From the NCBI RefSeq assembly GCF_001528665.1, contig NZ_BBYJ01000004.1:310472-374471 (forward strand): a stretch of DNA of 64,000 nucleotides. Direction: 5' to 3'. Numbering within the stretch: position 1 is the first letter of the stretch; each line of letters opens with the position of its first letter. Positions 1 through 64,000 of this stretch are shown here, piece after piece. The notes under the pieces were generated by a model that worked only from the letters and a program-made list of their open reading frames with translations, had not been told where the DNA came from and made no database searches. Source of the DNA: Microtetraspora malaysiensis. GTDB lineage: Bacteria > Actinomycetota > Actinomycetes > Streptosporangiales > Streptosporangiaceae. Both the position numbers and the translations under genes were made by a program.

Positions 1-155
1 CGAGCTCGGCCGTGATCGACTCGCCGGCAAGACCGAGCACGGCTTTGTCCATGAAGTTGACCAGCATGAACAGCAACAGCATCGTGACGACGCCCCAGGC
101 ACGCCGCCGGACGGCGACCGGGACATCGGGCTCGGTGATCGTGACCATCGACACT
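1..155 (-). CDS. MFS-type transporter, N-terminal fragment (gene runs off the window start)
   Basis: Reverse-strand translation from GTG near 153 gives VSMVTITEPDVPVAVRRRAWGVVTMLLLFMLVNFMDKAVLGLAGESITAELG: short cytoplasmic N-terminus followed by a hydrophobic TM1 typical of MFS permeases; divergent from PucR regulator. Confidence 0.35.
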
Positions 156-262
156 CTCCGGGGCGAGGGGTGACCTCACTGTGCGGCCGGGCCTCCGGTG
201 CGCACAATCAGCCCAAGCCCAGCCCTGTTGACGCCGGACTATGACATGTCACAATCCGTGGA

Positions 263-1447
263 GTGGAACAGGACGACTCCTCGGTCCTCGCCGCCCGGAT
301 CGCGGCCCGCTGTGTGCCCCAGGTGAACCGGCTCACCCGGGAGATCTTGGCCGAGCAGGAGGCGGTCGTGCCCGGGCTCGCCACACTCCCCGGCGCGATC
401 AAGGAACTGGAGATCGCCTCGACCACCCGGCACGGACTCCGGCTCTTCCTGCGCGTGGCGCGAGGAGAGGCCATCAAAGACGCCGACATGCGCCTGTTCC
501 GGGAACGCGCCGCGCAGCGGGTCGGCGACGGCGTGCCGCTGGCCTACCTGCTCAACGGCTACCTGGTCGGCCACCGGGCACTGTGGCGTGCGTTGTGCGC
601 GGCCACCCGTCCCGGGGAGGACGCCGGGCTGCACCGGCTCGGCGAACTGATACTGATGACGCTGGAGCGGACCACCACGGCGGCAAGCGAGGCCTACCTG
701 AGCGAGGTCATGCTGGCCGAGCGTGGCGAAGCGCTGCGGACCGTCGCGAGGATGCTGCTCTCCGGCCGGGCCACGAGCGACGTGGCCGCCCGGCACGGAG
801 TGGCGCTCGAACCCGGTTACCGCGTACTCGCCTTCGTGTTCGGCGATCCGTCTCCGGGGCCGAAGGGGCGCCGCCGCGTACACGCGATCCAGGCGACGCT
901 CGACCGGCTCGCCGGCGAACCTGTGCTCAGCTCGCTCGACACCGACGGCGGGCATGCGCTCCTCCCACTGCGGATCGCCATACCGGCCTCCCTGCTGTCC
1001 CACCGCCTGGTGGACGCCGTCGCTCCGGTGCACGCGGGGGTGACCGTCGCCGGGGACATCGCGGAGATCCCCGGCGCGGCCCGCCGGGCGACCAGGATCG
1101 CCGAGGTGGCCCGCGCGGGTGGGCGGCCCAGTGGCGTGTATGAACTCCGCGACGTGCTGCTCGACTACCATCTGGGCGCTCCGGGCGACAGCGGGACCGA
1201 GCTGGCCGGCCTGCTCGACGTACTGGACTCCACGCTGGTCGGGACCCTCGACGCCTACTTCACCGCCGACTTCGATCGGCGCGCCACCGCTGGCACGCTC
1301 GGCGTCCACCCCAACACCGTGGACAACCGCCTGGCCAAGGTCGCCACCCTGATCGGCGCCGATCCTCGCACCGCGCGCGGCGTCATGTTGATCGGCGCCG
1401 CCCTGACCGCCCGCAAACTCAACACCGCCGCCCTCGCGGATCCGTGA
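263..1447 (+). CDS. PucR/CdaR-family transcriptional regulator
   Basis: 394 aa ORF; C-terminal helix-turn-helix ...GTLGVHPNTVDNRLAKVATLIG... characteristic of PucR C-terminal HTH; clean stop at 1445-1447. Confidence 0.7.
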   Translation: MEQDDSSVLAARIAARCVPQVNRLTREILAEQEAVVPGLATLPGAIKELEIASTTRHGLRLFLRVARGEAIKDADMRLFRERAAQRVGDGVPLAYLLNGYLVGHRALWRALCAATRPGEDAGLHRLGELILMTLERTTTAASEAYLSEVMLAERGEALRTVARMLLSGRATSDVAARHGVALEPGYRVLAFVFGDPSPGPKGRRRVHAIQATLDRLAGEPVLSSLDTDGGHALLPLRIAIPASLLSHRLVDAVAPVHAGVTVAGDIAEIPGAARRATRIAEVARAGGRPSGVYELRDVLLDYHLGAPGDSGTELAGLLDVLDSTLVGTLDAYFTADFDRRATAGTLGVHPNTVDNRLAKVATLIGADPRTARGVMLIGAALTARKLNTAALADP

Positions 1448-1581
1448 CGCTCCCTTGGGCGCTGCCGCTGAGACAAGGGAGCACCTCGGCAGGCGTCGTC
1501 ATGGCTTGACCGCGACGGCACACCAGGTGCGCAGCGCGCCCGATGCCGGCCGTTCCGGCCACCTGTTCACCTGCTCCTCGC

Positions 1582-1929
1582 CTAGTCCTGGTCGAACTCA
1601 ATACGCAGCCGGCTGACGTAGGCGCCGTCATCGGTCTGGGTCCCTCCCACACGCGACTCTCCGACGCGCGAATGATCCGGACCGGCCCCTGGACGACGCA
1701 CCTCGATGGCGCGAATCCGGCAACCGTCCTGGGGAAACGCCTCCCAGGTGAAGTAGACGGTTTCGCCTGACGTGAGGGATCGGTACCCGGCGTCTCGCTG
1801 GGAGATCATCGAGAAATGGACGAACACGTCGCCGGGCACGTCGCCGGACCTGACGATGCCGAAACCTTCCTCGTCACTCCACGAAGCCACGACACCCTCC
1901 GCCCAGAAATGCGGCCGGGAATCGGTCAT
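1582..1929 (-). CDS. Cold-shock domain (CspA-like) protein with C-terminal extension
   Basis: WSDEEGFGIVRSGDVPGDVFVHFSMISQRDAGYRSLTSGETVYFTWEAFPQDG matches the cold-shock OB-fold RNP motifs (GFGFI / VFVHF). Confidence 0.65.
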   Translation of the reverse strand: MTDSRPHFWAEGVVASWSDEEGFGIVRSGDVPGDVFVHFSMISQRDAGYRSLTSGETVYFTWEAFPQDGCRIRAIEVRRPGAGPDHSRVGESRVGGTQTDDGAYVSRLRIEFDQD

Positions 1930-1956
1930 GTGAACCTCGCTTCCACGAACCCGCCC

Positions 1957-2562
1957 TCAGCGGGCGTCACCCCTTCCATCATGGACGGCGCGCGACAGAC
2001 CGCGGGCACGCACACCTTGGCGCGCGCTTGCTCGCCCGGGCGTCAGCACACCCGGGCGAGCAGCTCGCGCACCCGGGGCTCGTACAGTACGGCTCCCGAC
2101 CTGGCGACCAGGTCGCGGGCCGCCGTAAGGTGCCGAACCGCGGCTTCCTGATCGCCGAACGCCAGCGCCAGCCGTCCGAGGCAGAGGTCGGCCACCGACC
2201 AGCCGCCGCCCCTCGGCGATCCGGTCCCTGGCCCGGCCCAGGTCGTAACCGTCCTCGGGCATGACGAGCGCGTACCCGCCGGGCGTGCTGACCAGTACGG
2301 ACGGGCTGTCTCTCCGGGTGCGCCCCGGCTCTAAGACGCGGCGCAGCTTGGAGATGTACGCCTGGACGGTGTTGACCGCCCGCGGCGGCGGCTCCTCCGC
2401 CCAGAGCGCGTCGACGATCCGGGCGGCGCTGACCGGCCGGGGCACGGCCAGCATGCAGAGCGCGAGCACGGCCCGCTGCTGCGCCGGCCCGGTGTCGAGC
2501 ACGGTCCCGTCGTCGCTGATCACGGACACGGGGCCGAGCAGGCGGAACTCCACGTCGGTCAC
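1957..2562 (-). pseudogene. SARP/AfsR-family regulator (OmpR-type winged-helix DBD), BTAD portion apparently frameshifted/truncated
   Basis: N-terminus MTDVEFRLLGPVSVISDDGTVLDTGPAQQRAVLALCML...RIVDALWAEEPPPRAVNTVQAYISKLRRVL is a typical SARP DNA-binding domain. The expected bacterial transcriptional activation domain continues in another frame: reverse complement of 2150-2200 reads GWSVADLCLGRLALA. Confidence 0.45.
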
Positions 2563-2709
2563 TCTCCTGGTCGCGCTGCGCCGACTTTATGCAGATATCG
2601 GACGCTTAAATAGGCCAGGTGGTTGAGGCCGATACGCATCACACGCGCCGGTGACGGCCGGTCGCGCGAGAGCACGACGGACCGCCGGAGGCGCGGCCAC
2701 GCTCAAGGC

Positions 2710-2802
2710 GAGGCGGGCCGGCCCGTCACTTCAGCTTGGCGAGGCGGGCCGCCCCGTCACTTCAGCTTGGCGAGGCGGGCCGCCCCGTCACTTCAGCTTG
2801 GC
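2710..2802. repeat. Three perfect/near-perfect tandem copies of a 31-bp unit (gaggcgggccgccccgtcacttcagcttggc) spanning the stop codon of the DUF305 gene
   Basis: Units at 2710-2740, 2741-2771, 2772-2802; only one mismatch (G/C in unit 1). Each unit encodes ...LAKLK-stop on the minus strand, i.e. the gene 3' end is triplicated. Confidence 0.9.
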
Positions 2803-3480
2803 GAGGTAGCCCTTCATCTCCTTGATCTCGGCCTTCTGCGTGCCGATGATCGTCTTGGCCATCGCCTTGGCGTCCGCGAAGGCACCGGAGGCGATCTCCT
2901 CCTCGGACATCTTGATCGCACCCTGGTGATGCTTGATCATCAGCGTGATGAAGAGGCGGTCGAACGGGGAGCCGTCGGCCTGGGCGAGCTTGGCGATATC
3001 GGCCTTGGCCAGCATGCCCGGCATCGCGTGGTCACGCGGGAGGGGCTCCTCGCCCCAGCCGTCCAGCCACCCCTTCATGGTCCGGATCTCCGGGTCCTGC
3101 GCCTCGGTGATCTTCGCGGCGAGGTCCCTGATCCACTGGTCGCCGGCCTGGGTCCGGGCGAGCCCGGCCATGTCGATGGCCTGCAGATGGTGCGGGATCA
3201 TCATCTTCGCGAAGGAGATGTCCGCGTCGTTGTGCCCCGCCGCGTCACCCGGGTCCCCAGCATCGGACGGAGACTCGGAGGGAGAGTCGGACGGCTCCCC
3301 GGCCGCGGACGGCGTGTCCGAGGCGACGGCCGACGGCGACGCGGCCGCGGTGTCGGACGCCGCCGCGGCCGACGGGGACGGAGCCGCGGCGTCCGTTCCG
3401 GAGCCGGAGCACCCGGCGAGCATGGTCAGCGCGACCGCGCCCGCGACGACCGGCAGGACGATCCGGCTAAAGCTGGTCAC
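2788..3480 (-). CDS. DUF305-family secreted lipoprotein
   Basis: Lipoprotein signal (RIVLPVVAGAVALTMLAGCSG lipobox) then DUF305 His-rich repeats (MMIPHHLQAIDMA ... LMIKHHQGAIKMS). Start placed at GTG 3478-3480; upstream in-frame ATG at 3597 also possible. Ser/Pro/Ala-rich linker. Confidence 0.65.
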   Translation of the reverse strand: MTSFSRIVLPVVAGAVALTMLAGCSGSGTDAAAPSPSAAAASDTAAASPSAVASDTPSAAGEPSDSPSESPSDAGDPGDAAGHNDADISFAKMMIPHHLQAIDMAGLARTQAGDQWIRDLAAKITEAQDPEIRTMKGWLDGWGEEPLPRDHAMPGMLAKADIAKLAQADGSPFDRLFITLMIKHHQGAIKMSEEEIASGAFADAKAMAKTIIGTQKAEIKEMKGYLAKLK

Positions 3481-3784
3481 TCGGAAGGAACCTTTCTCAG
3501 CGGGGCCAGAATGGTACAGACCGAAAGAGAGGCTTCCGCCGGTCCGTGATCTCGTTGTCAAGGACCCTACCGCGACGAGCACGCAGCCCTTCGTCACTCA
3601 GTTCGACCATTGATGGTCAAGGCGCCGGTCAACCCGCTTTCTTCATCGCCGTTCGCCGGAATACGTTCGCGTTCTCCACGGCGAAATCCCGCGTTGAGCT
3701 GCTATTGAACTGCCACCGAACTGCCGCGAAAACAACAGGACAGCAGGCCCCTGACCATATCGAACGGGGGCCGAATACTCCGAA

Positions 3785-3806
3785 AGGTTTCATACGGATG
3801 AAACCT
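3785..3806. promoter_or_regulatory. 9-bp perfect inverted repeat with 4-nt spacer (aggtttcat acgg atgaaacct)
   Basis: Read directly; lies in the relatively AT-rich intergenic region upstream of the LacI gene, just 5' of a TTGACA -35-like hexamer at 3810-3815. Confidence 0.4.
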
Positions 3807-3840
3807 CTGTTGACACGCACGAAACAGTGATACGTTCCGT

Positions 3841-3854
3841 TGGGAGCGCTCCCA
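3841..3854. promoter_or_regulatory. Perfect CebR-box operator TGGGAGCGCTCCCA
   Basis: Exact 14-bp palindrome identical to the published Streptomyces CebR (cellobiose/cello-oligosaccharide repressor) consensus; 30 bp upstream of the LacI-family gene start (ATG 3885 with GGAGA ribosome-binding site). Confidence 0.7.
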
Positions 3855-3884
3855 AGCCGTAACACTTCGGGCCGAGGAGACGGA

Positions 3885-4875
3885 ATGGCCGATCTTCCCA
3901 CCCTCGCGGAGGTAGCCGCCGCAGCCGGCGTCTCTCCGGCGACCGCGTCCCGGGTCCTCACCGGCTCGGTCCGCGTGACGACCTCCACCCGCCGTCAGGT
4001 GCACGACGCCATGTCCCGCCTCGGCTACGTACGGCGACGCGCGCCCCGCGGCTCCGGGGGCAGGCGCACCGACCAGATCATCGCCGCCGTCGTCTGCGAG
4101 CAGACTCCGCGACTCTTCAGCGAGCCCTTCTACGCCAGGCTGCTGTCCGCCTGCGAGGACACGCTGGCGGCGCACGGCGTCCCGATGGTCGTCATGACCG
4201 CCACGCCCGCGACCACGGCGATCGCCGCCCCGCCGCTGGTCGCGGGGGCGGTGGACGGGGTGCTCCTGGTGAGCGCCCGATCGCGCCACCCGCTCGCGGT
4301 CACCCTCGCCGCCTCGGGCATCCCCGTACGCTGCGCGGGCCGTCCCCCGGACGGCGTCGAGCTGCCGTACGTCGACATTGACAACCAGGACGGCGGGCGG
4401 CAGGCGGCCGAGCACCTCCTGCTGAGCAACCGGAGGGCCATCGCGATCATCGCCGGCCCCCCGACGCTCCCCGCCGCCAGGGACCGCCTGGACGGGTTCC
4501 GCCAGACGCTCCGCGACGCGGGCGTCGCCGACCCGCCGGTCGCGTACGGCGACTTCAGCCACGCCTCCGGCGCGCACGCCATGCAGTGGCTGCTGCAACG
4601 GGCGCCGCACCTGGACGCCGTCTTCGCCGCGTCGGACGTCATGGCGGCCGGGGCCATGCAGACGCTGCGCCGCGCCGGGCGCAAGGTGCCGGACGACGTC
4701 GCCGTGGTCGGCTTCGACGACGCGCCGATCGCCCGGCACACCTCCCCCACCCTGACCACCGTCCGCCAGCCCGTCGAGGAGCTCGCCTCACTCGCCGCCA
4801 AGCTGCTCCTCGCCTCGGTGGCCGAGGCCAGGGTGTCCGAGGGCGACCCGGTGCTGCCCACGGAACTGGTGGTTC

Positions 4876-4889
<14 letters not shown>
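3885..4889 (+). CDS. LacI-family transcriptional regulator (candidate CebR-like, autoregulated)
   Basis: N-terminal HTH MADLPTLAEVAAAAGVSPATASRVLTG followed by periplasmic-binding-protein-like sugar-binding fold; ribosome-binding site GGAGA before ATG 3885; CebR box immediately upstream. Confidence 0.75.
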
Positions 4890-6528
<1,639 letters not shown>

Positions 6529-6529
6529 G

Positions 6530-6581
6530 CCCGCGCCTGAAACCCGCGCCTGAACCCCGCGCCTGAAACCCGCGCCTGAAA
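6530..6581. repeat. Four tandem copies of a 13-bp unit cccgcgcctgaa(a/c) immediately after the kinase stop codon
   Basis: Units 6530-6542, 6543-6555, 6556-6568, 6569-6581; one unit carries a single A to C change. Confidence 0.85.
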
Positions 6582-6587
6582 CACGGT

Positions 6588-6620
6588 GTTCCCGGCAAGA
6601 CGGGACGCCTTGCCGGGAAC
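6588..6620. terminator. Bidirectional intrinsic-terminator-like hairpin between convergent kinase and GH8 genes
   Basis: 12-bp perfect stem gttcccggcaag / cttgccgggaac with 9-nt loop; no strong T-run (common in high-GC actinomycetes). Confidence 0.5.
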
Positions 6621-6651
6621 GGTTCGAGCTCGGGACCTCAGGCCGGCCGGG

Positions 6652-8280
6652 TCACGGCAGCCAGTAGTTGCCGGAGGCCAGGATCATGACCTGGAGCTGG
6701 ATGCTGGCCGAGTAGTAGTCGTTGGACGAGAACGACGTGTTGACCATCTTCGTCCACAGCGCGTCGAGCCACGCCTGGCTGCCCGGGTCCGTCATCGCGG
6801 TCACCGCGAACGGGGCGAAGAAGGCGGGCTCGCTGCCGCTGCTGATCTGTGAGCCGCTCAGCGCGTACCCGACGCCGATGCTGTTCGCGTTGCCGCCGGC
6901 CTTGCTCTTGATCCACGTGTTGATCTTCCGGGCGGAGGCCAGGGACGCGCTGTCGCCGCTGGTCACGGCGTCGGCGCCGATGCGCCAGGGGTCGCGGCAG
7001 GCGTTCCACCAGTACTTGCCGTCGTTCGCGTCCTCCAGCACCTTGCCCGGCGCGGGCTTGGGTGTGGTGTTCGTGTTGACCACGAAGTCCGCGAGCAGGC
7101 CGGTGCTTGACGCGTAGTTCGCCTGCTGGGAGGTGATCAGGTTCTGGTGCGCCGTCCTGATCGTGTCCCACGCGCTGTCACCGGTGGCCTTCTTGAACGC
7201 CCGGAAGTGGTCGATCATCCAGTCGGACGAGCGGGTGACGTAGTACAGCGAGTCGCCCGAGGTGCTCCAGTCGCCCAGCAGCGTCAGGTGGGTCGTCGGG
7301 TTCACCTCGTTGGCCTTGATCGCATTGATGTGCTTGACGGCCAGATCCTTGTAGTTGTACGTCCCGGAGCTCCCCCACTGCCGGTCGGCCAGCAGCAGGC
7401 CGAGCGCGACGTCCAGGTCGCCGTCGGTGGCCGAGTCGGAGCCGTTGACGCTCTTGCACGAGGAGTCCTGCTCGGCCGCGAGCAGGTTGGGGTTGTGCAC
7501 GGACGGGTGGGCCAGCATGTACTTGACCATCCCGTCGAAGATCGTCTTCGCGTTGGAGTCGGCCCCGGCCATGGTGGCGACCACGACCATGCCGTAGCCC
7601 TGTCCCTCGGCGACGTAGGGGTGGTCGGCGTCCGGCGAGATCACCTGGTACCAGCCGTTCCCGCAGTTCTGCCGGATGAAGGCGGACTTCCACTTGCCGT
7701 AGTAGTCGATCACCTTCTGGTCGAGCGTCGCCTGGGAGCCCGTCGGGCGCAGCGTCCCGGCCGCGTACGCGAACTGGTGGCTGCCGAAGGGCACGGCCGG
7801 GCCGGTGCCGCCGCCGCCGTCCTGGCTGACCACGGTGAGCTTGTCGACGTTCGGCCCGCCGTCCGCGCCGGTCCCGGTGGCCCGGACGGTGTTGGTGCCC
7901 GCCTTGAGGGTGACCGAGACCGACGTGTCGGCCCAGGTGTCCCAGCTCCCGGTCCCCGCGAAGGACACGCCGGTCGCGACCGTGGTCCCGTTGACCGCGA
8001 TGTCCATCGGGCGCGCGGTCGTCGTGCCGTTGGCGTACCGGAGGGTCAGCGTGGCCGGGCCGGCCGCGGCCGAGGACGCCGACCACTGCACGTAGCCGCC
8101 GGCGGCGTTGACGTAGTCGACGAATCCGGTCCCGGTGTATCCGGTGTGGTTGGTGGCCACCGAGGCCCCGGAGAGCGTGGCGTCCTCGGCCTGGTAGACG
8201 GTCGTCGCCGCGGCGGCGGGATGGGCCGTGGCCAGGGGAAGCAGCAGTCCCGCGACGATGATCAATGGTCGAATGCGCAT
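6652..8280 (-). CDS. Secreted glycoside hydrolase family 8 with N-terminal CBM6/35-like carbohydrate-binding module
   Basis: Signal peptide MRIRPLIIVAGLLLPLATAHPAAAA; CBM-like module (TVYQAEDATLSGASVATNHTGYTGTGFVDY...); GH8 (alpha/alpha)6 catalytic region (ACRDPWRIGADA, WIKSKAGG...) consistent with chitosanase/endoglucanase/xylanase family GH8. Confidence 0.65.
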   Translation of the reverse strand: MRIRPLIIVAGLLLPLATAHPAAAATTVYQAEDATLSGASVATNHTGYTGTGFVDYVNAAGGYVQWSASSAAAGPATLTLRYANGTTTARPMDIAVNGTTVATGVSFAGTGSWDTWADTSVSVTLKAGTNTVRATGTGADGGPNVDKLTVVSQDGGGGTGPAVPFGSHQFAYAAGTLRPTGSQATLDQKVIDYYGKWKSAFIRQNCGNGWYQVISPDADHPYVAEGQGYGMVVVATMAGADSNAKTIFDGMVKYMLAHPSVHNPNLLAAEQDSSCKSVNGSDSATDGDLDVALGLLLADRQWGSSGTYNYKDLAVKHINAIKANEVNPTTHLTLLGDWSTSGDSLYYVTRSSDWMIDHFRAFKKATGDSAWDTIRTAHQNLITSQQANYASSTGLLADFVVNTNTTPKPAPGKVLEDANDGKYWWNACRDPWRIGADAVTSGDSASLASARKINTWIKSKAGGNANSIGVGYALSGSQISSGSEPAFFAPFAVTAMTDPGSQAWLDALWTKMVNTSFSSNDYYSASIQLQVMILASGNYWLP

Positions 8281-8419
8281 CTCATCTCATCCTGTGTGGT
8301 GACGAGGATCGGCTGGAGGCGTGCGCCGGGGCCGGTACGGACCCGGAGATCGGTCGGGGCCCGGACGACTCGCGTCCGGGCGGGGGGACGGGGTGCCGCG
8401 CGGTCAGGACGGGGCGAAG

Positions 8420-8438
8420 GTTAGGAAAGCTTCCTAAC
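8420..8438. promoter_or_regulatory. 8-3-8 perfect inverted repeat GTTAGGAA agc TTCCTAAC followed by TTTT
   Basis: Read directly; lies between GH13 stop and GH8 start in an otherwise GC-rich spacer; could be operator or terminator. Confidence 0.35.
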
Positions 8439-8585
8439 TTTTGCTGCTATGGCACCAGCCGGGCCGCCCATCGTCAAGACCCAAAAATCAGCCGCATCCG
8501 CCCGGCCGACTCCCCGCCTGACGCCGCTCCACGGCGAAGGGCCCGGACGGGAGCGATCCCGTCCGGGCCCTTCGCCCGTCGTGCC

Positions 8586-10175
8586 TCAGACCAGCCAGGC
8601 CGCCGTGTCGGCGCGCAGGAGGTCGCCGTCGAGCGGCCCGCTGGCGAGCAGCACCGCCTCGTGCGGCGGCAGCCGCACGGGGTCGGGGCCGAGGTTGACG
8701 ACGCAGGTCACGCCGGTGTCGCGGGTGAAGGCGAGCACGGAGTCGCCCAGCGGCAGCCAGGTCATGGCGCCGTCGCCGAGCCGCTCGTGGCGGAGGCGCA
8801 GCGCGGCCCGGTACAGCGACAGCATCGACCCGGGATCGGCCCGCTGCGCCTCGACCGTGAGGTCCTTCCACGCGGCCGGCTGCGGAAGCCACGGCTCGCC
8901 CGTGCTGTACCCGAACGGCGACTCGCTGCCCGACCAGGGCAGCGGCACGCGGCATCCGTCCCGGCCCGGCACGGTGTGCCCGGAGCGGCGCCACATGGGG
9001 TCCTCGCGCAGCTCGCCCGGGATGTCCTCCACCTCCGGCAGCCCCAGCTCCTCGCCCTGGTAGACGTACACGCTGCCGGGCAGGGCCATGGCGAGCAGCG
9101 CCGCCGCCCTGGCCCGGCGGTACCCCAGCTCGGGGTCGTGCGGCGCGCCGTCCCTGCGGTCGGCGTTGTCCCAGGACGTGTCGGCCCTGCCGTACCGGGT
9201 GACGGGGCGGGCGACGTCGTGGTTGGACAGCACCCAGGTCGCGGGGGCGCCCAGCGGGACGTGCGTCGCCAGGGTCAGGTCGATGGCCCGGCGCAACGCC
9301 CCCGCCTCCCAGGCGGAGGAGAGGAAGTCGAAGTTGAAGGCGGTGTGCAGCTCGTCCGGCCGGAGATACCGGGCGAACCGCTCCTGGTCGGGCAGCCACA
9401 CCTCCCCGATGAGCGCGCGGCCCGGGTACTCGTCGCAGACCCGCCGCCACTCCCGGTAGATGTCGTGGACGCCGTCGTGGTCGGTGTAGGACTCCTCCAC
9501 GCTGTCCAGGTCTTTCAGGAGCACGGCGGCGGAGTCGATGCGGAAGCCGTCCACGCCGCGGTCGAACCAGAACCGCAGGATGTCCAGGAACTCGGCGCGG
9601 ACCCGCGGGTTCTCCCAGTTGAAGTCCGGCTGCTCGGGAGCGAAGAGGTGCAGGTACCACTCCCCGTCCGGGACACGGGTCCAGGCGGGCCCGCCGAAGA
9701 TGGAGCGCCAGCCGTTGGGCGGGGTGTCGCCGTCGCCCTCGCGGAACCAGAACCGCTTCCTGGCCTCCGAACCGGGACCGGCGGCCAGCGCCTCCTGGAA
9801 CCAGGCGTGGCGGTCGGATCCGTGGTTGGGCACGACGTCGATGATGACCCGGATGCCGTGGGCGTGCGCCTCCTCGATCAGCGCCTCCGCCTCCGGCAGG
9901 GTGCCGAAGACCGGTTCGATGCCCCGGTAGTCGGCCACGTCGTACCCGCCGTCGGCCATCGGCGACGGGTACCACGGGTTGAGCCAGATCGCGTCCACGC
10001 CGAGATCGGCGAGGTACGGCAGGCGGGCCCGCAGCCCCGCCAGGTCTCCGGTGCCGTCGCCGTTCCCGTCGGCGAAGCTGCGCAGGTACACCTGGTAGAT
10101 CGCGGCGCCGCGCCACCATTCTTCTTCGGGTTGTGGAGTGGTCCCCCGAGAGGCATTGCCGGACATGCTGAACAC
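8586..10175 (-). CDS. GH13 alpha-glucosidase / oligo-1,6-glucosidase
   Basis: WWRGAAIYQVYLRSFADGNGDGTGDLAGL..LGVDAIWLNPWYPSPMADGGYDVADY...GIRVIIDVVPNHGSD: canonical GH13 subfamily 31/23 N-terminal and catalytic motifs. Confidence 0.85.
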   Translation of the reverse strand: MFSMSGNASRGTTPQPEEEWWRGAAIYQVYLRSFADGNGDGTGDLAGLRARLPYLADLGVDAIWLNPWYPSPMADGGYDVADYRGIEPVFGTLPEAEALIEEAHAHGIRVIIDVVPNHGSDRHAWFQEALAAGPGSEARKRFWFREGDGDTPPNGWRSIFGGPAWTRVPDGEWYLHLFAPEQPDFNWENPRVRAEFLDILRFWFDRGVDGFRIDSAAVLLKDLDSVEESYTDHDGVHDIYREWRRVCDEYPGRALIGEVWLPDQERFARYLRPDELHTAFNFDFLSSAWEAGALRRAIDLTLATHVPLGAPATWVLSNHDVARPVTRYGRADTSWDNADRRDGAPHDPELGYRRARAAALLAMALPGSVYVYQGEELGLPEVEDIPGELREDPMWRRSGHTVPGRDGCRVPLPWSGSESPFGYSTGEPWLPQPAAWKDLTVEAQRADPGSMLSLYRAALRLRHERLGDGAMTWLPLGDSVLAFTRDTGVTCVVNLGPDPVRLPPHEAVLLASGPLDGDLLRADTAAWLV

Positions 10176-10218
10176 AGCTCCTTACACAGATGGGTGAACC
10201 GGCGGACGCGCGGCCGCG

Positions 10219-11226
10219 TCAGCCTTTGAGGCTTCCAGCGGTGAGGCCGGCCATGATGCTGCGCTGGAAGAACAGGAAGACCACGATGGCGGGGACGCTG
10301 GCGATGACGAGCGCGGCCATGAGAACGTTCTGCGGCATCTGGGCGGAAAGGGAGGAAATGCCGACGCTGATCGGCATCTTGTCGGTGTCCGGCTGCACGA
10401 GCAGCGGCCAGACGAAATCCTTCCAGACGTTCACCACCGCCAGGATGGACACCACGCCGAGGATCGGCCGCGACACCGGCAGCACGATCGACCAGAGGAT
10501 CCGCGCGGGGCTGGCACCGTCCATCTCGGCGGCCTCGATCAGCTCACGCGGGATCGAGTCGAAGAACCGCTTGAGCAGGAAGATGAAGAACCCGTTCGCG
10601 GCGGCGGGCAGCCAGATCGCCCAGGGCGTGTTCAGCAGGTTCCAGCCCAGGATCGGCAGCTCTTTGACCGTCAGGTACGCCGGCAGCAGGATCACCATCG
10701 GCGGGATCATCAGGGTCGACAGCATCATGGCCAGGACCGCCTTGCCGAGCAGCGGCCGCAGCTTCGACAGCGCGTACGCCGCGGACACGTCGAAGGCCAG
10801 CGTGAACAGCCAGGCCCCGACGGCGTAGACGACCGTGTTGCGCAGGAAGAGGCCCAGGTCAAGCTGGTCCCACGCCTCCATGTACACCCCGAAGTCGATC
10901 TTCTCGGGGAAGAGCGAGGGCGGGATCTGGGCGATCTCCTCCGGCGACTTCAGCGCGCTGGTGACCATCCAGTACAGCGGGAAGACGAAGATCGCGGTGA
11001 ACGCCGTCACCACGGCGACGAGGACCGTCCAGTAGACGATCCGGCCGCGGGTGGTGGTCAGCGTGTGCGGCGAGACCAGGCCGCGGGCCGCGCGCCGCTC
11101 CCCCGTCCGGCCCGTACGGCGGCGTCCGCTCCTCCGTACCGGCGTGGGCGGCCCGAGCGGGGCCCGCCGGTCCGGGCGGACGTCGGCGTCGGACGCCCCG
11201 GCCGTGCGGTTCGACATCGGTGCCAC
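10219..11226 (-). CDS. Carbohydrate ABC transporter permease (MalG/AglG-like)
   Basis: 6-TM permease with EAA loop region (IELIEAAEMDGASPARILWSIVLPVSRP); start 7 bp after upstream permease stop; Arg-rich N-terminal extension may not all be translated. Confidence 0.75.
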   Translation of the reverse strand: MAPMSNRTAGASDADVRPDRRAPLGPPTPVRRSGRRRTGRTGERRAARGLVSPHTLTTTRGRIVYWTVLVAVVTAFTAIFVFPLYWMVTSALKSPEEIAQIPPSLFPEKIDFGVYMEAWDQLDLGLFLRNTVVYAVGAWLFTLAFDVSAAYALSKLRPLLGKAVLAMMLSTLMIPPMVILLPAYLTVKELPILGWNLLNTPWAIWLPAAANGFFIFLLKRFFDSIPRELIEAAEMDGASPARILWSIVLPVSRPILGVVSILAVVNVWKDFVWPLLVQPDTDKMPISVGISSLSAQMPQNVLMAALVIASVPAIVVFLFFQRSIMAGLTAGSLKG

Positions 11227-11232
11227 TCCCCT

Positions 11233-12180
11233 TCAGTTCTTGTCGTCCCGCGAGACGCGCAGGTAGACGGCCGAGAACACCATCAGCACGATCATGAGCA
11301 TGAGGCCCAGCGCGCCGCCGCCGCCGAAGTTCCCGAAGCTGAAGGCGTACTGGTACATGAGGTAGGCGACGGTGACGGTCGCGTTCTCCGGCCCGCCGCC
11401 GGTCAGCAGGTACGGCTCGATGAAGACCTGCATGGTCGCGACGATCTGCAGCAGCAGCATCACCAGGAGGATCAGCCGGGTCTGCGGGATCGTGACGTGC
11501 CAGACCCGGCGCAGCAGCCCGGCACCGTCCAGCTCCGCCGCCTCGTACAGCTCGCCGGGGATGCTCTGCAGCGCCGCGAGGTAGATCAGCGTGCCGGTGC
11601 CGAGGTTCATCCACGTGGACACGATGACCAGCGAGATCAGCGCCGTCGTGGTCGAGTCGAGCCAGCTCAGCGTGGGCAGGTGGACGACGTCGAGTATCTG
11701 GTTGAACAGCCCGGGACCCGGGTCGTAGAACCACTTGAACAGCAGCACCGCGACGGCAGGCGGCAGCATCACCGGCAGGTAGACGACGACCCTGAGATAC
11801 GCCTTGGCGTGCCGCAGCTCGTTGAGGACCAGCGCGATCACGAACGGCACGGCGTATCCGGCGACCAGCGCGAGCAGGGTGAACATCGCGGTGTTGATCC
11901 AGGCCGGCCCGAACGCCGGGTCCTCCGTCACCGTGCGGAAGTTGTCCAGCCCCACCCACTCGGGCGGCCCGACGAAGTTCGTCTTCTGGAAGCTGAGCAG
12001 GAACTCCCGGATCATCGGGTACCAGGAGAAGAACGCGAAGCAGACGAGCGCCCCGCAGAGGAACCCGTACGCCGTGAGGTTGCGGCGCACGGCACGCCTC
12101 ATCGCCTCCCGGCCCCGCCGCCGCGAGCTCCGCACGGTGATTGTGGTCATCGGTTTTGACTCCTGAATCGACGTGACCAC
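11233..12180 (-). CDS. Carbohydrate ABC transporter permease (MalF/AglF-like)
   Basis: MetI-like permease, EAA motif LYEAAELDGAGLLRRVWHVTIPQTR; same strand and tight spacing with substrate-binding-protein and second permease. Confidence 0.8.
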   Translation of the reverse strand: MVTSIQESKPMTTITVRSSRRRGREAMRRAVRRNLTAYGFLCGALVCFAFFSWYPMIREFLLSFQKTNFVGPPEWVGLDNFRTVTEDPAFGPAWINTAMFTLLALVAGYAVPFVIALVLNELRHAKAYLRVVVYLPVMLPPAVAVLLFKWFYDPGPGLFNQILDVVHLPTLSWLDSTTTALISLVIVSTWMNLGTGTLIYLAALQSIPGELYEAAELDGAGLLRRVWHVTIPQTRLILLVMLLLQIVATMQVFIEPYLLTGGGPENATVTVAYLMYQYAFSFGNFGGGGALGLMLMIVLMVFSAVYLRVSRDDKN

Positions 12181-12217
12181 CGGGGCGCCGCGCGTCGGCG
12201 GCGCCCCGGAGCCGAGG

Positions 12218-13591
12218 TCAGCTCGACTTGGCGAGGATGTTGTCGACCTTCTTCTGCGCGTCCGCGAGCAGCTGGTCGACGTTCGCGTCCTGCCTGGTCA
12301 GCACCGCCGACATCGCCGTGTCAAGCACCGCGTAGATCTCCTGGGCCTTCGGCGGCTCCAGCTTGAACTGGACGTTCGCCGCGCCGTCCACGTACGACTG
12401 GAAGTGGTCGACCGGAACCGTCGCGAACTGCGTGCGCTGCTCGTTGATCTTCACGCCGGGCGGGGTCGAGCCGTACAGGTCGGTGCTGGGCAGGCCGACC
12501 GGCAGCCCGTCGGTCTTGCTCCGCTCGTAGTTGAACTGGCCCTGGCCCGGGGTCAGGAAGCGGTACTCCAGCCACATCAGGCCCGCCTTGATCTTCTCGG
12601 GCGTGGCCTTGGGGTTGAACATGTAGCCGTCGCCGCCGCTCAGCGACTGCGTGGCCTCGGGCAGCGCGGTCACGCCGTAGTCCTCGAACTTGCCCTTGAA
12701 GTCGTTGTTGACGGCCTGGACGACGTCGGGGGCGCCGATCATCATGCCGAGCTTGCCGGAGCCCATCATCCGCATGAGGTCCTCCCAGCGGAGGAGCTGC
12801 TTGGTGCCCATGCTGTTGTCGGTCCAGCGCATCTCCTTGAGGTTCTCCAGCACCGCCTTGCCCTCGGGGCCGTTGAACGCCGACTGCTTGCCGTCGGGGG
12901 TGACCATCTCGCCGCCCCGCCCGTACAGCGCGGAGGTGAAGTGCCAGCCGCCGGTGTTGCCGGCGCTGTACTCGCCGTACCCGACGTAGCCGGCGCCGAG
13001 CGCGGCGATCTTCTTGGCCGCCTCCCGGACCTCGGACCAGGTCTTGGGCGGGCTGTCCGGGTCGAGACCGGCCTGGGTGAAGAGCTTGCGGTTGTACACC
13101 AGGCCCGTGGAGTAGTTGGTGCGCGGAAGGCCGTAGATCTTGTCGCCGCTCTTGAAGACGCTCAGCACGTCCGGGCGCATGTCCTTCAGCGTGGTCACCG
13201 TGTCGACGTACGGCGTGATGTCGGCGGCCTGCCCGGCGGCGATGATCCTCTGGACGTCGGTGTAGTAGACGTAGAAGAGGTCCTCCATCTCCCCTCCGGC
13301 CAGCTTGGCCTGGAACGTCTCCGGGACGATGCAGGGGAACGCGTCCTTGCTCTCGATCGTGATGTTCGAGTGGAGCTTCTGGAACGCGGCGACGTCGGCG
13401 TCCCACTGAGCGCGTTCCTTCGGGTTGCTCTTCGGCGGCTGGCAGCCGACCGTGATCGTGACCGGGGCGTCCGCCCCGGCCGACGCGGCGGGCTTGGCAC
13501 TGTCCTTCGCGTCGTCACCGCCGCTGCCGCAGGCGGCGACGGTGAGGGTGATGCCTGCCGCCAGCAGTATCGAGAGGTTGCGGGATTTCAT
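12218..13591 (-). CDS. ABC transporter extracellular solute-binding lipoprotein (family 1, sugar)
   Basis: Start ATG at 13589-13591 preceded by ribosome-binding site GGAGGG; lipoprotein signal MKSRNLSILLAAGITLTVAACGSGG; family-1 substrate-binding-protein body. The longer 529-aa ORF in the track is an upstream read-through. Confidence 0.8.
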   Translation of the reverse strand: MKSRNLSILLAAGITLTVAACGSGGDDAKDSAKPAASAGADAPVTITVGCQPPKSNPKERAQWDADVAAFQKLHSNITIESKDAFPCIVPETFQAKLAGGEMEDLFYVYYTDVQRIIAAGQAADITPYVDTVTTLKDMRPDVLSVFKSGDKIYGLPRTNYSTGLVYNRKLFTQAGLDPDSPPKTWSEVREAAKKIAALGAGYVGYGEYSAGNTGGWHFTSALYGRGGEMVTPDGKQSAFNGPEGKAVLENLKEMRWTDNSMGTKQLLRWEDLMRMMGSGKLGMMIGAPDVVQAVNNDFKGKFEDYGVTALPEATQSLSGGDGYMFNPKATPEKIKAGLMWLEYRFLTPGQGQFNYERSKTDGLPVGLPSTDLYGSTPPGVKINEQRTQFATVPVDHFQSYVDGAANVQFKLEPPKAQEIYAVLDTAMSAVLTRQDANVDQLLADAQKKVDNILAKSS

Positions 13592-13714
13592 CTTGTTCCC
13601 TCCTGGAACGGCACACCACGACCCGTCTAGGCGCCCCCGCTCGCCCACCGTCTCATCGAACGGCCACGAGCCGGACATTTGCCTGAAACATACAAAGCGC
13701 CACATATAAGAGCA

Positions 13715-13730
13715 AGACGCTGGTGCGTCT
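13715..13730. promoter_or_regulatory. 6-4-6 inverted repeat AGACGC tggt GCGTCT in AT-rich promoter region of the sugar ABC operon
   Basis: Read directly; in the only AT-rich stretch (catatataagagcaagacgctggtgcgtctgatgcaaaaaag) between the substrate-binding-protein start and LacI stop. Confidence 0.3.
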
Positions 13731-13925
13731 GATGCAAAAAAGTGACAGCAATGCGAATCTCCATGGCAGCGCCCATCGATCGCCGACGGCATGAGGAGGG
13801 GCGGCATCGGGCCCGGATCAGGGGGTCACCCGGGCGGGATCGGCCGACGTGACCGGCCAAGGCGGGACCGGCCCAGGCGGGACCGGACGCGCGGGACTGG
13901 GCCACACGGGCGGGAGAGACCGGGC

Positions 13926-14954
13926 TCAGGCGGGATCGGCCGGCGCGGGTCCCGTGGAGGAGCGTACGACCAGCTCGGGCTCGAACAGCAGCTCGTCACC
14001 CGGGACGGCGCCCGCGCGGATCTGCGAGACGAGCAGTTCGACGGCGGCCCGCCCCATCGCCTCGATGGGCTGGCGCACGGTCGTCAGCGGCGGATCGGCG
14101 CAGTTCATCAGCGCCGAGTCGTCGTAGCCGACGACGGAGACGTCCCCCGGGACCGACAGCCCGGCCCGGCGGGCGGCGCGGATCGCGCCGAGGGCCAGCA
14201 CGTCGCTGGCGCAGGCGATGCCGGTGACGCCGCGCCGCACCAGCCGGGCCGCCGCGGCGTGGCCGCCCTCGATCGAGAACAACGCGTGCTCGACCTGCTC
14301 GGGGCCCAGCTCCAGCCCCTTCTCCTCCGCGAACGCCCGGAACGCGGCGAGCTTGCGCCGGGACGGCACATGGTCGGGCGAGCCGAGCAGGATGCCGACG
14401 CGACGGTGGCCGAGGGCCAGCAGGTGGGCGAGCGCCATCTCGGCGGCGGCCACGTCGTCGCAGGAGACCTGGGGGAAGCGCAGGTGCTCGACGGCGGCGT
14501 TGACCAGCACGATGGGGAGCCCCCGCTCCCGCACCCGCTCGTAGTGCGTGTGTGACGCGTTGCCCTGGGCGTACAGGCCGCCGGCGAAGACGATGCCGGA
14601 CACGTGCTGCTGGAGGAGCAGATCGACGTAGTCGGCCTCCGAGACGCCCCCGACCGTACGGGTGCAGAGCACGGGCGTGAATCCCTGCTGGGCCAGCGCT
14701 CCGCCGACGACCTCGGCGAACGCCGGGAAGATCGGGTTCTGCAGCTCCGGGAGCACCAGGCCGACCAGGCGGCCCCGCTCCCCGCGCAGCCGCGAGGGCC
14801 GCTCGTACCCGAGCACGTCGAGGGCGGTGAGCACGGCCTCTCTGGTCGCGTCGGACACGCCGGGCTTGCCGTTGAGGACGCGGCTGACCGTCGCCTCGCT
14901 CACGCCCACCTTCTTGGCCACTTCCGCAAGCCGTCGCGTCATGAACGCAAGCAT
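13926..14954 (-). CDS. LacI-family transcriptional regulator (paralog 1)
   Basis: HTH MTRRLAEVAKKVGVSEATVSRVLNGKPGVSDATREAVLTALDVLGYERP; sugar-binding core. Confidence 0.8.
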   Translation of the reverse strand: MLAFMTRRLAEVAKKVGVSEATVSRVLNGKPGVSDATREAVLTALDVLGYERPSRLRGERGRLVGLVLPELQNPIFPAFAEVVGGALAQQGFTPVLCTRTVGGVSEADYVDLLLQQHVSGIVFAGGLYAQGNASHTHYERVRERGLPIVLVNAAVEHLRFPQVSCDDVAAAEMALAHLLALGHRRVGILLGSPDHVPSRRKLAAFRAFAEEKGLELGPEQVEHALFSIEGGHAAAARLVRRGVTGIACASDVLALGAIRAARRAGLSVPGDVSVVGYDDSALMNCADPPLTTVRQPIEAMGRAAVELLVSQIRAGAVPGDELLFEPELVVRSSTGPAPADPA

Positions 14955-15066
14955 ACGACAATTCGCGTAAGAATTTGCGTTCGCTTGCGCGGCGTACGCG
15001 TCCGGCCGGAGCGACCGCCACGGTCGCCCGGCCGAGCCGACCGGCGGCGCAGGGTGAATCAGGCGG

Positions 15067-16071
15067 TCAACCGGCGGCAGCGCGGGGGCGGGCCGTGGAG
15101 GCGCGCACCACCAGTTCGGGCTCGAAGAGCAACTCGCCGGTCGCGACCGCGGTCCCGTCGATCTGGTTGACCAGCAGCTCGACCACGGCCCGGCCCATCG
15201 CCTCGATCGGCTGCCGGATCGTCGTCAGCGGCGGATCCACGCACGTCATCAGCGCGGAGTCGTCGTAGCCGACCACGGACACGTCCTGGGGCACCCGCAA
15301 CCCCTGCCGGCGGGCGGCCCGGACCACCCCGAGCGCGAGCGGATCGCTGCCGCAGACGATGCCCGTCACATCCCGGGCGAGCAGCTTGGCCGCCGCCGCG
15401 TGGCCGCCCTCCAGCGAGTGCATGGTGTGCTCGACCAGCTCGCCGCCGGACGCCCGGAACGCCTCCAGCTTGCGTACGGACGGCATGTGGTCGGGCGGGC
15501 CGACGACGAGGCCGACGCGCTCGTGCCCGAGCGACCGCAGGTGGCCCACGGCCTGCTCGACGGCGATCGAGTCGTCACACGACACGCGGGGGAACTCCCA
15601 GTGGTCGGCGGCCGCGTTCACGAGGACCGTCGGCAGCCGCCGGTCGATCAACCTGAGGTAGTGCTCGTGCACCACCCCCGCCTGCGTGTACAGGCCGCCC
15701 GCGAAGACCACGCCGGACACCTGCTGCTGCAGCAGGAGATCGACGTAGTCCGCCTCCGAGATGCCGCCGACGGTACGGGTGCAGAGCACGGGCGTGAACC
15801 CCTGCTGGGCGAGGGAGCCGCCGACCACTTCGGCGAACGCCGGGAAGATCGGGTTCTGCAGCTCCGGGAGCACCAGGCCGACCAGGCGGCCCCGCTCTCC
15901 GCGGAGCTGCGTGGGCCGCTCGTATCCGAGCACGTCAAGCGCGGTGAGCACCGCCTCCCGCGTCGCGTCCGAAACGCCCGCCTTGCCGTTGAGCACGCGA
16001 CTCACCGTCGCCTCGCTCACCCCCACTTTTTTGGCAACTTCGGCAAGTCGTCGCGTCATGGGCGCAAGCAT
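15067..16071 (-). CDS. LacI-family transcriptional regulator (paralog 2, tandem duplicate)
   Basis: N-terminal about 130 aa nearly identical to paralog 1 (about 90% nucleotide identity over roughly 400 bp read by eye), C-terminal effector domain diverged. Confidence 0.8.
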   Translation of the reverse strand: MLAPMTRRLAEVAKKVGVSEATVSRVLNGKAGVSDATREAVLTALDVLGYERPTQLRGERGRLVGLVLPELQNPIFPAFAEVVGGSLAQQGFTPVLCTRTVGGISEADYVDLLLQQQVSGVVFAGGLYTQAGVVHEHYLRLIDRRLPTVLVNAAADHWEFPRVSCDDSIAVEQAVGHLRSLGHERVGLVVGPPDHMPSVRKLEAFRASGGELVEHTMHSLEGGHAAAAKLLARDVTGIVCGSDPLALGVVRAARRQGLRVPQDVSVVGYDDSALMTCVDPPLTTIRQPIEAMGRAVVELLVNQIDGTAVATGELLFEPELVVRASTARPRAAAG

Positions 16072-16189
16072 AGGTCCGGCAACACCGGTACTTTACGATC
16101 TCCTGCTTTTGTAAGCGGGTTGTAAGTGACCTGCAAGGGGGCGTCCCTAACGTCGCTCCCCGTCTCAAAGATCACTAGGAAGGCAATCA

Positions 16190-16567
16190 ATGAGCATCGT
16201 CCGGAACTCCCTCGCCGTCGTCGCGGCGTCCGCGGTTCTCGCCCTGACCTCGGCCTGCGGCGGAGGCGCTGACAAGGTGGCGCTCTGCACGGAGACCACC
16301 AAGGCGATGACGGATTACGCGAGTGCGATGGCCTCGGCCGGCACGAACCTCGACGGGTTCAACCAGGCGAGCTCGGACTTGGCGGCCAAGCTCAAGGAGA
16401 TCGCGGGCAAGGCCGACGGCGACCTGCAGAGCTCGCTGACGAAGTTCGGCGAGTCCTTCGACGAGCTCAAGGTCGACCCGAAGGACCCCGCCGCCGCGAC
16501 CAAGGTCGGCGACTTCGCCAAGAAGGTCACCGAGGCCAGCACGGCCTTCGCCTCCGCCTGCGCCTGA
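16190..16567 (+). CDS. Small secreted lipoprotein, hypothetical
   Basis: Ribosome-binding site AGGAAGG; signal/lipobox LALTSACGGG; Ala/Lys/Asp-rich helical body, ends with Cys. Confidence 0.55.
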   Translation: MSIVRNSLAVVAASAVLALTSACGGGADKVALCTETTKAMTDYASAMASAGTNLDGFNQASSDLAAKLKEIAGKADGDLQSSLTKFGESFDELKVDPKDPAAATKVGDFAKKVTEASTAFASACA

Positions 16568-16648
16568 CGTCGGACGCTTAGGTCTTCGGGCTTCCCCACA
16601 CAGAGCTCTCCCTTCAAAGGGCTCCCCCCGCGGACACCCATCCACACC

Positions 16649-16682
16649 GAAGCCGCCGCACTCCGCGAGGTGCGGCGGCTTC
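16649..16682. terminator. Bidirectional terminator hairpin between convergent genes
   Basis: 13-bp perfect stem gaagccgccgcac / gtgcggcggcttc with 8-nt loop. Confidence 0.55.
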
Positions 16683-16736
16683 GCCATGTCGGCAGTGGTC
16701 ACGCCGGGATTCACCGCCCGCGTTCACCGTCGCGGC

Positions 16737-17045
16737 TCAGTACTCCAGGCTCCAGTCGTTGGGCCCCACCAGGTAGACGCCCTGGCGGCGCACCAACCAT
16801 CCGTCGGCCACCAGGACATCGAGGCTCTGCCGGACGAACTCCTCGGGGAGGTCGGCGAGCCGGGTGATCTCGGCGACGGTGGCCGGGCGCCGGTCCACGC
16901 CCAGCGCGGCCACGGTCTCGTACACGCGCATGTCGTCGTCGTACACGCTCTGCACGTCGGCGAGCGGCCAAGGGGCCTCCGCGACCCGGACGGGGGCGTC
17001 ACCGGCGCGGCCGTGCGCCTTCCGGCCCGTCTTCGTTCTGCTCAT
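16737..17045 (-). CDS. Small hypothetical protein, possible winged-helix DNA-binding
   Basis: 102 aa; ...TVAEITRLADLPEEFVRQSLDVLVADGWLVRRQGVYLVGP resembles a MarR/ArsR-like wing; low confidence. Confidence 0.35.
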   Translation of the reverse strand: MSRTKTGRKAHGRAGDAPVRVAEAPWPLADVQSVYDDDMRVYETVAALGVDRRPATVAEITRLADLPEEFVRQSLDVLVADGWLVRRQGVYLVGPNDWSLEY

Positions 17046-17051
17046 GGCCGC

Positions 17052-17282
17052 TCACCTCAGCCGTGCTCCGCTGCGCAGGCGCTCCGGATCCACGTCCCGC
17101 TCGGGGTAGCGCTTGAGGTACTCCCCCTCAAGCTGCCTGGTCCGGATCGTGTGGTGCTCCAGCGCGTCGTCGGATCCGTGCAGGAGGGTGTCGGTCCGGG
17201 TCTCGTGGAGATGGCGCATCTCGCGAAAGAGATCGTCGTCGTCGAGTTCCCGGGGGTCGACCCCCATCTCCCTGGTCGTCAT
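17052..17282 (-). CDS. Small acidic hypothetical protein
   Basis: 76 aa ORF directly upstream (same strand) of the previous gene; no recognisable domain. Confidence 0.3.
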   Translation of the reverse strand: MTTREMGVDPRELDDDDLFREMRHLHETRTDTLLHGSDDALEHHTIRTRQLEGEYLKRYPERDVDPERLRSGARLR

Positions 17283-17489
17283 CTCTGCCCCCTCAGACGA
17301 TGTTCATTTGCGCTCGCTTCGCTCGCGCGACCTGGATCGGCTTGTCCCAGCGCTCGTCGGGCCTCGTATGCCGCACCTCTGCCCGGCCTGGAGTCAGCAA
17401 ACCTCGTCACGGGGTGACAAATAACCGAATTGGGTATCAATCGCGTTGATGCGGACATGGGCTCGCATCATGGCCCAAACGGGGGAATT

Positions 17490-17639
17490 ATGGCTGAAGC
17501 ACCTAAGAAGAAAGCCGCGAAGTCGACGGGCAAGGCCAAGAAGTCGGCCATCAAGCAGGCCCGCTCGGCCAAGCAGTCCAAGAAGTCGTCCGGATCGACC
17601 GGCTCCATGGACGAGCGGCCGACGACTCAGAACGAATAG
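17490..17639 (+). CDS. Small lysine-rich basic protein (49 aa), hypothetical
   Basis: Ribosome-binding site GGGGGAA then ATG; MAEAPKKKAAKSTGKAKKSAIKQARSAKQSKKSS... histone-tail-like composition. Confidence 0.35.
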   Translation: MAEAPKKKAAKSTGKAKKSAIKQARSAKQSKKSSGSTGSMDERPTTQNE

Positions 17640-17778
17640 CCGCAGAACCACTAGCTGACCGAAGGGCCGGGCCACCCGATCCGGGCCCGGCCCCGGACGC
17701 GCCACGCCCGCGCCGGCGCCGCCCGCCAGGTTCACGGCGTGACCATCCGGACACATCCGCGACACCCGACGAGGCGGC

Positions 17779-21021
<3,243 letters not shown>

Positions 21022-21088
21022 CATTTGTCCTGCGAGAACGAGGAGCTGACCGGCATGCGGCGGTGGGCGATCTGGCAGAGTAATAAGC

Positions 21089-21589
21089 GTGCAAACCCCC
21101 ACCACCACCCTCCGTCCCCCGCTGCACCGCGTGAGCCGTACCGCGATCTGGTACTGGACCGTACGGGCGTGCCTGGGGTGGCTGGTGCTCATCGGCGGGC
21201 AGGTCGCCTGGATGGTGGCCGGCGGTGGTGATCAGCGCACGCTGCGGATCTCGGCGCTCGGCGTCACCGCGGTCCTGGCCGCCGCGCACGTGATCGTCAT
21301 GCCCCGGTGGCGGTACCACGTGCACCGCTGGGAGACCACGCCGGAAGCCGTGTACACGTTGTCCGGGTGGTTCAAGCAGGAGTGGCGGATCGCCCCGGTC
21401 TCGCGCATCCAGACCGTGGACAGCGAGCGCGGCCCCCTGGAGCAGCTCTTCAAGCTGGCCAACGTCACGGTGACCACCGCCTCCGCGGCCGGCCCGATCA
21501 AGATCGGCGGCCTGGACCGCGCGACCGCCGACCGCGTCGTCCACGAGCTGACCGCGAGCGCGCAGGCCACCGCCGGTGACGCCACGTGA
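21089..21589 (+). CDS. YdbS-like bacterial PH-domain (bPH_2) membrane protein
   Basis: Two TM helices then bPH_2 fold; start GTG of next gene overlaps stop (GTGA). Confidence 0.6.
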   Translation: MQTPTTTLRPPLHRVSRTAIWYWTVRACLGWLVLIGGQVAWMVAGGGDQRTLRISALGVTAVLAAAHVIVMPRWRYHVHRWETTPEAVYTLSGWFKQEWRIAPVSRIQTVDSERGPLEQLFKLANVTVTTASAAGPIKIGGLDRATADRVVHELTASAQATAGDAT

Positions 21590-23415
21590 ACGGCGACGGC
21601 GGCGAGGAGTGGCGGCGGCTCCACCCGCGGATGCTGGCCGTCCACCCGTTCCATGTGGCGGTGCGCGCGGTGCCCGCGCTGCTCGGGCTGTCCGTGGCCG
21701 GGTCGCGCGGCGGCATCCCCGGTCACATCTTGAGCTTCGGCGCCCTGGGGCTGATGGTCGTGATCGGCGTGCTCCAGTGGTTCACCACGACGTTCCGGAT
21801 CACCGACGAGCACGTCCAGGTGCGCAAGGGACTCTTCCGCAGGCAGGTGGTGACGGTCCCCCGCGACCGGGTGCGCTCCGTGGACGTCACCTCGCACATC
21901 CTGCACCGCGTGCTCGGGCTGGCGCGGGTCGAGATCGGCACCGGCCGCTCGGACCAGAAGGGCGGCGGGGCGGTAAAGCTCGACGCGCTCGGCATGGCCG
22001 AGGCCGCCCACCTTCGCGAGGAGTTGCTGCACCGCCGGCCCGCGGCGGCCGCGCGGACCGGCGAAGCGCTGACCGGCACCCCCGGCCCGTACGCGGCGAC
22101 CTCGGTCGGCGTGGTGACCGGCCCGGCGGACGGCGACCCGGCCGCGAGCCCCGGTTCCGGCCAGGCCCCGTGGGCGGAGACGGACGCGCTCACGAGCACG
22201 GGACACGCGGCGGCCGGGACCGGTCCGCACGGCGCGGGCCGGGGATCACCGGCTGATCCGCGCGGGGACGCCGCGCCGGTCACCGCCGCCGCCCACCAGA
22301 ACGACGCGTGGCCCACCGAAGCGGCGCCCGCCTGGGATGCCGGACAGGAGGAGACCGAGCTGGCCCGGCTGCGGCCGCGCTGGATCAGGTACGCCCCGTT
22401 CACGCTCTCGGGCATCGTCGCGATCGGCGTCGTCGCCGGATTCCTGTCGCGGCTGATCAACGAGGGCGGCGTGGACCTGCGCCAGGTCGGCGCGCTGCGC
22501 GACGGCTGGGCGTGGTTCACCGACATCCCGGTGTGGACCGCGATCGCGGCGTCCGTCGTCGCCCTGATCGTCTTCGTGGCGGTCGCCTCCACGCTGGGGT
22601 ACGTCCTGTCGTTCTGGGGGTTCCGGCTGACCCGGCACTCCGGGGGCACGCTGCACGTCACACGGGGGCTCGTCACGGCCCGGGCGACCACGATCGAGGA
22701 GCGGCGGCTGCGCGGCGTGGAGGTTAGCGAGCCGCTGCTGCTGCGGGCCGTACGCGGGGCCCGGCTGATCGCGGTGACCACCGGCCTGCGGGTCGGGCGC
22801 GGCGCGCAGCGCGGCGGCTCGATGCTCCTGCCGCCCGCGCCGGTCGCCGAGGTCGAGCGGCTCGCCGAGGTGATCCTCGCCCCCGATCCGTCCGGTGCCG
22901 CCTCCCCGCGCGAGGCGTCGCCAGGTGAGGCGTCGCCGATCACGGTCCCTCTCGTCCCGCACGGTCCCGCGGCGCTGCGCCGCCGGTTCACCCGCGCGCT
23001 CGGCGTGAACGCCCTGGCCGTGCTGGCGCTCCTGGCGCTGTGGGAGTGGGCGGGCGTGCCGGCCTGGACCTGGATCACGGCCCTGGCGTGCCTCCCGCTC
23101 GCGGCGCTGCTCGCGGCCGACCGCTACCGGAGCCTGGGGCACGCCATGACCCCCGAGTACCTGGTCACCCGCTGGGGATCGCTGGTCCGCAGGCGGGTCG
23201 CCCTGGAACGCGACGGGATCATCGGCTGGAACGTCACCCGGTCCTTCTTCCAGCGCCGGGCGGGGCTGGCCACACTCACGGCGACCACGGCGGCCGGCAG
23301 GCAGGGCTACGGTGTCTCGGACGTGGCGATGAGCGAGGCGATCGACCTCGCGGCGGCGGGCCTCCCCGGCCTGCTCGATCCGTTCCTCGTCGTCCCGGAG
23401 AAGAACACCCCCTGA
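21586..23415 (+). CDS. YdbT-like membrane protein with three bPH_2 domains
   Basis: 609 aa, repeated TM-hairpin plus PH units (RITDEHVQVRKGLFRRQVVTVPRDRVRSVDV...). Confidence 0.6.
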   Translation: MNGDGGEEWRRLHPRMLAVHPFHVAVRAVPALLGLSVAGSRGGIPGHILSFGALGLMVVIGVLQWFTTTFRITDEHVQVRKGLFRRQVVTVPRDRVRSVDVTSHILHRVLGLARVEIGTGRSDQKGGGAVKLDALGMAEAAHLREELLHRRPAAAARTGEALTGTPGPYAATSVGVVTGPADGDPAASPGSGQAPWAETDALTSTGHAAAGTGPHGAGRGSPADPRGDAAPVTAAAHQNDAWPTEAAPAWDAGQEETELARLRPRWIRYAPFTLSGIVAIGVVAGFLSRLINEGGVDLRQVGALRDGWAWFTDIPVWTAIAASVVALIVFVAVASTLGYVLSFWGFRLTRHSGGTLHVTRGLVTARATTIEERRLRGVEVSEPLLLRAVRGARLIAVTTGLRVGRGAQRGGSMLLPPAPVAEVERLAEVILAPDPSGAASPREASPGEASPITVPLVPHGPAALRRRFTRALGVNALAVLALLALWEWAGVPAWTWITALACLPLAALLAADRYRSLGHAMTPEYLVTRWGSLVRRRVALERDGIIGWNVTRSFFQRRAGLATLTATTAAGRQGYGVSDVAMSEAIDLAAAGLPGLLDPFLVVPEKNTP

Positions 23416-23443
23416 CCTGGACAAACCCGCGCAAGGAGATCCG

Positions 23444-24493
23444 ATGAAGCGCTTCACGAGGGCGGCCGTCTCCCTGGCCGCCCCGCTGGCGGCCGCGCAG
23501 TTCGTCGTGGGCGCGACCGCGCCCGCCGCGGCCGCGGCGCCGCAGCCCGTGCGGGTGCCGTCCGGGGTGACGGCGGGCTACGTCGTCTTCGACCGGCAGG
23601 CGGGCAAGGTGATCGCGAATCGCCAGGTCCATCACCGGTTCAGGTCCGCCTCGGTGGTCAAGGTGCTCATCGCGATCGACTACCTCGAACGGCGGAAGGG
23701 CGCGATCCCGGCCGCCGACGCGGCGCTGCTCGCCACCATGCTGCGCGGCAGCAACGATGACGCCGCGACCGCGCTGTGGCGGCGCGGCGGTCAGGGGAAG
23801 ATCGTCCAGCGCATGGCCCGGAAGGTCGGTCTGACCGACACCGCGCCGCCCCCGGCCGCCAAGCCGGGGTTCTGGGGATACACCGCGATCAGCGCCCTCG
23901 ACATCGCCCGGGTCTACCGATACCTGCTCGACACGGCGCAGCCGCGCGTACGCGACGCCGTGCTGGGCCACCTGCGCCAGGCGCAACAGTGCGCGACGGA
24001 CGGTTTTGACCAGTATTTCGGCATCCCGCGCGGTGTCCCCCGCCCGTGGGCGGTCAAGCAGGGCTGGTCGGGGTACGGCTCTGTGCCGCCGGTCAAATGC
24101 GTACGCTCCGCGAGTTCCTCGCCCGGCATGGCGCCGAGGGGCGCGGCGGGCCCGGCCACGACCGGGGCGAGCGCCACCGATCTCACCGCCGTCACGGCCG
24201 GCCCAGCGGGTCTCGCGGTGAATCTCACCGCGGGTCTCGCAGCGGGTGTCACCGCGAGTCTCGGGTCGGATCTCACCGTGGGTCGCACGGCAGGCCTTAC
24301 GACAGGTCGTGCGGCGAGTCTGCGGCGGGGCAACGCGGTGGACTTCAGCCGTCCCGTGCTCCACACGACCGGCATGATCGGCGACCGGTTCATCATGGTG
24401 GTGCTGACCACCCAACCGGCCGGCGCGTCCTACGGCTCGTCGGCGACCCGGCTGACCGCCCTCGCCCGGGACCTGTACCGCAGCGTGCGCTGA
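23444..24493 (+). CDS. Secreted class-A beta-lactamase-like serine hydrolase with internal repeat insertion
   Basis: Signal peptide; SxxK (FRSASVVK), SDN-like (RGSNDDAATAL), KxG (VKQGWSG) motifs; C-terminal ...VLHTTGMIGDRFIMVVLT. Confidence 0.6.
   Translation: MKRFTRAAVSLAAPLAAAQFVVGATAPAAAAAPQPVRVPSGVTAGYVVFDRQAGKVIANRQVHHRFRSASVVKVLIAIDYLERRKGAIPAADAALLATMLRGSNDDAATALWRRGGQGKIVQRMARKVGLTDTAPPPAAKPGFWGYTAISALDIARVYRYLLDTAQPRVRDAVLGHLRQAQQCATDGFDQYFGIPRGVPRPWAVKQGWSGYGSVPPVKCVRSASSSPGMAPRGAAGPATTGASATDLTAVTAGPAGLAVNLTAGLAAGVTASLGSDLTVGRTAGLTTGRAASLRRGNAVDFSRPVLHTTGMIGDRFIMVVLTTQPAGASYGSSATRLTALARDLYRSVR
24178..24330. repeat. Imperfect 24-bp tandem repeat (about 5-6 units) inside the beta-lactamase-like CDS
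   Basis: Units like ggtctcgcggtgaatctcaccgcg / ggtctcgcagcgggtgtcaccgcg / agtctcgggtcggatctcaccgtg ... encoding 8-aa repeats GLAVNLTA, GLAAGVTA, SLGSDLTV, GRTAGLTT. Confidence 0.7.
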
Positions 24494-24544
24494 GGACCGC
24501 CGTTATCCACAGGCTCGGCCGGTGCGGCGCCGTACGGTCTGGGG

Positions 24545-25624
24545 ATGCGGCACCCTTGTGCGGTGGGAAACGACGAGGCGGCGGGGAGCAGGCTGGCCGG
24601 GCGCGTGGCCCGGGCGGCGCATGAGGCGCTGACCCTGCGAGGGCACGTGACGGCGGTCGACGTGATCACCGGCCTGCGGTGGTCCTATATAAGGGACGTC
24701 GAGACCTGGCGGCAGGGGCGGGCCGACAGTCTGGAGCGGGTGACCGCGGTGAACGCGGCCAAGATGGCCGACGCCGTGGCACTCCTCCGCGAGTGGGCGC
24801 TGACGCGCGGGCTGGTCCAGGGCGAGTCCACATACGTGTCGGGCGGCCGGGACCGGCGCCCGCTGCGCTTCACCGTCGACGGCGGCGAGGAGGTGGAGCG
24901 CGCGTTCCGGGTCCACTGGTTCTCTCCGGAGCTGAGCGAGGCCCGGCGCAAGCGGCTCGCCGAGCGGGAGGCGCAGCCGCCCGACCTGACGGTCGTCGCG
25001 CCCCTCGAACCATGGACCTGCGCGGGCTGTGGAGACACCGGGCCGCACCACATCATGGAAGACGACCGGCCACACTGCCTGACCTGCGCGGACATGGACC
25101 ATCTCGCCTTCCTGCCCGCCGGAAACGCGGCGCTGAGCCGCCGGGCCAAGAAAGAGAGCGTGCTGTCGGCGGTGGTCGTCCAGTTCAACCGCCGGAGAAA
25201 GCGGTTCGAACGGCAGGGCATCCTCGTCGAAGAGGAGGCGCTGGCCCGCGCCGAGGAGCAGTGCCTCGCCGACGAGGAGGTACGGCTCCGCCGCCGCGAG
25301 CGAGACCGGCTGCGGCGCGAAGCGGGAGACGTCGAGTTCCAGGCCGAGCTCGCCGCCGAGATCCGGCGGCTGTTCCCCGGATGCCCGCCGGAGCGCGCCG
25401 AGACGATCGCCCTGCACGCGGGGCTGCGCGGCAGCGGGCGCGTGGGCCGCACGGCCGCGGCCCGCGTGCTCGACGAGCGGGCCGTCACCCTGGCCGTCGT
25501 CGCCTCGGTACGCCACCTGGACACCGACTACGACCGCCTGCTGATGGCCGGGGTTCCCCGGCAGGACGCGCGGGACCGCATCCGCGACCGCATCGACCAG
25601 GTGCTCACCGCCTGGCGCGCCTGA
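24545..25624 (+). CDS. DUF2293-like conserved cytosolic protein (start uncertain)
   Basis: Cys-rich CxxC...CxxC segment (WTCAGCGDTG...HCLTCADMDH) and C-terminal region typical of actinobacterial DUF2293 proteins. Confidence 0.45.
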   Translation: MRHPCAVGNDEAAGSRLAGRVARAAHEALTLRGHVTAVDVITGLRWSYIRDVETWRQGRADSLERVTAVNAAKMADAVALLREWALTRGLVQGESTYVSGGRDRRPLRFTVDGGEEVERAFRVHWFSPELSEARRKRLAEREAQPPDLTVVAPLEPWTCAGCGDTGPHHIMEDDRPHCLTCADMDHLAFLPAGNAALSRRAKKESVLSAVVVQFNRRRKRFERQGILVEEEALARAEEQCLADEEVRLRRRERDRLRREAGDVEFQAELAAEIRRLFPGCPPERAETIALHAGLRGSGRVGRTAAARVLDERAVTLAVVASVRHLDTDYDRLLMAGVPRQDARDRIRDRIDQVLTAWRA

Positions 25625-25675
25625 GATGGACGACGGCCGCCCACGACGCCCCGGCGAGGCGGCTGGGGGCGGTCC

Positions 25676-28600
25676 TCACGCGGGCGGGGCGGCCGGCCCA
25701 GGCTCGTCGGGGTGGGCGGTCGTGCGGTCGATGGCCCGTTCGACGCCGCCCACCCGGTCGGCGAGGAGCCCGATGGCGCCGACGGCCCGGACCATCGGGT
25801 CGTCCTCGTCGCCGCCGAGCGCACGGGCGCGGAGATATCCGGCCTTGACCTCGGCCCAGCGCCGTCGCTGCTCGTCGCTCATCCTGCCGCGCAGCTCGGC
25901 CAGCTTGAGCAGGTTGGCCTCGGCCTCGGACGTCAGTGTCTGCGCCTCACCCGCGTAATGGTCGTCGATCAGCGCCTCGACCTCGGCGTCGTTCATCACG
26001 GGGACGATCCGCTCCACGAGCTTGTTCATGTTCCGGTACGACCCCTGCAGCCGGAAGGACGGTTCGGTTCGCGAGGCGTCCGCCTGCGCCGCCGACGCGA
26101 TGTACGCCCGGTTGACGCCGAGCACCACCCGCTGGATCCGGGTCAGCTTGCTCAACACCGCCGTGACCTGGTCGAGCTCGACCTTCTGGTACGGATGGGC
26201 GAGCTGGTCGGCCCGCACGTCCGCGTCGCCGCGCGCCAACCGTACGAGAAGCTCGATGTCCGCGGGGTCGCGGGTGGACAGCGGCGCGAGAACGGGGTTG
26301 GAGGTGAGCGCGTTCTCGATGTAGCTCAGCGCGAACAGGTCCTCCCTGCCCGAGAGCACGTCGCCCAGGTTCCACACGTCGGCCCGGTTGGCCAGCATGT
26401 CCGGGACGCGGAACCGCTGCCCCGACTCCGTATACGGGTTGCCTGCCATGCAGACGGCGAAGCGCTTGCCGCGCAGGTCGTACGTCCGGGTGCCGCCGTT
26501 CCAGACGCCCTCCATCCGGCGCTGGGCGTCGCAGAGCGAGATGAACTTCTGCAGCAGCTCCGGCGAGGTGTGCTGGATGTCGTCGAGGTAGAGCAGCGCG
26601 TTGTTCCCGCACTCCAGCGCGAACGACACCTTCTCGATCTCCTGCCGGGCGGTGGCGTTCGGCGCGTCCGCCGGGTCGAGCGAGGTGACGGCGTGCCCCA
26701 ACGCCGGGCCGTTGATCTTGACGAACATCAGCCCGAGCCGGCTCGCGACATACTCCATCAGCGTGGTCTTGCCGTACCCGGGCGGCGAGATGAGCAGCAG
26801 CAGGCCCATCTGGTCGGTGCGCCGTCCCTCCCCCGCCGCGCCGAGCTGCTTGGCCAGGTTGTCGCCGATCAGCGGCAGGTAGACCTGGTCGAGGAGCCGG
26901 TTGCGCACGAACGCGCTCATCACCTTGGGCCGGTACTCGTCCAGCCGCATCCGGGCCCGCTCCCGGTCGAGCAGCTCGCCGCGCCGCTTCTGGTACGCCC
27001 GGTAGGCGGGCACCCGTTCGGTCCGGAACCGCCGGGTCCGGGCCAGGACCTCGTCGAGGCGCAGCGTCAGGGTCCGTCCGTTCAGCCGGGGGTGCGCCCC
27101 GAGCAGCCCCTCCACGGTGACCGTGAGCGACATCGACGCCTCGCGCCGCGGCAGGTCGCAGAGCAGGACGGCGACGGCCTCGGCGAGATCTCCGGCGCGC
27201 ACGTCCGCCGCTGTGCCCGGCCGGCCGCCTTCTCGCCGTACGGCTCCCGACCGGAGCGGCGACACGAGATCGGGAGACGTGCCGAGGAACGCCGTCAGCC
27301 AGGCCATGACGAGCTGGTGCCTGGCGGCCAGGTCGTCGCCCAGGGCCCGGAGCTCGGCGTCGAACTGCGCGGCCGACCCGCCGAGCGCCTCGCGAAACCG
27401 CTCGACCAGCCGCCGGGCGAGCGGGCCGGTCGTGAACCCCGCCTCTGAGACGGCGAGCTCGTCGAACAGGTAGTCCCCGGCCGGCTCGGCGTCGTCCAGG
27501 CGTACGCCCCGGTCGCGCAGGAAGGCGGCGATCGCCGACGCGAACTCCGCGCGCAGCTCCCCGATCGCGCCGCCGACCCCGTCATCCCGTACTGCGTCGC
27601 CGTGGTCCCGTACGGCGTCACCGTCGACCGCCGGGGCGTCCGGCGCGCCGGACGTGTCCGCCCCGCGCCTGAACAGGGAGCGCGCCCTGGCCAGCGACCT
27701 GGCCCTGGTGGTCCACGCCTCGCGTTGGGCCGCACCCGCGCCGAAGGTCCAGAAGAGCTGGGCGGCGGCCCGCGCCGACGGCGGGAAACGCAGCAGCCCG
27801 GCACGCGCGTACACCGGGAGCAGCGCGCCGAGGATCGCGGCGGCGTCGTGGTCGTGGACGCCGCGCTCGTACCCCTCGTCGTACCGCGTCTCGGCCAGGC
27901 GGCGGACGAGGTCCGGCAGCCCGCCTCCGGCGAGGGCGGCGTGCAGCTCGTCGAGCGTCAGACCGCCGCCGGAGGCCGACTCGGCCAGGTCGAGGATCGA
28001 CGCGGCCAGGTGCTCGGCGCGGTACACCTCGGGTGACTCGGAGACGAGCACCTGATCCCAGAACGCTCTGGTGCGGTGGAACGCCTCGTCGTCCACCGGC
28101 GACCGGTAGTCGGTACCCGTGATCGCGAACGCCATCCGCCCGTCCACCGGGACCATGGTGAGGTCGATGGGCTGGGTGTTGACCGAGAACCGGTGGCGGC
28201 CGAGCCGGATCGTCTCACCGCCGTCGGCGTACAGGTCGAGCCGGTCGCGCAGCGCCCGCCCCGCGTCGAGGCGGGCCGCCTTGACCCGCCCGTCGAGCTC
28301 GTCGGCGCGTACCTGGTCGCCGAGGGACCGCAGCTCGTCGGCGACCGCGCGGAGCTTGGCCACCATCGGGTCGGAGGCGAAGTACGTGTTCACCTCGTCG
28401 ATCGAGCCGAGGCTCCCGGCGCGCCTGCGGACGCTCTCCAGAATGCGGCCGGAGGAGGCGACCAGCCGTTCCGCGCGCCGGGCCCGGGCGTCCAGCAACG
28501 TCTGGCGGCGCGAGGAGAACGCCTCGTAGACGTCCCCGCGCCTGGCCTCCAGCTTGGCCACGAAGTCGTCGAAATCCCCGAACCGGGACTCCAGGTCCTC

Positions 28601-30877
28601 CAGCCTGAGCAGCAGCCTCCCCATCTGCTCGTCGCAGCTCTCCGGTGTGCCGGCGAGCGCGAGCGCGGCGCTGACGGCCTGGCCGAGGAGGGCGAACTCG
28701 GCGGCGAACTCGGCTCTCTGCTCACCCGCGAGCAGTTCGCGGCGCCGCGCGGCGAGCGTCGCCCGCGCCTGGTTGATCCCCGCGAGCACCTCGGCGACGC
28801 GTTCCAGGATGCCGGTGCGTACGGTCGCGTCCGCGATGTCCAGCCCGCCCACGACCTCGGTCAGGACCTCAAGGCCTTCGGTCTGCCCGGCCAGCCGCTC
28901 GGCCACGGGGCCGGATTCCGCCACGGTCCCGATCGCCTGCGCCTCGGCGGTGAGCCGGTCCACGTCCGCGTGATATCCGGTGAACGCGTCCGCGCCCCGG
29001 AGGAACTCGACCGCTCTCCGCGCGGCCTCCGCGATCTCGGTGTCGAATCGGCCCGCCAGCGCGTCCAGCCGCTCGACGTCGACGTAGCGAACCTCCCGCA
29101 GCGTCGCGAGCCGGCCCTGGGCGCGGCGCAGCTCGGCCAGCCGCGCCACCCATTCGCCCGCCGACGCCGGCGCCTCTCCGCGCACCTGCCGGGCGAGAAG
29201 GGCGACGTTCTCGGCGGCCTCGTCCAGGGCGGCCGCGGCCTGCGCGGTGAGCGACTCTACCCGCTCGAACTCGTCGAGCACCTGCTCGGCGGTCGCGCGC
29301 ACCGCCCCGACGCCGGAGCGCAGGTCGTGCTCGTCCAGCCAGTGGTACTGGTCGGCGATCCGCACGCACGCCGCGATGAGCCCCTCGAACACCGGAACGG
29401 ACGGCTCCATCGCGTCGGCCATCCGCACGACGGAGAGGCAGTCGGAGATCCCGCGCACCAGGTCGGCGTTGCCGATCCGCTCCAGCGGCCCCGTGCCCAC
29501 CGGCCGGGCCGCCTCGAACACGTCCGACACGTACGGCGTCTGCCAGATCTGCATCAGGTGGACCCGGGTCGGCTCCTCGCGTACGGTCCGGCCCTGCTCG
29601 CCCGCGACCGGCGCGGGCGTCCGGAAGTACACGAGCGTGCCGTCCTCGAAGAGCGAGTACCCGTGACACGTGATCGGGTTGCTCACCTCCTTGCGGATCA
29701 CGTTGTACGGCAGGAGCAGCGACCGGCCCTCCGCCCGCGCGTGGAACACGTACAGCACGTCCTCGCCGTTGGGCGAGCGGATGAGGCGCTCGAACTCCAG
29801 CTCGGCGACGTCGAGGTCGAAGGTCTTCACGACGCCGGTGGTGAGGTGGTATCCGCCGGGGAAGACGATCCCCTGGTCCTCGGGGAGCCGCTGGCAGGCC
29901 TGCCCGATGCCGTCGAGGCGTTCGACCTTCCTGGTCCTGGTGTTGAACACCAGGTGGCGCCACTCCTTCTCGTTGTACGGCCGTACGCGCAGCAGGATCA
30001 GCGGCCCGACCCTGGCGTAGTGGACGTCGGCGTCGGCGAGGCTCTGCAGCGGTTCCACGACCGGTTCCCGGTAGATGCCCTCACCGGTCTCGGTGTTGTT
30101 CTCGATCTTGATGGTGAGGTCGCCGCCGACCGTCTCGACGAACACCTCGTCCTCGATCGAGATGTGCGGATGGCGGCCGAGGACGTGGTCGTCCCGCGTG
30201 GTCTCGATCCACTCGAAGTCGTGCGACGGCGGGAAGACGTGGTCGCGTTCGCCCCGATTGTCGACATAGCGGACTGTGCCGTCGGTCGCGACGCTCCACC
30301 GCAGGACCCGGATGTCCTGCGGCCCGGTCTGGAACACGGCCAGCAGCCGCCCCTCCAGCCGCCGGAGCTGCAACAGCCTGGTCTCGCTGTAGTAGCGGTA
30401 CAGCTCGGCGAAGTCCCGCTCGAACGCCGGGTCGTCGAACAGCCCCGGCACCTCGTCGAACCGGAACGTGTCCCCGTCCCGGGTGAACCGGTGGAACGAG
30501 AAGACGTCCCGGGGGGTGGTCCCCGACTTCAGTCCGATGAACACGTTGTAGCCGAACAGCATGACCTCGCCGAGCGAGACGCTGTCGCGGGGCACGCAGT
30601 TGTTCTCGGTGCGGACGCGGGCGGTGCCGAGCAGGCGGAAATCCGCTCCGCCGAAGACCTCCAGCCGCCGCGCGTTCAGCTCCTCGGTCCGGCGCAGCAG
30701 CTCCTTCGCCTGCGTGGCCAGCCTGTCTCGCAGCACCTCGTACGTGCTGGAGTCCAGCTCGGCGGGTGCGGCCGACGGCCCGGTCCCGGCCTCCGCCGGT
30801 GTGGTCGTCGTGGCCGCGGATGTGGTCGTCGGCGTACTCATGGGCGTGCTCATCGGTGTGCTCATCGGTGTGCTCAT
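25676..30877 (-). CDS. Giant (about 1,730 aa) AAA+ ATPase with N-terminal beta-rich domain and long coiled-coil/Ala-Arg-Glu-rich middle; flotillin-operon-associated
   Basis: Walker A ISPPGYGKTTLMEY, Walker B ALLYLDDIQHT, sensor region NPYTESGQRFRVPDMLANRADVW near the C-terminus. Start placed at the first of four tandem ATG-Ser-Thr-Pro codon repeats (30875-30877), 50 bp after the flotillin stop. The track ORF starting at 30976 would overlap flotillin. Confidence 0.7.
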   Translation of the reverse strand: MSTPMSTPMSTPMSTPTTTSAATTTTPAEAGTGPSAAPAELDSSTYEVLRDRLATQAKELLRRTEELNARRLEVFGGADFRLLGTARVRTENNCVPRDSVSLGEVMLFGYNVFIGLKSGTTPRDVFSFHRFTRDGDTFRFDEVPGLFDDPAFERDFAELYRYYSETRLLQLRRLEGRLLAVFQTGPQDIRVLRWSVATDGTVRYVDNRGERDHVFPPSHDFEWIETTRDDHVLGRHPHISIEDEVFVETVGGDLTIKIENNTETGEGIYREPVVEPLQSLADADVHYARVGPLILLRVRPYNEKEWRHLVFNTRTRKVERLDGIGQACQRLPEDQGIVFPGGYHLTTGVVKTFDLDVAELEFERLIRSPNGEDVLYVFHARAEGRSLLLPYNVIRKEVSNPITCHGYSLFEDGTLVYFRTPAPVAGEQGRTVREEPTRVHLMQIWQTPYVSDVFEAARPVGTGPLERIGNADLVRGISDCLSVVRMADAMEPSVPVFEGLIAACVRIADQYHWLDEHDLRSGVGAVRATAEQVLDEFERVESLTAQAAAALDEAAENVALLARQVRGEAPASAGEWVARLAELRRAQGRLATLREVRYVDVERLDALAGRFDTEIAEAARRAVEFLRGADAFTGYHADVDRLTAEAQAIGTVAESGPVAERLAGQTEGLEVLTEVVGGLDIADATVRTGILERVAEVLAGINQARATLAARRRELLAGEQRAEFAAEFALLGQAVSAALALAGTPESCDEQMGRLLLRLEDLESRFGDFDDFVAKLEARRGDVYEAFSSRRQTLLDARARRAERLVASSGRILESVRRRAGSLGSIDEVNTYFASDPMVAKLRAVADELRSLGDQVRADELDGRVKAARLDAGRALRDRLDLYADGGETIRLGRHRFSVNTQPIDLTMVPVDGRMAFAITGTDYRSPVDDEAFHRTRAFWDQVLVSESPEVYRAEHLAASILDLAESASGGGLTLDELHAALAGGGLPDLVRRLAETRYDEGYERGVHDHDAAAILGALLPVYARAGLLRFPPSARAAAQLFWTFGAGAAQREAWTTRARSLARARSLFRRGADTSGAPDAPAVDGDAVRDHGDAVRDDGVGGAIGELRAEFASAIAAFLRDRGVRLDDAEPAGDYLFDELAVSEAGFTTGPLARRLVERFREALGGSAAQFDAELRALGDDLAARHQLVMAWLTAFLGTSPDLVSPLRSGAVRREGGRPGTAADVRAGDLAEAVAVLLCDLPRREASMSLTVTVEGLLGAHPRLNGRTLTLRLDEVLARTRRFRTERVPAYRAYQKRRGELLDRERARMRLDEYRPKVMSAFVRNRLLDQVYLPLIGDNLAKQLGAAGEGRRTDQMGLLLLISPPGYGKTTLMEYVASRLGLMFVKINGPALGHAVTSLDPADAPNATARQEIEKVSFALECGNNALLYLDDIQHTSPELLQKFISLCDAQRRMEGVWNGGTRTYDLRGKRFAVCMAGNPYTESGQRFRVPDMLANRADVWNLGDVLSGREDLFALSYIENALTSNPVLAPLSTRDPADIELLVRLARGDADVRADQLAHPYQKVELDQVTAVLSKLTRIQRVVLGVNRAYIASAAQADASRTEPSFRLQGSYRNMNKLVERIVPVMNDAEVEALIDDHYAGEAQTLTSEAEANLLKLAELRGRMSDEQRRRWAEVKAGYLRARALGGDEDDPMVRAVGAIGLLADRVGGVERAIDRTTAHPDEPGPAAPPA

Positions 30878-30886
30878 CAGCGCTGT
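30839..30886. repeat. 12-bp tandem repeat x4 (atgagcacaccg on minus strand) encoding MSTP MSTP MSTP MSTP at the 5' end of the giant ATPase gene
   Basis: cat at 30839-41, 30851-53, 30863-65, 30875-77 on plus strand, each followed by the same 9 bases. Confidence 0.85.
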
Positions 30887-30926
30887 CGTGGGCGCGTCAC
30901 GTGGTCCTCGGTGCCGGGTCGCACCA

Positions 30927-33074
30927 TCAGTGCTTCGCCGAGTTGGCCGGCGCCGAACCGGCCTCGGCCGGTGCACCGGTTCTCGAGCCGGCCGCCGTAC
31001 CCGTCGCCCCGGCGACGGCCGAGAGCGACCGGTCGGCGACGCCGAGGCTGCGGGCGGCGCTCAGCAGATCCTGGAGCTTGCCCGCGTCCGGGCCACCCGC
31101 GTTGATCAGCTTCAGCAGCACGGCCGAGAGCGTGAGGTTCCGTACGTCGGCGGTGTCCACCGAGCCGACGAGGCGCATCAGGTCCGCGGGCAGGCTCGCC
31201 GTCCCGTCCAGGTATGGCCCGGCCAGCGCCCGCGTCACCGCGGAGTTCTCGACGAAGCCGTCCACGCTCCGGCCCGCCGTGATCGAGTTCATCAACCGGT
31301 CGAAGAAGACGGTGTCGCCGCCCACGATGTCGATGTCGGCGTTCTCCAGGCCCGCGGCGAGCACGGTCGCCTGGGCGTCCGCGATCTCCCGCTGGACGTC
31401 GATGTTCTTGAGGCGGATCTCCTTCTCGGCCTCCAGCCGCAACCGGTACTCCTCGTGGCCCCGGCTCGCCTCGTCGAGCGCCGCCATGGCCTCGGCCTTC
31501 TCCTTGAGGCCCTCCGCCTCCGCCTTCAGCTTCTCGCCCACGGCGGCGGCAGCGGCGAGGGCCTTCGCCTGCTCGCCCTCGGCCTCCGCCTTGAGCCGCT
31601 CGCCGACGGCGAGCGCGGCGGCCAGGCCCTTCTCCCGCTCCACGGCGGCCTCCGCGCGCCCGACCTTCTCGATCGCCTCGGCGTCCCGTTCGCGTACCTG
31701 CACCTCGGCGAGCCCGGCGGCCGCCGCCTCGGCCCGCAGCCCCTCCGCGAGGCGGATCTTGGCCTGGCTGTCGAGCTCGGCCGCCTGCTGCCGCGCCTCG
31801 GCCAGGACGAGTTCCTCGCGCGCCTTGAACGTGGCCGCCTGCTCCGCGGCCTCGGCCGCCTTGATGTCCTTGACCAGGTTCTCCTGTGCCTCGGCCTCCG
31901 CCTGGATCACCAGCGCCTGACGGACCCGCTCGGCCTCCTCGACGACGCGCAGGCGCTTGATGTTCTCCTCCTGCTCGGCGACCGTCTTCTCCACGGCGAT
32001 CCGCTCGCGGGTCACTTCGGCGATGGCCCGCCGCTCGACTTCGAGCTCCTTGTCCTTGGAGATGCGCGACAGCTCGGTCTCCCGCTCGCGGGAGATCACC
32101 TCCAGCAGGCGATCCTTCTCGATCCGCTCGCTCTCGATGGCGATGACCCGCTCGCGGTTCTTCCCCGCGACCTGGATCTCCCGCTCGCGGTTCTCGCGCT
32201 GGATGCCGAGCTGCTCCTCCGTACGGATGTTGGCCGCCTCGAACTTGAGCCGCTCCTCCGCCTGCACCCGGGCCGTCTCGGCCTCCTCCCGCGCCCGCAC
32301 GGTGTCGATCTCGCGCCGCTGCTTGGCCTCGGCGTCGGCCTGCCGCCGCTCCAGTTCGAGGATGGCCTCCCGCGCGTCGACGTTCTGGCGGGTGATCTCC
32401 TTCTCCTCGTTGCGCTGGTACTCATTGGTGCGCACGTGCTCGATCGCCGTCAGCTCGGTGATCTTCCGGATGCCCTGCGCGTCGAGGATGTTCGCCGGGT
32501 CGAGCTGGGCGAGCGGGGTCTGCTCCAGGAAGTCGATCGCGGCGTCCTCCAGGCTGTAGCCGTTCAGGTCGGTTCCGATCACCCTGATGATCTGGTCCCG
32601 GAATTCGTCGCGCTTGGTATAGAGATCGACGAAATCGAGCTGCTTTCCGACCGTCTTGAGCGCCTCGGAGAACTTGGCGTTGAACAGCTCCTGCAAGGTC
32701 GTCTCGTCGCTCGCGCGTACCGTGCCGATCGCCTGCGCGACCTTGATCACGTCTTCGACCGTCTTGTTGACCCGTACGAAGAACGTGATCCGGATGTCCG
32801 CCCGGATATTGTCGCGACAGATCAGCCCTTCATGCCCGGTACGCGTGATCTCAATGGTCTTCACGGAGATGTCCATCACCTCCGACTTGTGGAGAACGGG
32901 AAGCACGACGGCGCCCGTGAAGGTGACATCGACCCGCCGCGTCTTGGAGACGATCAGCGCCATGCCCTGTTCGACCTTGCGATAGAGGCGGCTCACGACG
33001 ACGACCGCGCCGATGACGACAAGAAGGAGAACGGCGAGAAGCACGCCCGTCCCGGTGCTGATCACATCCACCAT
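30927..33074 (-). CDS. Flotillin (SPFH/band-7 family) protein with long coiled-coil EA-repeat C-terminal region
   Basis: N-terminal TM helix, SPFH domain (ALIVSKTRRVDVTFTGAVVLPVLHKSEVMDISVKTIEI...), extended Glu/Ala/Arg coiled-coil typical of FloT/YuaG. Confidence 0.85.
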   Translation of the reverse strand: MVDVISTGTGVLLAVLLLVVIGAVVVVSRLYRKVEQGMALIVSKTRRVDVTFTGAVVLPVLHKSEVMDISVKTIEITRTGHEGLICRDNIRADIRITFFVRVNKTVEDVIKVAQAIGTVRASDETTLQELFNAKFSEALKTVGKQLDFVDLYTKRDEFRDQIIRVIGTDLNGYSLEDAAIDFLEQTPLAQLDPANILDAQGIRKITELTAIEHVRTNEYQRNEEKEITRQNVDAREAILELERRQADAEAKQRREIDTVRAREEAETARVQAEERLKFEAANIRTEEQLGIQRENREREIQVAGKNRERVIAIESERIEKDRLLEVISRERETELSRISKDKELEVERRAIAEVTRERIAVEKTVAEQEENIKRLRVVEEAERVRQALVIQAEAEAQENLVKDIKAAEAAEQAATFKAREELVLAEARQQAAELDSQAKIRLAEGLRAEAAAAGLAEVQVRERDAEAIEKVGRAEAAVEREKGLAAALAVGERLKAEAEGEQAKALAAAAAVGEKLKAEAEGLKEKAEAMAALDEASRGHEEYRLRLEAEKEIRLKNIDVQREIADAQATVLAAGLENADIDIVGGDTVFFDRLMNSITAGRSVDGFVENSAVTRALAGPYLDGTASLPADLMRLVGSVDTADVRNLTLSAVLLKLINAGGPDAGKLQDLLSAARSLGVADRSLSAVAGATGTAAGSRTGAPAEAGSAPANSAKH

Positions 33075-33086
33075 CGAAGATCCCTG

Positions 33087-33647
33087 CTATTGAAGGTCGT
33101 AAGGCATGACCAAGAAGAACTCGCCCTCCGGGTCATAGTCGAAGATCAGAGCGGAGCTGCCGGCACGCAGATCCTCGTCTCCGGTCTGGCGCACCTGCAC
33201 AAGGGCCGAGGAGCCGTCATCGGCCGTGACCTCGGCCTGACCGAAGTCGTGCCCGACCCGTCCCGTGCGGATGACGCACATGCGGCCGACGAAATCGGCC
33301 CGGGACGGCGAAGCCACCGCGGGGAACAGGGCGCGGCTCGCCCGCGCGACCAGGCGGGCGCAGAGCCATCCGGCCAGCAGCGCGACCACGAGCACCGCCC
33401 ACCGAGCGGGAGGCCCCTCGGCCAGCACCACGCCGACCAGGCTGACGAACCAGGCGACCACGACCAGCAGCGACAGCGCCACGGCACCCGGCACTCCCCG
33501 TAGGCCGAGACCGGCGAGGAAATCGTCGGGGAGCTCCATCCCGAGTCCGCCGAGCAGCACGAGCGCCCAATAGACGATGACGACGATCAGCATGAAGCTG
33601 AACAGCACCGCCGGAAACTCCAGCACCGCATCGACGAACCGCGCCAT
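33087..33647 (-). CDS. NfeD-like membrane protein (flotillin partner, YuaF-like OB-fold)
   Basis: Three to four TM helices then C-terminal beta OB-fold (GRMCVIRTGRVGHDFGQAEVTADDGSSALVQVRQ...); 13 bp upstream of flotillin on same strand. Confidence 0.7.
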   Translation of the reverse strand: MARFVDAVLEFPAVLFSFMLIVVIVYWALVLLGGLGMELPDDFLAGLGLRGVPGAVALSLLVVVAWFVSLVGVVLAEGPPARWAVLVVALLAGWLCARLVARASRALFPAVASPSRADFVGRMCVIRTGRVGHDFGQAEVTADDGSSALVQVRQTGDEDLRAGSSALIFDYDPEGEFFLVMPYDLQ

Positions 33648-33687
33648 TGACTCCCACCGTTATCCCGGCCCCCAGAGACAACTGCAA

Positions 33688-33709
33688 TTATTGCGTAAAG
33701 TCGCAATAA
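33688..33709. promoter_or_regulatory. Perfect 8-6-8 palindrome TTATTGCG taaagt CGCAATAA in an AT-rich island upstream of nfeD-flotillin-ATPase operon
   Basis: Read directly; surrounding 70 bp (caactgcaattattgcgtaaagtcgcaataaaagtcagcacgaattcaatgcgaataatggg) is strikingly AT-rich for this genome and contains a third half-site-like GCGAATAA. Confidence 0.55.
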
Positions 33710-33831
33710 AAGTCAGCACGAATTCAATGCGAATAATGGGAACTATTGAGAAGTTCGCGCCGTTGATGCAGAGGCCCGCACCCACCGGGACTTCCAGCGC
33801 GAGGGCCTCGCCCGCGCGGCGAACCGGCTGG

Positions 33832-35964
33832 TCAGCGGATGGTCTGCCGCTCGGTCAGGGCGGCATACCGGCCGCCGTGCCGCATCAGCTCGTCGTGGGT
33901 GCCCCGTTCGACGATCCGGCCCCTCTCGACGACGAGGATCTGGTCGGCGTCGCGCACCGTGCTCAGCCGGTGGGCGATCACGATGCGGGTCTGGGTCAGC
34001 CAGGCGAGGTTCCGCTCGATCGCGGCCTCGGCGGCGGTGTCGAGATGGCTCGTCGCCTCGTCGAGCAGCAGGACCCTGGGCTGGGGCAGGAGCGCCCGCG
34101 CGAGCGCGATCCGCTGCCGCTGCCCGCCGGAGATGCCGCTGCCCTCAGTGAGCATCGTCTCGTACCCCATGGGCATGGCCATGATGTCGTCGTGGACGCA
34201 GGCCATCCTGGCCGCCGCCACCACCTGCTCCAGCGAGGCGTCGGGAACGGCCAAGCCGATGTTGTCCCTGATGGTCCCGGTGAAGAGGTGCGGCTCCTGG
34301 GTGACCACGCCGAAGCGGCTACGCAACCAGCGCGCGTCGATGTCCCACGCAGGCATCCCGTCGTACCAGACGTCACCCTCGACCGGCTGGTACAGGCCCA
34401 GCAGGATCCGTCCCAGCGTGCTCTTGCCCGACCCGGAACTGCCCACCAGGGCGATCTTCTGCCCGGGTCCGACCGCGAGCGACACGTTCCTGACCGTCCA
34501 TGGGGAGCGCGGGTCGAAGCGGAATCCGACATCCCGGAGGACCACCTCTCCGCGCAGGTGCGGCCGCTTCCTGCCTCTCCGCTCGGGCTCGGCCTCGACG
34601 ATGTCGGCCAGCCGCTCGAAGTGCGCCCCTGCCTCCTGGAGCTCCTGCAGGCTGGTCAGCAGCGAGGTCAGCGGGGTGAGGGTGGACATGGCCAGCGCGT
34701 TGAGCGCGAGCATGGTGCCCAGAGTCAGCTCGCCGTCGAGCACCCGTGACGCGCCCACGAGCAGCAGCAGCGCGGGACCGAGGACCCTGATCCCCGACAG
34801 GACCGCATCCAGGGCCCCGCGGGTCAGGCCGAGACGCACGTCGGCGTTCATCTGGGCGGTGAACATCCTGGACCACCGCTCCATGGCACGCCATTCGGCG
34901 CTGGACGCCTTGATGGTCTCGATGCCTCCGATGGACTCGATGAGCCGGCCCTGGGTCGTGGCGGCGGCGGTCAGCTCGCGCCCGGTCAGGTCGGCGATCC
35001 GCCTCCGGGTGGCCAGCAGCAGCGCGACCTGGACGACCGCCACGGCGAGCAGGCATCCTCCGAGCACGGGATCGCCCAGGAGGACCAGAGTCATGAGGAC
35101 CGCGGCCATCGGACCGTCGAGCAGCGCGGAGAGCGCCTGGCCGGAGAGCATGGCCCGGAGGCTGGCCGCGCTCTGCGTGCTCATGACCAGGTCGCTCGTC
35201 CCCCTGAGGGTGAAGAACCGGTAGGGCAACGTGAACAGGTGCCCGACCACACCCGCCGTGAACTGGGTGTCCGCCCGCGCCCGCAACATGAGCAGCACGG
35301 CCGTACGGAGGTACGTGAGGATCGCCTGGATGAGCACCACGAAGCCGAGCCCCACGATGAGGATCCGCAGCAGATAGCGGTTCCCTCCGGGAAGTACCTC
35401 GTCGACGACGAGCCCGGAGAGCAGGGGAAGGACGAGGGTGACGCCCTGCAGCAGCAGGGACGCGAACAACCCCTGGAGCAGCAGGCCTCGGTGGCGGGCC
35501 AGCAGGGCGCGGACCAGGTCCCGGCGCCACGGGCGGCGCTGCGGGCCCCGGACGTCGAACTCGGGGCCGGGTTCGAAGGCCAGGACGACCCCGGTGAACC
35601 CGACGTCGAACTCCTCCGGCGTGAGCCTGCGCCGCCCGGAGGCGGGATCGACGACCTCGACGACGTCCGGGCGCCAGCGCTCGACGACCAGGAAGTGGTT
35701 GAACTCCCAGTGCACGATGAAGGGCCCGGGCACCGCGCCGAGCTGCTCGGGGGCGAGCGAGAACGCCTTGACGCGCAGGCCGTACGATCTGGCGGCCTCC
35801 GCGACGGCCGACGCGCTCAGCCCGTCCCGCGACACCTGGACGTGCTCGCCGACCTCGCGCACGGTCGTGCGGCGTCCGTGGTGCCTGAGAACCATCGCCA
35901 GGCAGGCGGCGCCGCAGTCGGCCATCGTGGCCTGCCTGATCACCGGTACCCGCCCGCGCCTCAT
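33832..35964 (-). CDS. Peptidase-C39-domain ABC transporter (bacteriocin/RiPP leader-cleaving exporter)
   Basis: N-terminal C39 papain-like domain with catalytic Cys context QATMADCGAACLAMV; 6-TM ABC exporter domain; nucleotide-binding domain with Walker A GSSGSGKST, signature LSGGQRQR, Walker B LLLDEATS. Start ATG 35962-64 overlaps upstream stop (ATGA). Confidence 0.85.
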   Translation of the reverse strand: MRRGRVPVIRQATMADCGAACLAMVLRHHGRRTTVREVGEHVQVSRDGLSASAVAEAARSYGLRVKAFSLAPEQLGAVPGPFIVHWEFNHFLVVERWRPDVVEVVDPASGRRRLTPEEFDVGFTGVVLAFEPGPEFDVRGPQRRPWRRDLVRALLARHRGLLLQGLFASLLLQGVTLVLPLLSGLVVDEVLPGGNRYLLRILIVGLGFVVLIQAILTYLRTAVLLMLRARADTQFTAGVVGHLFTLPYRFFTLRGTSDLVMSTQSAASLRAMLSGQALSALLDGPMAAVLMTLVLLGDPVLGGCLLAVAVVQVALLLATRRRIADLTGRELTAAATTQGRLIESIGGIETIKASSAEWRAMERWSRMFTAQMNADVRLGLTRGALDAVLSGIRVLGPALLLLVGASRVLDGELTLGTMLALNALAMSTLTPLTSLLTSLQELQEAGAHFERLADIVEAEPERRGRKRPHLRGEVVLRDVGFRFDPRSPWTVRNVSLAVGPGQKIALVGSSGSGKSTLGRILLGLYQPVEGDVWYDGMPAWDIDARWLRSRFGVVTQEPHLFTGTIRDNIGLAVPDASLEQVVAAARMACVHDDIMAMPMGYETMLTEGSGISGGQRQRIALARALLPQPRVLLLDEATSHLDTAAEAAIERNLAWLTQTRIVIAHRLSTVRDADQILVVERGRIVERGTHDELMRHGGRYAALTERQTIR

Positions 35965-36149
35965 CGCCCCGCTCCGAGCGCGGGAAGGACGCCGATCAGC
36001 ACCACGGCCGCCATCGCCATCGCGAGCAGCCCGACGTAGATCCACAGGCCGACCAGGAGCCTCCTGGAGATCCGGTACGGCCGCTCGACGCGCCGCCGGG
36101 CGGCCATGTGGTGGTGAACCGCCTTCTCCCGGTACGGAAGTCCCGTCAT
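35961..36149 (-). CDS. Small single-TM membrane protein (62 aa) translationally coupled within the graspetide operon
   Basis: ATG 36147-36149 overlaps the stop of the upstream parvulin-like gene (ATGA), and its own stop overlaps the ABC transporter start (ATGA). Sequence MTGLPYREKAVHHHMAARRRVERPYRISRRLLVGLWIYVGLLAMAMAAVVLIGVLPALGAGR has one hydrophobic helix. Confidence 0.45.
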   Translation of the reverse strand: MTGLPYREKAVHHHMAARRRVERPYRISRRLLVGLWIYVGLLAMAMAAVVLIGVLPALGAGR

Positions 36150-37198
36150 GTGCCGGCCCGCCCGGCCGTACCGGTCGAGTTCGCGACGCCGGAAGAGCCG
36201 GACGCGGCGGTCCGGTCCGCGGTCCCCCAGAACCATTCGATCTTGGCCGTGCTCCTGCGCCGCTCGATCCATTCGGCGAAGATCCGGCGCTCGACGAGCT
36301 CGCGCACGGTCCCGTCGAGAACGGCGGGCTCCACGGCCAGCACCTTGATCAGCAGGTGACCGTGTTCCGTCGCGAAAGGACCGGTGACCGTCCCCGGCGC
36401 GGCTCCGAAGACCCGGCCGGCCGTCTCTGGGCTCAGGTCCCCTCTGCGCAGCGTGGCGAACACCTCGCCCGGCCGTGCCGTGCCGTCCGCGAAAGCCCGC
36501 TCCGCGGCGTCGAGGAACCCGTCGGCGGCCGGCACGCGCGGCCCTTCGGTGAACTCCACCCGCGCGACGCGGGCGACGTCGAACTCGTGACCGTGCGCGG
36601 CGAACCAGTCATCGACCCGGCCGGCGGCCACCCGCGACCGGAGTCCGGCCACGGACGCCTCAAGGACGACCAGCTCCTCCAGCTCGTGGTGGGAGATGTG
36701 GTTGCGGTCCATCCATGCCCGGACCGCGCCGCCGGTCAGCAGCCCACGCGCCCGGCGGAACGCGTCCATCGCCTCCTGGAGCTCCGCGTCGGTCAGCGGT
36801 TCGGGCTCCTCCTCCCGCACCTCACGTACGAGGCTGTCGGTGACGAGGCGGTCGGCCAGCCGCGACTCGTCCCAGATGAAATCCAGGCAGGCGATCGCCC
36901 TGGCCACCGGGGTCTCGACACCGTTGACCCGGAGCAGCAGGTGCTCACCGGCCCGGTGGACACCGCGCAGCGGCCAGGGCAACGCCCGGTCGGGGCACCA
37001 GGAGAGGGAGATCGTGGCGCCGTCGCGTTCCTTGATGAGCAGAGCGTGATGGAGCGATCCGTCATATTCCTCACGCTGGGCGACCAGCCGCACCCGCGCC
37101 CCCGGGTACCGCGCCCTGAAGCCATCGAGGTCGTGCCCGGCCGTACCGGCGCCGAGCATGTCGATCGCCTCGGCGAGCATCCGTCCGTCCGTCACCAC
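36146..37198 (-). CDS. Peptide-maturation-system protein with C-terminal PpiC/parvulin-like domain
   Basis: C-terminal GEVFATLRRGDLSPETAGRVFGAAPGTVTGPFATEHGHLLIKVLAVEPA resembles parvulin rotamase fold; start GTG 37196-98 overlaps ATP-grasp stop (GTGGTGA); family of accessory proteins reported next to SAV_5884-type ATP-grasp RiPP maturases. Confidence 0.55.
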   Translation of the reverse strand: MVTDGRMLAEAIDMLGAGTAGHDLDGFRARYPGARVRLVAQREEYDGSLHHALLIKERDGATISLSWCPDRALPWPLRGVHRAGEHLLLRVNGVETPVARAIACLDFIWDESRLADRLVTDSLVREVREEEPEPLTDAELQEAMDAFRRARGLLTGGAVRAWMDRNHISHHELEELVVLEASVAGLRSRVAAGRVDDWFAAHGHEFDVARVARVEFTEGPRVPAADGFLDAAERAFADGTARPGEVFATLRRGDLSPETAGRVFGAAPGTVTGPFATEHGHLLIKVLAVEPAVLDGTVRELVERRIFAEWIERRRSTAKIEWFWGTADRTAASGSSGVANSTGTAGRAGT

Positions 37199-38157
37199 GT
37201 CACTCCGCTCATGAGCAGCTCGCCGACCGCCGCGCCGATGGGCAGCCCGGTCGCGTCCTCGATCCAGAGGAACTGGCCGTTCGGATTGATCTCCAGGAAG
37301 ACATGGCGGCCGTCCGGCGTGAGGATCAGGTCGATCGCGCCGTAGGCCAGCCCGAGCCGCTCGACCAGATCCAGGCACCGCTGGGAGATCTCCGGCGGCA
37401 GGTCGTGCGCCCGGATGGGCGTCGCGCCGGGGTCGTAGTGTCGCCAGTCGTACCGGGTGTGGTTGCTCACCTGGGAATGGATCTCCGCGGCGAAGACCTT
37501 CCTGCCCACCACGGTCACGCGTATCTCGACCCGCTTGGGCACGTACGCCTGGACGATGACCGGGCAGAAGCGCAGGGCGTCCGCGTAGGCGACGTCCACA
37601 GGGGTGACGGGGGCCGCGAACCGGCCGAACCGCTCTCCCTCCGCTTCGAGCTGGTTGCCGTGCACGGGCTTGGTGATCACACGGCCCTCGTGCCGGTCGT
37701 AGAAGTCGAGAAAACTCTCGGGGTCGGTCGTGACCAGCGTCGCGGGGAGCTCAAAGCCCAGCCGCCTGGCCAGTTCGAGCTGGTACGGCTTGCGCGCCGC
37801 GCGGTCGATGACCGGCCGGGAGCCGGGAACCGTGAGGCAGCCGAGGCTGTCCCAGAGGCTCTCGGCCATGACGCGGCACTCCTCCTCCACGTAGTCGCGG
37901 GCGGCGACCCTCGGATGCGCGACCGGGTCGAGGGGCCTGCGGTACCAGAGCGCGGTCACCTCGTCGAGGACGAGGCGGCGGCCCGCGCGGCCGAACATCC
38001 GGCTGGTCGAACCATCCCCGGAGTGGCTGATCTCGAGGGTGGCGGCGGTCGGGAAGGAGGCGGGATCGAAGACGACGACATCCGCGCCCGCGGTCATGAG
38101 CGGTTTCACGACCCGGTCGGCGTGCTCATCTCCGTCAGAGGTCAGGACGAGGATCAT
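37192..38157 (-). CDS. ATP-grasp ribosomal peptide maturase (MvdD/MdnC-like; graspetide macrolactone/lactam ligase)
   Basis: Start MILVLTSDGDEHADRVV (hallmark N-terminus of RiPP ATP-grasp ligases), ATP-grasp fold motifs (VITKPVHGNQ, EIHSQVSNHTRYDWRHYD, GAIDLILTPDGRHVFLEINPNGQFLWIE); 50 bp downstream of precursor gene. Confidence 0.8.
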   Translation of the reverse strand: MILVLTSDGDEHADRVVKPLMTAGADVVVFDPASFPTAATLEISHSGDGSTSRMFGRAGRRLVLDEVTALWYRRPLDPVAHPRVAARDYVEEECRVMAESLWDSLGCLTVPGSRPVIDRAARKPYQLELARRLGFELPATLVTTDPESFLDFYDRHEGRVITKPVHGNQLEAEGERFGRFAAPVTPVDVAYADALRFCPVIVQAYVPKRVEIRVTVVGRKVFAAEIHSQVSNHTRYDWRHYDPGATPIRAHDLPPEISQRCLDLVERLGLAYGAIDLILTPDGRHVFLEINPNGQFLWIEDATGLPIGAAVGELLMSGVTW

Positions 38158-38206
38158 CGGCGGGGCTCCGGACGGGGGCGCGACGCGGTCGCGCCCCCGC
38201 GGCGAA

Positions 38207-38356
38207 CTAGTTGCTGTCGCCGGAGGTGTGCGTGTGGTTGCCGCAGATCTCGATGACCTGGCTCTTGGCGCCACCGCTCACCTGAAGAAGCTGACCCTCG
38301 TCGAGCTCCGGACCGAAGGCCGCGATGTCGTCGAGGGTGGTACGCGTCTTGCTCAT
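38207..38356 (-). CDS. Graspetide precursor peptide (49 aa) with double-glycine leader
   Basis: Ribosome-binding site GGGAGAAAGG 10 bp before ATG 38354-56. Sequence is MSKTRTTLDDIAAFGPELDEGQLLQVSGG / AKSQVIEICGNHTHTSGDSN: leader ends in GG (substrate for the C39 transporter), and the core carries Thr/Ser hydroxyl donors and Asp/Glu acceptors. Confidence 0.7.
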   Translation of the reverse strand: MSKTRTTLDDIAAFGPELDEGQLLQVSGGAKSQVIEICGNHTHTSGDSN

Positions 38357-38538
38357 GCGTATCCCCGCCTTTCTCCCGTACGGGGGCACCTGATGCGCCC
38401 CGTTGCACCGAGCAAGCTAGGCGAGCGGCACCTGGCCGGGCGTCCGTCGCGCGGGTGATCTTGTGTCATCCCGGCGGGGGGCGCGGATCGGGGTTCCGGG
38501 TGTTTCCATCCCTGGTTTCCGGTCCGACCCCGACGTAT

Positions 38539-38553
38539 ATGAGCGCAGCTCAT
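38539..38553. promoter_or_regulatory. 6-3-6 inverted repeat ATGAGC gca GCTCAT in the promoter region of the graspetide operon
   Basis: Read directly, about 185 bp upstream of precursor start. Confidence 0.3.
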
Positions 38554-38655
38554 GCGGGTTCGCCGGCCCTCACCCCTCACCCCGGCCACGTGATTCCGCC
38601 CGAACCGACCGAGCGTCCCAACGGGGCGGGGAGCCGACGCTGACCGGGGCCTGCG

Positions 38656-39546
38656 TCAGCGGACGCGGCCGACCATGCGCGCGTACATACGGCCGGGACT
38701 CGGCACTGAGGGCGGGTGCAGGAAGCCCGGCAGCATGGGCAGGTCGACGGAGAAAGGCTGCAGTCGCTCGTAGAGCGTGACGGCGTCGGCGGGGCGATTC
38801 TCCGGCTGCTTCTCCAGCAGCTCGGCGATCAGCCGGTCGAGCTCGACCGGGACGTCGGGCACCGACGGCGGGCGTTCCTTCACCTGCTTGTCGAACACGG
38901 CGTACTCGGTCGGCCCCGTGAACAGCGGCTTGCCGGTCAGCATCTCGTGCAGGACACAGCCGAGAGCGTAAAGATCGCTCTTCGGGCCGGCGACGCCGCG
39001 CTGGATCTGCTCCGGCGACATGTACGCGGGGGTGCCGAGGATCTGCCCGACCCGGGTGAACTGGGCGCCGTCCGACTCGCGCAGCATCGCCAGACCGAAG
39101 TCGAGGACCTTGACGCTGCCGTCGGGGCAGAGCATCAGGTTCGTCGGCTTGAGATCACGGTGACAGATGGACAGCGCGTGCGCCGCGGTCAGCACCGCGC
39201 ACGCCTGGGCGGCGATCGCCGCGGCCCACGGGACCGGGAGCGGGCCATATTCGCTGACCAGGTCGGCGACCGTGACGCCCTCGATGAACTGCATCACCTG
39301 GAAGAGGCGCTGATCGTACGTGCCGAAGTCGTAGAGGACGGGCGCGCCCGGATGCTCCAGGCGGGCGAGGATGCGCGCCTCTCGGATGAACCGGCGCTCC
39401 AGCTCCTCGTCATGACCACCCGGAAAGCGGAGGAACTTCACCGCCACCTTGCGGTCGAGACGCCTGTCGTGGCCGCCGTAGACGGCCCCCATGCCGCCCT
39501 GGCCGAGAGGAAGGTCGTCCAGCTCATACCGGTCACCGATGACCAT
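38656..39546 (-). CDS. Ser/Thr protein kinase (catalytic domain only, 296 aa)
   Basis: [33 protein letters not shown] motifs; 38 bp downstream of the methyltransferase gene on the same strand. Confidence 0.8.
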
Positions 39547-39584
39547 CCGCCCCTCCCGTCGGACTTTCGGGAAAAGCTACACCT

Positions 39585-41696
39585 TCACGCGCGCGGTCGT
39601 AGACGGCCGTCAACCAGCCCCTCCAACCCCAGCCGGATCAGCGCCTCGCCCGCGTCGGCCACTTCCCTGATCGCGTCCTCCAGTTCGGCGAGCCGCCGGA
39701 AGGCCGCCCCGTACGCCCGCTGCTCGACCAGCGGGAGCCGCGGGACGCGAGCCCGGCGGACGTCGACGCGGCTGGCTCCCGGGTGCGCCCGGGCGGCCGC
39801 GTACCGCAGGAATCCGGCGAGGAAGTCCGCGTCGAGCCGGGACCGATCCACCTGGTAAAGCGAGAGCTGCGGGCCGAGGACGGCGCCCGGCTGGTGGATC
39901 ACGCGTGCGGTCGTCGTCGAGGCCACCACGTCTCCGGCCGCCACCGTGACGATGCCGGGCTCACTGCCGGAGCGACCGGACGGCGTCCCGCCTCGGGCGA
40001 GGTCGTCGGCGGTCAATACGTTGAGATCTCCGCTGTCCGCGGTTTTCAGCACCGAATGCCGCACCGTCACCATCCCGGCCTTGGCCAGATCGGTGATGGC
40101 GGTCGTGGGGAGGCCGGCTCGCCCGGACAGCACCTCCAGGTCGGGCAGCGCCCCCGCCGCCTCGGCCAGCACCTCGGCGAGGTCGCGGAGCCCGCGCCCG
40201 GCGGCGGGATAACGCTGCGCGTCGCCACGTGAGGAGACGTGCCGGGCCGGGCTGACGTCCACCTCGTCGTCGAGCAGATCGATGATCCGTACGATCCGGG
40301 CAGAGCGCGGCAACTCGCCTGCCGAGGCCACCGCCGCGGCCTGCCTCGCAACGCCACCGGACGTCCGGCCTTCGGCCACCGAACCGGCGGCCGGCCCGCG
40401 TCGGGCGGCTTCCGGCGCTGCGGGACCGGCCGTGTCCGTGCCGGCGAAACCTTCGCCGGCCGTAGGACTCGTGCCGACGTAACCCGCGTCGGCCAGGTAG
40501 GTCCACCAGGCCGACTCGACGATCGAGAGGTCGTCGGAGGCGTCGGCGAGCAGGATCGACGCCGGGGAGGGCGCCCCCGCCTCCGGCCGGCGCAGCAGCC
40601 AGAGATCCGGCCCCGCGGCGGACAGGCCGATGACCGCGCGCAGGGCTCCGGCGCGGAGCAGGTTCGCGCGGATCCGACGGCCGGAACGCCGGGCCGCGGC
40701 CGCGGCCGGCATCAGGATCGCCACCAGGCCGCCGGGACGCGCGTGGGCCAGGCAGTGCTGGACCCAGGCCAGCTCCGGCTCGCCGCGCGGGGGCACGCCG
40801 TAGTCCCAGCGCGGATCGCCGATCAGCTCCTCGTGGCCCCACGCCCGCTCGTTGAAGGGCGGGTCGCACAGCACCACGTCCGCCCGCTCGCCCTCGAATC
40901 CGTCGTGCCGTAACGAGTCGCCCGCCACGACGCGCGCGTTCGCGTCGCGCAGGAGGAGCCGCAGCGAGGCGAGCAGAGCAGAGGTCTCGTTGATCTCCTG
41001 GCCGAGCAGACGCACCGGCGGCGCACCGGGCGGCGCGCCGTCGAGGACGGCGGTGTCCGAGACCGCGAGCAGGAGCGTTCCCACACCGACCGCCGGGTCG
41101 AGGATCGCGCCTCCTTCGGGACACGCCTGGCGCGCGAGCCGCGCCATGAGCGACGCCACCTCGCCCCGCGTGACCGCGAGCCGCCGGGTGTGCGCCTCCA
41201 CGTAGCGCTCGCAGACGAACTCGAACGCGGTGGCCGGTCCGTGGAGCGCGGACAGGTCCGCGATCCACCGGATGAGCTGCGCGTCCTCCAGGACGCTCCC
41301 CGGCCGGGCCGGAAGGTCGGCCGTGGCCGCCGCGACCTCGCGCGGCAGCCGTACGACCAGGTCGGGAGCGGCGGCGAGCCGGCGCCAGCCGTCGGGATCC
41401 CGTCGCGCGTAAAGGAGGAACGCCCCCGCGAAACCGCTGAGCTCGCCCAGCCGGAGGTCGTCCACGGCGGCCCTGAGCCCCTGCCAGACACGGTCGCCCA
41501 GCGACACCTCGAAGGACTTGCCGTTCCTGCGCAGCCACTCCTCGATCTCGGGCAGCGAGAACAGCGGGCTGGACGCGGTGCCGCCCACCGGGTGGGGAAA
41601 GTCCTCATACCGACGGCGCCAGTTGCTCACCGCGGCCCTCCCGACGTCGGCTAGGCGGGCGATGTCGCCCGCGTTCACTGTGGCGTCGTGGCTCAT
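39585..41696 (-). CDS. N6-adenine DNA methyltransferase fused to HsdS-like target-recognition domain, with N-terminal HTH
   Basis: Motif I ILDPAVGVGTLL, motif IV LCDPPFN (gamma-class N6A methyltransferase); C-terminal PRLPLVEQRAYGAAFRRLAELEDAI resembles the conserved HsdS helix; N-terminal MSHDATVNAGDIARLADVGRAAVSNWRR HTH. Start set to ATG 41694-96 to leave a divergent promoter. Confidence 0.7.
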   Translation of the reverse strand: MSHDATVNAGDIARLADVGRAAVSNWRRRYEDFPHPVGGTASSPLFSLPEIEEWLRRNGKSFEVSLGDRVWQGLRAAVDDLRLGELSGFAGAFLLYARRDPDGWRRLAAAPDLVVRLPREVAAATADLPARPGSVLEDAQLIRWIADLSALHGPATAFEFVCERYVEAHTRRLAVTRGEVASLMARLARQACPEGGAILDPAVGVGTLLLAVSDTAVLDGAPPGAPPVRLLGQEINETSALLASLRLLLRDANARVVAGDSLRHDGFEGERADVVLCDPPFNERAWGHEELIGDPRWDYGVPPRGEPELAWVQHCLAHARPGGLVAILMPAAAAARRSGRRIRANLLRAGALRAVIGLSAAGPDLWLLRRPEAGAPSPASILLADASDDLSIVESAWWTYLADAGYVGTSPTAGEGFAGTDTAGPAAPEAARRGPAAGSVAEGRTSGGVARQAAAVASAGELPRSARIVRIIDLLDDEVDVSPARHVSSRGDAQRYPAAGRGLRDLAEVLAEAAGALPDLEVLSGRAGLPTTAITDLAKAGMVTVRHSVLKTADSGDLNVLTADDLARGGTPSGRSGSEPGIVTVAAGDVVASTTTARVIHQPGAVLGPQLSLYQVDRSRLDADFLAGFLRYAAARAHPGASRVDVRRARVPRLPLVEQRAYGAAFRRLAELEDAIREVADAGEALIRLGLEGLVDGRLRPRA

Positions 41697-41753
41697 GACG
41701 ACAAGCTTAGCTGGAGCTTGTGAAGTCATTCAACCAGTGCTTTACTCAAAAGC

Positions 41754-42485
41754 ATGACGCACAACCGACTTCGCTACGCCGCGGGATCCGACGTCGGACG
41801 TTCCCGGAAGAAGAACGAGGACTCGTTCCACGCCGGCGAGCGACTGCTCGCCATCGCCGACGGGATGGGGGGTCACGGCCACGGAGAGGTGGCAAGCGCG
41901 GCGGCGATCTCCGCCCTCGTCCTCCTGGAAGAAGGGCCTTTCCCCGAGGACGCCGTCGCCGCCCTCGACGAGGCGGTGCAGGAGGCCAGCCGCAGGTTGC
42001 GAGATCTGGCGGTCCGAGATCCGGCCCTTGAACGGATGGGCACCACCATCACCGCGATGCTCTGGGACGGCTCCCGCTTCGCGCTGGCCCACGTGGGCGA
42101 CTCGCGGGCGTACATGCTGCGTGACGGCGCTCTGTACCAGATCACCCGTGATCACACGCTTGTCCAGTCTCTGGTGGACGACGGCCGGATGAGCCCCGAT
42201 CAGGCGGCGAAGCATCCCAACCGGTCCCTCCTGTTGCGTGCGGTGGAGACGAGCGGCCTGGCCGACCCCGACCTCTCGCTTCGCGGAGCACACCCCGGCG
42301 ACCGCTATCTGCTCTGCTCCGACGGGCTGACCGCCGTGCTCGATCCCGAGACGCTGCATCGTGTGCTCACCACGGTCGCCGATCGGGAGGAGGCCGTGCG
42401 TCACTTCATCGAGTTGGCCAACGAGGCGGGCGGCCCCGACAACATCAGCGTCATCGTCGCCGACGTCGACGCGGTTCCGGCCTGA
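41754..42485 (+). CDS. PP2C-family Ser/Thr protein phosphatase
   Basis: DVGRSRKKNEDSF...ADGMGGHGHGEVAS...DSRAYML...LLCSDGL: canonical PPM motifs. Confidence 0.85.
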   Translation: MTHNRLRYAAGSDVGRSRKKNEDSFHAGERLLAIADGMGGHGHGEVASAAAISALVLLEEGPFPEDAVAALDEAVQEASRRLRDLAVRDPALERMGTTITAMLWDGSRFALAHVGDSRAYMLRDGALYQITRDHTLVQSLVDDGRMSPDQAAKHPNRSLLLRAVETSGLADPDLSLRGAHPGDRYLLCSDGLTAVLDPETLHRVLTTVADREEAVRHFIELANEAGGPDNISVIVADVDAVPA

Positions 42486-42747
42486 CTCGTACGGCCCGGC
42501 CGGGCGAGGCAGGAGATCCGCCGAGGACGACGCGAGGCGAGATCCGGCCCGAGCTCGGCCGGCCGTCACAGCCGCGGGTGGGGCGGCTGGACCGCTCTCC
42601 GTTCTCGCCCTGGGCGCACGCACAAGCGTCACGATCTCATACGTCGGCTCCGCCTCCCACCTCCGACAGGCGACGGAGTGGCCATCAGCCTCCGATCACG
42701 AACGGAACGCACCCGCCGTCCGCCGGTCACCGGTCACCGGTCACCGG

Positions 42748-43416
42748 TCAGGGGCGGAAGCGATAGCCCATGCCGGGCTCGGTGATGAGGTGCACGGGGT
42801 GGGCGGGATCCTGCTCCAGCTTGCGGCGGAGCTGTGCCATGTACTGCCGGAGGTAGTGCGTCGCCGTCACATACGTGGCACCCCACACCTCGGTGAGCAT
42901 CTGACGCTGGCTGACCAGCTTCTCGGGGTTGCGCAGCAGGATCTCCAGCAGGTGCCACTCCGTCGGGGTGAGCCGTACGCCGCTCGAGATCGTCTTGTCG
43001 GCCAGGTTGATCGTGTGGTCGCCGATCCGCACCACCGGGGTCTCGGCCTGCTGCGCCGCCGCACGGCGTGTGGCGGCGCGGACTCGGGCGAGCAGTTCGT
43101 CGAGGCCGAACGGCTTGGTGACGTAGTCGTCAGCCCCCGCGTCGAGGGCGCTGACCGCGTCGGCGCTGCCCACCCGGCCGGTGAGCACGATGATCGGCAC
43201 CTGGCTCCACCCGCGCAGGCCGTGGATCACGTCGATGCCCTCGATGTCCGGCAGGCCCAGGTCGAGCACGACAAGGTCGGGATGCCAGTCGGCGGCCTGG
43301 CGTAGCGCGGAGCCGCCGTCCGCGGCGACCGCCACCTCGTAGTGCCGGGCGGCGAAGTTGATGCGCAGCGCGCGGAGGATCTGCGGCTCGTCGTCGACGA
43401 TGAGGATCTTGGTCAT
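42748..43416 (-). CDS. kdpE: KdpE response regulator (OmpR family)
   Basis: 222 aa; receiver domain (ILIVDDEPQILRAL...DLVVLDLGLPD) plus winged helix; immediately downstream of and overlapping kdpD (ATGA). Confidence 0.85.
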   Translation of the reverse strand: MTKILIVDDEPQILRALRINFAARHYEVAVAADGGSALRQAADWHPDLVVLDLGLPDIEGIDVIHGLRGWSQVPIIVLTGRVGSADAVSALDAGADDYVTKPFGLDELLARVRAATRRAAAQQAETPVVRIGDHTINLADKTISSGVRLTPTEWHLLEILLRNPEKLVSQRQMLTEVWGATYVTATHYLRQYMAQLRRKLEQDPAHPVHLITEPGMGYRFRP

Positions 43417-46079
43417 CGGCGCTCCGCCGCGGGCACGTCACCGGACGCGGAGGAGGCGCCGCCATCAGGCCCCGGAGTGCCATCGGGGGTGACGCCGCGT
43501 GGGGCATGTTCGTGCCCGGAGGCGTACTCGGCGACCGTGGTCCAGGCGATGGGCAGCGTGACGGTCATGGTCAGCCCTCCTCCGGGTGTCTCCTCGGGCA
43601 CCAGCGTGCCGCCCATGGCCTCGGTCAGCCCGCGCGCGAGGGCCAGCCCGAGCCCGACACCCGTGTGGTTGTCCCGGTCGCCGAGGCGCTGGAAGGGCAG
43701 GAAGACGCGGTCGTGCGCCTCAGAGGGGATGCCGGGGCCGCGATCGATGACTCTGATCTCCACGAGGCTACCGTGCCTGCTGGCGTTGATCAGCACCTTC
43801 TCCTCCGGGGGGTTGTAACGCACGGCGTTGGCGATCAGGTTGGCCAGCACGCGTTCCAGCAGGGCGGGGTCGGCGGTGATCTCGGGCAACTCGACCGAGA
43901 TGTCCGCGTCGACGCGGTCCCAGAGCGGCCCGAGATCGTCGATCGCCCGAGGCACGATGTCCTCCAGGGCGGTCGGCCGCAGCGCGATCCCGAGCGCGCC
44001 CGCCTGGAGGCGGCTCATGTCGAGCAGGTTCGCCACCAGCCGGTCCAGCTTGAGCAGGGACTCGTCGGCGGTGGCCAGCAGCTCGGCGCGGTCCTCGTCG
44101 GTCCAGTCGATCTCGGTGTTGCGCAGGCTCTCGACCGCGGCCTTAGCCGAGGCGAGCGGGGTGCGCAGGTCGTGGCTGACCGCGGCGAGCAGGGCGGTGC
44201 GCATCTTGTTCGCCTCGGCGAGCGGCCGGGCCTGCTCGGCCTCCTCCTCCAGCCGCTCCTGCCGCAGCGCGATGGCGGCCTCCGCCGCGAACGCCTCCAG
44301 GACCCTGCGGTCGGACGCGTCCAGCAGCCGGCCACGCGCGACGAGCACCAGGTCGTCGTCGATGACCACGTCGGTGTCGGCCGTACCGGGGCAGGCGCAC
44401 GGCGGGCCTCCGGTGGTGGCGACGATGCGCCAGGCGTCCGGGTCGGACTGGTCCCCCGCAGCCGGCTGCCGGCCGCCGCGGCGTTCAAGGAGGGTGACCG
44501 AGGTCAGTCCGAACGTCTCCCGGAGCCGGCCGAGCAGGGACGGCAGGGCCGCCTCTCCGCGCAGCACGTGCCCGGCGAGCGTGGAGAGCACCTCGGCGTC
44601 CGCGCTCGCTCGGGCCGCCTCTCTCGTACGGCGGGCCGCGACGTCCACGACGGCGCTGACCATGGCCGCGACCAGCACATAAATCGCCAGCGCGAGCAGG
44701 TTCTCCGGGCTGGAGATCGTCCAGGTGTAGACGGGCGGCGTGAAGTACCAGTTGAGCAGGGCGAACCCGACCACGGCCGCGGTGATCGCCGGCCACATGC
44801 CGCCGACGAGCGCCACCACGACCACCATGAGCAGGAAGAGCAGGATCTCGCTCGGGAGGGTCAGCTCCTCGCGGAACGGCACCAGCAGGGCGCTCAGCGC
44901 GGGAATGCCGAGCCCGGCGAGGGCCCAGCCCGCCACCCGCCGCCTGCGGGTGAGGGCGGCCCGCGACCGCGCGCCCCTGGTCCTGCCCTTGCTGATCTCC
45001 TCGTGCGTCACCATGTGGACGTCGATGGAGCCGGACAGGGCGGTGGTGGTGACGCCGACGCCGCGGGAGAACAGCTGCGCCAGCCGTCCGCGCCGGGACG
45101 CGCCGAGCACGAGCTGGGTGGCGTTGACCCCGCGCGCGAAGTCGAGCAGCGCGCGCGGGACGTCGTCGCCGACGACCTGGTGGTAGGTGCCGCCGACGCT
45201 CTCGACCAGCGCCCGCTGCCTGGCCAGGCTCGCCGGGTCCTGCCCGGCCAGCCCGTCGGCCCTCGTGACGTGTACGGCGAGCAGGTCGGCGCCCTTGCTC
45301 CTGGCGGCGATGCGGGTGGCCCGGCGCACCAGGGTGTCGCCTTCGGGACCGCCGGTCAGCGCGACGACGACGCGTTCGCGGGCCTCCCATGTCCCGGCGA
45401 TGCCGTGTTCGGCGCGGTAGCGGTCGAGTTGCTCGTCGACCTTTCCGGCGACCCAGAGCAGGGCCAGCTCCCGCAGCGCGGTCAGGTTGCCGACCCGGAA
45501 GTAGTTCGACAGGGCGGCGTCGACCTTCTCCGGCGGGTAGACGTTTCCGTGCGCCATCCTGCGGCGCAGCGCCTCGGGCGACATGTCGACCAGCTCGATC
45601 TGGTCGGCCCGCCGTACGACCTCGTCGGGGACGGTCTCGCGCTGGGGGATGCCGGTGATCTCCTGGACCACGTCGTTGAGCGACTCCAGGTGCTGGATGT
45701 TGACGGTGGAGACGACGTCGATCCCGGCGTCGAGGATCTCGTCGATGTCCTGCCAGCGCTTGGCGGTGCGCGAGCCGGGCACGTTGGTGTGGGCGAGCTC
45801 GTCGACCAGGACCACGCGGGGACGGCGGGCGATGACGGCGTCCACGTCGAGTTCGGTGAGGGTCATCCCCCGGTAGACGAGGGCCTTCCTGGGGACGATC
45901 TCCATGCCGTCGAGCAGTTCGGCCGTGCGGGCGCGGCCGTGCGTCTCGACGAGCCCGACGACCACGTCCCGGCCCCGCTCCTGCGCCCTGCGGCCCTCGC
46001 CGAGCATCGCGAAGGTCTTGCCGACTCCGGGAGCGGCGCCGAGGTAGATCCGGAGCCGCCCACGCGCCATGTGCCTCAT
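43413..46079 (-). CDS. kdpD: KdpD osmosensitive K+ channel sensor histidine kinase
   Basis: N-terminal KdpD domain with P-loop GAAPGVGKTFAML, Usp domain, 4 TM, GAF-like region, HisKA (SHDLRTPL) and HATPase (DRGPGIP, GLGLALA). Confidence 0.9.
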   Translation of the reverse strand: MRHMARGRLRIYLGAAPGVGKTFAMLGEGRRAQERGRDVVVGLVETHGRARTAELLDGMEIVPRKALVYRGMTLTELDVDAVIARRPRVVLVDELAHTNVPGSRTAKRWQDIDEILDAGIDVVSTVNIQHLESLNDVVQEITGIPQRETVPDEVVRRADQIELVDMSPEALRRRMAHGNVYPPEKVDAALSNYFRVGNLTALRELALLWVAGKVDEQLDRYRAEHGIAGTWEARERVVVALTGGPEGDTLVRRATRIAARSKGADLLAVHVTRADGLAGQDPASLARQRALVESVGGTYHQVVGDDVPRALLDFARGVNATQLVLGASRRGRLAQLFSRGVGVTTTALSGSIDVHMVTHEEISKGRTRGARSRAALTRRRRVAGWALAGLGIPALSALLVPFREELTLPSEILLFLLMVVVVALVGGMWPAITAAVVGFALLNWYFTPPVYTWTISSPENLLALAIYVLVAAMVSAVVDVAARRTREAARASADAEVLSTLAGHVLRGEAALPSLLGRLRETFGLTSVTLLERRGGRQPAAGDQSDPDAWRIVATTGGPPCACPGTADTDVVIDDDLVLVARGRLLDASDRRVLEAFAAEAAIALRQERLEEEAEQARPLAEANKMRTALLAAVSHDLRTPLASAKAAVESLRNTEIDWTDEDRAELLATADESLLKLDRLVANLLDMSRLQAGALGIALRPTALEDIVPRAIDDLGPLWDRVDADISVELPEITADPALLERVLANLIANAVRYNPPEEKVLINASRHGSLVEIRVIDRGPGIPSEAHDRVFLPFQRLGDRDNHTGVGLGLALARGLTEAMGGTLVPEETPGGGLTMTVTLPIAWTTVAEYASGHEHAPRGVTPDGTPGPDGGASSASGDVPAAERR

Positions 46080-46332
46080 CTCCTTACGCCTTCAGAACCA
46101 GGTTAGGTCGCGGCGGGTCACCGCCTGGTTCGCCCTGGCGGCGGGCGCGGCCGGTCGCGGGCAGCGCCACTCAGCGCGAACCGAATCGCGCCGCACGGCC
46201 CGTACCGCACCACCCTCACCGACTGCCCCTATCAGGAAATCGCGATATTTGCGGCTTTTCGGGGATCTTGATGCTTTATATACGTTCCTCGAGAGAAAGT
46301 TGATGACTTTCCTACGGCCGGCAACCCATGGA

Positions 46333-48261
46333 TCAGCCCACGTGGACATGGGGGCGGCGCGCCGGGTCCGGTTCGGCTTCGCGCAGCACCTCGCGGGTCA
46401 TCCCGGGCACGTCACCGCCGCCGAAGACCAGATAGCGCAGCATCGCGACCACCGGATTCCCCTCACCCCAATGGAAGTAGATGTTCGGCACCTCGCCGGT
46501 GCGGTCGCGGATGTACAGCAGGAGCGCGGCCAGGGCGTTCGGCACCGTGGCGCTCTCGATGCGGAGGATCCGGTGGCCGTAGCGCACGTCCCCCCTGACC
46601 CGCAGCTCGCTGCGGAACTGGGACGCGTCCTGCACGGTGACCTCGACGAACATGACCGGCTCCGAGCTGCGCAGCCGGTGCGTGTACCACTGCTCACGGA
46701 GCTTGGCGTTGTATTCCGCCTGGTCGCGGCGGCGCGGGTCGTTCGCGATCAGATGGATCTCGCCGGTGGACTCGGCGATGAACTCCTGGGCGAGCGTGTC
46801 GAGACGCACGTCGGACACCCGCAGCTCGGTGGAGCGGGTGGCCCGCGAGATCAGCGACATCACGATGATCGCCGCGATGAACAGCGCCCCGATCTTCACG
46901 CCCTCGGGGCGCCCGCGGATGTTGTCCGCCAGCGTGTACGCGAGGACCAGGGTGATCAGCCCGAAGACCCGGGTGCGGCCGTGCCGTCCGGCCCGGTAGG
47001 CGTCCACGGTGACGGCAACGCCGGCGGACAGGAACAGCACCAGAACGCCGGTGGCGTACGCGCCTCCCTGGGCGTCCACACTGGCGCCGAAGGCGAGCGT
47101 GATGGCGAACGAGACGACCGTGAAGACGAGGACCAGCGGGCGCACGGCGCGGGTCCAGTCGGGGGCCATGCCGTACCTGGGCAGGTAGCGCGGCACGAGG
47201 TTGATCAGGCCGGCCAGCGCGGAGGCGCCGGCGAACCACAGGATGCCGATGGTGCTGACGTCGTACAGCGTGCCGAAGCCGTTGCCGAGGTAGGCGTGCG
47301 CCAGGTAGGCCAGGGCTCGGCCGTTGGCCTTGCCGCCGGGCTGGAACTCCTTCTCCGGGATCAGGATGATCGTGGCGAAGCTGCTGCAGATGAGGAACAC
47401 GCTCATGATCAGTGCGGCGGTGGTCAGCAGCCGCTTGGCGTCGCGGACGCGTACCGGCAGGTCGCCCTTGATGAGCGGCATCACCGCCACGCCCGTCTCG
47501 AATCCGGACAGACCGAGCGCCAGCCGGGGCATCACCAGCAGCGACACGCCGAGCAGGCCCAGCGGACTGGCGTGTTGCACGGTGAGCATCCGCTCCCAGT
47601 CCACGATCAGGCCGGGATGCGCCAGGATGTACAGGATCGTCCGCACGACCACGACGGCGTTCAGGACCAGGTAGACACCGACCACCAGTACGGCGACGCC
47701 GATGGCCTCGGTGAAGCCCATCAGGAACACGGCGGAGAGCAGGGCCAGCAGGAAGATCGTGACCGCGACCTGCTGGCCGGAGAGCGCACGCGGGACGAAG
47801 GGGTTCTCCAGGATGTGCGCGGACGCGTCGGCCGCCGACAGCGTGATCGTGATGACGAAGTCGGTGGCCGCGAAACCCAGCAGAACCAGCACGACCAGCT
47901 TGCCCCACCAGCGCGGCGCGAGCCCTTCCAGCATCGCGATGGAGCCCTGGCCGTACGGGCTCTCGACGGCCACCCGGCGGTAGACGGGCAGCGCGCCGAG
48001 CAGCGTCAGCAGCACGAGCAGGATGGTGGCCACCGGGGAGACGCTCCCGGCCGCCAGTGCGGCGATGCCGGGCTGGTAACCGAGGCTGGAGAAGTAGTCC
48101 ACCCCCGTGAGGCACATGACGCGCCACCAGGAGTACTGCTTCTCCGGGGATTGCGAGCCGTGCGGCCCCAGGGCCCGCAGATCCTCCTGCTGGAGACCCT
48201 CCATCAGCCATGCGCGAAGCGGCCCCCTACGCGCCACCTCACGCCGTGCCGACCCGGCCAA
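46333..48261 (-). CDS. APC-superfamily permease with C-terminal cytoplasmic domain (start uncertain)
   Basis: About 12 predicted TM helices with APC-type glycine-rich TM1/TM6 regions, about 200-aa soluble tail; N-terminal about 40 aa of the ORF may not be translated. Confidence 0.6.
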
Positions 48262-48481
48262 CCGGTCACCCCCGCAGCACCGCCGATCGAACCCGCACGC
48301 GCCCGTACGGCCCGGCCGGGACGGCGCCGATCAGACGTCGCCGGGGGGCGGATCCAGCCTTCAACGGGCGACGGACGTCGCGCGGGAAGACGCGTGTGGA
48401 CAACACGCCTGATCTCGCATACCCGGGCGACGGCCGGTCGAACCGCGCCGGCCGTCCCGCCCGGACCGGCACCATCGAGTG

Positions 48482-49408
48482 TCAGGATCCGGGCGGACGA
48501 CGAGCGGCGGCGCCGCGCGCGGCGAGGGTGAGCAGCGACCGCGCCGGACCGTCCAGCCGCCGCCCCTCGATCCAGACGGCCCGCAGCTTCCGCTGGAGAT
48601 CGACACCTTCGGGAGCGACGGCCACCAGCCTGCCCTCGGCCAGTTCGTCGCCGACGGCGAGCTCGCTGAGCACGGCCGGGCCCGCGCCGGAGGCGAGCGC
48701 CACCTTCACCGCGGAGTTCGACCCGAGTTCCAGGAGCGGCTCGGCGAGCGGCCCGTAGCGCGCCATCACCGTCTCGAACGTGATCCGCGTGCCCGATCCG
48801 GGCTCCCGGACGATCAGGGGCGTGGCCGCCAGCTCGCGGGGACGCAGCGGCGTACGGCGGCGGGCCCACGGGTGCCGGGGCGAGACCACGACCACCAGGC
48901 GGTCCCGGCCCACCAGCCGGGAGGCGAGGCCGACCGGCAGCGAGGGCCCCTCGACGAAGCCGACCTCGGCCTCGCCGGAGAGCACGAGTTCGGCGACCCG
49001 GGCCGAGTTCACGACCTGCAGGCCCACGGTGACGTCCGGCTCCATCGGGCGAAGGGCGATGAGCCAGCCCGGAACGAGATATTCGGCGACGGTCATGCTC
49101 GCCGCCACCGGGAGGGCGGCGCCGCGCTCGCGCCGCATCGCCGTGACACCGGTCATCAGGGCGTCGGCCGCGGCGAGCACCTCACGCGCCCAGTCGACCA
49201 CCATCTGGCCCTCGGCGGTCAGCCGCGAGCCGATGGGCAGGCGCTGGAGCACCGGCACGCCGAGCCGCCGCTCCAGGGTCCGCAGGCGGCTGCTCGCCGA
49301 CGGCTGGGAGATGCCGAGCTGGCGGGCGGCGCGGCCGACCCCTCCGAGCTCGCTCACCGTGACCAGCAGGGCGAGCGCCTCAAGATCGGGCCAGTTGTTC
49401 AGCCTCAT
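48482..49408 (-). CDS. LysR-family transcriptional regulator
   Basis: HTH LALLVTVSELGGVGRAARQLGISQPSASSRLRTLERRLG; divergent from YeiH-like gene (classic yeiE/yeiH arrangement). Confidence 0.8.
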   Translation of the reverse strand: MRLNNWPDLEALALLVTVSELGGVGRAARQLGISQPSASSRLRTLERRLGVPVLQRLPIGSRLTAEGQMVVDWAREVLAAADALMTGVTAMRRERGAALPVAASMTVAEYLVPGWLIALRPMEPDVTVGLQVVNSARVAELVLSGEAEVGFVEGPSLPVGLASRLVGRDRLVVVVSPRHPWARRRTPLRPRELAATPLIVREPGSGTRITFETVMARYGPLAEPLLELGSNSAVKVALASGAGPAVLSELAVGDELAEGRLVAVAPEGVDLQRKLRAVWIEGRRLDGPARSLLTLAARGAAARRPPGS

Positions 49409-49499
49409 AGAAACATCCTATGGACCCGTCGCCATCTCACGGCTAGCGAGCGGCCACCCGCCGCGGAAGCGTGGTGAGCACAACAAGAGTGGAGGAAAG

Positions 49500-50516
49500 T
49501 TGCTCACCGATGAACCGGCGGCGCCTCGGGCGCTCGGCTCGCGGCTTGTCCCGCTGTTGCCGGGGCTCGCGCTCACCGTCGCCGCAGTCGTGCTCGCCGT
49601 ACTGATCAACCGGCTCGTCCCCGCGATCGGGCCCCTCACCGGCGCCATCCTGCTCGGAGTGGTCGCGGCCAACACCGGGCTGGTCCGGCCGAGCGCCCGC
49701 GCCGGCACGGGCTTCGCCGCCAAGCGGATCCTGCGCGCCGGGGTGGTTCTGCTCGGCCTCCAACTGGCGGTCTCGGACGTGCTCGGGCTGGGCGGGCCGA
49801 TGCTCGGCGCGGTCGTCGTCAGCACCCTCGCAACGTTCTTCGGCACCCGCTGGCTGGGCCGCCGGATGGGCGTGCCGCCCGGCCAGTCGCTGCTCATCGC
49901 CACGGGCACGGCCGTCTGCGGCGCGTCGGCGATCGCCGCGATGAACAGCGTCTCCGGCACCGACGAGGAGGACGTGGCGACCGGCATCGGCCTGGTGACG
50001 ATCTGCGGCACGCTCGCGATCTTCCTGCTGCCTCTCCTCCAGGGGCCGCTCGGCCTCGATCCGAATACGTTCGGGGCCTGGGCCGGGGCGAGCGTCCACG
50101 AGGTCTCCCAGGTGGTCGCGACGGCCGCGGGCGTCCCCGGCGCCATGGGCGCCGCCGTGATCGTCAAGCTGACCAGGGTCGCGCTGCTGGCTCCCCTCCT
50201 GGCGGGCGTGGGGATCGCGCGCCGCCGGGCGGGCACCGCCGTCGAGGGTGGCGCGCGCCCGCCGATCGTGCCGCTGTTCGTGGTCGGCTTCCTCGCCATG
50301 GTCGCTGTACGGAGCACCGGCCTGCTGCCTCCTGCGGCCCTCGACGCGATCAAGACGCTCGACACGTGGCTGCTCGCGGCGGCGATGTTCGGCCTGGGCA
50401 CCGGCGTCCACCTGGCCTCGCTGCGGCGTACCGGACCGCGGGCGCTCGTGCTCGGGTTCGCCTCATCTCTGCTCATCGGTGTGCTCGCCTACGCCGGAGT
50501 GCAGATCGCCCTCTGA
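49500..50516 (+). CDS. YeiH/UPF0324-family inner-membrane protein (putative sulfate exporter family)
   Basis: TTG start with ribosome-binding site GGAGGA; about 10 TM, conserved GLGLVTICGT / NTFGAWAGASVHEVSQVVA regions. Confidence 0.65.
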   Translation: MLTDEPAAPRALGSRLVPLLPGLALTVAAVVLAVLINRLVPAIGPLTGAILLGVVAANTGLVRPSARAGTGFAAKRILRAGVVLLGLQLAVSDVLGLGGPMLGAVVVSTLATFFGTRWLGRRMGVPPGQSLLIATGTAVCGASAIAAMNSVSGTDEEDVATGIGLVTICGTLAIFLLPLLQGPLGLDPNTFGAWAGASVHEVSQVVATAAGVPGAMGAAVIVKLTRVALLAPLLAGVGIARRRAGTAVEGGARPPIVPLFVVGFLAMVAVRSTGLLPPAALDAIKTLDTWLLAAAMFGLGTGVHLASLRRTGPRALVLGFASSLLIGVLAYAGVQIAL

Positions 50517-50683
50517 ACGGGACACCACGACCTCGTGCCGGTGGCCGGCGTCCGTTGGCCACCGGCGCCGGAGCGTACGAGCCGGAGCACGGGAGAGCCC
50601 CGTTCGCCCGGCTCACTCCGGGATCAAGAAGGGCCCTCCGCCCCTCGACAACGATCTGGAGATGAGGTAACGAAGGCGTTTAC

Positions 50684-50710
50684 TGTTAAGAAACTTTCCT
50701 TTATGTTAAG
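50684..50710. promoter_or_regulatory. Direct repeat TGTTAAG x2 spaced 20 bp, flanked by inverted GGTAAC/GTTACC, in AT-rich promoter of the LPMO gene
   Basis: Read directly from ttactGTTAAGaaactttcctttatGTTAAGggttacc. Confidence 0.35.
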
Positions 50711-50739
50711 GGTTACCCCCCAGCATGAAGGAGTGTGAC

Positions 50740-51483
50740 ATGCGCAAAGCAGTCATCTTCCTCTCGTCGGCGATCGTCGCCGCCGGGAGCACGCTCTTCC
50801 TCGCCTCCCCCGCCCTGGCCCACGGCTACGTGTCGTCGCCGCCCAGCAGGCAGGCCATGTGCGCCGAGGGTCGCGTCGCGAACTGCGGCGAGATCATCTA
50901 CGAGCCGCAGAGCGTGGAGGGCCCCAAGGGCCTACGGTCGTGCAGCGGCGGAAACGCCCGCTTCGCCCAGCTCGACGACGAGAGCAAGGCGTGGCCGACC
51001 ACCCGCGTGGGGAACAGCGTTCAGTTCAACTGGGTGCTGACCGCCCGCCACGCCACGAGCACGTGGGAGTACTACATCGGCGGCACCCGCGTCGCGGTGT
51101 TCGACGACGGGGGCCGCCAGCCGGGCGCCACGGTCACCCACAACGTGAACCTCGGTGGCCGGACCGGCAGGCAGAAGGTCCTCGCCATCTGGAACATCGC
51201 CGACACCCCGAACGCCTTCTACTCCTGCATCGACCTGCAGGTGGGCGACGGCCCCGACCCCAGCCCCAGCCCCAGCCCCACGGTGAGCCCGAGCCAGAGC
51301 CCCAGCCCGAGCCCGTCGACGAGCCCGACCACACCGGCGGGCACCTGGGCGGCCGGCACCGCGTACAAGGCGGGTGACCAGGTCACCTACGGCGGCGCGA
51401 GCTACCGCTGCCTCCAGGCGCACACCGCTCTCACCGGGTGGGAGCCGCCGAACACCCCGGCGCTCTGGCAGCGGCTGGGCTGA
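50740..51483 (+). CDS. Lytic polysaccharide monooxygenase (AA10) with C-terminal CBM5/12 chitin-binding domain
   Basis: Ribosome-binding site GAAGGAG before ATG 50740; signal peptide ends ALA / HGYVSSPPSRQ (N-terminal His of the copper histidine brace); PSPSPS linker; CBM5/12 (WAAGTAYKAGDQVTYGGASYRCLQAHTALTGWEPPNTPALWQRLG). Confidence 0.85.
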   Translation: MRKAVIFLSSAIVAAGSTLFLASPALAHGYVSSPPSRQAMCAEGRVANCGEIIYEPQSVEGPKGLRSCSGGNARFAQLDDESKAWPTTRVGNSVQFNWVLTARHATSTWEYYIGGTRVAVFDDGGRQPGATVTHNVNLGGRTGRQKVLAIWNIADTPNAFYSCIDLQVGDGPDPSPSPSPTVSPSQSPSPSPSTSPTTPAGTWAAGTAYKAGDQVTYGGASYRCLQAHTALTGWEPPNTPALWQRLG

Positions 51484-51490
51484 CCCCTCG

Positions 51491-51525
51491 CCGGTCCCCG
51501 CGTCCGAACGCGGCACGGGGACCGG
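51491..51525 (+). terminator. Intrinsic terminator hairpin after LPMO gene
   Basis: 10-bp perfect stem ccggtccccg / cggggaccgg, 15-nt loop, followed by tctctcgcccttt. Confidence 0.55.
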
Positions 51526-51706
51526 TCTCTCGCCCTTTAACACCGCGTCCTTGGCATCCGAGCAACCACCGAGCGACCGACCCACCCCCATTGCTCGAAT
51601 GACCCTGATCAATCGTGCTCAGGCTGCATGGGCTTCGAACCACAGAGAACCGAGATCATCGCTGTGGGCTTGCGCACGGCTTTCCAGCACGGCGACGATC
51701 ACAGAC

Positions 51707-52426
51707 ATGATCAAGGGCGTCCTGTTCGACTTCTCCGGAACCCTCTTTCGCGCCGAACCAACCGAAGCCTGGCTCCGCGCTGTAATCAGGGAAGCCGGTC
51801 ATGACATGCGGGAGGATGAACTCACCGCCTGCGCCACCCGACTTGAAGAGGCCGGAGCTCTTCCTGGCGGTCCTGCTCCGCGCCATGTGCCCCGAGAGCT
51901 CGCCGGGCTGTGGAGGGAACGTGATCTGAGCACCAAACAGCATCGTGCTGCATATACCGCCCTCGCGCGGGAGGCGGCCCTGCCCTGGCCGGACCTGGCT
52001 GAGGCGCTCTATGACCGCACCCTCACACCGGTGGCCTGGTTGCCCTACCCCGACACCGAAAGCACGCTCAAAGAGCTGCGCAAACGAGGGATTCCTGTAG
52101 CCGTGGTCAGCAACATCGGCTGGGACCTACGGCCGGTCTTCCGCCACCACGGAATGGATGACCTCATTGACCACTTCCTGCTCTCCTTCGAACAAGAAGC
52201 CAAGAAGCCCGACCCTGCGATCTTCCAGACCGCATGCACCCTGATTGGCCTCACGCCCGACGAGGTCGTCATGGTAGGTGACGACCACACCGCCGACGGC
52301 GGCGCAGCAGCCCTGGGCTGCACCATCCACCTGGTCGAACGCCTACCGGCGAACCAACGTCCGGCAGCCCTGACCGCCATCCTCGACCTACTCGGTCCCC
52401 CTACTCCCGAGGACGCCCAGCCATAA
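51707..52426 (+). CDS. HAD-superfamily hydrolase
   Basis: Motif I VLFDFSGTL, motif III K, motif IV MVGDDHTAD; ATG 51707. Confidence 0.7.
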   Translation: MIKGVLFDFSGTLFRAEPTEAWLRAVIREAGHDMREDELTACATRLEEAGALPGGPAPRHVPRELAGLWRERDLSTKQHRAAYTALAREAALPWPDLAEALYDRTLTPVAWLPYPDTESTLKELRKRGIPVAVVSNIGWDLRPVFRHHGMDDLIDHFLLSFEQEAKKPDPAIFQTACTLIGLTPDEVVMVGDDHTADGGAAALGCTIHLVERLPANQRPAALTAILDLLGPPTPEDAQP

Positions 52427-52580
52427 GTCTGAACCGCCGCCAGGCCCCTTATTCGACATCCAGCCCCGCTCCTCAACACTGGAACCAGGGCCACAAATGA
52501 TCATGCTGCGATCAGGATTTCGGCTGGCGAGCAACCATCGTGATCAACCCCGGGCGCTGGGCACCGCTGAGGCGATCACC

Positions 52581-52620
52581 AAATAGAAAAAGCCCAGGTC
52601 GACTATGCCAACCTGGGCTT
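52581..52620 (-). terminator. Rho-independent terminator downstream of tRNA-Lys
   Basis: Stem aagcccaggt / acctgggctt with T-run on the minus strand (A-run aaatagaaaaa on plus). Confidence 0.65.
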
Positions 52621-52628
52621 TCGTTCTG

Positions 52629-52702
52629 TGCGCCGCCAGGGACTCGAACCCCGGACCCGCTGATTAAGAGTCAGCTGCTCTAACCAACTGAGCTAGCGGC
52701 GC
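52629..52702 (-). tRNA. tRNA-Lys (anticodon CTT)
   Basis: Reverse complement folds as a cloverleaf: acceptor gcgccgc/gcggcgc, anticodon stem gctga/tcagc with loop cuCUUaa, T-loop GGTTCGAGTCC; 74 nt, CCA not encoded. Confidence 0.85.
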
Positions 52703-52820
52703 CTGCGAACGCTCGTAACCTTAGCAGTCTCCACGGCGTCACGCACATTCGTTGCCGCCTCCCCGGACCACGGCCCGGGGAGCGCCAAGCTTCAGGGGAT
52801 CACCGGCGAACGGGGCTGGA

Positions 52821-53414
52821 TCAGCCCCTCCACGCGCCGGAGGAGAAGGGCTGGGGAGTGCCCTTGGTGCCGGGGCCCTTGCCCCACTTGGTGACGACGT
52901 AGTCGATCGCGATGTGGCCCTCGCCGCCGTTGTTCTCGACGGTCAGCGTGTTGGTGTTCCACGAGCCACCGGTCAGCTCGGCGAAGGTCTTGCCATCGAT
53001 GTCGAGCATGACGCCGCTCTCGGACGGGACGCCGGGGCCGCGGTCGCCGATGAAGAACTTGGCCTTCTTGCCCTTGTAGATGATGTAGCCCTCGGTGCCG
53101 AGCGGCCAGCTCGGGCTGGAGAACAGGCCCTTCTGCATCGGCTTGCCGATAGCGGGAAGGCCGGTGTCACCCTGGCGGCCGGAGGCGTCGTCCCAGAAGT
53201 ACGAACCCCTGGTGCTGCCATGGAAGATCGCCTGCTCCATCTCCGGAGCCTGTGCGACCTGGGAGGTGTGGGCGGCCTTCACCGGGGCGACCGCCGCGGG
53301 GGCAGCGCTGGCCGCGGTGACACCGAACGCGCTGACACCGACGAAGGCGGCGCCGGCGACGGCGGTCAGAGCGGTCAGCTTCCGGTTCTTGCGCAGGCCA
53401 AACAGCGTGTTCAT
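52821..53414 (-). CDS. Secreted RlpA-like double-psi beta-barrel (DPBB) domain protein
   Basis: Start ATG 53412-14 (MNTLFGLRKNRKLTALTAVAGAAFVGVSAFGVTAASA signal peptide); C-terminal GYIIYKGKKAKFFIGDRGPG...MLDIDGKTFAELTG typical of DPBB/expansin-like cell-wall-binding domains. Confidence 0.55.
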   Translation of the reverse strand: MNTLFGLRKNRKLTALTAVAGAAFVGVSAFGVTAASAAPAAVAPVKAAHTSQVAQAPEMEQAIFHGSTRGSYFWDDASGRQGDTGLPAIGKPMQKGLFSSPSWPLGTEGYIIYKGKKAKFFIGDRGPGVPSESGVMLDIDGKTFAELTGGSWNTNTLTVENNGGEGHIAIDYVVTKWGKGPGTKGTPQPFSSGAWRG

Positions 53415-54717
53415 GAAAAATCGAGATCTTTCGTGAGACGACAGGGGACGGCCGCGTGCGTCGTGTATCAGGCCTGCTAGGTCAAGGGCGGGCCAGGCAC
53501 GGGGCGCGGAGCGGGTCGAGAGATGTCGATCGCCACTGAGATGCACATTTCGTGCGCTGTACGCGTCCATCAGTTGAGGGCCGATGATCGCGTCGGGCGG
53601 ACGGGCCGTGAGGACCCGGATTCGGAGGTCAGGCGGGGATCTCCCGCAAGGTCTCCTCTTCTGAAAGTCCAGCCACCGGTCGGCAGCAATATGGACACTA
53701 CACACCAAGACATGACAAAGCAAACGAAAGCACGCAAATACGGCAAAAGATCTACCACGTTAGCTAAAAACGATCTAATGCCGGCCACGTCAATGTGTCG
53801 GAAACCGCGCGTATACCGGGATTCCCGCGCGGGCGAATGGCAAAGGGAGCTTCCATAGGGTAAAGCGCCGATCAGCGTGTTCCCGCGCCGCCAGGCAAAA
53901 CGACGGCATTGCGCGCCCCAGTCCTGCGTCCGGAGCACGGGCGCGGGCCATCACGAGAGCGGAGAGCGCCGGAACGTGGCCCTCCGAGGAGCGATCAAGA
54001 CGCTGACGAGGGACGTCACCGACGGCGACCGACCGGCGAGAGGCGGCCGGCAAGGGCTTCGCCGTACGAGACCGCGACGCGAAAGCCGCCCCCCGCATGG
54101 CGGCGGTCCGGCCGGGGAAACGCGAAAAGGCCGCGCACTGGCGGCCCTCGCGACATCAGAACGAGCAAACAGGAAAAGGCCCGACGGAGCGGGCGGGAAC
54201 ATAACAGGAATGGGGCGGGAGATACCCAGGTGAAAGCTGAGGAAGAACGTTTCCAGGACCAGCCGGGTGCGGTAACGACCCCGGAGCCGCATCTGCCGTC
54301 GCACTCATCGAGGACGCGAATCGGGTGAAAGCCACAGGGCCGGGATCCCGCGCGCTGTCAGCCCGGGCGGTCCCGGCCGAGCGCCGCTTGGGGCGGGGTG
54401 CGGGAGGAGAACCGACGGCGGACATGCGTCGGGGCCGGGCAGTCCCCCAACTACCCGGCCCCGACTGAAGCGGTCCGCCCGGGATACCCTCCCCAAAGGC
54501 ACCGGCGGTTCCCGCTGTCCGGACGCGGTTCCCCCTCCGCGTCCTTATCGGCAAAAGTCTTATCGGTGGAGCCATGGCCCCCTTGACCTGCTTCCACAGT
54601 ACCGACGGCCACACCACGGGCGGGTCATGTCACGGTGGGGTTTCCACCTCGGTCGGCGGCCTTCGACAAGGCCACGCAAGATCAACCGCCTCCCCTCGGA
54701 AACGGCGCTCAGGGCGC

Positions 54718-55824
54718 TTATACGCCCTCACGGAGGGGGACGTCGGGCTCGCGCACGGGGAGGTCGGCCCTGTGGAGGGGGAGGTCGAGCCGGACCAGCG
54801 TGCCCCCGCCGGGGGCGGCGCTCGCCGAGACGCTGCCTCTGTGGCTGTCCACGACCTGGCGCACGATGGCGAGCCCCAGCCCCGACCCGGGCCTGGACCG
54901 CGCGCCCGGCGCCCGGTAGAACCGGTCGAAGACATGCGGCAGATCCTCGGGGGCGATCCCCGCCCCATGGTCGCGTACGGTCACCACGCCGCCGACCTGG
55001 CGCACCTCGACGGCGCTTCCCGGCGGGCTGTACTTGCCCGCATTGTCGAGCAGGTTGGCCACCGCCCGGGACAGGCGATCGGACACACCCCGCACCACCG
55101 CCGGCTGCACCGAGACCCGGTACGACGCGGACGGCCAGTGCGCGGAGGCCCGTGCCACCTCTCGGGCGATCACCTCGTCGATACGCACGTCCTCGACCAG
55201 CGCGGCCGGCTCCTCGTCCCTGGCCAGCTCGACCACGTCGGAGATCAGCACGGTCAGCTCCTCGAGACCGGCGGTCACCGATTTGCTGATCTCGTCTCGG
55301 TCCTCCGGCGTGAGCCCGCCCCTGATCAGCAGTTCGACGTTCGTCCGGAGCGCGGTCAATGGGGTGCGCAGCTCGTGTGACGCGTCCGCGACCAGGCGTT
55401 TCTGCGCCCGGGCGGAACGCTCCAGGGCGTCGAGCATCGTGTTGAAGCTGCGGGCCAGGCTGCCCAGCTCGTCGTCCTTGCCGACCTTGATGCGGGTCGT
55501 GAGGTCGCGCGTGGTGGCGACCCGCTCGGCGGCGTCCTTCAGGGTGCCGACCGGCCGCAACCCTGTGTACGCGGCGATCCAGCCCAGGCCGCCCGACAGC
55601 ACGAGCCCGCCGAGAGCGGCGGCGAGGAACGGCCAGCCGAGATCGTCGACGTCCCCCAAAGCGGCCAGCGCCCCGGTCGGCGGCCGGTCCGGCCACGCGT
55701 CGTAGCTCCCGAGCGCGCTCTCGACCCTCCGGCAGGTGATCAGGTACGCGGCGACGATGGCGACGATCACACTGATCGCCGCGGCCAGCGCCGAGGCGAG
55801 GGCGAGCCGCCAGCGGATCTTCAC
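54718..55824 (-). CDS. Sensor histidine kinase (two TM, HAMP, HisKA, HATPase_c)
   Basis: H-box [15 protein letters not shown]-box [10 protein letters not shown]-boxes DHGAGI / GSGLGLAIV; GTG start overlaps the response-regulator stop (GTGA). Confidence 0.85.
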
Positions 55825-56516
55825 AACTGCTCCCTGAGCGTGTACCCGAGGCCGTGCACGGTGTGGATCAGCCTCGGCTCCCCGCACGCCTCGGTTTTCC
55901 GCCGCAGATAGCGGATGTAGACCTCCAGGGAGTTGGAACCCGGAGTGAACTCGTATCCCCAGATGCGTTCAAGGATGATCTCGCGGGTGAGCACCTGGCC
56001 TCCGTTGGACATGAGCAGGTCGAGCAGCGCGAACTCGGTCCTCGTCAGGTCGATGACGCGCGCGCCCCGCCGGACCTGCCTGTTCTCGGGCAGCAGCACC
56101 AGGTCCGCGTACCGCGTGACCGGCCCGGCCGGCGCCGTACGGCGGAGCAGGGCGCGCACCCGCGCGAACAACTCCTCCAGCGCGAACGGCTTGATCAGGT
56201 AGTCGTCGGCCCCCGCGTCCAGGCCGACGACCCGGTCACCGACGCCGCCGAGGGCGGTCAGCATGAGCACGGGGGTGCGGTCGCCGCTCCCGCGGAGCCT
56301 CCGGCAGACCTCCAGGCCGTCCATGTTCGGCATCATCACGTCGAGGACGACCAGGTCAGGTTGGGTTCCGATGATCGAGGCGAGGGCGGTCACACCGTCG
56401 GCCGCGCCGGCGACCTGGTATCCCTCCAGCCGCAGCGCGCGGGCGACCGCGTTGCGCACCCCTGGTTCGTCGTCCACGACGAGGACACGTGTGTCGGCCA
56501 CGGCGCCATCATGCAC
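55821..56516 (-). CDS. OmpR-family response regulator
   Basis: Receiver ([14 protein letters not shown]...[13 protein letters not shown]...DDYLIKPF) plus winged-helix trans_reg_C ([27 protein letters not shown]). Confidence 0.9.
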
Positions 56517-56540
56517 CGACGGCCGGGCCCTCGCCCATAG

Positions 56541-56816
56541 TCACGCGTCAGGATGCTCGGCGAGGTACGCGATGTAGACGGGACGCAACGCCTCTCCGAG
56601 ACGACCCTCTCCCGCCGCCATGGCATCGCTGAGCAGCGCGGACACCCGGCTGAGGTCGTTGGCCGTCTCCTCACGATCTCCGCTGGCCGCCTCCGCCGCC
56701 GGAATCGCCTTCAGCAGACGCCAGAGGAATCCGAGGTCACCGTGTCGTACGGCATAGCGGACGGCGCGATCGTGCAGCTCCCGGGCGGACAGCCCCTCAA
56801 GGTCTTCCACGTCCAT
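56541..56816 (-). CDS. Small hypothetical protein (92 aa) upstream of the two-component system
   Basis: Ribosome-binding site GGGGAGG 5 bp before ATG 56814-16; MDVEDLEGLSARELHDRAVRYAVRHGDLGFLWRLLK...; the longer 219-aa ORF in the track has a low-complexity N-terminus. Confidence 0.4.
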   Translation of the reverse strand: MDVEDLEGLSARELHDRAVRYAVRHGDLGFLWRLLKAIPAAEAASGDREETANDLSRVSALLSDAMAAGEGRLGEALRPVYIAYLAEHPDA

Positions 56817-57030
56817 CCTCCCCACCCCCATCGAGGTGATTTCCCCAGATTTGCGGCAATTAATGCTCAATGTCCGGTTAGAAGCGGGCCATTCCTCGCC
56901 CGGGCGCGACGCGGCGACCTTCTTTGCGGCGGAACGGACGCCTCCCCAGCCCCCCGATGACGAGCCCCGTCGGCTTTTGCCGAAACCCAGACATGCCCAC
57001 GGCGCGCCCTGGCGTGGAAGACTCGTTTGC

Positions 57031-57405
57031 GTGAAGGTCATCATCAAGGTTCTGATCGTCGCGGCCGCACTGTGGGCGTCCACCAAGCTGGTGAACGGCA
57101 TCGTGCTCACCGCAGACACCACCTCCAAACAGATCGGCACGCTGCTCGCGGTCGCGCTGATCTTCGGCCTGGTGAACGCGGTCATCAAGCCGGTCATCAA
57201 GTTCGTGGGCTGCGCGTTCTACGTGCTCACGTTCGGCCTCTTCGCACTGGTGGTCAACGCCGGCCTGCTCCTGCTCACCAGCTGGGCGTCCGAGCAGCTC
57301 AAACTGCCGTTCCACGTCAGCGGGTTCATGGCCGCCTTCTGGGGCGCGATCCTCATCGGCGTGATCAGCTGGATCCTGGAGCTGATCCTCCGCGTCAACG
57401 ACTGA
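57031..57405 (+). CDS. Phage-holin-4_2/DUF360-family 4-TM membrane protein
   Basis: GTG start; VKVIIKVLIVAAALWASTKLVNGIVL...IGTLLAVALIFGLVNAVIKPVIKFVG...FGLFALVVNAGLLLLTSWAS...FWGAILIGVISWILELIL: four short TM helices. Confidence 0.55.
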   Translation: MKVIIKVLIVAAALWASTKLVNGIVLTADTTSKQIGTLLAVALIFGLVNAVIKPVIKFVGCAFYVLTFGLFALVVNAGLLLLTSWASEQLKLPFHVSGFMAAFWGAILIGVISWILELILRVND

Positions 57406-57582
57406 CGGCCCGCCTCACCTCCGTTCCCGCCCCCCGCATCACCGGCCCGCGCCGCCCCGACCGCTCCCCGGTCGCCGGGCGGCGCGGCCGTCTCACCTCG
57501 GCACACACGCTCGGCATCCGCCATCCCGGTCGCAATAACCCTTATTATGGGTAGGGAATAACGTGAAGCCGGGAGGGTGAGG

Positions 57583-58617
57583 ATGAGCATCGATGTCCAC
57601 CAGCATCTCTGGACGCCACCGTTCGTCGACGCCCTGCGCCGCCGTACCGCGCCGCCCCGCCTGGACGGCTGGACCCTCCTCCTGGACGGCGAGCCCCCGT
57701 ACGAGGTGGACCCGGCGGACCACGACCCGGCCGTCCGGGCTCAGCGGGCCGCGGGGCTGGACCTCGCCCTGGTCTCCCTGTCCAGCCCGCTCGGGATCGA
57801 GCACCTGCCGCCGGACGAGGCGTGGCCGCTGATCGACGCCTACCACGCGGGGGCGCTGCCCGCCCCGTTCCGCGCCTGGGCCGCCGCCCCGGTGACCGAC
57901 CCCGATCCGGTACGGCTGTCGCGCACCCTGGACGAGGGCTTCGTCGGGCTCCAGCTCCCGGCCACCGCGCTGCTGGACGCGGCGGGCTTCGCGGCCGTGG
58001 CCCCGCTGCTCGACGTGCTCACCGAGCGCGGGCTCCCGCTGTTCGTCCATCCGGGACCGGCCGCCGCCCCGCCCGGGAGCCCGCCCTGGTGGGCCCCGGT
58101 CGTGCCGTACGTGCAGCAGATGCACGCGGCCTGGTACGCGTTCCGAGCCGTGGGGCGCCCCCGGCATCCCACCCTGCGGGTCTGTTTCGCCCTGCTCGCG
58201 GGGCTGGCGCCGCTCCACTCTGAACGCGCCATGAACCGGGGGGCACCCGGCCGCGGCCGGGTGGACCCGGACGTGTTCGTCGAGACGTCCTCCTACGGGC
58301 CGCGGGCCGTCGACGCGATGATCCGGGAGCTCGGCATCGACGTCATCGTCACCGGATCGGACCAGCCGTACGCGGAGGCCGCGTGGCCGGACCTCGGCGC
58401 CGCGGCCCGCCACGCCGTCGGCACGGCGAACGCGCTGCGCCTGCTGGACGGCTCGCGGCACGCGGCGGCGCGGCCGACGGCGCGCCCGGAGCCGCTGCCA
58501 CGCGCCCACCGGCGCCCCGAACAGGACACGCACCAGTACACCCACCAGCGCCCCCGACCACACACCCGACCGCCGCTGCCCCCGACGGCGCCGACAGGAA
58601 AGGAACCGCAGCCATGA
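57583..58617 (+). CDS. Amidohydrolase-2 family (ACMSD-like metal-dependent hydrolase)
   Basis: Ribosome-binding site GGGAGGGTGAGG; MSIDVHQHLW (HxH metal site) and TIM-barrel hydrolase pattern; stop overlaps next start. Confidence 0.6.
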   Translation: MSIDVHQHLWTPPFVDALRRRTAPPRLDGWTLLLDGEPPYEVDPADHDPAVRAQRAAGLDLALVSLSSPLGIEHLPPDEAWPLIDAYHAGALPAPFRAWAAAPVTDPDPVRLSRTLDEGFVGLQLPATALLDAAGFAAVAPLLDVLTERGLPLFVHPGPAAAPPGSPPWWAPVVPYVQQMHAAWYAFRAVGRPRHPTLRVCFALLAGLAPLHSERAMNRGAPGRGRVDPDVFVETSSYGPRAVDAMIRELGIDVIVTGSDQPYAEAAWPDLGAAARHAVGTANALRLLDGSRHAAARPTARPEPLPRAHRRPEQDTHQYTHQRPRPHTRPPLPPTAPTGKEPQP

Positions 58618-59153
58618 GCACGCCCACAGCCCAGGTCGCCGGGAGCGACACGCCCTATGAGCGGCTGCCGGCCCGCGCGCTGGACCGCCGGGAGCTGGCG
58701 GCTCTCGTCGACGACCTCGCCGCCCGGCCCGAGCTGTGGAAGGAGCACCTCGGCTTCGAGGGGAGCGAGGACGGCGGCCGCCACTACGCCTCGCTCCATC
58801 GGGACGCGTACGTGGACGTGTGGCTGCTGTGCTGGCGGCCCGAGGACGACACCGGGTGGCACGACCACGACGTCTCCTCCGGCGCGGTCCGGGTGGTGAA
58901 CGGCACCCTCAAGGAGAGCAACCCCAGGATCGGCGGCCGGCACCTGGAGACGACCGTCACGGCGGGCGACTCGTTCTCCTTCGGGCCGGACCACATCCAC
59001 CGGCTGACCGGCGTCGAGCACGGCAGCGTGTCGATCCACGCCTACTCGCCGCCCCTGTGGCGTCTGGGGCAGTACTCCATCGGCGACGACGGGATGATGC
59101 GCCGGCTGTCGGTCAGCTACGCCGACGAGCTGCGTCCGCTCGATCCGGCCTGA
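58614..59153 (+). CDS. Cysteine-dioxygenase-type cupin
   Basis: Cupin His triad context WHDHDVSSGAVRVVNG ... IHRLTGVEHGSVSIHAY; ATG overlaps upstream stop (ATGA). Confidence 0.55.
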   Translation: MSTPTAQVAGSDTPYERLPARALDRRELAALVDDLAARPELWKEHLGFEGSEDGGRHYASLHRDAYVDVWLLCWRPEDDTGWHDHDVSSGAVRVVNGTLKESNPRIGGRHLETTVTAGDSFSFGPDHIHRLTGVEHGSVSIHAYSPPLWRLGQYSIGDDGMMRRLSVSYADELRPLDPA

Positions 59154-60331
59154 GCCCGGCGGTCCTCGGGGCGTCCGGCCAGGCAGCCGAACAGGAGCTG
59201 GACGGCGCACGCGCCGAGGCCGACGAGCAGCGGCAGCGTCCAGGTCCCGGACACCTCGTGCAGCAGGCCGAACAGGATCGGGCCGACCGCGGCCAGGGCG
59301 TACCCGCTGGACTGGGCGACGGCGGAGAGCGCGGTCACCGAGGCCGGATCCGGCGCGCGCAGCGCGATGATGAGCAGGGCCAGCGCGATGGCGGCGCCCT
59401 GTCCCAGGCCGAGGATGATCATCCACAGCCAGGGGACCGTCGCGGGGGCCAGCAGCACCCCGACGTACCCGGCGGCGGTGAGCAGCACCGCGACCACGAT
59501 GTGCGGCACCTGCGACCGCGCGTTGCCCGCGTGCGCGGGCACGGTCAGCGTCGCCGCGATCTGGGCCAGGTTCGTCAGGCCGAGCAGGTATCCCGCCTCG
59601 TCGGCGGCGAGGCCCGCGTCCTGGAAGATCGTGGGCAGCCAGGCCAGCATGACGTAGAACGTCAGCGACTGCAGGCCCAGGAACGCGGTCACGAACCACG
59701 TCATCCGGCTGCCGAGCAGCGTCAGGTACGGCCGGTGCCCGGCCGGCGCCTTCTTGATCGACGGGCGGCGGAACGCCTGCGGAGCCCAGAACACGGCGGC
59801 GACGACCGCGAGCACCGCCGCCGATCCGGCCGCCGCCCGCCAGCCGTACTCGCCGGCCAGCGGGACCATACCGGCCGAGGCCCCGGCGGCTCCGGCCACC
59901 AGGCACGAGACGTAGACCGCGGTGTAGAGCCCGACTTTGGACGGGAAGTGCTGCTTGACGATCGCCGGCATGGCGACGTTCATGATCGCGATGGCGGCCC
60001 CGGCGAGGGCGGATCCGCCGTACAGGGCGGCGAGGCCGTCCACGCTGCGCAGGATCACCCCGGCGGCGAGGAGGATCAGGCCGACGAGCAGCGTGCGGTC
60101 CAGGCCGATCCGCCCGGCGAGCGCGGGGGCCAGCGGCGCGAGCAGGCCGAGGCAGGCCACCATGATCGTGGTGATCGCGCCGCCCGCGGCCGGAGTGAGC
60201 CCGAGATCCCGCATGATGTCGCTGAGCAGCGGTGACACGCCCGCGAGCGCGGGCCGGAGATTCAGCGCCGCGAGGACGAACCCCACGATCAGCAGCACCC
60301 GGCCCGGCCCGGCCGAACGTTCCCTTTTCAT
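59117..60331 (-). CDS. MFS transporter (CynX/NimT-like)
   Basis: 12 TM MFS architecture with the signature GxLaDrxGrR-like loop (LAGRIGLDRTLL). Confidence 0.7.
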   Translation of the reverse strand: MKRERSAGPGRVLLIVGFVLAALNLRPALAGVSPLLSDIMRDLGLTPAAGGAITTIMVACLGLLAPLAPALAGRIGLDRTLLVGLILLAAGVILRSVDGLAALYGGSALAGAAIAIMNVAMPAIVKQHFPSKVGLYTAVYVSCLVAGAAGASAGMVPLAGEYGWRAAAGSAAVLAVVAAVFWAPQAFRRPSIKKAPAGHRPYLTLLGSRMTWFVTAFLGLQSLTFYVMLAWLPTIFQDAGLAADEAGYLLGLTNLAQIAATLTVPAHAGNARSQVPHIVVAVLLTAAGYVGVLLAPATVPWLWMIILGLGQGAAIALALLIIALRAPDPASVTALSAVAQSSGYALAAVGPILFGLLHEVSGTWTLPLLVGLGACAVQLLFGCLAGRPEDRRAQAGSSGRSSSA

Positions 60332-60393
60332 GCCGGGCATGTCAGAACGGGCATTCCGTGCCGTCCCGTCCATGAATGCCATGAAAAAGCCCC

Positions 60394-62004
60394 CTAAGGA
60401 TGAAACTCGGTATCAGGGATGACCGTTACCTCCAGGAGCAGCGGCTCCGTACGGGAACCCAGATCGGGGACGATCTCGTCGAGGACCGCCACCAGGTCGT
60501 CGTAGGAGTCCACCCGGGTCGCCGGACAGCCGAACGAACGGGCCATCGCCGACAGGCTGACCTCCGTGAACGCCGGCCAGGGCGCCTTTCCCGCGCCGTT
60601 CTTCTCCGCCAGCCGGTCCATCACCGCGTACCGGCCGTTCGCCAGCACGACGAAGAGCGCGCCGACGCCGTAGTGCGCGGCGCTCCACAGCGCCTGGATC
60701 CCGTAGATCGCCGAGCCGTCCCCCGCCACCGCCACGACCGGCCGGTACGGCACGGCCATGCGCAGCCCTACCGCCGCCGGCAGGGCGAACCCGAGCCCGC
60801 CCATGGCCGCCGAGAGGAACCCGAGCGGCCGCCGCGCGGGCATCAGCCGGTGCAGGTCCGGCCGGGACGACGGGGTCTCCTCCACCACGACCGCCTCCGG
60901 CGGGAGCCGCAGAGCGAGCTCGTGCATGACGTGGGCCGCCCGGAGCGGCTCCCCCGGCGCCGGCCTGGACGGCGCCGCGGCCGCCCGCACGACGCCCTCC
61001 GCCGGGCGGGGCCGGGCCGGCAGCAGCGCGGCGAGCCGGGCCGCGACCACGCCCGGATCGGCCAGGAAGGCCAGCTCGGCGGGGCTGCGGTGGACCTCGG
61101 CCGGGTCGTCGCTGACGATCGCGACGCGAGTCCCGGGCTCGACCAGCGGCCCCGGCTCGTACGGGTACTGGCGGAAGACGGGAGCTCCGACCGCGAGGAC
61201 GGCGTCGTGCCGCCGGAGCGCGGCGCGCAGCCCGGCCCGCCCGGCGGGCAGGATCCCGGCGAACAGCGGGTGGTCCTGGGGGAAGCCCGCCCGGGCCCCG
61301 AACGACTCCTGCCACACCGGGCAGCCGAGCCGCTCGGCGAGCGCGACCAGCCCCTCCCAGACCCGCGGCGAGTCCGCGCCGGCTCCGGAGACGATGACCG
61401 GCGACTCGGCGGCCTCGATCAGGGCGACGAGCGGCGCGAGGTCGGCGTCGTCCACCGCCGTCGGCCGCGCCACGACCTGGGGCGCGGCCAGGACCGTGCC
61501 GTCCCAGTCGGCCGCCCAGTCGTCCATCGGGACGACGACCAGCGCGGGGCCGCGCCCGGTGACCGCCTCGTGTGCCGCGCGGGCGATCGCGCCCGGCACG
61601 TCCTGGGCGCGGGCCGGCTGGTCCACCCAGACCGGGTAGTCCCCCGCCAGGCCGTGCAGCCGCCCGGCCAGGAAGGGTTCGAGGGCGAGGTGCCGGCGGT
61701 CCTGCTGGCCCACCACGACCACGACCGGCGCGCGGTTCACCCGGGCGGTGGCGAGCGCACCGACCGCGTTGCCCAGCCCGGCGGTGGTGTGCAGCAGCGC
61801 GAGCGCCGGACGCTCCCGCGCCAGCGCCCAGCCGGTGGCCATGCCGACGACGGACCCCTCGTGCAGGGCGAGCACGAACTCCAGGTCCTCGGGCAGCCCC
61901 GCCAGCAGCGGGACCTCGGTGGATCCCGGGTTACTGAAGATCGTCGTCATGCCTGTACTGCGGAGCACGTCGAATGTCGCGTCCCGCACGGTGCCTGTTG
62001 TCAT
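60394..62004 (-). CDS. Thiamine-diphosphate-dependent enzyme (acetolactate synthase / benzoylformate decarboxylase-like)
   Basis: N-terminal Pyr domain (TIFSNPGSTEVPLLAGL), central domain, C-terminal PP domain with GDGS motif (VAVAGDGSAIYGIQAL). Confidence 0.75.
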   Translation of the reverse strand: MTTGTVRDATFDVLRSTGMTTIFSNPGSTEVPLLAGLPEDLEFVLALHEGSVVGMATGWALARERPALALLHTTAGLGNAVGALATARVNRAPVVVVVGQQDRRHLALEPFLAGRLHGLAGDYPVWVDQPARAQDVPGAIARAAHEAVTGRGPALVVVPMDDWAADWDGTVLAAPQVVARPTAVDDADLAPLVALIEAAESPVIVSGAGADSPRVWEGLVALAERLGCPVWQESFGARAGFPQDHPLFAGILPAGRAGLRAALRRHDAVLAVGAPVFRQYPYEPGPLVEPGTRVAIVSDDPAEVHRSPAELAFLADPGVVAARLAALLPARPRPAEGVVRAAAAPSRPAPGEPLRAAHVMHELALRLPPEAVVVEETPSSRPDLHRLMPARRPLGFLSAAMGGLGFALPAAVGLRMAVPYRPVVAVAGDGSAIYGIQALWSAAHYGVGALFVVLANGRYAVMDRLAEKNGAGKAPWPAFTEVSLSAMARSFGCPATRVDSYDDLVAVLDEIVPDLGSRTEPLLLEVTVIPDTEFHP

Positions 62005-62133
62005 GACATTTCACCTCTTGCCCAGTGGGTCTACGCATACACCGCCCGATCGCCCGGCACAGGAACTATCCGATCTTCTCCATCAAGAGGCAAGAGAGAT
62101 CGCGTCGACCTCGCCGGCGGTGTCGCTCGGGCG

Positions 62134-62556
62134 TCATCCCGGCACCACCGCCACGGAGGCGATCTCGACCAGCAGGTCTTCACGGGCCAGCCCGGCCACC
62201 ACGCACAGGGAGTTGGCGGGATGGTCCCCCTCGGGGAACCACTCGGCGAAGACCTCGCCGATGCCGCGGCGCACGTCGGAAAGCGCCTCCCGGCTCGTGA
62301 CCATCGTGAACAGCGAGGCCAGCCCCTCCGCCGGGGTCCCTCCGGCGTCCTCGATGACGGCGGCGATGTTGCGCAGCGCCTGGACGGTCTGCCCGTACGC
62401 GTCCGGGGCGATCGTTCCGTCGGGGGCGTTGCCGACCTGCCCGGCGATGTGGAGGACGGCGCCGCCCGGCGAGACGCGCGCCGCGTGGCTGTACATGCCG
62501 AGCGGCGGGGCGATCCGGTCCGTGCTGCGCCGCTCGACCAGCACCTGCTTCCCCAT
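62134..62556 (-). CDS. RidA/YjgF-family enamine/imine deaminase
   Basis: Ribosome-binding site GGAGGAAG 4 bp before ATG 62554-56; APPLGMYSHAARV...GQTVQALRNIAAVIEDAGG...LVEIASVAVVP. Confidence 0.7.
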   Translation of the reverse strand: MGKQVLVERRSTDRIAPPLGMYSHAARVSPGGAVLHIAGQVGNAPDGTIAPDAYGQTVQALRNIAAVIEDAGGTPAEGLASLFTMVTSREALSDVRRGIGEVFAEWFPEGDHPANSLCVVAGLAREDLLVEIASVAVVPG

Positions 62557-62751
62557 GACTTCCTCCATGACCCGCTCGCTTCCGCGCACGCCGCCGTCCC
62601 GGCGACGATCTCGTCCGTGACGTCGATCAAGATACGCAATTCCGCGCCGGTCACCGTAATCGGCGGCGTGACCCGGTTTGACAACGTTGTCACCATTTCT
62701 GAAATGCGGGATGATCCGGATGTGTCAGAGACGAGACGCGGTCGCCCGACC

Positions 62752-63765
62752 ATGAACGACGTCGCCGCCGCCGCGGGGGTGGCGCTCAAGACCGTGTCGA
62801 GGGTCGTCAACAACGAGCCCGGCGTGAACGCCTCCACCGCGGAGCGGGTCCACGCCGCCATCGAGCGCCTCGGCTACCGGCGCAACGACGGCGCCAGGAC
62901 GCTGCGCCGCGGCCGCACCGCGAGCATCGGCCTGGTGATCGAGGACGTCGCCGACCCGTTCTACTCCGGCCTGAGCAGGGCGGTCGAGGACATCGCGCTC
63001 GACGAGGGCTGCCTGGTCTTCACCGGTTCGTCCGGTGAGGACCCGGCACGCGAACGCGAGCTGGTGCTCGCCTTCTGCGCCCGGCGCGTGGACGGACTGA
63101 TCATCGTGCCCGCGGGCACCGATCACGACTACCTCACCCCCGAGGTCGAGGCCGGCATCGCGGTGGCGTTCGCCGACCGGCCGCCCGGCGCGGGTCCGGA
63201 CGCCGACACGGTCGTCTGCGACAACGCCGGCGGCGCCCGCACCGGCACCGAGCATCTGCTCGCCCACGGGCACCGCCGCATCGCGTTCCTCGCCGACGCG
63301 CCGTCGATCTTCACGGCGACCGAACGGTTGCGCGGCTACCGGGAAGCCCTCGCCGCGGCCGGCCTGCCGTACGACGAGGGGCTGGTCGCGATGGGGCGGC
63401 CCGACCAGGCGCGGATACTGGCCGACCTGCGGCGCCTGCTCCGGCTCGCCGACCCTCCGACCGCGCTGTTCACCGGGAACGGCCAGATCACGGTCGCCAC
63501 CCTGCGCGCCCTCGCCGAAACCGCGGGGCCCGCGCCCACTGGCCGGGCGCCGTCGGCCGGGACGGTCGCCATCGTCGGCTTCGACGACTTCGAGCCGGCC
63601 GACCTGCTCGGCATCACGGTGATCGCGCAGGACCCGGTCGGCATGGGCCGCGCGGTGGCGGAGCTGCTCTTCCGCCGCCTGTCCGGCGAGAGCGGCCCGC
63701 CGCAGCGGCTGGAGCTGCCCACCCGCCTCGTCGTACGCGGATCGGGCGAGCGACCCCCCGCCTGA
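62752..63765 (+). CDS. LacI-family transcriptional regulator
   Basis: MNDVAAAAGVALKTVSRVVNNEPGVNASTAERVHAAIERLGYRRN HTH plus sugar-binding core; divergent from RidA/thiamine-diphosphate-enzyme/MFS genes. Confidence 0.8.
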   Translation: MNDVAAAAGVALKTVSRVVNNEPGVNASTAERVHAAIERLGYRRNDGARTLRRGRTASIGLVIEDVADPFYSGLSRAVEDIALDEGCLVFTGSSGEDPARERELVLAFCARRVDGLIIVPAGTDHDYLTPEVEAGIAVAFADRPPGAGPDADTVVCDNAGGARTGTEHLLAHGHRRIAFLADAPSIFTATERLRGYREALAAAGLPYDEGLVAMGRPDQARILADLRRLLRLADPPTALFTGNGQITVATLRALAETAGPAPTGRAPSAGTVAIVGFDDFEPADLLGITVIAQDPVGMGRAVAELLFRRLSGESGPPQRLELPTRLVVRGSGERPPA

Positions 63766-63915
63766 GGCGCCGTCCGCCGGCCCGCATCATCGGCCCTGCT
63801 CAGCATGGGGACAGCCCGCACTTCCCGCATGTGCCGGAGCAGATCAGGATCGCGCGCCGGTGGGCGGCCGCGCCGTTTCGTCGATATAGCCGTATACGAA
63901 TGATAGTATTCGGAC

Positions 63916-64000
63916 ATGCCTTTGACCGCGGTGGACAATCCACTGACCCTGCGGCTGCTCGGCCTCCTGGTGGAGCAGCCGATGCACCAATACGCGCTGG
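63916..64000 (+). CDS. PadR-family regulator, N-terminal fragment (runs off window end)
   Basis: MPLTAVDNPLTLRLLGLLVEQPMHQYAL matches PadR winged-helix N-terminus. Confidence 0.4.
   Translation, partial: MPLTAVDNPLTLRLLGLLVEQPMHQYAL

What the first reader, a model, noticed from the sequence alone, without database searches (positions are those of the whole stretch)
38207..38356. Candidate graspetide core AKSQVIEICGNHTHTSGDSN with double-glycine leader
The precursor has a leader with an acidic/hydrophobic stretch (LDDIAAFGPELDEGQLLQV), which could act as the recognition element for the ATP-grasp ligase. This is followed by GG and a 20-aa core with T, T, S alternating with H, plus E/D carboxylates and a single Cys. 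The HTHT and ICGN features are unlike microviridin (TxKYPSDW) or plesiocin (TTxxxxEE) cores, suggesting a different crosslink topology or a new graspetide group.
Basis: inference. Interest (0 to 1): 0.7.

Follow-up and report, generated by a model that had tools for sequence, protein, structure and literature searches.

The report
Rosaritide-type graspetide precursor, His-rich core
This small gene really does encode the precursor of a ring-forming modified peptide (a graspetide), but it belongs to an already described family (group 21, rosaritide type) and stands out only by an unusual histidine-rich core with a single conserved ring-forming aspartate.

Summary
Window 38207-38356 (- strand) encodes the 49-aa peptide MSKTRTTLDDIAAFGPELDEGQLLQVSGG|AKSQVIEICGNHTHTSGDSN. 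It is the first gene of a four-gene operon: precursor, MvdD-like ATP-grasp ligase, TIGR04500 SurA/PpiC-like protein, C39-peptidase ABC exporter.

The ORF is conserved upstream of the orthologous ATP-grasp gene in 27 other Streptosporangiaceae genomes and evolves like a coding sequence.

This four-gene architecture is that of the published "group 21" graspetides. Its characterised member is rosaritide (mirABCD, Carter et al. 2026), whose ligase works only with the SurA-like partner. The leader matches the GRASP_targ_2 family (TIGR04497, and PF27893 in a precomputed annotation). It is therefore not a new graspetide group.

The core does differ from rosaritide.
- The only invariant carboxylate is Asp18.
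- Alignment puts Ser3 and Asp18 on rosaritide's Ser9-Asp26 lactone. The other two donor/acceptor pairs are lost on both sides.

I predict, as inference, a monocyclic Ser3-Asp18 lactone. The peptide would carry an H/C9-H12-H14 cluster of unknown, possibly metal-binding, role.

Verdict: a real feature and a divergent member or variant of a known kind, of moderate interest.

The parts
38207..38356 (-). Precursor peptide gene (49 aa + stop). Leader aa 1-29 is at 38270-38356, ending in the double glycine SGG. Core aa 30-49 (AKSQVIEICGNHTHTSGDSN) is at 38210-38269.
   Evidence: Translation. TIGR04497 GRASP_targ_2 hit on aa 5-31, 23.2 bits, below the cut-off of 32. The identical protein P0001 carries precomputed PF27893 = GRASP_targ_2. 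Conserved in 27 other loci. Codon-position pattern 16/14/32.
38172..38200 (-). 13-bp perfect G+C-rich stem-loop between the precursor stop codon and the ATP-grasp start codon. Likely an intercistronic attenuator or mRNA-stabilising hairpin that raises the precursor:enzyme ratio (inferred).
   Evidence: RNA fold -33.7 kcal/mol, z = -2.2. A 10-21 bp hairpin sits at the same place in all 31 loci examined, including distant MAG loci with unrelated sequence.
37192..38157 (-). ATP-grasp graspetide synthetase (321 aa), MirB counterpart.
   Evidence: TIGR04187 at 245 bits and MvdD/MvdC models over full length, all below their equivalog cut-offs. PF21068 MvdD pre-ATP-grasp domain. 46% identity, 263 bits, to the MirB-type ligase of a rosaritide-type BGC (L040). 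DWR 237-239, E289 and N291 are invariant in 38 homologues.
36146..37198 (-). TIGR04500 'PpiC_rel_mature' SurA-like partner protein (about 350 aa), MirC counterpart. Its start abuts the ligase stop, which suggests translational coupling.
   Evidence: TIGR04500 at 395.5 bits, cut-off 180. Weak Rotamase hits. A profile of 16 homologues hits SurA 1m5y at E = 6.7e-10. 37% identity to the MirC-type protein of L040 and 42% to the MirC N-terminal 131 aa.
33832..36045 (-). Peptidase-C39 ABC transporter (PCAT), MirD counterpart. The probable true start is the Met at about 35964. Predicted to cleave after Gly-Gly and export the core.
   Evidence: PF03412 Peptidase_C39 at 114.8 bits, plus ABC_membrane and ABC_tran. 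The best NCBIfam hit is TIGR03796 NHLM_micro_ABC1 at 634 bits, below its cut-off of 853. 39% identity to the L040 PCAT. Adjacent in 21 of 36 related loci.

Best explanation
The ORF is the precursor (the 'A' gene) of a group-21, partner-protein-dependent graspetide, the family whose characterised member is rosaritide.

Shown here:
- The gene is real and under purifying selection.
- It heads a conserved operon: precursor, ATP-grasp ligase, SurA-like TIGR04500 protein, and often a C39 PCAT.
- The ligase keeps its catalytic motifs.
- The leader belongs to the GRASP_targ_2 leader family.

Inferred from the rosaritide work and general graspetide and PCAT knowledge:
- The ligase and the SurA-like partner form a complex that binds the leader.
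- The complex phosphorylates a core carboxylate with ATP and lets a Ser/Thr hydroxyl attack it, giving a side-chain macrolactone.
- The PCAT then cuts after Gly28-Gly29 and exports the 20-aa product.

My own inference on the product: Asp18 is the only invariant carboxylate. Alignment maps Ser3/Asp18 onto rosaritide's Ser9-Asp26 lactone, and both partners of the other two rosaritide lactones are replaced (Ser8 and Asp22 by Lys2 and His14; Thr11 and Asp24 by Val5 and Ser16). The conserved product is therefore most likely monocyclic, with one Ser3-Asp18 ester closing a 16-residue loop around the G10-N/G11 turn. It would display H/C9, H12 and H14.

The core contains no proline in any of the 28 sequences. 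The 'PpiC-like' protein therefore cannot be acting as a prolyl isomerase on the core. This fits the published chaperone/partner role.
For: - Operon and domain assignments.
- The published mirABCD architecture carries the same NCBIfam models (TIGR04187, TIGR04500, TIGR03796), and MirC is required (PMC13097080). Group 21 comprises 325 BGCs, with TIGR04500 at 108%, TIGR03796 at 74% and TIGR04497 at 65% co-occurrence.
- Direct comparison with a rosaritide-type BGC (L040, precursor 89% identical to MirA): ligase 46%, partner 37%, PCAT 39%.
- 27 other loci hold the same precursor family. Coding signature.
- The nearest outgroups (ligase 58-62% identical) have canonical SS...DxDF cores.
- MAFFT places Ser3 on MirA Ser9 and Asp18 on MirA Asp26.
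- Ligase DWR/E/N motifs are invariant.
- The partner is SurA-like.
Against: - No experiment exists on this peptide.
- The precursor scores below the TIGR04497 cut-off (23 vs 32 bits) and matches in the leader only.
- The ligase clade is separated from canonical group-21 ligases by an identity gap: at least 74% within the clade, at most 62% outside.
- The Ser3-Asp18 assignment rests on an alignment of short, gapped cores. Other donors (T/S13, T15, S16, S19) are equally conserved.
- The window's own peptide has an extra Glu7 that could accept a second ring.
- The AlphaFold2 model of the free precursor was uninformative (pLDDT 59).
- The PCAT is not adjacent in 15 of 36 loci.
Confidence: 0.78

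Rival explanations
1. One reading: a new graspetide group with a novel crosslink topology built on the HTHT / ICGN features together with the Glu and Asp carboxylates.
For: - The core is unlike any characterised graspetide core.
- A profile search of 1.84 billion representatives found one cluster with this core, and no paper mentions it.
- The ligase clade is distinct, at most 62% identical to its nearest relatives.
- The clade coexists with a canonical paralogue in the same genome (L020 and L039 of Sphaerisporangium viridialbum).
Against: - Same gene architecture, same partner family (TIGR04500, 395 bits) and same leader family as group 21.
- The ligase scores 263-402 bits against group-21-type ligases. 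I estimate alignment scores of about 74-116, above the threshold of 70 used to define groups.
- Glu7 and Cys9 are not conserved.
Confidence: 0.1
2. Same family, but bicyclic or differently wired. Glu7 (present in the window and in 8 of 28 homologues) or the C-terminal carboxylate would act as a second acceptor, or Asp18 would be esterified by a nearby Thr15/Ser16 rather than by Ser3.
For: - T/S13, T15, S16 and S19 are invariant hydroxyl residues with no assigned role.
- Hydroxyl is retained at position 13 across the codons ACG/ACC/TCG/AGC.
- Rosaritide itself has one off-register link, Ser8-Asp22.
Against: - Glu7 is V or T in 20 of 28 sequences.
- It aligns with MirA Asp13, and the mutagenesis section reports that variants of the two adjacent non-acceptor Asp residues (named Asp13/Asp14 in the list and primers, D12A/D13A in the result sentence) still give the triply dehydrated product.
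- No graspetide using the C-terminal carboxylate is known to me (from memory).
Confidence: 0.12
3. The peptide is exported essentially unmodified as a double-glycine-leader, His-rich peptide of the bacteriocin or metal-binding kind. The ATP-grasp/partner pair would be inactive on it or serve another substrate.
For: - Only one acidic residue is conserved.
- The same leader family is joined to many unrelated cores, including CxxCH cores.
Against: - Precursor, ligase and partner are strictly adjacent in all 28 loci, even where the PCAT is absent.
- The ligase catalytic motifs are invariant.
- Ser3 and Asp18 are invariant.
Confidence: 0.04
4. Chance ORF in high-GC DNA, not a gene.
For: High-GC genomes produce many spurious ORFs. 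ORFs overlap on both strands here.
Against: Conservation in 27 other genomes, third-position-biased variation, Ser codon-family switches, a family-model hit and a conserved downstream hairpin.
Confidence: 0.01

Closest known systems
Rosaritide / mirABCD of Micromonospora rosaria (group 21 graspetides; Carter, Ramesh, Saad, Mubarik, Mitchell, ACS Chem Biol 2026, PMC13097080)
   Same: - Same four genes in the same order: GRASP_targ_2-type precursor, TIGR04187-like ATP-grasp, TIGR04500 SurA-like partner, TIGR03796-like PCAT.
- Same leader pattern (I-D-x-I-x-x-x-G-x-E-L-x-[DE]-x-Q-L-x-x-[VM]-x-G-G).
- Ligase 46%, partner 37% and PCAT 39% identical to a rosaritide-type BGC.
- Ser3 and Asp18 align with the Ser9-Asp26 lactone.
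   Different: - Rosaritide has a 27-aa core with three donors (S8, S9, T11), three acceptors (D22, D24, D26), three lactones and two prolines.
- This family has a 19-20-aa core with one invariant Asp, no proline, three His/Cys positions, and no 'SS' or 'DxDxDF' motif.
- The ligases form a separate clade, at most 62% identical to canonical ones.
Microviridins (group 1) and plesiocin (group 2)
   Same: RiPPs cyclised by MvdD/MdnC-type ATP-grasp ligases that form side-chain esters or amides. The ligase here hits the MvdD and MvdC models over full length.
   Different: - No TxKYPSDW or TTxxxxEE core.
- One ligase, not two.
- A partner protein is present.
- Double-glycine/PCAT leader removal replaces the PFFARFL-type leader.
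Double-glycine (class II bacteriocin / NHLP-type) leader peptides processed by C39 PCATs
   Same: The leader ends in GG, with hydrophobic residues at -4 (V), -7 (L) and -12 (L) and acidic residues between them. A C39 ABC transporter is encoded in the operon.
   Different: The leader additionally carries the N-terminal T-x-[LI]-D-D-I-A-A-x-G segment shared by GRASP_targ_2 precursors. This segment presumably serves the ligase/partner complex.
SurA / PrsA parvulin-type chaperones
   Same: The partner-protein profile matches SurA (1m5y, E = 6.7e-10) and PrsA across the chaperone and parvulin segments.
   Different: - Cytoplasmic RiPP accessory protein with an extra N-terminal domain.
- No proline is available in this core, so isomerase chemistry is not applicable.

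Membership tests
Group 21 graspetides (rosaritide / mir type) | MvdD-like ATP-grasp graspetide synthetase encoded next to the precursor, with intact catalytic motifs | tested here: met
   TIGR04187, MvdD and MvdC models match over full length, and PF21068 is present. D237-W238-R239, E289 and N291 are invariant in 38 homologues.
Group 21 graspetides (rosaritide / mir type) | Strict co-occurrence with a TIGR04500 (PpiC_rel_mature, SurA-like) partner protein | tested here: met
   395.5 bits against a cut-off of 180. Adjacent to the ligase in all 36 loci. SurA-like by profile.
Group 21 graspetides (rosaritide / mir type) | Synthetase connected to group-21 synthetases at the SSN alignment score of 70 used in the paper | tested here: inconclusive
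   263 bits to a MirB-type ligase and 402 bits to the Thermopolyspora ligase with a canonical core. I convert these to alignment scores of about 74 and about 116 using the EFI formula as I remember it. The published network itself could not be queried, and the stored copy of the dataset file is cut.
Group 21 graspetides (rosaritide / mir type) | Precursor matches the GRASP_targ_2 model (TIGR04497 / PF27893) | tested here: inconclusive
   TIGR04497 scores 23.2 bits, below the cut-off of 32, and matches the leader only. The precomputed Pfam annotation PF27893 (GRASP_targ_2) is on the identical protein P0001 and on all 9 homologue clusters. Only 65% of published group-21 BGCs have a TIGR04497 hit.
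Group 21 graspetides (rosaritide / mir type) | NHLM-type C39 PCAT and a double-glycine cut site | tested here: met
   Peptidase_C39, ABC_membrane and ABC_tran domains. TIGR03796 is the best hit but falls below its equivalog cut-off. The motif V[SN]GG is invariant.
Group 21 graspetides (rosaritide / mir type) | Rosaritide core pattern: N-terminal Ser/Ser/Thr donors and C-terminal DxDxD acceptors giving three interlocked lactones | tested here: not met
   Only Ser3 and Asp18 are retained. The positions aligned with S8, T11, D22 and D24 are K/R, V, H and S. This core cannot have the rosaritide topology.
Group 21 graspetides (rosaritide / mir type) | Ligase activity depends on the partner protein | not testable with these tools
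   Needs co-expression or in vitro reconstitution. Shown only for MirB/MirC.
Microviridins (group 1) | TxKYPSDW-type core, PFFARFL leader, two ATP-grasp ligases (MdnB/MdnC) | tested here: not met
   The core and leader sequences lack these motifs. There is a single ATP-grasp gene in the window.
Plesiocin-type (group 2) | Repeated TTxxxxEE core motifs | tested here: not met
   The core has no such motif or repeat.

The most novel reading that the evidence does not exclude
The Streptosporangiaceae clade makes a minimal, single-lactone hairpin graspetide whose function is metal coordination.

If Ser3-Asp18 staples a hairpin around G10-N/G11, residues 9, 12 and 14 fall on one face, together with residue 7, which is Glu in the window. 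Positions 12 and 14 are invariant His. Position 9 is only ever His or Cys, an exchange that needs two nucleotide changes (CAC to TGC). I infer that it arose at least twice, because the closest relative, M. glauca, has His while three Nonomuraea species have Cys.

This would be the first metal-binding, metallophore-like or metalloprotease-targeting graspetide. It would also show group-21 enzymes making a topology reduced from three rings to one.
Probability: 0.15. Interest if true: 0.65.

Novelty: new variant of a known kind. Interest (0 to 1): 0.38.

Why it matters
Graspetides are a growing RiPP class, and their ring topology is read from core motifs. This locus extends the newly characterised partner-dependent group 21 to a core with one conserved acceptor and a His/Cys triad.

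- If the single Ser3-Asp18 ring is confirmed, it would show how a tricyclic scaffold is pared down while the ligase/chaperone pair is kept.
- The clade offers a proline-free substrate, which separates the 'PPIase' annotation of the partner from its actual role.
- It gives a small, testable candidate for a metal-binding graspetide.
- For genome annotation, motif-based graspetide miners that count donor/acceptor pairs may under-call such precursors.

Tried and rejected
- **AlphaFold2 of the precursor** with its 10-sequence alignment gave mean pLDDT 59 with no hairpin. It is uninformative for or against the proposed fold.
- **Searching the supplements of PMC13097080** for the core (HTSGDS, GGAKSQVI) and for the genera found nothing. 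The large RODEO table is cut in the stored copy, so absence cannot be concluded.
- **MirB and MirC synthetic-gene sequences** are truncated in the stored supplement. I used a near-identical rosaritide-type BGC (L040) instead.
- **Upstream Ser/Thr kinase (38656-39546) and N6-methyltransferase (39585-41729) as tailoring enzymes** for the HTHTS motif: rejected. Neither is found next to the BGC in any of 36 related loci, and both match anti-phage defence models.
- **Promoter scan of the 300-bp upstream region:** no sigma-70-like site. This is not informative for an actinomycete.
- **P0130,** a 1510-aa 'protein' with 18 leader-like stretches in the profile search, is a spurious translation of a tandem repeat.
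- **A second precursor or ligase copy** in the window: none.

Full report
**1. Observation**

On the - strand, window 38356 to 38207 reads ATG...TAG.

The DNA is high-GC and full of overlapping ORFs, so the ORF alone proves nothing. The following evidence shows it is a real gene.
- A word-indexed search of 5.8 billion proteins found nine homologue clusters. All are 48-51 aa and all come from Streptosporangiaceae. One is 100% identical, from Microtetraspora malaysiensis.
- I scanned one genome per species with the downstream partner protein and fetched 36 loci.
- In 27 of these loci the same small ORF sits 50-200 bp upstream of the orthologous ATP-grasp gene. They come from Microtetraspora, Nonomuraea, Streptosporangium and Sphaerisporangium.
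- Across the 28 genes, variable sites fall 16/14/32 on codon positions 1/2/3.
- Invariant residues are kept through synonymous and even codon-family changes: Ser48 is AGC/TCC/TCG and Arg5 is CGT/CGC/CGG.

**2. Surroundings**

The precursor heads a co-directional operon on the - strand.
- **Hairpin.** A 13-bp perfect GC hairpin (38172-38200) follows the stop codon. A hairpin is present at this position in every related locus, including distant ones whose stems have unrelated sequences. This is the familiar precursor-then-attenuator layout of RiPP operons (inference).
- **ATP-grasp ligase** (37192-38157). It matches TIGR04187, MvdD and MvdC over full length and carries PF21068, the MvdD pre-ATP-grasp domain.
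- **TIGR04500 'PpiC_rel_mature' protein** (36146-37198). It scores 395 bits against a cut-off of 180.
- **C39-peptidase ABC transporter** (33832-36045). Its best hit is TIGR03796.
[quoted passage not shown] The precomputed Pfam label on the identical database protein is PF27893, which other loci show is named GRASP_targ_2.
- **Upstream kinase and DNA methyltransferase.** These are not conserved beside the cluster in any locus and look like defence genes. They are not part of the system.
- **Conserved core module.** It is precursor, ligase and partner. The PCAT is adjacent in 21 of 36 loci.

**3. What is already known**

A full-text search found Carter et al., ACS Chem Biol 2026 (PMC13097080).
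- Graspetide group 21 has 325 BGCs. TIGR04500 co-occurs in about 108%, TIGR03796 in 74% and TIGR04497 in 65%.
- The group was characterised through mirABCD of Micromonospora rosaria. MirA is the precursor, MirB is a TIGR04187 ligase, MirC is a TIGR04500 protein and MirD is a TIGR03796 PCAT.
- The product, rosaritide, has three macrolactones: Ser8-Asp22, Ser9-Asp26 and Thr11-Asp24.
- MirB is inactive and unstable without MirC.
- MirC is described as a SurA-like chaperone with an RRE-like N-domain, not as a functioning PPIase.

MirA, translated from the paper's synthetic gene, is MKRKPVQIDTIPADGVELADDQLATMLGG|LPRNGAGSSKTIDDIPGGGRPDTDSDF.

I fetched a near-identical BGC, L040 from Micromonospora sp. 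WMMD987, whose precursor is 89% identical to MirA. Against it the window's ligase is 46% identical (263 bits), the partner 37% and the PCAT 39%. A profile of 16 partner homologues hits SurA at E = 6.7e-10.

The locus therefore has the group-21 gene set and architecture, not that of a new group.

**4. What differs**

The core table of 28 sequences:
- Invariant positions are S3, Q4, V5, I6, I8, H12, H14, T15, S16, G17, D18 and S19.
- Position 13 is S or T.
- Position 7 is E in 8, V in 17 and T in 3.
- Position 9 is H in 24 and C in 4.
- N20 is absent in 4.

Asp18 is the only conserved side-chain carboxylate.

The nearest outgroup ligases are 58-62% identical and have canonical precursors:

| Source | Core |
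|---|---|
| Thermopolyspora | RRSEDTSSVVIDVSGGGSWRDKDF |
| Rhodococcus | MRDRGRSSKVIDVVDGWTGTDADF |
| Microbispora | QRFDWSSHVISPDGSIDAQDPDF |

MAFFT aligns window Ser3 with MirA Ser9 and Asp18 with MirA Asp26, a real rosaritide lactone. The other two lactones have lost both partners: Ser8 and Asp22 are replaced by Lys/Arg2 and His14, and Thr11 and Asp24 by Val5 and Ser16. Glu7 aligns with MirA Asp13; the paper's mutagenesis shows that the two adjacent mid-core Asp residues are not acceptors, although its text numbers them inconsistently.

I therefore predict one conserved Ser3-Asp18 ester. The positions are symmetric about the G10-N/G11 turn (3 + 18 = 21), just as 9 + 26 = 11 + 24 = 35 in rosaritide. 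This is inference from a short alignment, not a result.

Further points on this clade:
- The ligase's catalytic motifs (DWR, E289, N291) are invariant, so it is presumably active.
- No core in the clade contains proline, so prolyl isomerisation cannot be the partner's job here.
- A profile search of 1.84 billion cluster representatives found only one representative with this core. All other hits share the leader only, joined to diverse cores.
- The ligase clade is set apart: at least 74% identity within it, at most 62% outside.
- It coexists with a canonical-type paralogue in at least one genome, Sphaerisporangium viridialbum (L020 vs L039).
- No paper in the searchable library mentions this core or a His-rich graspetide.

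**5. Mechanism**

Steps that are shown versus inferred:
- **Shown for MirABC, inferred here:** the leader is bound by the ligase/partner complex. ATP-dependent acyl-phosphate formation on Asp18 is followed by attack of a Ser/Thr hydroxyl.
- **Inferred from PCAT biology and the leader pattern:** cleavage after GG and export. The leader has hydrophobic residues at -4, -7 and -12.
- **Unknown:** the role of the H/C9-H12-H14 cluster. The His-to-Cys exchange at position 9 needs two nucleotide changes, and no other residue is ever seen there. This suggests a ligand-type function, so a metal site on one face of a stapled hairpin is the most novel reading the evidence does not exclude. I put it at about 15%.

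**6. Verdict**

It is a graspetide precursor with a double-glycine leader and a core unlike microviridin or plesiocin. It is not a new group, two of the highlighted residues are not conserved, and the essential partner gene was missed.
- Novelty: a divergent variant within a known, recently characterised kind.
- Interest: moderate, 0.38.

Noticed in passing
window 38656-41729 (- strand): A stand-alone Ser/Thr kinase (296 aa) and a 714-aa N6-adenine methyltransferase lie directly upstream of the BGC. They match PADLOC models PD-T4-6/mad6 and MTase_I/mad2/mad1. They are absent beside the BGC in all 36 related loci. This is possibly a MADS-like or other defence island.
   Followed up: partly
window 25676-30976 (- strand): A 1766-aa protein with DUF3686 ('ATPase involved in DNA repair', 700 bits), DUF7902 and an AAA domain. 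It is followed by two ORFs with no family hit (30927-33074 and 33087-33647) between it and the PCAT. None of these is conserved next to the BGC elsewhere.
   Followed up: no
window 42748-46079 (- strand): KdpD sensor kinase (888 aa) and an OmpR-type response regulator (222 aa), i.e. a KdpDE pair. This is an ordinary housekeeping two-component system.
   Followed up: no
P0132, P0133, P0137, P0145, P0146: The same leader type (T-x-I-x-D-I-x-x-x-G-P-E-L-D-E-G-Q-L-x-x-V-x-G-G) is fused to short cores ending in C-x-x-C-H (GPCNTCHG, GPCGACH, KCGGCH, SCPSGCHD). They may belong to a different RiPP chemistry that shares the leader and PCAT logic. Their gene neighbourhoods were not examined.
   Followed up: no
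L021 4856-5051 (Nonomuraea glycinis): The precursor-ligase spacer is expanded to about 200 bp by tandem copies of a roughly 14-nt unit (CCTCACCTTCGGGC-like) downstream of the conserved hairpin.
   Followed up: no
L020 and L039 (Sphaerisporangium viridialbum CP187232): One genome carries both the His-core cluster and a second GRASP_targ_2/ATP-grasp/partner cluster with a different core (MQPESAFTGTGWNSTRDDMVC). Neither has an adjacent PCAT, so any exporter/protease must be encoded elsewhere, unless the leader is removed some other way.
   Followed up: partly
window 36146-37198, partner aa about 250-290: The window's partner keeps a parvulin-like segment (G-D-L-S-P-E...G-P-F-A-T-E-H-G-H-L-L-I-K-V), which gives Rotamase hits at 22-23 bits. 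The MirC-type protein of L040 has gaps there. The degree of PPIase-domain decay seems to vary within the family.
   Followed up: partly

Follow-up and report, generated by a model that had tools for sequence, protein, structure and literature searches.

What does a solitary DNA adenine methyltransferase do between a Ser/Thr kinase and a PP2C-type phosphatase? The question is raised by a stretch of 64,000 nucleotides (hereafter, the window), for which an earlier note had proposed a compact epigenetic or defence module reminiscent of Pgl/BREX, or methylation controlled by phosphorylation.

Locus organization

The three genes lie where the earlier note had placed them (Table 1). The methyltransferase and the kinase form one operon on the minus strand, diverging from the PP2C gene. 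The methyltransferase stop and the kinase start are separated by 38 bp, which contain the kinase's own Shine-Dalgarno ribosome-binding site (GGGAGGGG), and the divergent gap between the methyltransferase and PP2C genes is exactly 57 bp; both distances had been read correctly. The latter size follows from setting the methyltransferase start at 41696. The longest open reading frame encodes 714 aa (39585-41729), and the 703-aa start was preferred because the homologue N-termini (MSxDATVNAG), the NCBI models and the promoter geometry agree.

The trio is flanked by kdpDE on one side and by a RiPP cluster on the other, and its local GC content is similar to that of the remainder of the window. As the earlier note had it, there is no restriction partner: no nuclease or HsdR was found among the 20 large ORFs scanned in the window besides the trio, which include part of the GC3-supported ORFs, and HsdR is absent from the window and from all 86 related loci described below. 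Nor was an effector nuclease, helicase, ATPase or defence island seen in the window. Neighbourhood matches to mad3 and mad8 come only from the ABC domain of a peptide exporter. A second Ser/Thr kinase is encoded at 4756-6528.

Table 1. Features of the methyltransferase locus, in window positions.
Feature	Position	Strand	Basis
Cytosolic Ser/Thr kinase, 296 aa	38656..39546	-	Pfam Pkinase 1.1e-45
N6-adenine DNA methyltransferase, solitary, 703 aa	39585..41696	-	Pfam N6_Mtase 2.7e-29; PADLOC MTase_I PDLC03037 8e-91
Half-HsdS module, residues 462-703	39588..40313	-	profile vs PDB
Disordered Ala/Gly/Ser/Thr-rich linker, residues 406-461	40314..40481	-	pLDDT <50 for 407-458
Catalytic core, residues 171-405	40482..41186	-	SAM motif I and motif IV
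Motif IV DPPF, residues 278-281	40854-40865	-	sequence
SAM motif I DPAVGVG, residues 200-206	41079-41099	-	sequence
Winged helix-turn-helix, residues 1-60	41517..41696	-	AF2; PADLOC mad1 9e-7
Divergent intergenic region, 57 bp	41697..41753	.	sequence read directly
Putative methyltransferase -10 TAAGCT	complement of 41704-41709	-	7 nt before ATG 41696
Conserved 31-bp element GCTTGTGAAGTCATTCAACCAGTGCTTTACT	41716..41746	.	conservation; promoter and operator role inferred
Putative PP2C -35 TTGTGA	41718-41723	+	sequence reading
Putative methyltransferase -35 TTGAAT	complement of 41728-41733	-	hexamer assignment inferred
Putative PP2C -10 TTTACT	41741-41746	+	17-nt spacer after -35; 7 nt before PP2C ATG
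PP2C-type Ser/Thr phosphatase, 243 aa, soluble, single domain	41754..42485	+	Pfam PP2C_2 2.5e-13, PP2C 4.7e-12

Co-conservation and inheritance

Among 86 related loci, 40 (group A) carry the PP2C-methyltransferase-kinase trio, and they represent eight Streptosporangiaceae genera and Pseudonocardiaceae. The order PP2C, divergent methyltransferase, kinase is found in Microbispora, Streptosporangium, Nonomuraea, Thermocatellispora, Planotetraspora, Sphaerisporangium, Acrocarpospora, Microtetraspora, Amycolatopsis and Tamaricihabitans. The earlier note had named a lack of co-conservation as grounds for dropping its reading, and this objection fails. Over all 86 loci, the kinase adjoins the methyltransferase in 65 and the PP2C gene does so in 44; in the relatives from Actinomadura, Micromonospora and Streptomyces (group B), there is no PP2C and the methyltransferase is accompanied by a kinase-TPR protein. 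The trio is placed within a family of methyltransferase-kinase modules of filamentous actinomycetes, and no published description was found either of this wider family or of the methyltransferase-kinase-phosphatase arrangement.

The flanks of the trio are unrelated between most genera. The kdpDE flank is retained in M. niveoalba, Planotetraspora and Microbispora have both flanks in common, and 11-12 Nonomuraea loci are syntenic; no fourth co-conserved gene was found in the related loci. The pairwise identities of the three proteins are correlated (r = 0.84-0.92 over 780 pairs from the 40 group A loci). Identity follows taxonomy, with 97% within species, 78-91% within genus and 53-61% between genera, which argues for vertical inheritance. 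The trio was all but missing from 72,556 plasmid and 50,697 phage records and, given also its window-like GC content, is not mobile.

Actinomycete genomes encode dozens of Ser/Thr kinases, the window itself holding a second one, and solitary family copies without a kinase exist, so the trio might be a decayed Type I restriction-modification remnant that merely neighbours an ordinary kinase and phosphatase. This is highly improbable and is refuted by the comparative data: the same adjacency, in identical order and orientation, recurs in 40 independent loci from two orders with unrelated flanks, hence the neighbourhood is not due to chance. Furthermore, the divergences of the three proteins are correlated, the intergenic element is conserved, and the kinases have a specific C-terminal tail motif in common. 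A single recent transfer is excluded by minimum identities of 42-60%.

Methyltransferase architecture

From the N-terminus, the methyltransferase comprises a winged HTH, a helical domain, an HsdM-type Rossmann core, a disordered linker and a half-HsdS. Pfam N6_Mtase covers residues 169-370, the PADLOC MTase_I model matches the full length of the protein, and a PDB match is obtained with the HsdM chain 7vru_A (1.3e-20). Foldseek of the AF2 model (pLDDT 84) yields the PacII M subunit 7vs4_A as best result (4e-18), and an NCBI protein from Microtetraspora malaysiensis is 97% identical. With motif I ahead of motif IV and the recognition domain at the C-terminus, the order is that of the gamma class, in agreement with the earlier assignment of a gamma-class N6-adenine core with DPPF.

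The HsdS-like C-terminus that had been proposed was recovered as well. Residues 462-703 match the Type I S subunits 5ybb_D and 3okg_A, both at E = 2e-13, in alignments that include the PlPPLeEQrrI motif and the next helix, with both TRD halves matched; 1yf2_A is matched at 7e-4, and a Streptomyces homologue matches PADLOC Specificity_I (9.7e-5). This module holds one TRD, a conserved PRLPLxEQRxYG motif and a C-terminal helix of about 40 residues. The enzyme is an HsdM core fused to a half-HsdS, with a winged HTH at its N-terminus, i.e., a solitary methyltransferase with its own specificity domain.

The N-terminal HTH, also noticed earlier, carries the signature AAVSNWRRR..DFP.PVGG, and the AF2 model gives it the elements H9-15, H20-29, E44-47 and H48-57. 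No other part of the protein is as conserved: its mean pairwise identity is 83% in Streptosporangiaceae and 58% over the whole family, and the corresponding values of the catalytic core are 71% and 48%. The TRD is 57% identical on average in Streptosporangiaceae and never less than 45%, therefore its specificity is probably conserved. The linker varies in length and is missing from many orthologues (alignment gaps); it is not conserved, and no conserved Ser/Thr phospho-site was identified.

Kinase and phosphatase

The kinase consists of a kinase domain and a conserved C-terminal tail, with no extra domain; its catalytic motifs are intact, including the Gly-loop and SPE, and its tail motif is common to the group B kinase-TPR proteins. 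Its identity among the 40 group A orthologues averages 79%, with a minimum of 60%, across two orders. Together with the 45% floor of the TRD, this suggests a housekeeping-like constraint, which we count in favour of the module reading proposed below. The PADLOC PD-T4-6 model PDLC04042 (292 positions) matches the kinase at 7.5e-97. However, 35 PADLOC kinase models match it, which indicates generic Hanks-kinase similarity.

A housekeeping PknB/PstP pair, the other objection raised in the earlier note, is not what was found: the kinase has neither PASTA nor transmembrane segments and reaches 272.7 bits on the PknB model, whose cutoff is 450. The housekeeping context is fhaAB-pstP-rodA-pbpA-pknAB, and the trio is not in such a context. 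The PP2C has all its metal-binding motifs (NED, DGMGG, GDSR, SDGL and DN), scores 219.9 bits on the NCBIfam Stp1/IreP model (cutoff 230) and matches the PADLOC candidate system PDC-M21C; judging from the Stp1/IreP score, it is divergent by transcription and not by sequence.

Intergenic element

The 31-bp element is unique in the window, where 0 matches are expected by chance. It may serve as the PP2C promoter and as a candidate operator: the putative -10 lies so close to the PP2C ATG that it implies a leaderless mRNA, and conservation extends to the spacer, hinting at a binding site for a regulator. The putative methyltransferase promoter would overlap that of the PP2C. A consensus promoter scan of the divergent region gave nothing at the stringency used. 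The element core occurs once per group A locus of ~18 kb, always between the PP2C and methyltransferase genes, as well as upstream of the methyltransferase in five Streptomyces loci and of an ATPase gene in locus L021. This distribution tracks the invariant HTH, and is likewise counted in favour of the module reading.

Active site and methylation

Motif IV begins with D in 37 of the 40 group A loci, whereas across the whole family its first position varies (N/D/H/S/A/T/E/Y). Given that some members have H, A, E or Y, these may not methylate.

Streptosporangium roseum DSM 43021 carries the trio, with its methyltransferase, ACZ84573.1, at 1.677 Mb. By position and accession order, this protein is most likely Sros_1580, i.e., M.Sro43021ORF1580P. 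In the published SMRT methylome, with a coverage of only ~39x as the table columns were read, this enzyme is listed as 'Not Detected', and a classical Type I enzyme is given as the source of the sole motif detected in the genome (PMC4752239, S3 table). The lack of a motif for the probable orthologue speaks against constitutive self-marking, not against conditional activity, and is counted in favour of a normally silent module. In this relative, the earlier note's remaining objection, an inactive methyltransferase with no m6A motif, holds in part.

These data also bear on an explanation we consider rather improbable, in which the methyltransferase-like protein is a DNA-binding regulator or sensor (HTH and TRD, with SAM as ligand) of little or no catalysis, and the kinase and PP2C are a signalling pair acting on it or on other cellular targets. 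The probable S. roseum orthologue with no motif attributable to it, the HTH as most conserved region, the family-wide variation of motif IV and the candidate operator that travels with the family would all agree with it. Yet motif I and (D)PPF are near-invariant in group A, and the region PPFNERAWG...PRGE.ELAWVQH is invariant, which argues for a maintained active site; moreover, D at the first position of motif IV is catalytically competent in Dam-type DPPY enzymes.

Proposed mechanism and the defence alternative

Given the trio is inherited together across many filamentous actinomycetes, the methylase is probably switched by phosphorylation. Gene order and co-evolution are the two lines that would tie the kinase and PP2C functionally to the methyltransferase: as far as sequences can tell, the kinase looks active and is co-inherited with both partners, and the 31-bp element is conserved alongside. 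Our preferred reading, proposed tentatively and at somewhat less than even confidence, is that the trio is a DNA adenine methylation module which is passed on vertically, normally silent, gated by phosphorylation and self-regulating. Two methyltransferase molecules would pair via the C-terminal HsdS helix, much as in the M2S1 assembly of Type I methylases, and recognise a bipartite, symmetric site; half-HsdS proteins are established to behave in this way. The winged HTH would bind the 31-bp element and so control transcription of the PP2C gene as well as, because the divergent promoters overlap, that of the methyltransferase-kinase operon. The kinase would phosphorylate the methyltransferase or a partner so as to activate methylation or DNA binding, with the PP2C resetting the switch. 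During ordinary growth the enzyme would be off, acting as a conditional epigenetic or signalling switch, unlike the self-marking enzyme of a restriction system, which is constitutive. Against this reading counts that no conserved Ser/Thr phospho-site was identified, that motif IV varies across the family, that relatives sit in the defence-like settings described below and that, to our knowledge, the only characterised systems with a methylase and a kinase, Pgl and MADS, are defence systems.

A nuclease-free, Pgl-like or abortive-infection defence system is indeed an alternative, albeit a less likely one. The methyltransferase/specificity fusion would scan DNA and detect or mark the invader, the kinase would pass this on through phosphorylation of proteins of the host or phage and so halt infection, and the PP2C would hold the system off in uninfected cells. 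Consistent with this are the PD-T4-6 match, the matches of the N-terminus, core and kinase to MADS mad1, mad2 and mad6, and that of the PP2C to PDC-M21C. In group B, a UvrD-type (GajB-like) helicase follows the kinase in 10 loci; such helicases occur in five genera and in both orientations, and in one case, in Micromonospora, the unit directly follows the DISARM genes DrmMI-DrmA-DrmB. Other family members adjoin an SNF2 helicase or a Type I methylase, and an SMC-like ATPase stands beside the member in L021. Some genomes hold two paralogues; these, the kinase-less copies and the defence-like relatives fit an accessory or defence family. A silent host methylase also fits the Pgl logic, in which, as Hoskisson reportedly set out in 2015, the phage gets modified and not the host.

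However, group A behaves like a core gene set, present in most Streptosporangiaceae genera sampled and with stable synteny. Its kinase and TRD are conserved, unlike the diversification that is usual in defence sensors and specificity domains. Plasmids and phages essentially lack it, its neighbours are kdpDE and a RiPP cluster in a window where neither effector genes nor a defence island were seen, and the PADLOC matches of its kinase and methyltransferase are at generic domain level, the NCBIfam MAD6 and PglW cutoffs being widely missed. The evidence shifts weight from a mobile defence module to a vertically inherited, regulated one. The earlier interpretation is partly supported: its functional analogy to Pgl and phosphorylation-controlled methylation are both viable.

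Comparison with known systems

The methyltransferase shares its HsdM-type core with Type I methylases (HsdM2-HsdS1; PacII M1M2S, 7VRU/7VS4), and its C-terminal domain is homologous to the TRD and conserved helix of the T. tengcongensis S subunit (5YBB/3OKG). In contrast to Type I systems, M and half of S are fused in a single chain, a winged HTH and a helical domain replace HsdM_N, and the enzyme is partnered by a Ser/Thr kinase and a PP2C. Membership fails, with 31 bits on TIGR00497 (cutoff 242.75) and no HsdR.

With Pgl/BREX type 2 (PglX methylase, PglW kinase, PglZ phosphatase-fold, PglY ATPase), the trio shares the combination of methylase, protein kinase and phospho-hydrolase, and methylation that may be conditional. 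The homology, however, is at generic domains only, and the inheritance is vertical. PglW is a ~1,600-residue protein with a NERD nuclease, tandem kinase modules and wHTH domains (PMC12839542), whereas the kinase has 296 aa and, against a BREX_PglW cutoff of 990, reaches 47.9 bits. As a PP2C, the phosphatase is not of the alkaline-phosphatase fold of PglZ, and there is no PglX-type protein or ATPase. Hence, the earlier resemblance stands as analogy and not as membership.

MADS, the methylation-associated defence system that Maestri is said to have described in 2024, reportedly has eight genes, mad1-mad8. The trio has a Mad1-like small HTH (9e-7), here fused into the methyltransferase, a Mad2-like N6 methylase (3.8e-17) and a Mad6-like kinase (1.4e-62). 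These matches are at generic domain level, and membership fails, with 127.6 bits on NCBIfam MAD6 (cutoff 460) and five of the eight genes (mad3, 4, 5, 7 and 8: ATPase, nuclease and other components) absent from the module.

Stk1/Stp1 (PknB/PstP-type) pairs also join a Hanks-type kinase to a PP2C, but both scores (272.7 and 219.9 bits) fall under the curated cutoffs, PASTA and transmembrane segments are absent, and here a DNA methylase gene lies between the two and is inherited along with them. The clade-conserved orphans Dam and CcrM likewise have no cognate nuclease and a family-wide, conserved recognition domain. Their methylation, at abundant motifs, is constitutive or takes place once in each cell cycle, whereas the probable S. 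roseum orthologue has no detectable motif. M.SsoII-type methylases, which are HTH-bearing and autoregulated, resemble the enzyme in its N-terminal HTH and in the conserved site in its own promoter region; an orphan methylase that has a kinase/phosphatase pair dedicated to it is not known to us. Finally, the single-gene kinase defences PD-T4-6 and Stk2 share a stand-alone Hanks kinase with the trio, whose kinase, in contrast, is always paired with the methyltransferase and is conserved far beyond what would be expected of a phage sensor.

Results

The locus and its surroundings

Genes were called by third-position GC analysis and ORF listing in what is actinomycete chromosomal DNA with a GC content of about 71%. 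The three genes described in the earlier note, a PP2C phosphatase, a divergently transcribed methyltransferase and a kinase, were recovered at the places given there. The longest ORF of the methyltransferase encodes 714 aa; the 703-aa start is backed by the N-termini of 47 homologues and by NCBI gene models and, given this start, the divergent intergenic region measures 57 bp, as previously estimated. Coordinates are presented in the table.

Coordinates of the features discussed (unprefixed positions refer to the window; L-numbers denote homologous loci of about 18 kb each)
Feature	Position	Strand	Remarks
PP2C	41754-42485	+	ORF and third-position GC
Conserved 31-bp element	41716-41746		PP2C-methyltransferase intergenic region
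Methyltransferase	39585-41696	-	ORF and third-position GC
Motif IV of the methyltransferase	40854-40865
Kinase	38656-39546	-	38 bp beyond the methyltransferase; GGGAGGGG ribosome-binding site ahead of it
kdpE/kdpD			Flank on the PP2C side
Graspetide-like RiPP cluster (precursor, ATP-grasp ligase, C39-ABC exporter)	33832-38356	-	Flank on the kinase side, directly downstream of the kinase
RiPP precursor	38207-38356	-	49 aa, MSKTRTTLDDIAAFGPELDEGQLLQVSGG|AKSQVIEICGNHTHTSGDSN, double-glycine leader
MvdD-type ATP-grasp ligase	37192-38274	-	After the precursor
Weak rotamase-like ORF	36146-37378	-	In the graspetide-like cluster
C39-peptidase ABC exporter	33832-36045	-	In the graspetide-like cluster
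DUF3686/DUF7902/AAA ATPase	25676-30976	-	1,766 aa
Two genes preceding the DUF3686 ATPase	30927-33074; 33087-33647	-	No Pfam or PADLOC match
642-aa ORF	46333-48261	-	Beside kdpD; good coding signal; no Pfam or PADLOC match
Second, unrelated Ser/Thr kinase	4756-6528	+	590 aa
642-aa ORF, M. niveoalba	L087 1468-3396
DUF3686 gene, Streptosporangium roseum	L089 1-1622		About 4 kb from the trio
Methyltransferase ACZ84573.1, S. roseum DSM 43021	CP001814 1,676,555-1,678,465
SMC/ABC-type ATPase, Acrocarpospora catenulata	L021 11766-14249		802 aa; convergent with the kinase
DrmMI, DrmA, DrmB, Micromonospora sp. DSM 115977	L026 1-7219
UvrD-type helicase after the kinase-TPR gene	L026 11742-14021		Also in L022, L024, L027, L029, L030, L031, L033, L036 and L037
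PDC-S29 candidate	L026 14113-14799
Exceptions to the trio	L059 7839-9887; L057 7962-9983; L028 7986-9851

No nuclease, HsdR or known defence protein was found among the other large window ORFs scanned, nor a separate S gene among the neighbouring ORFs. Within the module there is no ATPase gene, and no FHA, RodA or PbpA gene adjoins the trio in the window.

A link of the trio to kdpDE or to the graspetide cluster was rejected because the flanks differ in other genera. The graspetide-like cluster is absent at the corresponding position in M. niveoalba, where the 642-aa ORF is kept at its matching position. The DUF3686 gene, which also lies near the trio in S. roseum, is probably there as a remnant of regional synteny and not through a functional link.

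Distribution and co-conservation

Homologues of the methyltransferase fall into 412 clusters at 50% identity (E<1e-30). More than 600 stretches match it in one-genome-per-species contigs, and the module occurs in at least 600 species-level genomes. From these contigs 80 loci were kept, all from Actinomycetota, and 86 related loci were analysed in total. A kinase adjoins the methyltransferase in 65 of the 86 and a PP2C in 44, and no further gene is conserved family-wide across them. HsdR is not co-conserved with the methyltransferase in the 86 loci.

Two arrangements were distinguished. Group A comprises a divergent PP2C, the methyltransferase and a kinase of about 300 aa, as in the window; its gene context was confirmed for eight genera of Streptosporangiaceae and, within Pseudonocardiaceae, for Amycolatopsis, Tamaricihabitans and metagenome-assembled genomes. 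Group B, present in Actinomadura, Micromonospora, Streptomyces and Actinoallomurus, comprises the methyltransferase and a kinase of 500-650 aa whose C-terminal part is a TPR domain; it has no PP2C.

The three proteins co-evolve: across 40 group A loci their pairwise identities correlate strongly (r = 0.84-0.92). Conservation is highest in the kinase, whose identity averages 79% and does not fall below 60% over two orders; the PP2C averages 63% and the methyltransferase 57%. Between most genera the group A flanks are unrelated. Given this recurrence, it is very improbable that methyltransferase, kinase and phosphatase lie together by chance.

A few solitary methyltransferases of the family exist. 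Microbispora rosea subsp. aerata holds two family methyltransferases of the NPPF type with neither kinase nor PP2C adjacent, and Actinoalloteichus has PP2C and methyltransferase, with an amidohydrolase in the kinase's place.

The methyltransferase

The methyltransferase is 97% identical to an NCBI protein from Microtetraspora malaysiensis. Pfam N6_Mtase spans residues 169-370 (2.7e-29), and among solved structures the best matches are Type I M subunits, including PacII (7vru, 1.3e-20), 3khk and EcoR124I, with E-values of 1e-20 to 7e-8 over the HsdM matches in the PDB. In the AlphaFold2 model, built on 47 homologues with a mean pLDDT of 84, residues 1-60 form a winged HTH and residues 66-170 a helical domain; a Rossmann core occupies 178-403, a disordered linker 407-458, and a beta-rich C-terminal domain framed by long helices 466-703. 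Foldseek groups this model with HsdM subunits (4e-18), and also matches it to methylases that have a recognition domain in the same protein, namely the intact V. vulnificus MTase (7eew), BpuSI, M.BseCI, CamA and M.TaqI.

The C-terminal 237 aa alone give no Methylase_S match in Pfam, even at E of at most 1; homology to S subunits is seen only with a family profile against PDB sequences. This profile of the C-terminal 242 residues matches Type I S subunits (E=2e-13), and does so for each of the two S-subunit halves; the PlPPLeEQrrI motif and the coiled-coil helix fall within the match. These matches indicate that the methyltransferase is a fusion of HTH, HsdM and half-HsdS, the last being residues 462-703, with one TRD and a helix.

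The window's enzyme has retained both motif I (DPAVGVG) and motif IV (DPPF) intact. Across the family, the first residue of motif IV varies (N, D, H, S, A, T, E, Y), PPF being invariant, and three Streptosporangiaceae orthologues have HPPF; judging by these substitutions, some members may be catalytically altered or inactive. No clean rule relates this residue to the presence of a kinase: group A has nearly always D, and group B has N, H or D. That the protein acts as a non-catalytic regulator is improbable.

The most conserved region of the family is the HTH (83% identity within Streptosporangiaceae and 58% over the whole family). A conserved phospho-acceptor was sought: the disordered linker is unconserved, and the family-wide invariants include no Ser or Thr apart from the near-invariant S24, which sits in the recognition helix.

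The kinase and the phosphatase

All three module proteins are small, single-function and soluble. The kinase (296 aa) is a bare Hanks domain with every catalytic motif present and a 40-residue tail, whose motif PG.L.PP..SP.RMY..LGRV is common to the kinases of groups A and B. The PP2C has all metal-binding motifs and is close to Stp1-type enzymes.

The conserved intergenic element

Aligning the PP2C-methyltransferase intergenic regions revealed an AT-rich element of 31 bp, with the consensus GCTTGTGAA(G/C)N4TCAACCA(A/G)TGNTTTACT, which ends 5-7 nt ahead of the PP2C start codon. The window copy is unique in the 64 kb, where zero chance matches are expected and no second copy was found. A degenerate core of the element has exactly one match per locus of about 18 kb in 49 of 91 loci, and in every group A locus this match stands at the PP2C-methyltransferase intergenic position.

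Toward the PP2C, the element reads as a -35 hexamer TTGTGA, a 17-nt spacer and a -10 hexamer TTTACT, with the ATG 7 nt on, and would constitute a leaderless PP2C promoter. On the opposite strand, TAAGCT lies 7 nt ahead of the methyltransferase ATG, and a -35 hexamer TTGAAT lies inside the PP2C promoter spacer, so that the two promoters would overlap in this genus. Both genes thus appear leaderless, with a -10-like hexamer 7 nt ahead of each ATG, and with overlapping promoters the PP2C and the methyltransferase-kinase operon would exclude each other's transcription. A sigma-70 consensus scan of 38200-42800 found no promoter; the promoter reading is based on conservation and spacing, the spacer of the element being conserved as well as its hexamers.

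The element also turns up elsewhere. Five Streptomyces group B loci have it ahead of the methyltransferase, where it takes the form of a GTGAACCG-N8-CGGTTCAC inverted repeat, and two Actinomadura loci have it ahead of a co-oriented PP2C. In Acrocarpospora catenulata a copy (GCTTGTGAATGACATTCACAGATGCTTTACT) precedes the gene of an SMC/ABC-type ATPase, which has no counterpart in the other loci; this is the only locus with such an ATPase gene under the element. Since the element travels with the family and the HTH is its most conserved region, the simplest hypothesis is that the element is bound by the methyltransferase's own HTH.

Residence or defence

Methyltransferase identity tracks taxonomy, and synteny is kept within genera, as among the Nonomuraea loci and among the Amycolatopsis loci. 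Planotetraspora and Microbispora also share their synteny, with the trio next to rodA-pbp2-mreCD, and the kdpDE flank is retained in M. niveoalba. Plasmid and phage collections contain essentially no members of the family. The recognition domain is at least 45% identical across Streptosporangiaceae, and specificity domains in an arms race do not normally stay so conserved. These observations speak for a resident module.

The main rival is a nuclease-free Pgl-like or abortive defence system, which we consider unlikely for the trio. It draws on the relatives: the kinase is directly followed by a UvrD-type helicase in ten group B loci, which belong to five genera and include both orientations. 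This SF1 protein of about 700-750 aa (Pfam UvrD-helicase 2.5e-24) is GajB-like in PADLOC; its first 300 or so residues gave no match and, by eye, resemble a RelE/ParE-like fold. In Micromonospora sp. DSM 115977, the methyltransferase/kinase-TPR/helicase unit comes right after DrmMI, DrmA (2e-294) and DrmB (2e-69) and is followed by a PDC-S29 candidate; these surroundings are a defence island. Some solitary members adjoin an SNF2 helicase or a classical HsdM, and a few genomes hold both group A and group B copies. Such neighbours and dual copies speak for a defence ancestry of the wider family, and the module probably derives from a defence-type methylase-kinase(-helicase) family.

The methylome of Streptosporangium roseum

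S. roseum DSM 43021 has the trio. For this strain, three methylase genes are listed by Blow et al. 2016 (PMC4752239, S3 table): Sros_7556, of the classical Type I and with activity on GTGAN5RTCG; Sros_7831, of an atypical type IIG and not detected; and Sros_1580 (M.Sro43021ORF1580P), a type II enzyme of unknown specificity labelled 'Not Detected'. Position in the genome and the order of accessions leave only Sros_1580 as the orthologue of the trio methyltransferase, and ACZ84573.1 is probably Sros_1580. If this mapping holds, no motif of the enzyme was detectable in standard culture, in one strain at about 39x coverage as we read the table. This argues against constitutive self-marking, and would fit conditional activation, a very small number of target sites or a non-catalytic role. 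No methylome of Microtetraspora, Amycolatopsis or Nonomuraea was found in the open-access literature.

Discussion

Our preferred reading, held tentatively at somewhat short of an even chance, is that the trio is a vertically inherited, normally silent, phosphorylation-gated and self-regulating methylation module. The domain architecture, the joint conservation and co-evolution of the three genes and the conserved element are established by the comparisons above; in the mechanism we infer, the methyltransferase would dimerise through its half-HsdS helix, its HTH would occupy the operator element, the kinase would act on a putative substrate, and the enzyme would be silent in the window's organism. 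A fuller version, possible but rather doubtful, is that a Type-I-derived methyltransferase/specificity fusion, a core gene throughout an actinomycete family, is kept silent, and that a dedicated pair of Hanks kinase and PP2C switches it on via a conserved operator to which the enzyme binds. If true, it would be the first case in bacteria of a DNA methylation switch gated by phosphorylation. It could have a role in development or stress epigenetics, or be a domesticated nuclease-free descendant of the helicase-containing methylase-kinase defence of Actinomadura, Micromonospora and Streptomyces.

To our knowledge, DNA methylases have been linked to protein kinases in only a few defence systems (Pgl/BREX type 2 and MADS), all poorly understood. 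Given the module is small, widespread and, as a minimal version of three proteins and a 31-bp element, easily reconstituted, the communication between phosphorylation and methylation in such systems could become directly testable. Should the module be a domesticated regulator, it would represent a novel type of conditional epigenetic control, operating in antibiotic-producing actinomycetes, and an example of a defence-type system turned core gene set. No published description of the trio was found in the open-access literature, and neither the BREX-diversity paper nor the actinobacterial defence census mentions it.

Comparison with known systems

The interpretation in the earlier note stands insofar as the trio is a real module distinct from the housekeeping PknB/PstP pair, yet the trio does not belong to Pgl/BREX, nor to MADS or classical Type I R-M. 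In comparison with Pgl/BREX type 2, the 296-aa kinase, a kinase domain only, scores 47.9 bits on NCBIfam BREX_PglW, whose cutoff is 990; a PP2C stands in place of the alkaline-phosphatase-fold PglZ; a large PglX-type methylase is absent, the best models of the methyltransferase being Type I, with no BREX model among its 20 PADLOC matches; and the module has no PglY/BrxC ATPase. In comparison with MADS, the kinase scores 127.6 bits on NF047741 (Mad6) against a cutoff of 460, and five components (mad3, 4, 5, 7, 8) are missing from the module; the only mad3/mad8 matches within ±10 kb are to the ABC-ATPase domain of the C39 peptide exporter. The likeness to Pgl and MADS is limited to methylation combined with phosphorylation.

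No DISARM Drm protein was matched by PADLOC in the trio and 10 neighbouring ORFs spanning 25676-49408. Membership in DISARM was rejected, since DrmMI, DrmA and DrmB stand only beside the one group B Micromonospora relative, a locus that has a DrmMI of its own.

The kinase strongly matches the PADLOC model PD-T4-6 (7.5e-97), yet 35 kinase models match it, and the match probably reflects generic Hanks-kinase similarity; the kinase is never alone in the family. Automated defence annotators will tend to label the kinase 'PD-T4-6' and the methylase 'Type I MTase', annotations that are probably misleading in these genomes. Against PknB/PstP (Stk1/Stp1), the kinase scores 272.7 (cutoff 450, catalytic domain only) and the PP2C 219.9 bits (cutoff 230), and the genes adjoining the trio in the window give no such cell-division context.

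The HsdM-type gamma-class N6-adenine methyltransferase core is present as in Type I R-M, although the protein scores 31 bits on the TIGR00497 hsdM equivalog against a cutoff of 242.75. Type I systems have a separate two-TRD HsdS and an HsdR helicase-nuclease, whereas here one TRD and a helix are fused to the methyltransferase and the window ORFs scanned contain no HsdR. The methyltransferase has the features of an orphan, that is, no cognate nuclease, clade-wide conservation and a conserved specificity domain; its likeness to Dam/CcrM is limited to being such a clade-conserved orphan, and that to M.SsoII-type enzymes to an HTH that may autoregulate.

Follow-up and report, generated by a model that had tools for sequence, protein, structure and literature searches.

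The 1.3-kb gap at positions 53415–54717 of the window (the whole 64,000-nt stretch of Microtetraspora malaysiensis DNA analysed here) is non-coding and is composed of three elements, all on the minus strand: a small RNA gene, a spacer, and the promoter and leader of a secreted-protein gene. We interpret this arrangement as two separate transcription units, the small-RNA gene and a protein gene with a riboswitch-less leader, kept apart by an insulating spacer, and assign this interpretation a probability of approximately 70%. The small RNA, referred to as the G-loop small RNA, is well supported as a previously undescribed, structured and conserved family with a narrow taxonomic range covering part of Streptosporangiaceae.

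The gap is bounded by the stop codon of a histidine-kinase gene (54718) and the start codon (53414) of a gene encoding a 197-residue protein. The third-position GC contrast was 0.3–0.55 in both flanking genes compared with 0.04–0.20 over 53400–54700. A Pfam search of the seven mechanical ORFs of the gap returned zero matches, as did tblastx of the gap against 80 orthologous loci when matches were required to be colinear and frame-consistent. Together, these analyses rule out a hidden protein gene or pseudogene and bear out the first-pass annotation, which had seen no convincing ORF here and had suggested an RNA element in its place. Among the findings that this annotation had named as speaking against its suggestion were a lack of conservation in relatives and a genuine coding gene; we identified three islands in the gap that are conserved across genera, and the GC3, Pfam and tblastx analyses were all negative for such a gene.

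The G-loop small RNA spans positions 54425–54591 (minus strand, ~165 nt) and was delineated by a covariance model, its fold z-score (−4.06) and covariation. The covariance model R1 matched 54427–54548 with 127.8 bits, compared with 26 bits on the opposite strand. The core is 72–93% identical in 42 loci, with diverging flanks, and R1 gave a single strong match in each locus and no further one in 0.87 Mb; this single-copy distribution ruled out a dispersed repeat or a generic terminator. A weak R1 match in Thermobifida fusca (L077, 4510–4629) was attributed to chance because it overlaps the end of a coding gene. A pattern scan of metagenomes added 15 further matches, of which 14 are complete or almost complete and one is truncated at a contig end. 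In total, 57 copies were found, with lengths of 154–179 nt (median 164, 50 copies). No family in Rfam 15 was matched and no report of this RNA was found in the literature that could be searched. The first-pass annotation had mentioned a small RNA as an alternative, which our analysis supports, but at 54591–54425, ~1 kb upstream of the region where it had suggested searching. The small RNA is almost always located upstream of the same protein gene, whereas the histidine kinase gene does not always adjoin it in other genera. A 3′ UTR of the histidine-kinase operon was ruled out, as loci lacking the kinase still have the small RNA together with the downstream gene.

The G-loop small RNA is composed of four hairpins (P1–P4), with GGGG(G)A in three conserved loops. 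P1 (54568–54582, GGGGGCCAUGGCUCC) has a counterpart at this position in every genus, the sequence differing each time; in this species it carries a G5 run. P2 (54521–54544) is an 8-bp hairpin formed by GGACGCGG and CCGCGUCC with the loop AGGGGGAA; 99.3% of its cells are paired, five sequences carry a C-G to U-A double change, and its G-U pairs are valid on the minus strand only. P3 (54469–54517) is a long irregular hairpin featuring an outer GCGG/CCGC stem, an inner stem and an apical UGCCUUU/GAGGGUA stem that presents a GGG apical loop within UUUGGGGAGGG. Its topology was predicted alike in 34 of 34 distinct sequences, and double changes occur at three apical pairs. The terminal hairpin P4 (54428–54465, inverted repeat I7) is GC-rich, with 14–16 bp and the invariant loop UUGGGGGA; 99.8% of its cells are paired and four pairs show double changes in 2–18 sequences each. 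Over the whole small RNA, 96.5% of cells are paired and nine pairs show double-sided, compensatory changes, values reached by 0–1 of 500 shuffles; slid controls gave 36–47% pairing. The small RNA is thus a non-coding element with conserved secondary structure and covariation. Its invariant parts are the G residues of the three apical loops showing GGGG(G)A, and not the stems. Runs of five G are depleted three- to fourfold in the window, and three of them lie within this 165-nt element. The strand could also be assigned: P2 and P4 contain 16 G-U cells versus at most three unpaired cells, which identifies the minus strand, and promoter conservation is confined to the minus-strand side of the small RNA.

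We infer that the transcript starts at GCAGGUC (~54590 ± 2) and ends with hairpin P4 and a short tail. A −10 hexamer, TACTGT, is located at 54596–54601 (minus strand) with its T, A and final T invariant, and 50 of 51 small-RNA copies have a TANNNT hexamer at precisely 4 nt 5′ of GCA(G)GTC. Further upstream, the invariant columns of a 37-sequence alignment (A3) define conserved boxes at 54624–54650 (minus strand), comprising GAGGTGGAAACCCCACC (54650–54634) and ATGAC (54628–54624), at approximately −60 to −35 of the small RNA, and these boxes may represent a regulator-binding site. A sigma-70 promoter scan with strict criteria found nothing. A Sigma-WhiG-type promoter (GCCGATAA) was also considered and rejected, as it was found in Microtetraspora only and has no TAAA at the −35 position. 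P4 is presumed to be the terminator. Four or more U residues follow it in just 13 of 53 copies, and in most species P4 thus falls short of a canonical intrinsic terminator; U-runs 3′ of P4 are present in Microbispora and Planotetraspora.

The spacer (53757–54424, minus strand) shows no sequence conservation between genera and is conserved only within close Microtetraspora relatives. Its composition on the gene strand is biased towards pyrimidines (59% here and a mean of 58.5%, in 41 of 41 loci, against a background of 50.0 ± 3.3%), and it contains 62 runs of four or more T compared with 11 of four or more A. A terminator scan and reading of the sequence identified two terminator-like hairpins on this strand, which may act as terminators: the first at 54179–54194 (GCCCGCUCCGUCGGGC followed by CUUUUCCUGUUU), and the second at ~54146–54129, followed by UUUUCGCGUUU.

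On the gene-proximal side of the spacer, the AT-rich island pointed out by the first-pass annotation is real in composition (GC 0.49–0.54 at ~53660–53800 versus 0.71 for the whole window), but its core corresponds to the predicted promoter of the protein gene and not to an RNA structure. This promoter (53695–53723, minus strand) features a −35 element TTGCTT (53723–53718), a 17-nt spacer and a −10 element TAGTGT (53700–53695). The TT.G of the −35 element and the T, A and T of the −10 element are invariant, and the promoter is homologous in lineages with and without a riboswitch. A GTAGATCT box (53748–53755, minus strand), invariant in alignments A4 and A10, is positioned ~60 nt 5′ of the predicted transcription start; it is present in 65 of 80 loci, in 54 of which it lies 53–54 nt 5′ of a −10-like GTAGnGT.

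The ~275-nt leader of the protein gene (53415–53688, minus strand) contains conserved blocks and hairpins, has a length of 269–295 nt in 29 loci from four genera, and matched no Rfam family at gathering score. The GC-rich, pseudo-symmetric stretch quoted in the first-pass annotation was located at 53645–53603 (minus strand), matching two conserved leader hairpins. One of these is GCGGG-AGAUC-CCCGC (53633–53647, minus strand), whose stem is GCGGG/CCCGC in Microtetraspora, GUGGG/CCCAC in Microbispora, GUGAGG/CCUCAC in Planotetraspora and GAGUGG/CCACUC in Sphaerisporangium. The covariation analysis over orthologous loci that had been proposed yielded paired changes in the small RNA; the compensatory changes of the leader hairpin were read directly from the alignment and not as column-wise counts, since shifting loop lengths displace the register. 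A nearly invariant block, GUCGUCUCACGAAAGAUC, was identified in the alignment just 5′ of the start codon (53425–53442, minus strand), and no canonical Shine-Dalgarno sequence is found 5′ of this codon. RNAalifold pairs the GUCGUCUCACGAAAGAUC block with a purine tract; both sides are invariant, and covariation is consequently silent on this pairing. An upstream ORF following the leader purine tract was rejected: its start codon forms part of a covarying hairpin and is missing from one locus (L002), and the ORF varies in length from 6 to 17 codons. Likewise, RAGATH-32 was rejected as an assignment for the leader, with 13.8 bits compared with a gathering score of 41.8; the 10-mer GUGGCUGGAC is in common and the rest agrees at chance level, and a literature search on RAGATH-32 found nothing.

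The first-pass annotation had proposed a long structured leader or riboswitch, specifically a ydaO/c-di-AMP riboswitch (RF00379) within 53415–53800. The conserved, structured leader is present; the riboswitch is absent from this window according to both Rfam and a clade-specific model. The RF00379 scan it had recommended for the minus-strand leader region gave no match by cmscan at E ≤ 10 in 52500–55500 (3 kb) or in 53400–53700 (301 nt), and at gathering score (38 bits) none was found in the whole 64-kb window. The clade-specific model R2, built from 11 orthologous riboswitches, found no match in the window leader with default filters. With filters off, it gave a 6.0-bit match in which the first 10 and last 11 positions were aligned and 124 of 145 were deleted between them. 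None of the segments CCGGGGA..CCA, GGGGUGAAUCC, CCCGAA and GUCAGCUAACC, which are invariant in the 11 orthologous aptamers, was identified in the window leader. Based on the R2 match, the invariant tail and alignment A10, positions 53651–53685 (minus strand) correspond to a riboswitch relic that retains the 5′ flank, starting with UGCCGACCGG, and the 3′ tail GAAGAGGAGAC, with the core missing between ~53661 and ~53660. The aptamer tail TGGAGAGGAGA(C/T) is invariant in the 11 orthologous riboswitches. The retained flanks are separated by ~14 nt here compared with ~124 model positions in relatives. Because only these two flanks remain, the aptamer core appears to have been excised, and because the core is absent we regard the element as a relic and not as a member of RF00379.

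In Sphaerisporangium, Streptosporangium, Thermopolyspora, Bailinhaonella and several MAGs, an RF00379 aptamer occupies the homologous leader site, with scores in orthologous leaders of 74–96 bits (Rfam) and 70–160 bits (R2); in 43 orthologous or homologous loci, it sits downstream of the same promoter and upstream of the same gene. Riboswitch-bearing leaders and the window leader have in common the promoter, the pre-aptamer segment and an invariant GGAGAGGAGA tail, whereas the full aptamer is found only in the former. Neither the window nor any Microtetraspora, Microbispora, Planotetraspora or Sphaerimonospora locus has the core (Rfam on the window; R2). Like the leaders that carry c-di-AMP riboswitches (e.g., Streptomyces rpfA), the window leader forms the 5′ UTR of a gene for a secreted, cell-envelope-type protein, and the control of cell-wall hydrolase genes by c-di-AMP/ydaO in Actinobacteria is known to operate through premature termination (PMC10117811). 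We infer that the aptamer was lost rather than gained in this lineage: the ~275-nt leader would descend from a c-di-AMP riboswitch leader, with the aptamer core (~125–150 nt) cleanly excised in the Microtetraspora/Microbispora/Planotetraspora/Sphaerimonospora lineage. As a result of this excision, c-di-AMP has presumably lost its ability to turn off the protein gene here. The locus represents a natural experiment in riboswitch evolution, with the same gene, promoter and leader occurring with and without the aptamer in sister genera. Comparing these directly could reveal the gains and losses that follow when a secreted cell-envelope protein is released from second-messenger control.

With two separate units, a promoter with the invariant TANNNT hexamer would fire at ~54590 and give rise to a ~165-nt RNA with hairpins P1–P4, the strong GC hairpin P4 ending the transcript. 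The G-rich loops would serve as the working surface, binding C-rich single strands of an RNA partner or a protein, and we favour trans action, with the RNA serving as a decoy or regulator. The pyrimidine- and U-tract-rich spacer would stop read-through, and the protein gene would be driven by its own promoter in the AT-rich island. The adjoining leader was rejected as a target of the G-loops: duplex energies between small-RNA loops and the neighbouring leader were no better than dinucleotide shuffles (z of ~0 to +1.4 for nearly all loop-locus pairs; lowest −1.97) and the predicted sites are not conserved.

The linkage and co-orientation of the small RNA with the protein gene hint at a cis relationship, because a purely trans-acting RNA needs neither. 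Both hold nearly always, including in unbiased metagenome contigs: in nine of the nine with enough downstream DNA the small RNA was linked to and co-oriented with the protein gene, and a tenth has the protein-gene promoter region at its end. The G-loop RNA could thus be a cis-acting sensor (orphan riboswitch or attenuator) heading a long alternative transcript of the downstream gene, with a ligand or protein at the G-rich loops deciding termination at P4 and read-through crossing the spacer to feed the gene. An invariant terminator loop, not usually seen in a plain terminator, the scarcity of U-tracts after P4 and the strand-specific composition that the spacer keeps in 41 of 41 loci, as if it were transcribed, are all consistent with such a sensor. 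However, the two elements can be separated. In one locus (L079) the small RNA and the protein gene are parted by an insertion of two ORFs on the opposite strand, including an MFS-type transporter gene, and in another (L031) the spacer is enlarged by a similar 1.9-kb insertion. Moreover, the −35 and −10 elements of the protein gene persist where the small RNA is missing: in L005, which has the protein gene and leader, in Streptosporangium, which has the promoter and riboswitch, and in some Nonomuraea. The many U-tracts and terminator-like hairpins of the spacer also argue against read-through, and no alternative anti-terminator pairing is evident. We consider a cis-acting sensor possible, if unlikely, and retain two separate units as our preferred interpretation.

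Other readings of the individual elements appear far less probable. A real RNA on the plus strand would present three hairpins with C-rich loops, resembling the 6C sRNA (RF01066). The hairpins are near-palindromic, so that both strands fold, and the reverse complement of P3–P4 from a Microbispora locus (L008) gave a weak full-length RF01066 match (23.2 bits, E = 1.4). This score is half of the gathering score of 47, the match was not listed in a narrower scan, and there was none in the window. Furthermore, on the plus strand the 16 G-U cells of P2 and P4 would turn into A-C mismatches and the invariant apical U-G pairs of P3 would open, and the would-be promoter sequence is not conserved, whereas the minus side has an invariant −10 element at a fixed distance; we judge a plus-strand RNA highly improbable. 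A small protein encoded by the conserved block at 54420–54600 would accord with the mechanical ORFs that overlap it (e.g., 54451–54612, minus strand, 53 residues, and 54398–54586, plus strand, 62 residues). However, from one genus to another, loop and linker lengths shift by 1–2 nt, so that no reading frame stays intact across the block, substitutions are paired across stems with no three-base periodicity, the block has no GC3 signal, and the 54451–54612 ORF begins 5′ of the predicted transcription start, making this reading extremely improbable. Finally, the window leader might keep a working but highly diverged aptamer for c-di-AMP or a related ligand, beyond the reach of covariance models. 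In favour of this reading, the leader combines length, conservation and structure, both of its ends are homologous to riboswitch-bearing leaders, and the invariant purine tail of the aptamer has been retained. The ~14 nt left between the flanks and the missing CCGGGGA, GGGGUGAAUCC, CCCGAA and GUCAGCUAACC segments nevertheless make a working aptamer very unlikely.

Among known small RNAs, 6C (B11 in mycobacteria) is comparable to the G-loop RNA in that both are actinobacterial RNAs composed of GC-rich hairpins, with homopolymer-rich apical loops as the established functional part of 6C and the putative one of the G-loop RNA. The latter is the mirror image of 6C, with G runs where 6C has C runs, and thus differs in loop composition and strand: its loops are G-rich, and not C-rich as in 6C, on the strand indicated by G-U pairs, promoter and U-tracts. 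It also has four hairpins over ~165 nt compared with 75 positions in the Rfam 6C model and, unlike 6C, it has a narrow range and is linked to one particular neighbour gene. Through its C-rich loops, 6C binds single-stranded G-rich loops by G:C pairing that requires no chaperone (PMC6486639). The G-loop RNA might act as a dedicated sponge or decoy of the pan-actinobacterial 6C through chaperone-independent kissing of its three or four invariant, exposed GGGGGA loops with C-rich loops, a speculative and improbable idea directly hinted at by no more than the mirror-image architecture and the 23-bit antisense resemblance. If true, such a sponge would free 6C targets, e.g., replication and secretion genes, and its expression would be coordinated with the neighbouring c-di-AMP-controlled cell-envelope gene. 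Exposed G-runs, rare in genomes that otherwise avoid them, are the kind of site bound by the widespread 6C sRNA, which makes the G-loop RNA a candidate for a titration circuit of sRNA-sRNA or sRNA-protein type in Actinobacteria. Its host group comprises antibiotic-producing actinomycetes with an almost unexplored RNA biology.

In the multi-loop decoy RNAs CsrB and RsmZ, several hairpin loops carry copies of one short purine motif. The G-loop RNA is alike in its repeated loop motif (GGGGA), which would be suited to titrating a partner; this likeness concerns architecture only, and the G-loop RNA differs in having just three or four motifs. Candidates for Ms1 in Streptosporangiaceae have been described as a conserved block of ~140–150 nt in an unusually long intergenic region (PMC9130861), a setting shared by the G-loop RNA. 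However, Ms1 is a ~300-nt rod and not a series of hairpins, and it is flanked by a HAD-IB hydrolase gene, whereas the HAD gene here belongs to family IA and is not adjacent. With this different HAD subfamily, and with the published M. fusca, M. niveoalba and Microbispora spp. candidates located on other contigs, an Ms1/6S-like identity was rejected.

The 197-residue secreted protein is encoded at 52821–53414 (minus strand) by a gene with a clear GC3 signal and ~600 homologues, all annotated as hypothetical. The first-pass annotation had described it as a DPBB protein. At the sequence level there was no match in Pfam, NCBIfam or the PDB, whereas the AlphaFold2 model (pLDDT 70.6) gave Foldseek matches to expansins, Pa4485, Streptomyces papain inhibitor (SPI), kiwellin and cerato-platanins. 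Expansins, Pa4485, SPI and cerato-platanins all have the double-psi beta-barrel fold and were matched with E of 2e-3 to 7e-2. The fold matches are weak (E of 2e-3 to 0.3 over the top matches including kiwellin, TM-scores of 0.3–0.4), and a double-psi beta-barrel fold is thus a prediction from the model. On the upstream side, the histidine kinase gene (54718–55887, minus strand), with HAMP, HisKA and HATPase_c domains according to Pfam and NCBIfam, forms the boundary of the gap together with an OmpR-type response regulator gene (55821–56516). The downstream neighbour of the protein gene is tRNA-Lys(CUU) (52628–52702, minus strand), identified by ARAGORN and Rfam, and its synteny with the protein gene is also found in Sphaerisporangium.

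The gap between the histidine-kinase gene and the gene for the 197-aa protein with a predicted DPBB fold (53415–54717) is bounded by the stop codon of the former at 54718 and the ATG of the latter at 53414, both on the minus strand. In this window of 71% G+C, the third-position GC contrast shown by all real genes (0.3–0.55) fell to 0.04–0.20 across the gap. The mechanical ORFs of the gap gave no Pfam match, and tblastx of the gap against the orthologous loci identified no frame-consistent signal. These results bear out the first-pass annotation, which had found no convincing ORF here; the AT-rich island and the GC-rich stretch that it quoted are also present at the positions it gave, the latter within conserved leader hairpins. 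The comparison set consisted of 80 Streptosporangiales loci (Streptosporangiaceae and two Thermobifida loci), each of which encodes a relative of the downstream protein. Against these, blastn identified three conserved islands amid divergent sequence: A (about 54420–54660), B (about 53668–53756) and C (the last 60–140 nt 5' of the start codon). The gap is real and informative.

Island A is a predicted small-RNA gene on the minus strand, the G-loop RNA (about 54591–54425). Its core of ~125 nt, with 72–93% identity in alignments, was found in Microtetraspora, Microbispora, Planotetraspora, Sphaerimonospora, Sphaerisporangium, Thermopolyspora and MAGs. It is composed of one or two hairpins that keep their position but not their sequence (P1), an 8-bp hairpin (P2), a long irregular hairpin (P3) and a terminal hairpin of 14–16 bp (P4). 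R1, the covariance model of this RNA, gave exactly one strong match in each of 43 sources (the window plus 42 loci) at 78–136 bits, only 20–36 bits on the opposite strand, and no further match elsewhere in the 0.87 Mb searched. The covariation check on related loci proposed in the first-pass annotation was run for this island: 96.5% of cells in the model-based alignment were paired and nine pairs showed double-sided changes. The observed covariation values were reached by 0–1 of 500 shuffles, and slid controls showed 36–47% pairing. Assignment to the minus strand is based on 16 G-U cells in P2 and P4 that the opposite strand would turn into A-C mismatches (unpaired cells numbering at most 3) together with invariant U-G pairs in apical P3, on U-runs 3' of P4 in Microbispora and Planotetraspora, and on upstream conservation confined to the minus-strand side. 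Loop and linker lengths differ by one or two bases, and the block is therefore non-coding.

Of 51 copies, 50 carry a TANNNT hexamer at a fixed distance of 4 nt 5' of an invariant GCA(G)GTC; this places the probable start at ~54590 and gives lengths of 154–179 nt (median 164). The most conserved residues are those of the loops: A(U)GGGGGAA in P2, UUUGGGG(A/G) in P3 and UUGGGGGA in P4. In the window, G5 runs are 3–4-fold rarer than expected from base composition, and the RNA carries three in 165 nt; in M. malaysiensis, P1 provides a fourth. With no family for it in Rfam 15, the G-loop RNA is a new predicted sRNA. The first-pass suggestion of "a small RNA" in the gap is thus supported, at coordinates (island A) that differ from those it had proposed. 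The tail after P4 (CAUGUCC, 54421–54427, minus strand) could form a helix with GGACA immediately downstream of P2 (54516–54520, minus strand), and Microbispora has GGAAA/UUUCC at these sites, which points to a putative closing helix that would enclose P3 and P4. Conserved CCGAAAAUCCACC-like and ATGAC boxes occupy about −35 to −60 of the promoter of this RNA (54624–54650, minus strand), the ATGAC box lying within a ATGAcgagtTCAT palindrome in Microbispora. These are candidate regulator sites, and we suspect that the neighbouring OmpR-type two-component system acts there in some genera.

The G-loop RNA is located upstream of the protein gene and co-oriented with it, even where the upstream neighbour is not the kinase. 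An unbiased metagenome scan with the P4 pattern, its matches then checked with R1, added 15 matches, of which 14 are complete or almost complete and one is truncated where its contig ends. The protein was encoded on the same strand in 9/9 contigs long enough to reach the gene, and a tenth (L088) carries island B at its end. This steady linkage and co-orientation would fit a riboswitch-like cis element of the protein gene, but the two are separable. In locus L079, two opposite-strand ORFs (2662–4523; one an MFS-type transporter, the other smaller and MarR-like in appearance) lie between RNA and gene, and an insertion of ~2 kb, as in L079, enlarges the L031 spacer (about 2500–4400). Furthermore, the gene and its leader occur without the RNA in L005, as do the promoter and leader in Streptosporangium. 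Because of these inserts and absences, we prefer a free-standing sRNA and regard the cis element as unlikely.

The spacer that follows the RNA (54424–53757 in the window) ranges from 103 to 836 nt across loci and cannot be aligned from one genus to another. On the gene strand it is pyrimidine-rich in each of the 41 loci measured (mean 58.5%, against a background of 50.0 ± 3.3%), with T exceeding A in every one, 62 runs of T4 or longer against 11 of A4 or longer, and C4 runs at double their background density. This strand-specific pyrimidine and T-run bias is kept in the window and 40 loci although the sequence diverges. The window spacer also contains two terminator-like hairpins. We infer that the spacer is a zone that halts read-through.

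Island B is the predicted promoter of the protein gene, judged from elements invariant in alignments, all on the minus strand: a GTAGATCT box (53755–53748), a −35 TTGCTT (53723–53718) and, after a 17-nt spacer, a −10 TAGTGT (53700–53695). The box was identified in 65 of the 80 loci (L001–L079, at about 4400–4760), including loci without the small RNA and without the riboswitch, and lies 53–54 nt 5' of a −10-like GTAGnGT in 54 of these. It is probably an operator for a regulator of the downstream gene family. The leader spans 269–295 nt in 29 loci and contains conserved hairpins; across loci, the stems of the one in the quoted stretch interchange between GCGGG/CCCGC, GUGGG/CCCAC, GUGAGG/CCUCAC and GAGUGG/CCACUC. 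A weak RAGATH-32 Rfam match (53595–53676, minus strand; 13.8 bits against a gathering score of 41.8), which has GUGGCUGGAC exactly in common with the invariant pre-aptamer segment of the leader, is probably due to chance.

The first-pass annotation had proposed a ydaO/c-di-AMP riboswitch in this leader, and the window lacks one. Rfam scans identified no c-di-AMP aptamer in the window or in Microbispora, but identified one in the homologous leaders of Sphaerisporangium and Streptosporangium (74–96 bits). A clade-specific model built from 11 orthologous riboswitches was run on the window and 89 loci. It matched (70–160 bits) all Sphaerisporangium and Streptosporangium loci, Thermopolyspora, Bailinhaonella, one Nonomuraea, MAGs and six metagenome contigs. 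It did not match any Microtetraspora, Microbispora, Planotetraspora or Sphaerimonospora locus, nor most Nonomuraea, nor Thermobifida. Loci with and without the aptamer share a homologous promoter and pre-aptamer segment (...GGUGGCUGGACUUUCAG). After this segment, leaders with the riboswitch have a ~150-nt insert ending in an invariant UGGAGAGGAGA(C/U), and in the window ...UUCAG is joined directly to AAGAGGAGAC. With filters off, the first 10 and last 11 positions of the model align to 53685–53651 with the 124 between deleted; on this basis, the purine tract of the window appears to be a remnant of the riboswitch tail, and sequence comparison suggests a riboswitch in the evolutionary past of this leader. 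In Streptomyces, this class turns off cell-wall hydrolase genes via premature termination (PMC10117811); such c-di-AMP shut-off has presumably been lost at the window gene.

The three G-rich loops paired with the neighbouring leader no more favourably than with dinucleotide-shuffled leaders, and at sites that were not conserved between loci. The architecture of the RNA is the mirror image of that of 6C sRNA, with G-rich instead of C-rich loops; 6C uses its C-rich loops to bind G-rich single-stranded loops independently of a chaperone (PMC6486639). The antisense of P3–P4 in Microbispora (L008, 1136–1204, minus strand) gave a full-length 6C match below threshold (23.2 bits, E=1.4, gathering score 47), which a narrower scan did not list. 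As its basis is this mirror-image architecture and the weak sub-threshold match, we offer only as a hypothesis, and a very improbable one, that the G-loop RNA may act as a decoy for 6C. An Ms1 identity was excluded.

Sequence searches gave no family assignment for the downstream protein, which shares 97% identity with its closest relative, in Microtetraspora malaysiensis. Its predicted fold resembles those of expansins, Pa4485, the Streptomyces papain inhibitor and cerato-platanins, all of them DPBB proteins, and a DPBB fold is suggested with modest confidence. A tRNA-Lys(CUU) gene (52628–52702, minus strand) is a conserved downstream neighbour in Microtetraspora and Sphaerisporangium (at about 5580–5912 in L029, L033, L039, L041 and L066), which identifies these loci as orthologous. 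The ORF at 50725–51483 (plus strand) is similar to the N-acetylglucosamine-binding protein GbpA (chitin-binding/LPMO type; E=3.8e-36), which puts a predicted second secreted polysaccharide-active protein at a distance of 1.3 kb from the DPBB-fold gene. At the 3' end of the histidine-kinase gene, short direct repeats (54727–54790 in plus coordinates; 17–21-nt units, 76–88% identical) fall within the last 70 nt of the coding region and give a repetitive C-terminal peptide.
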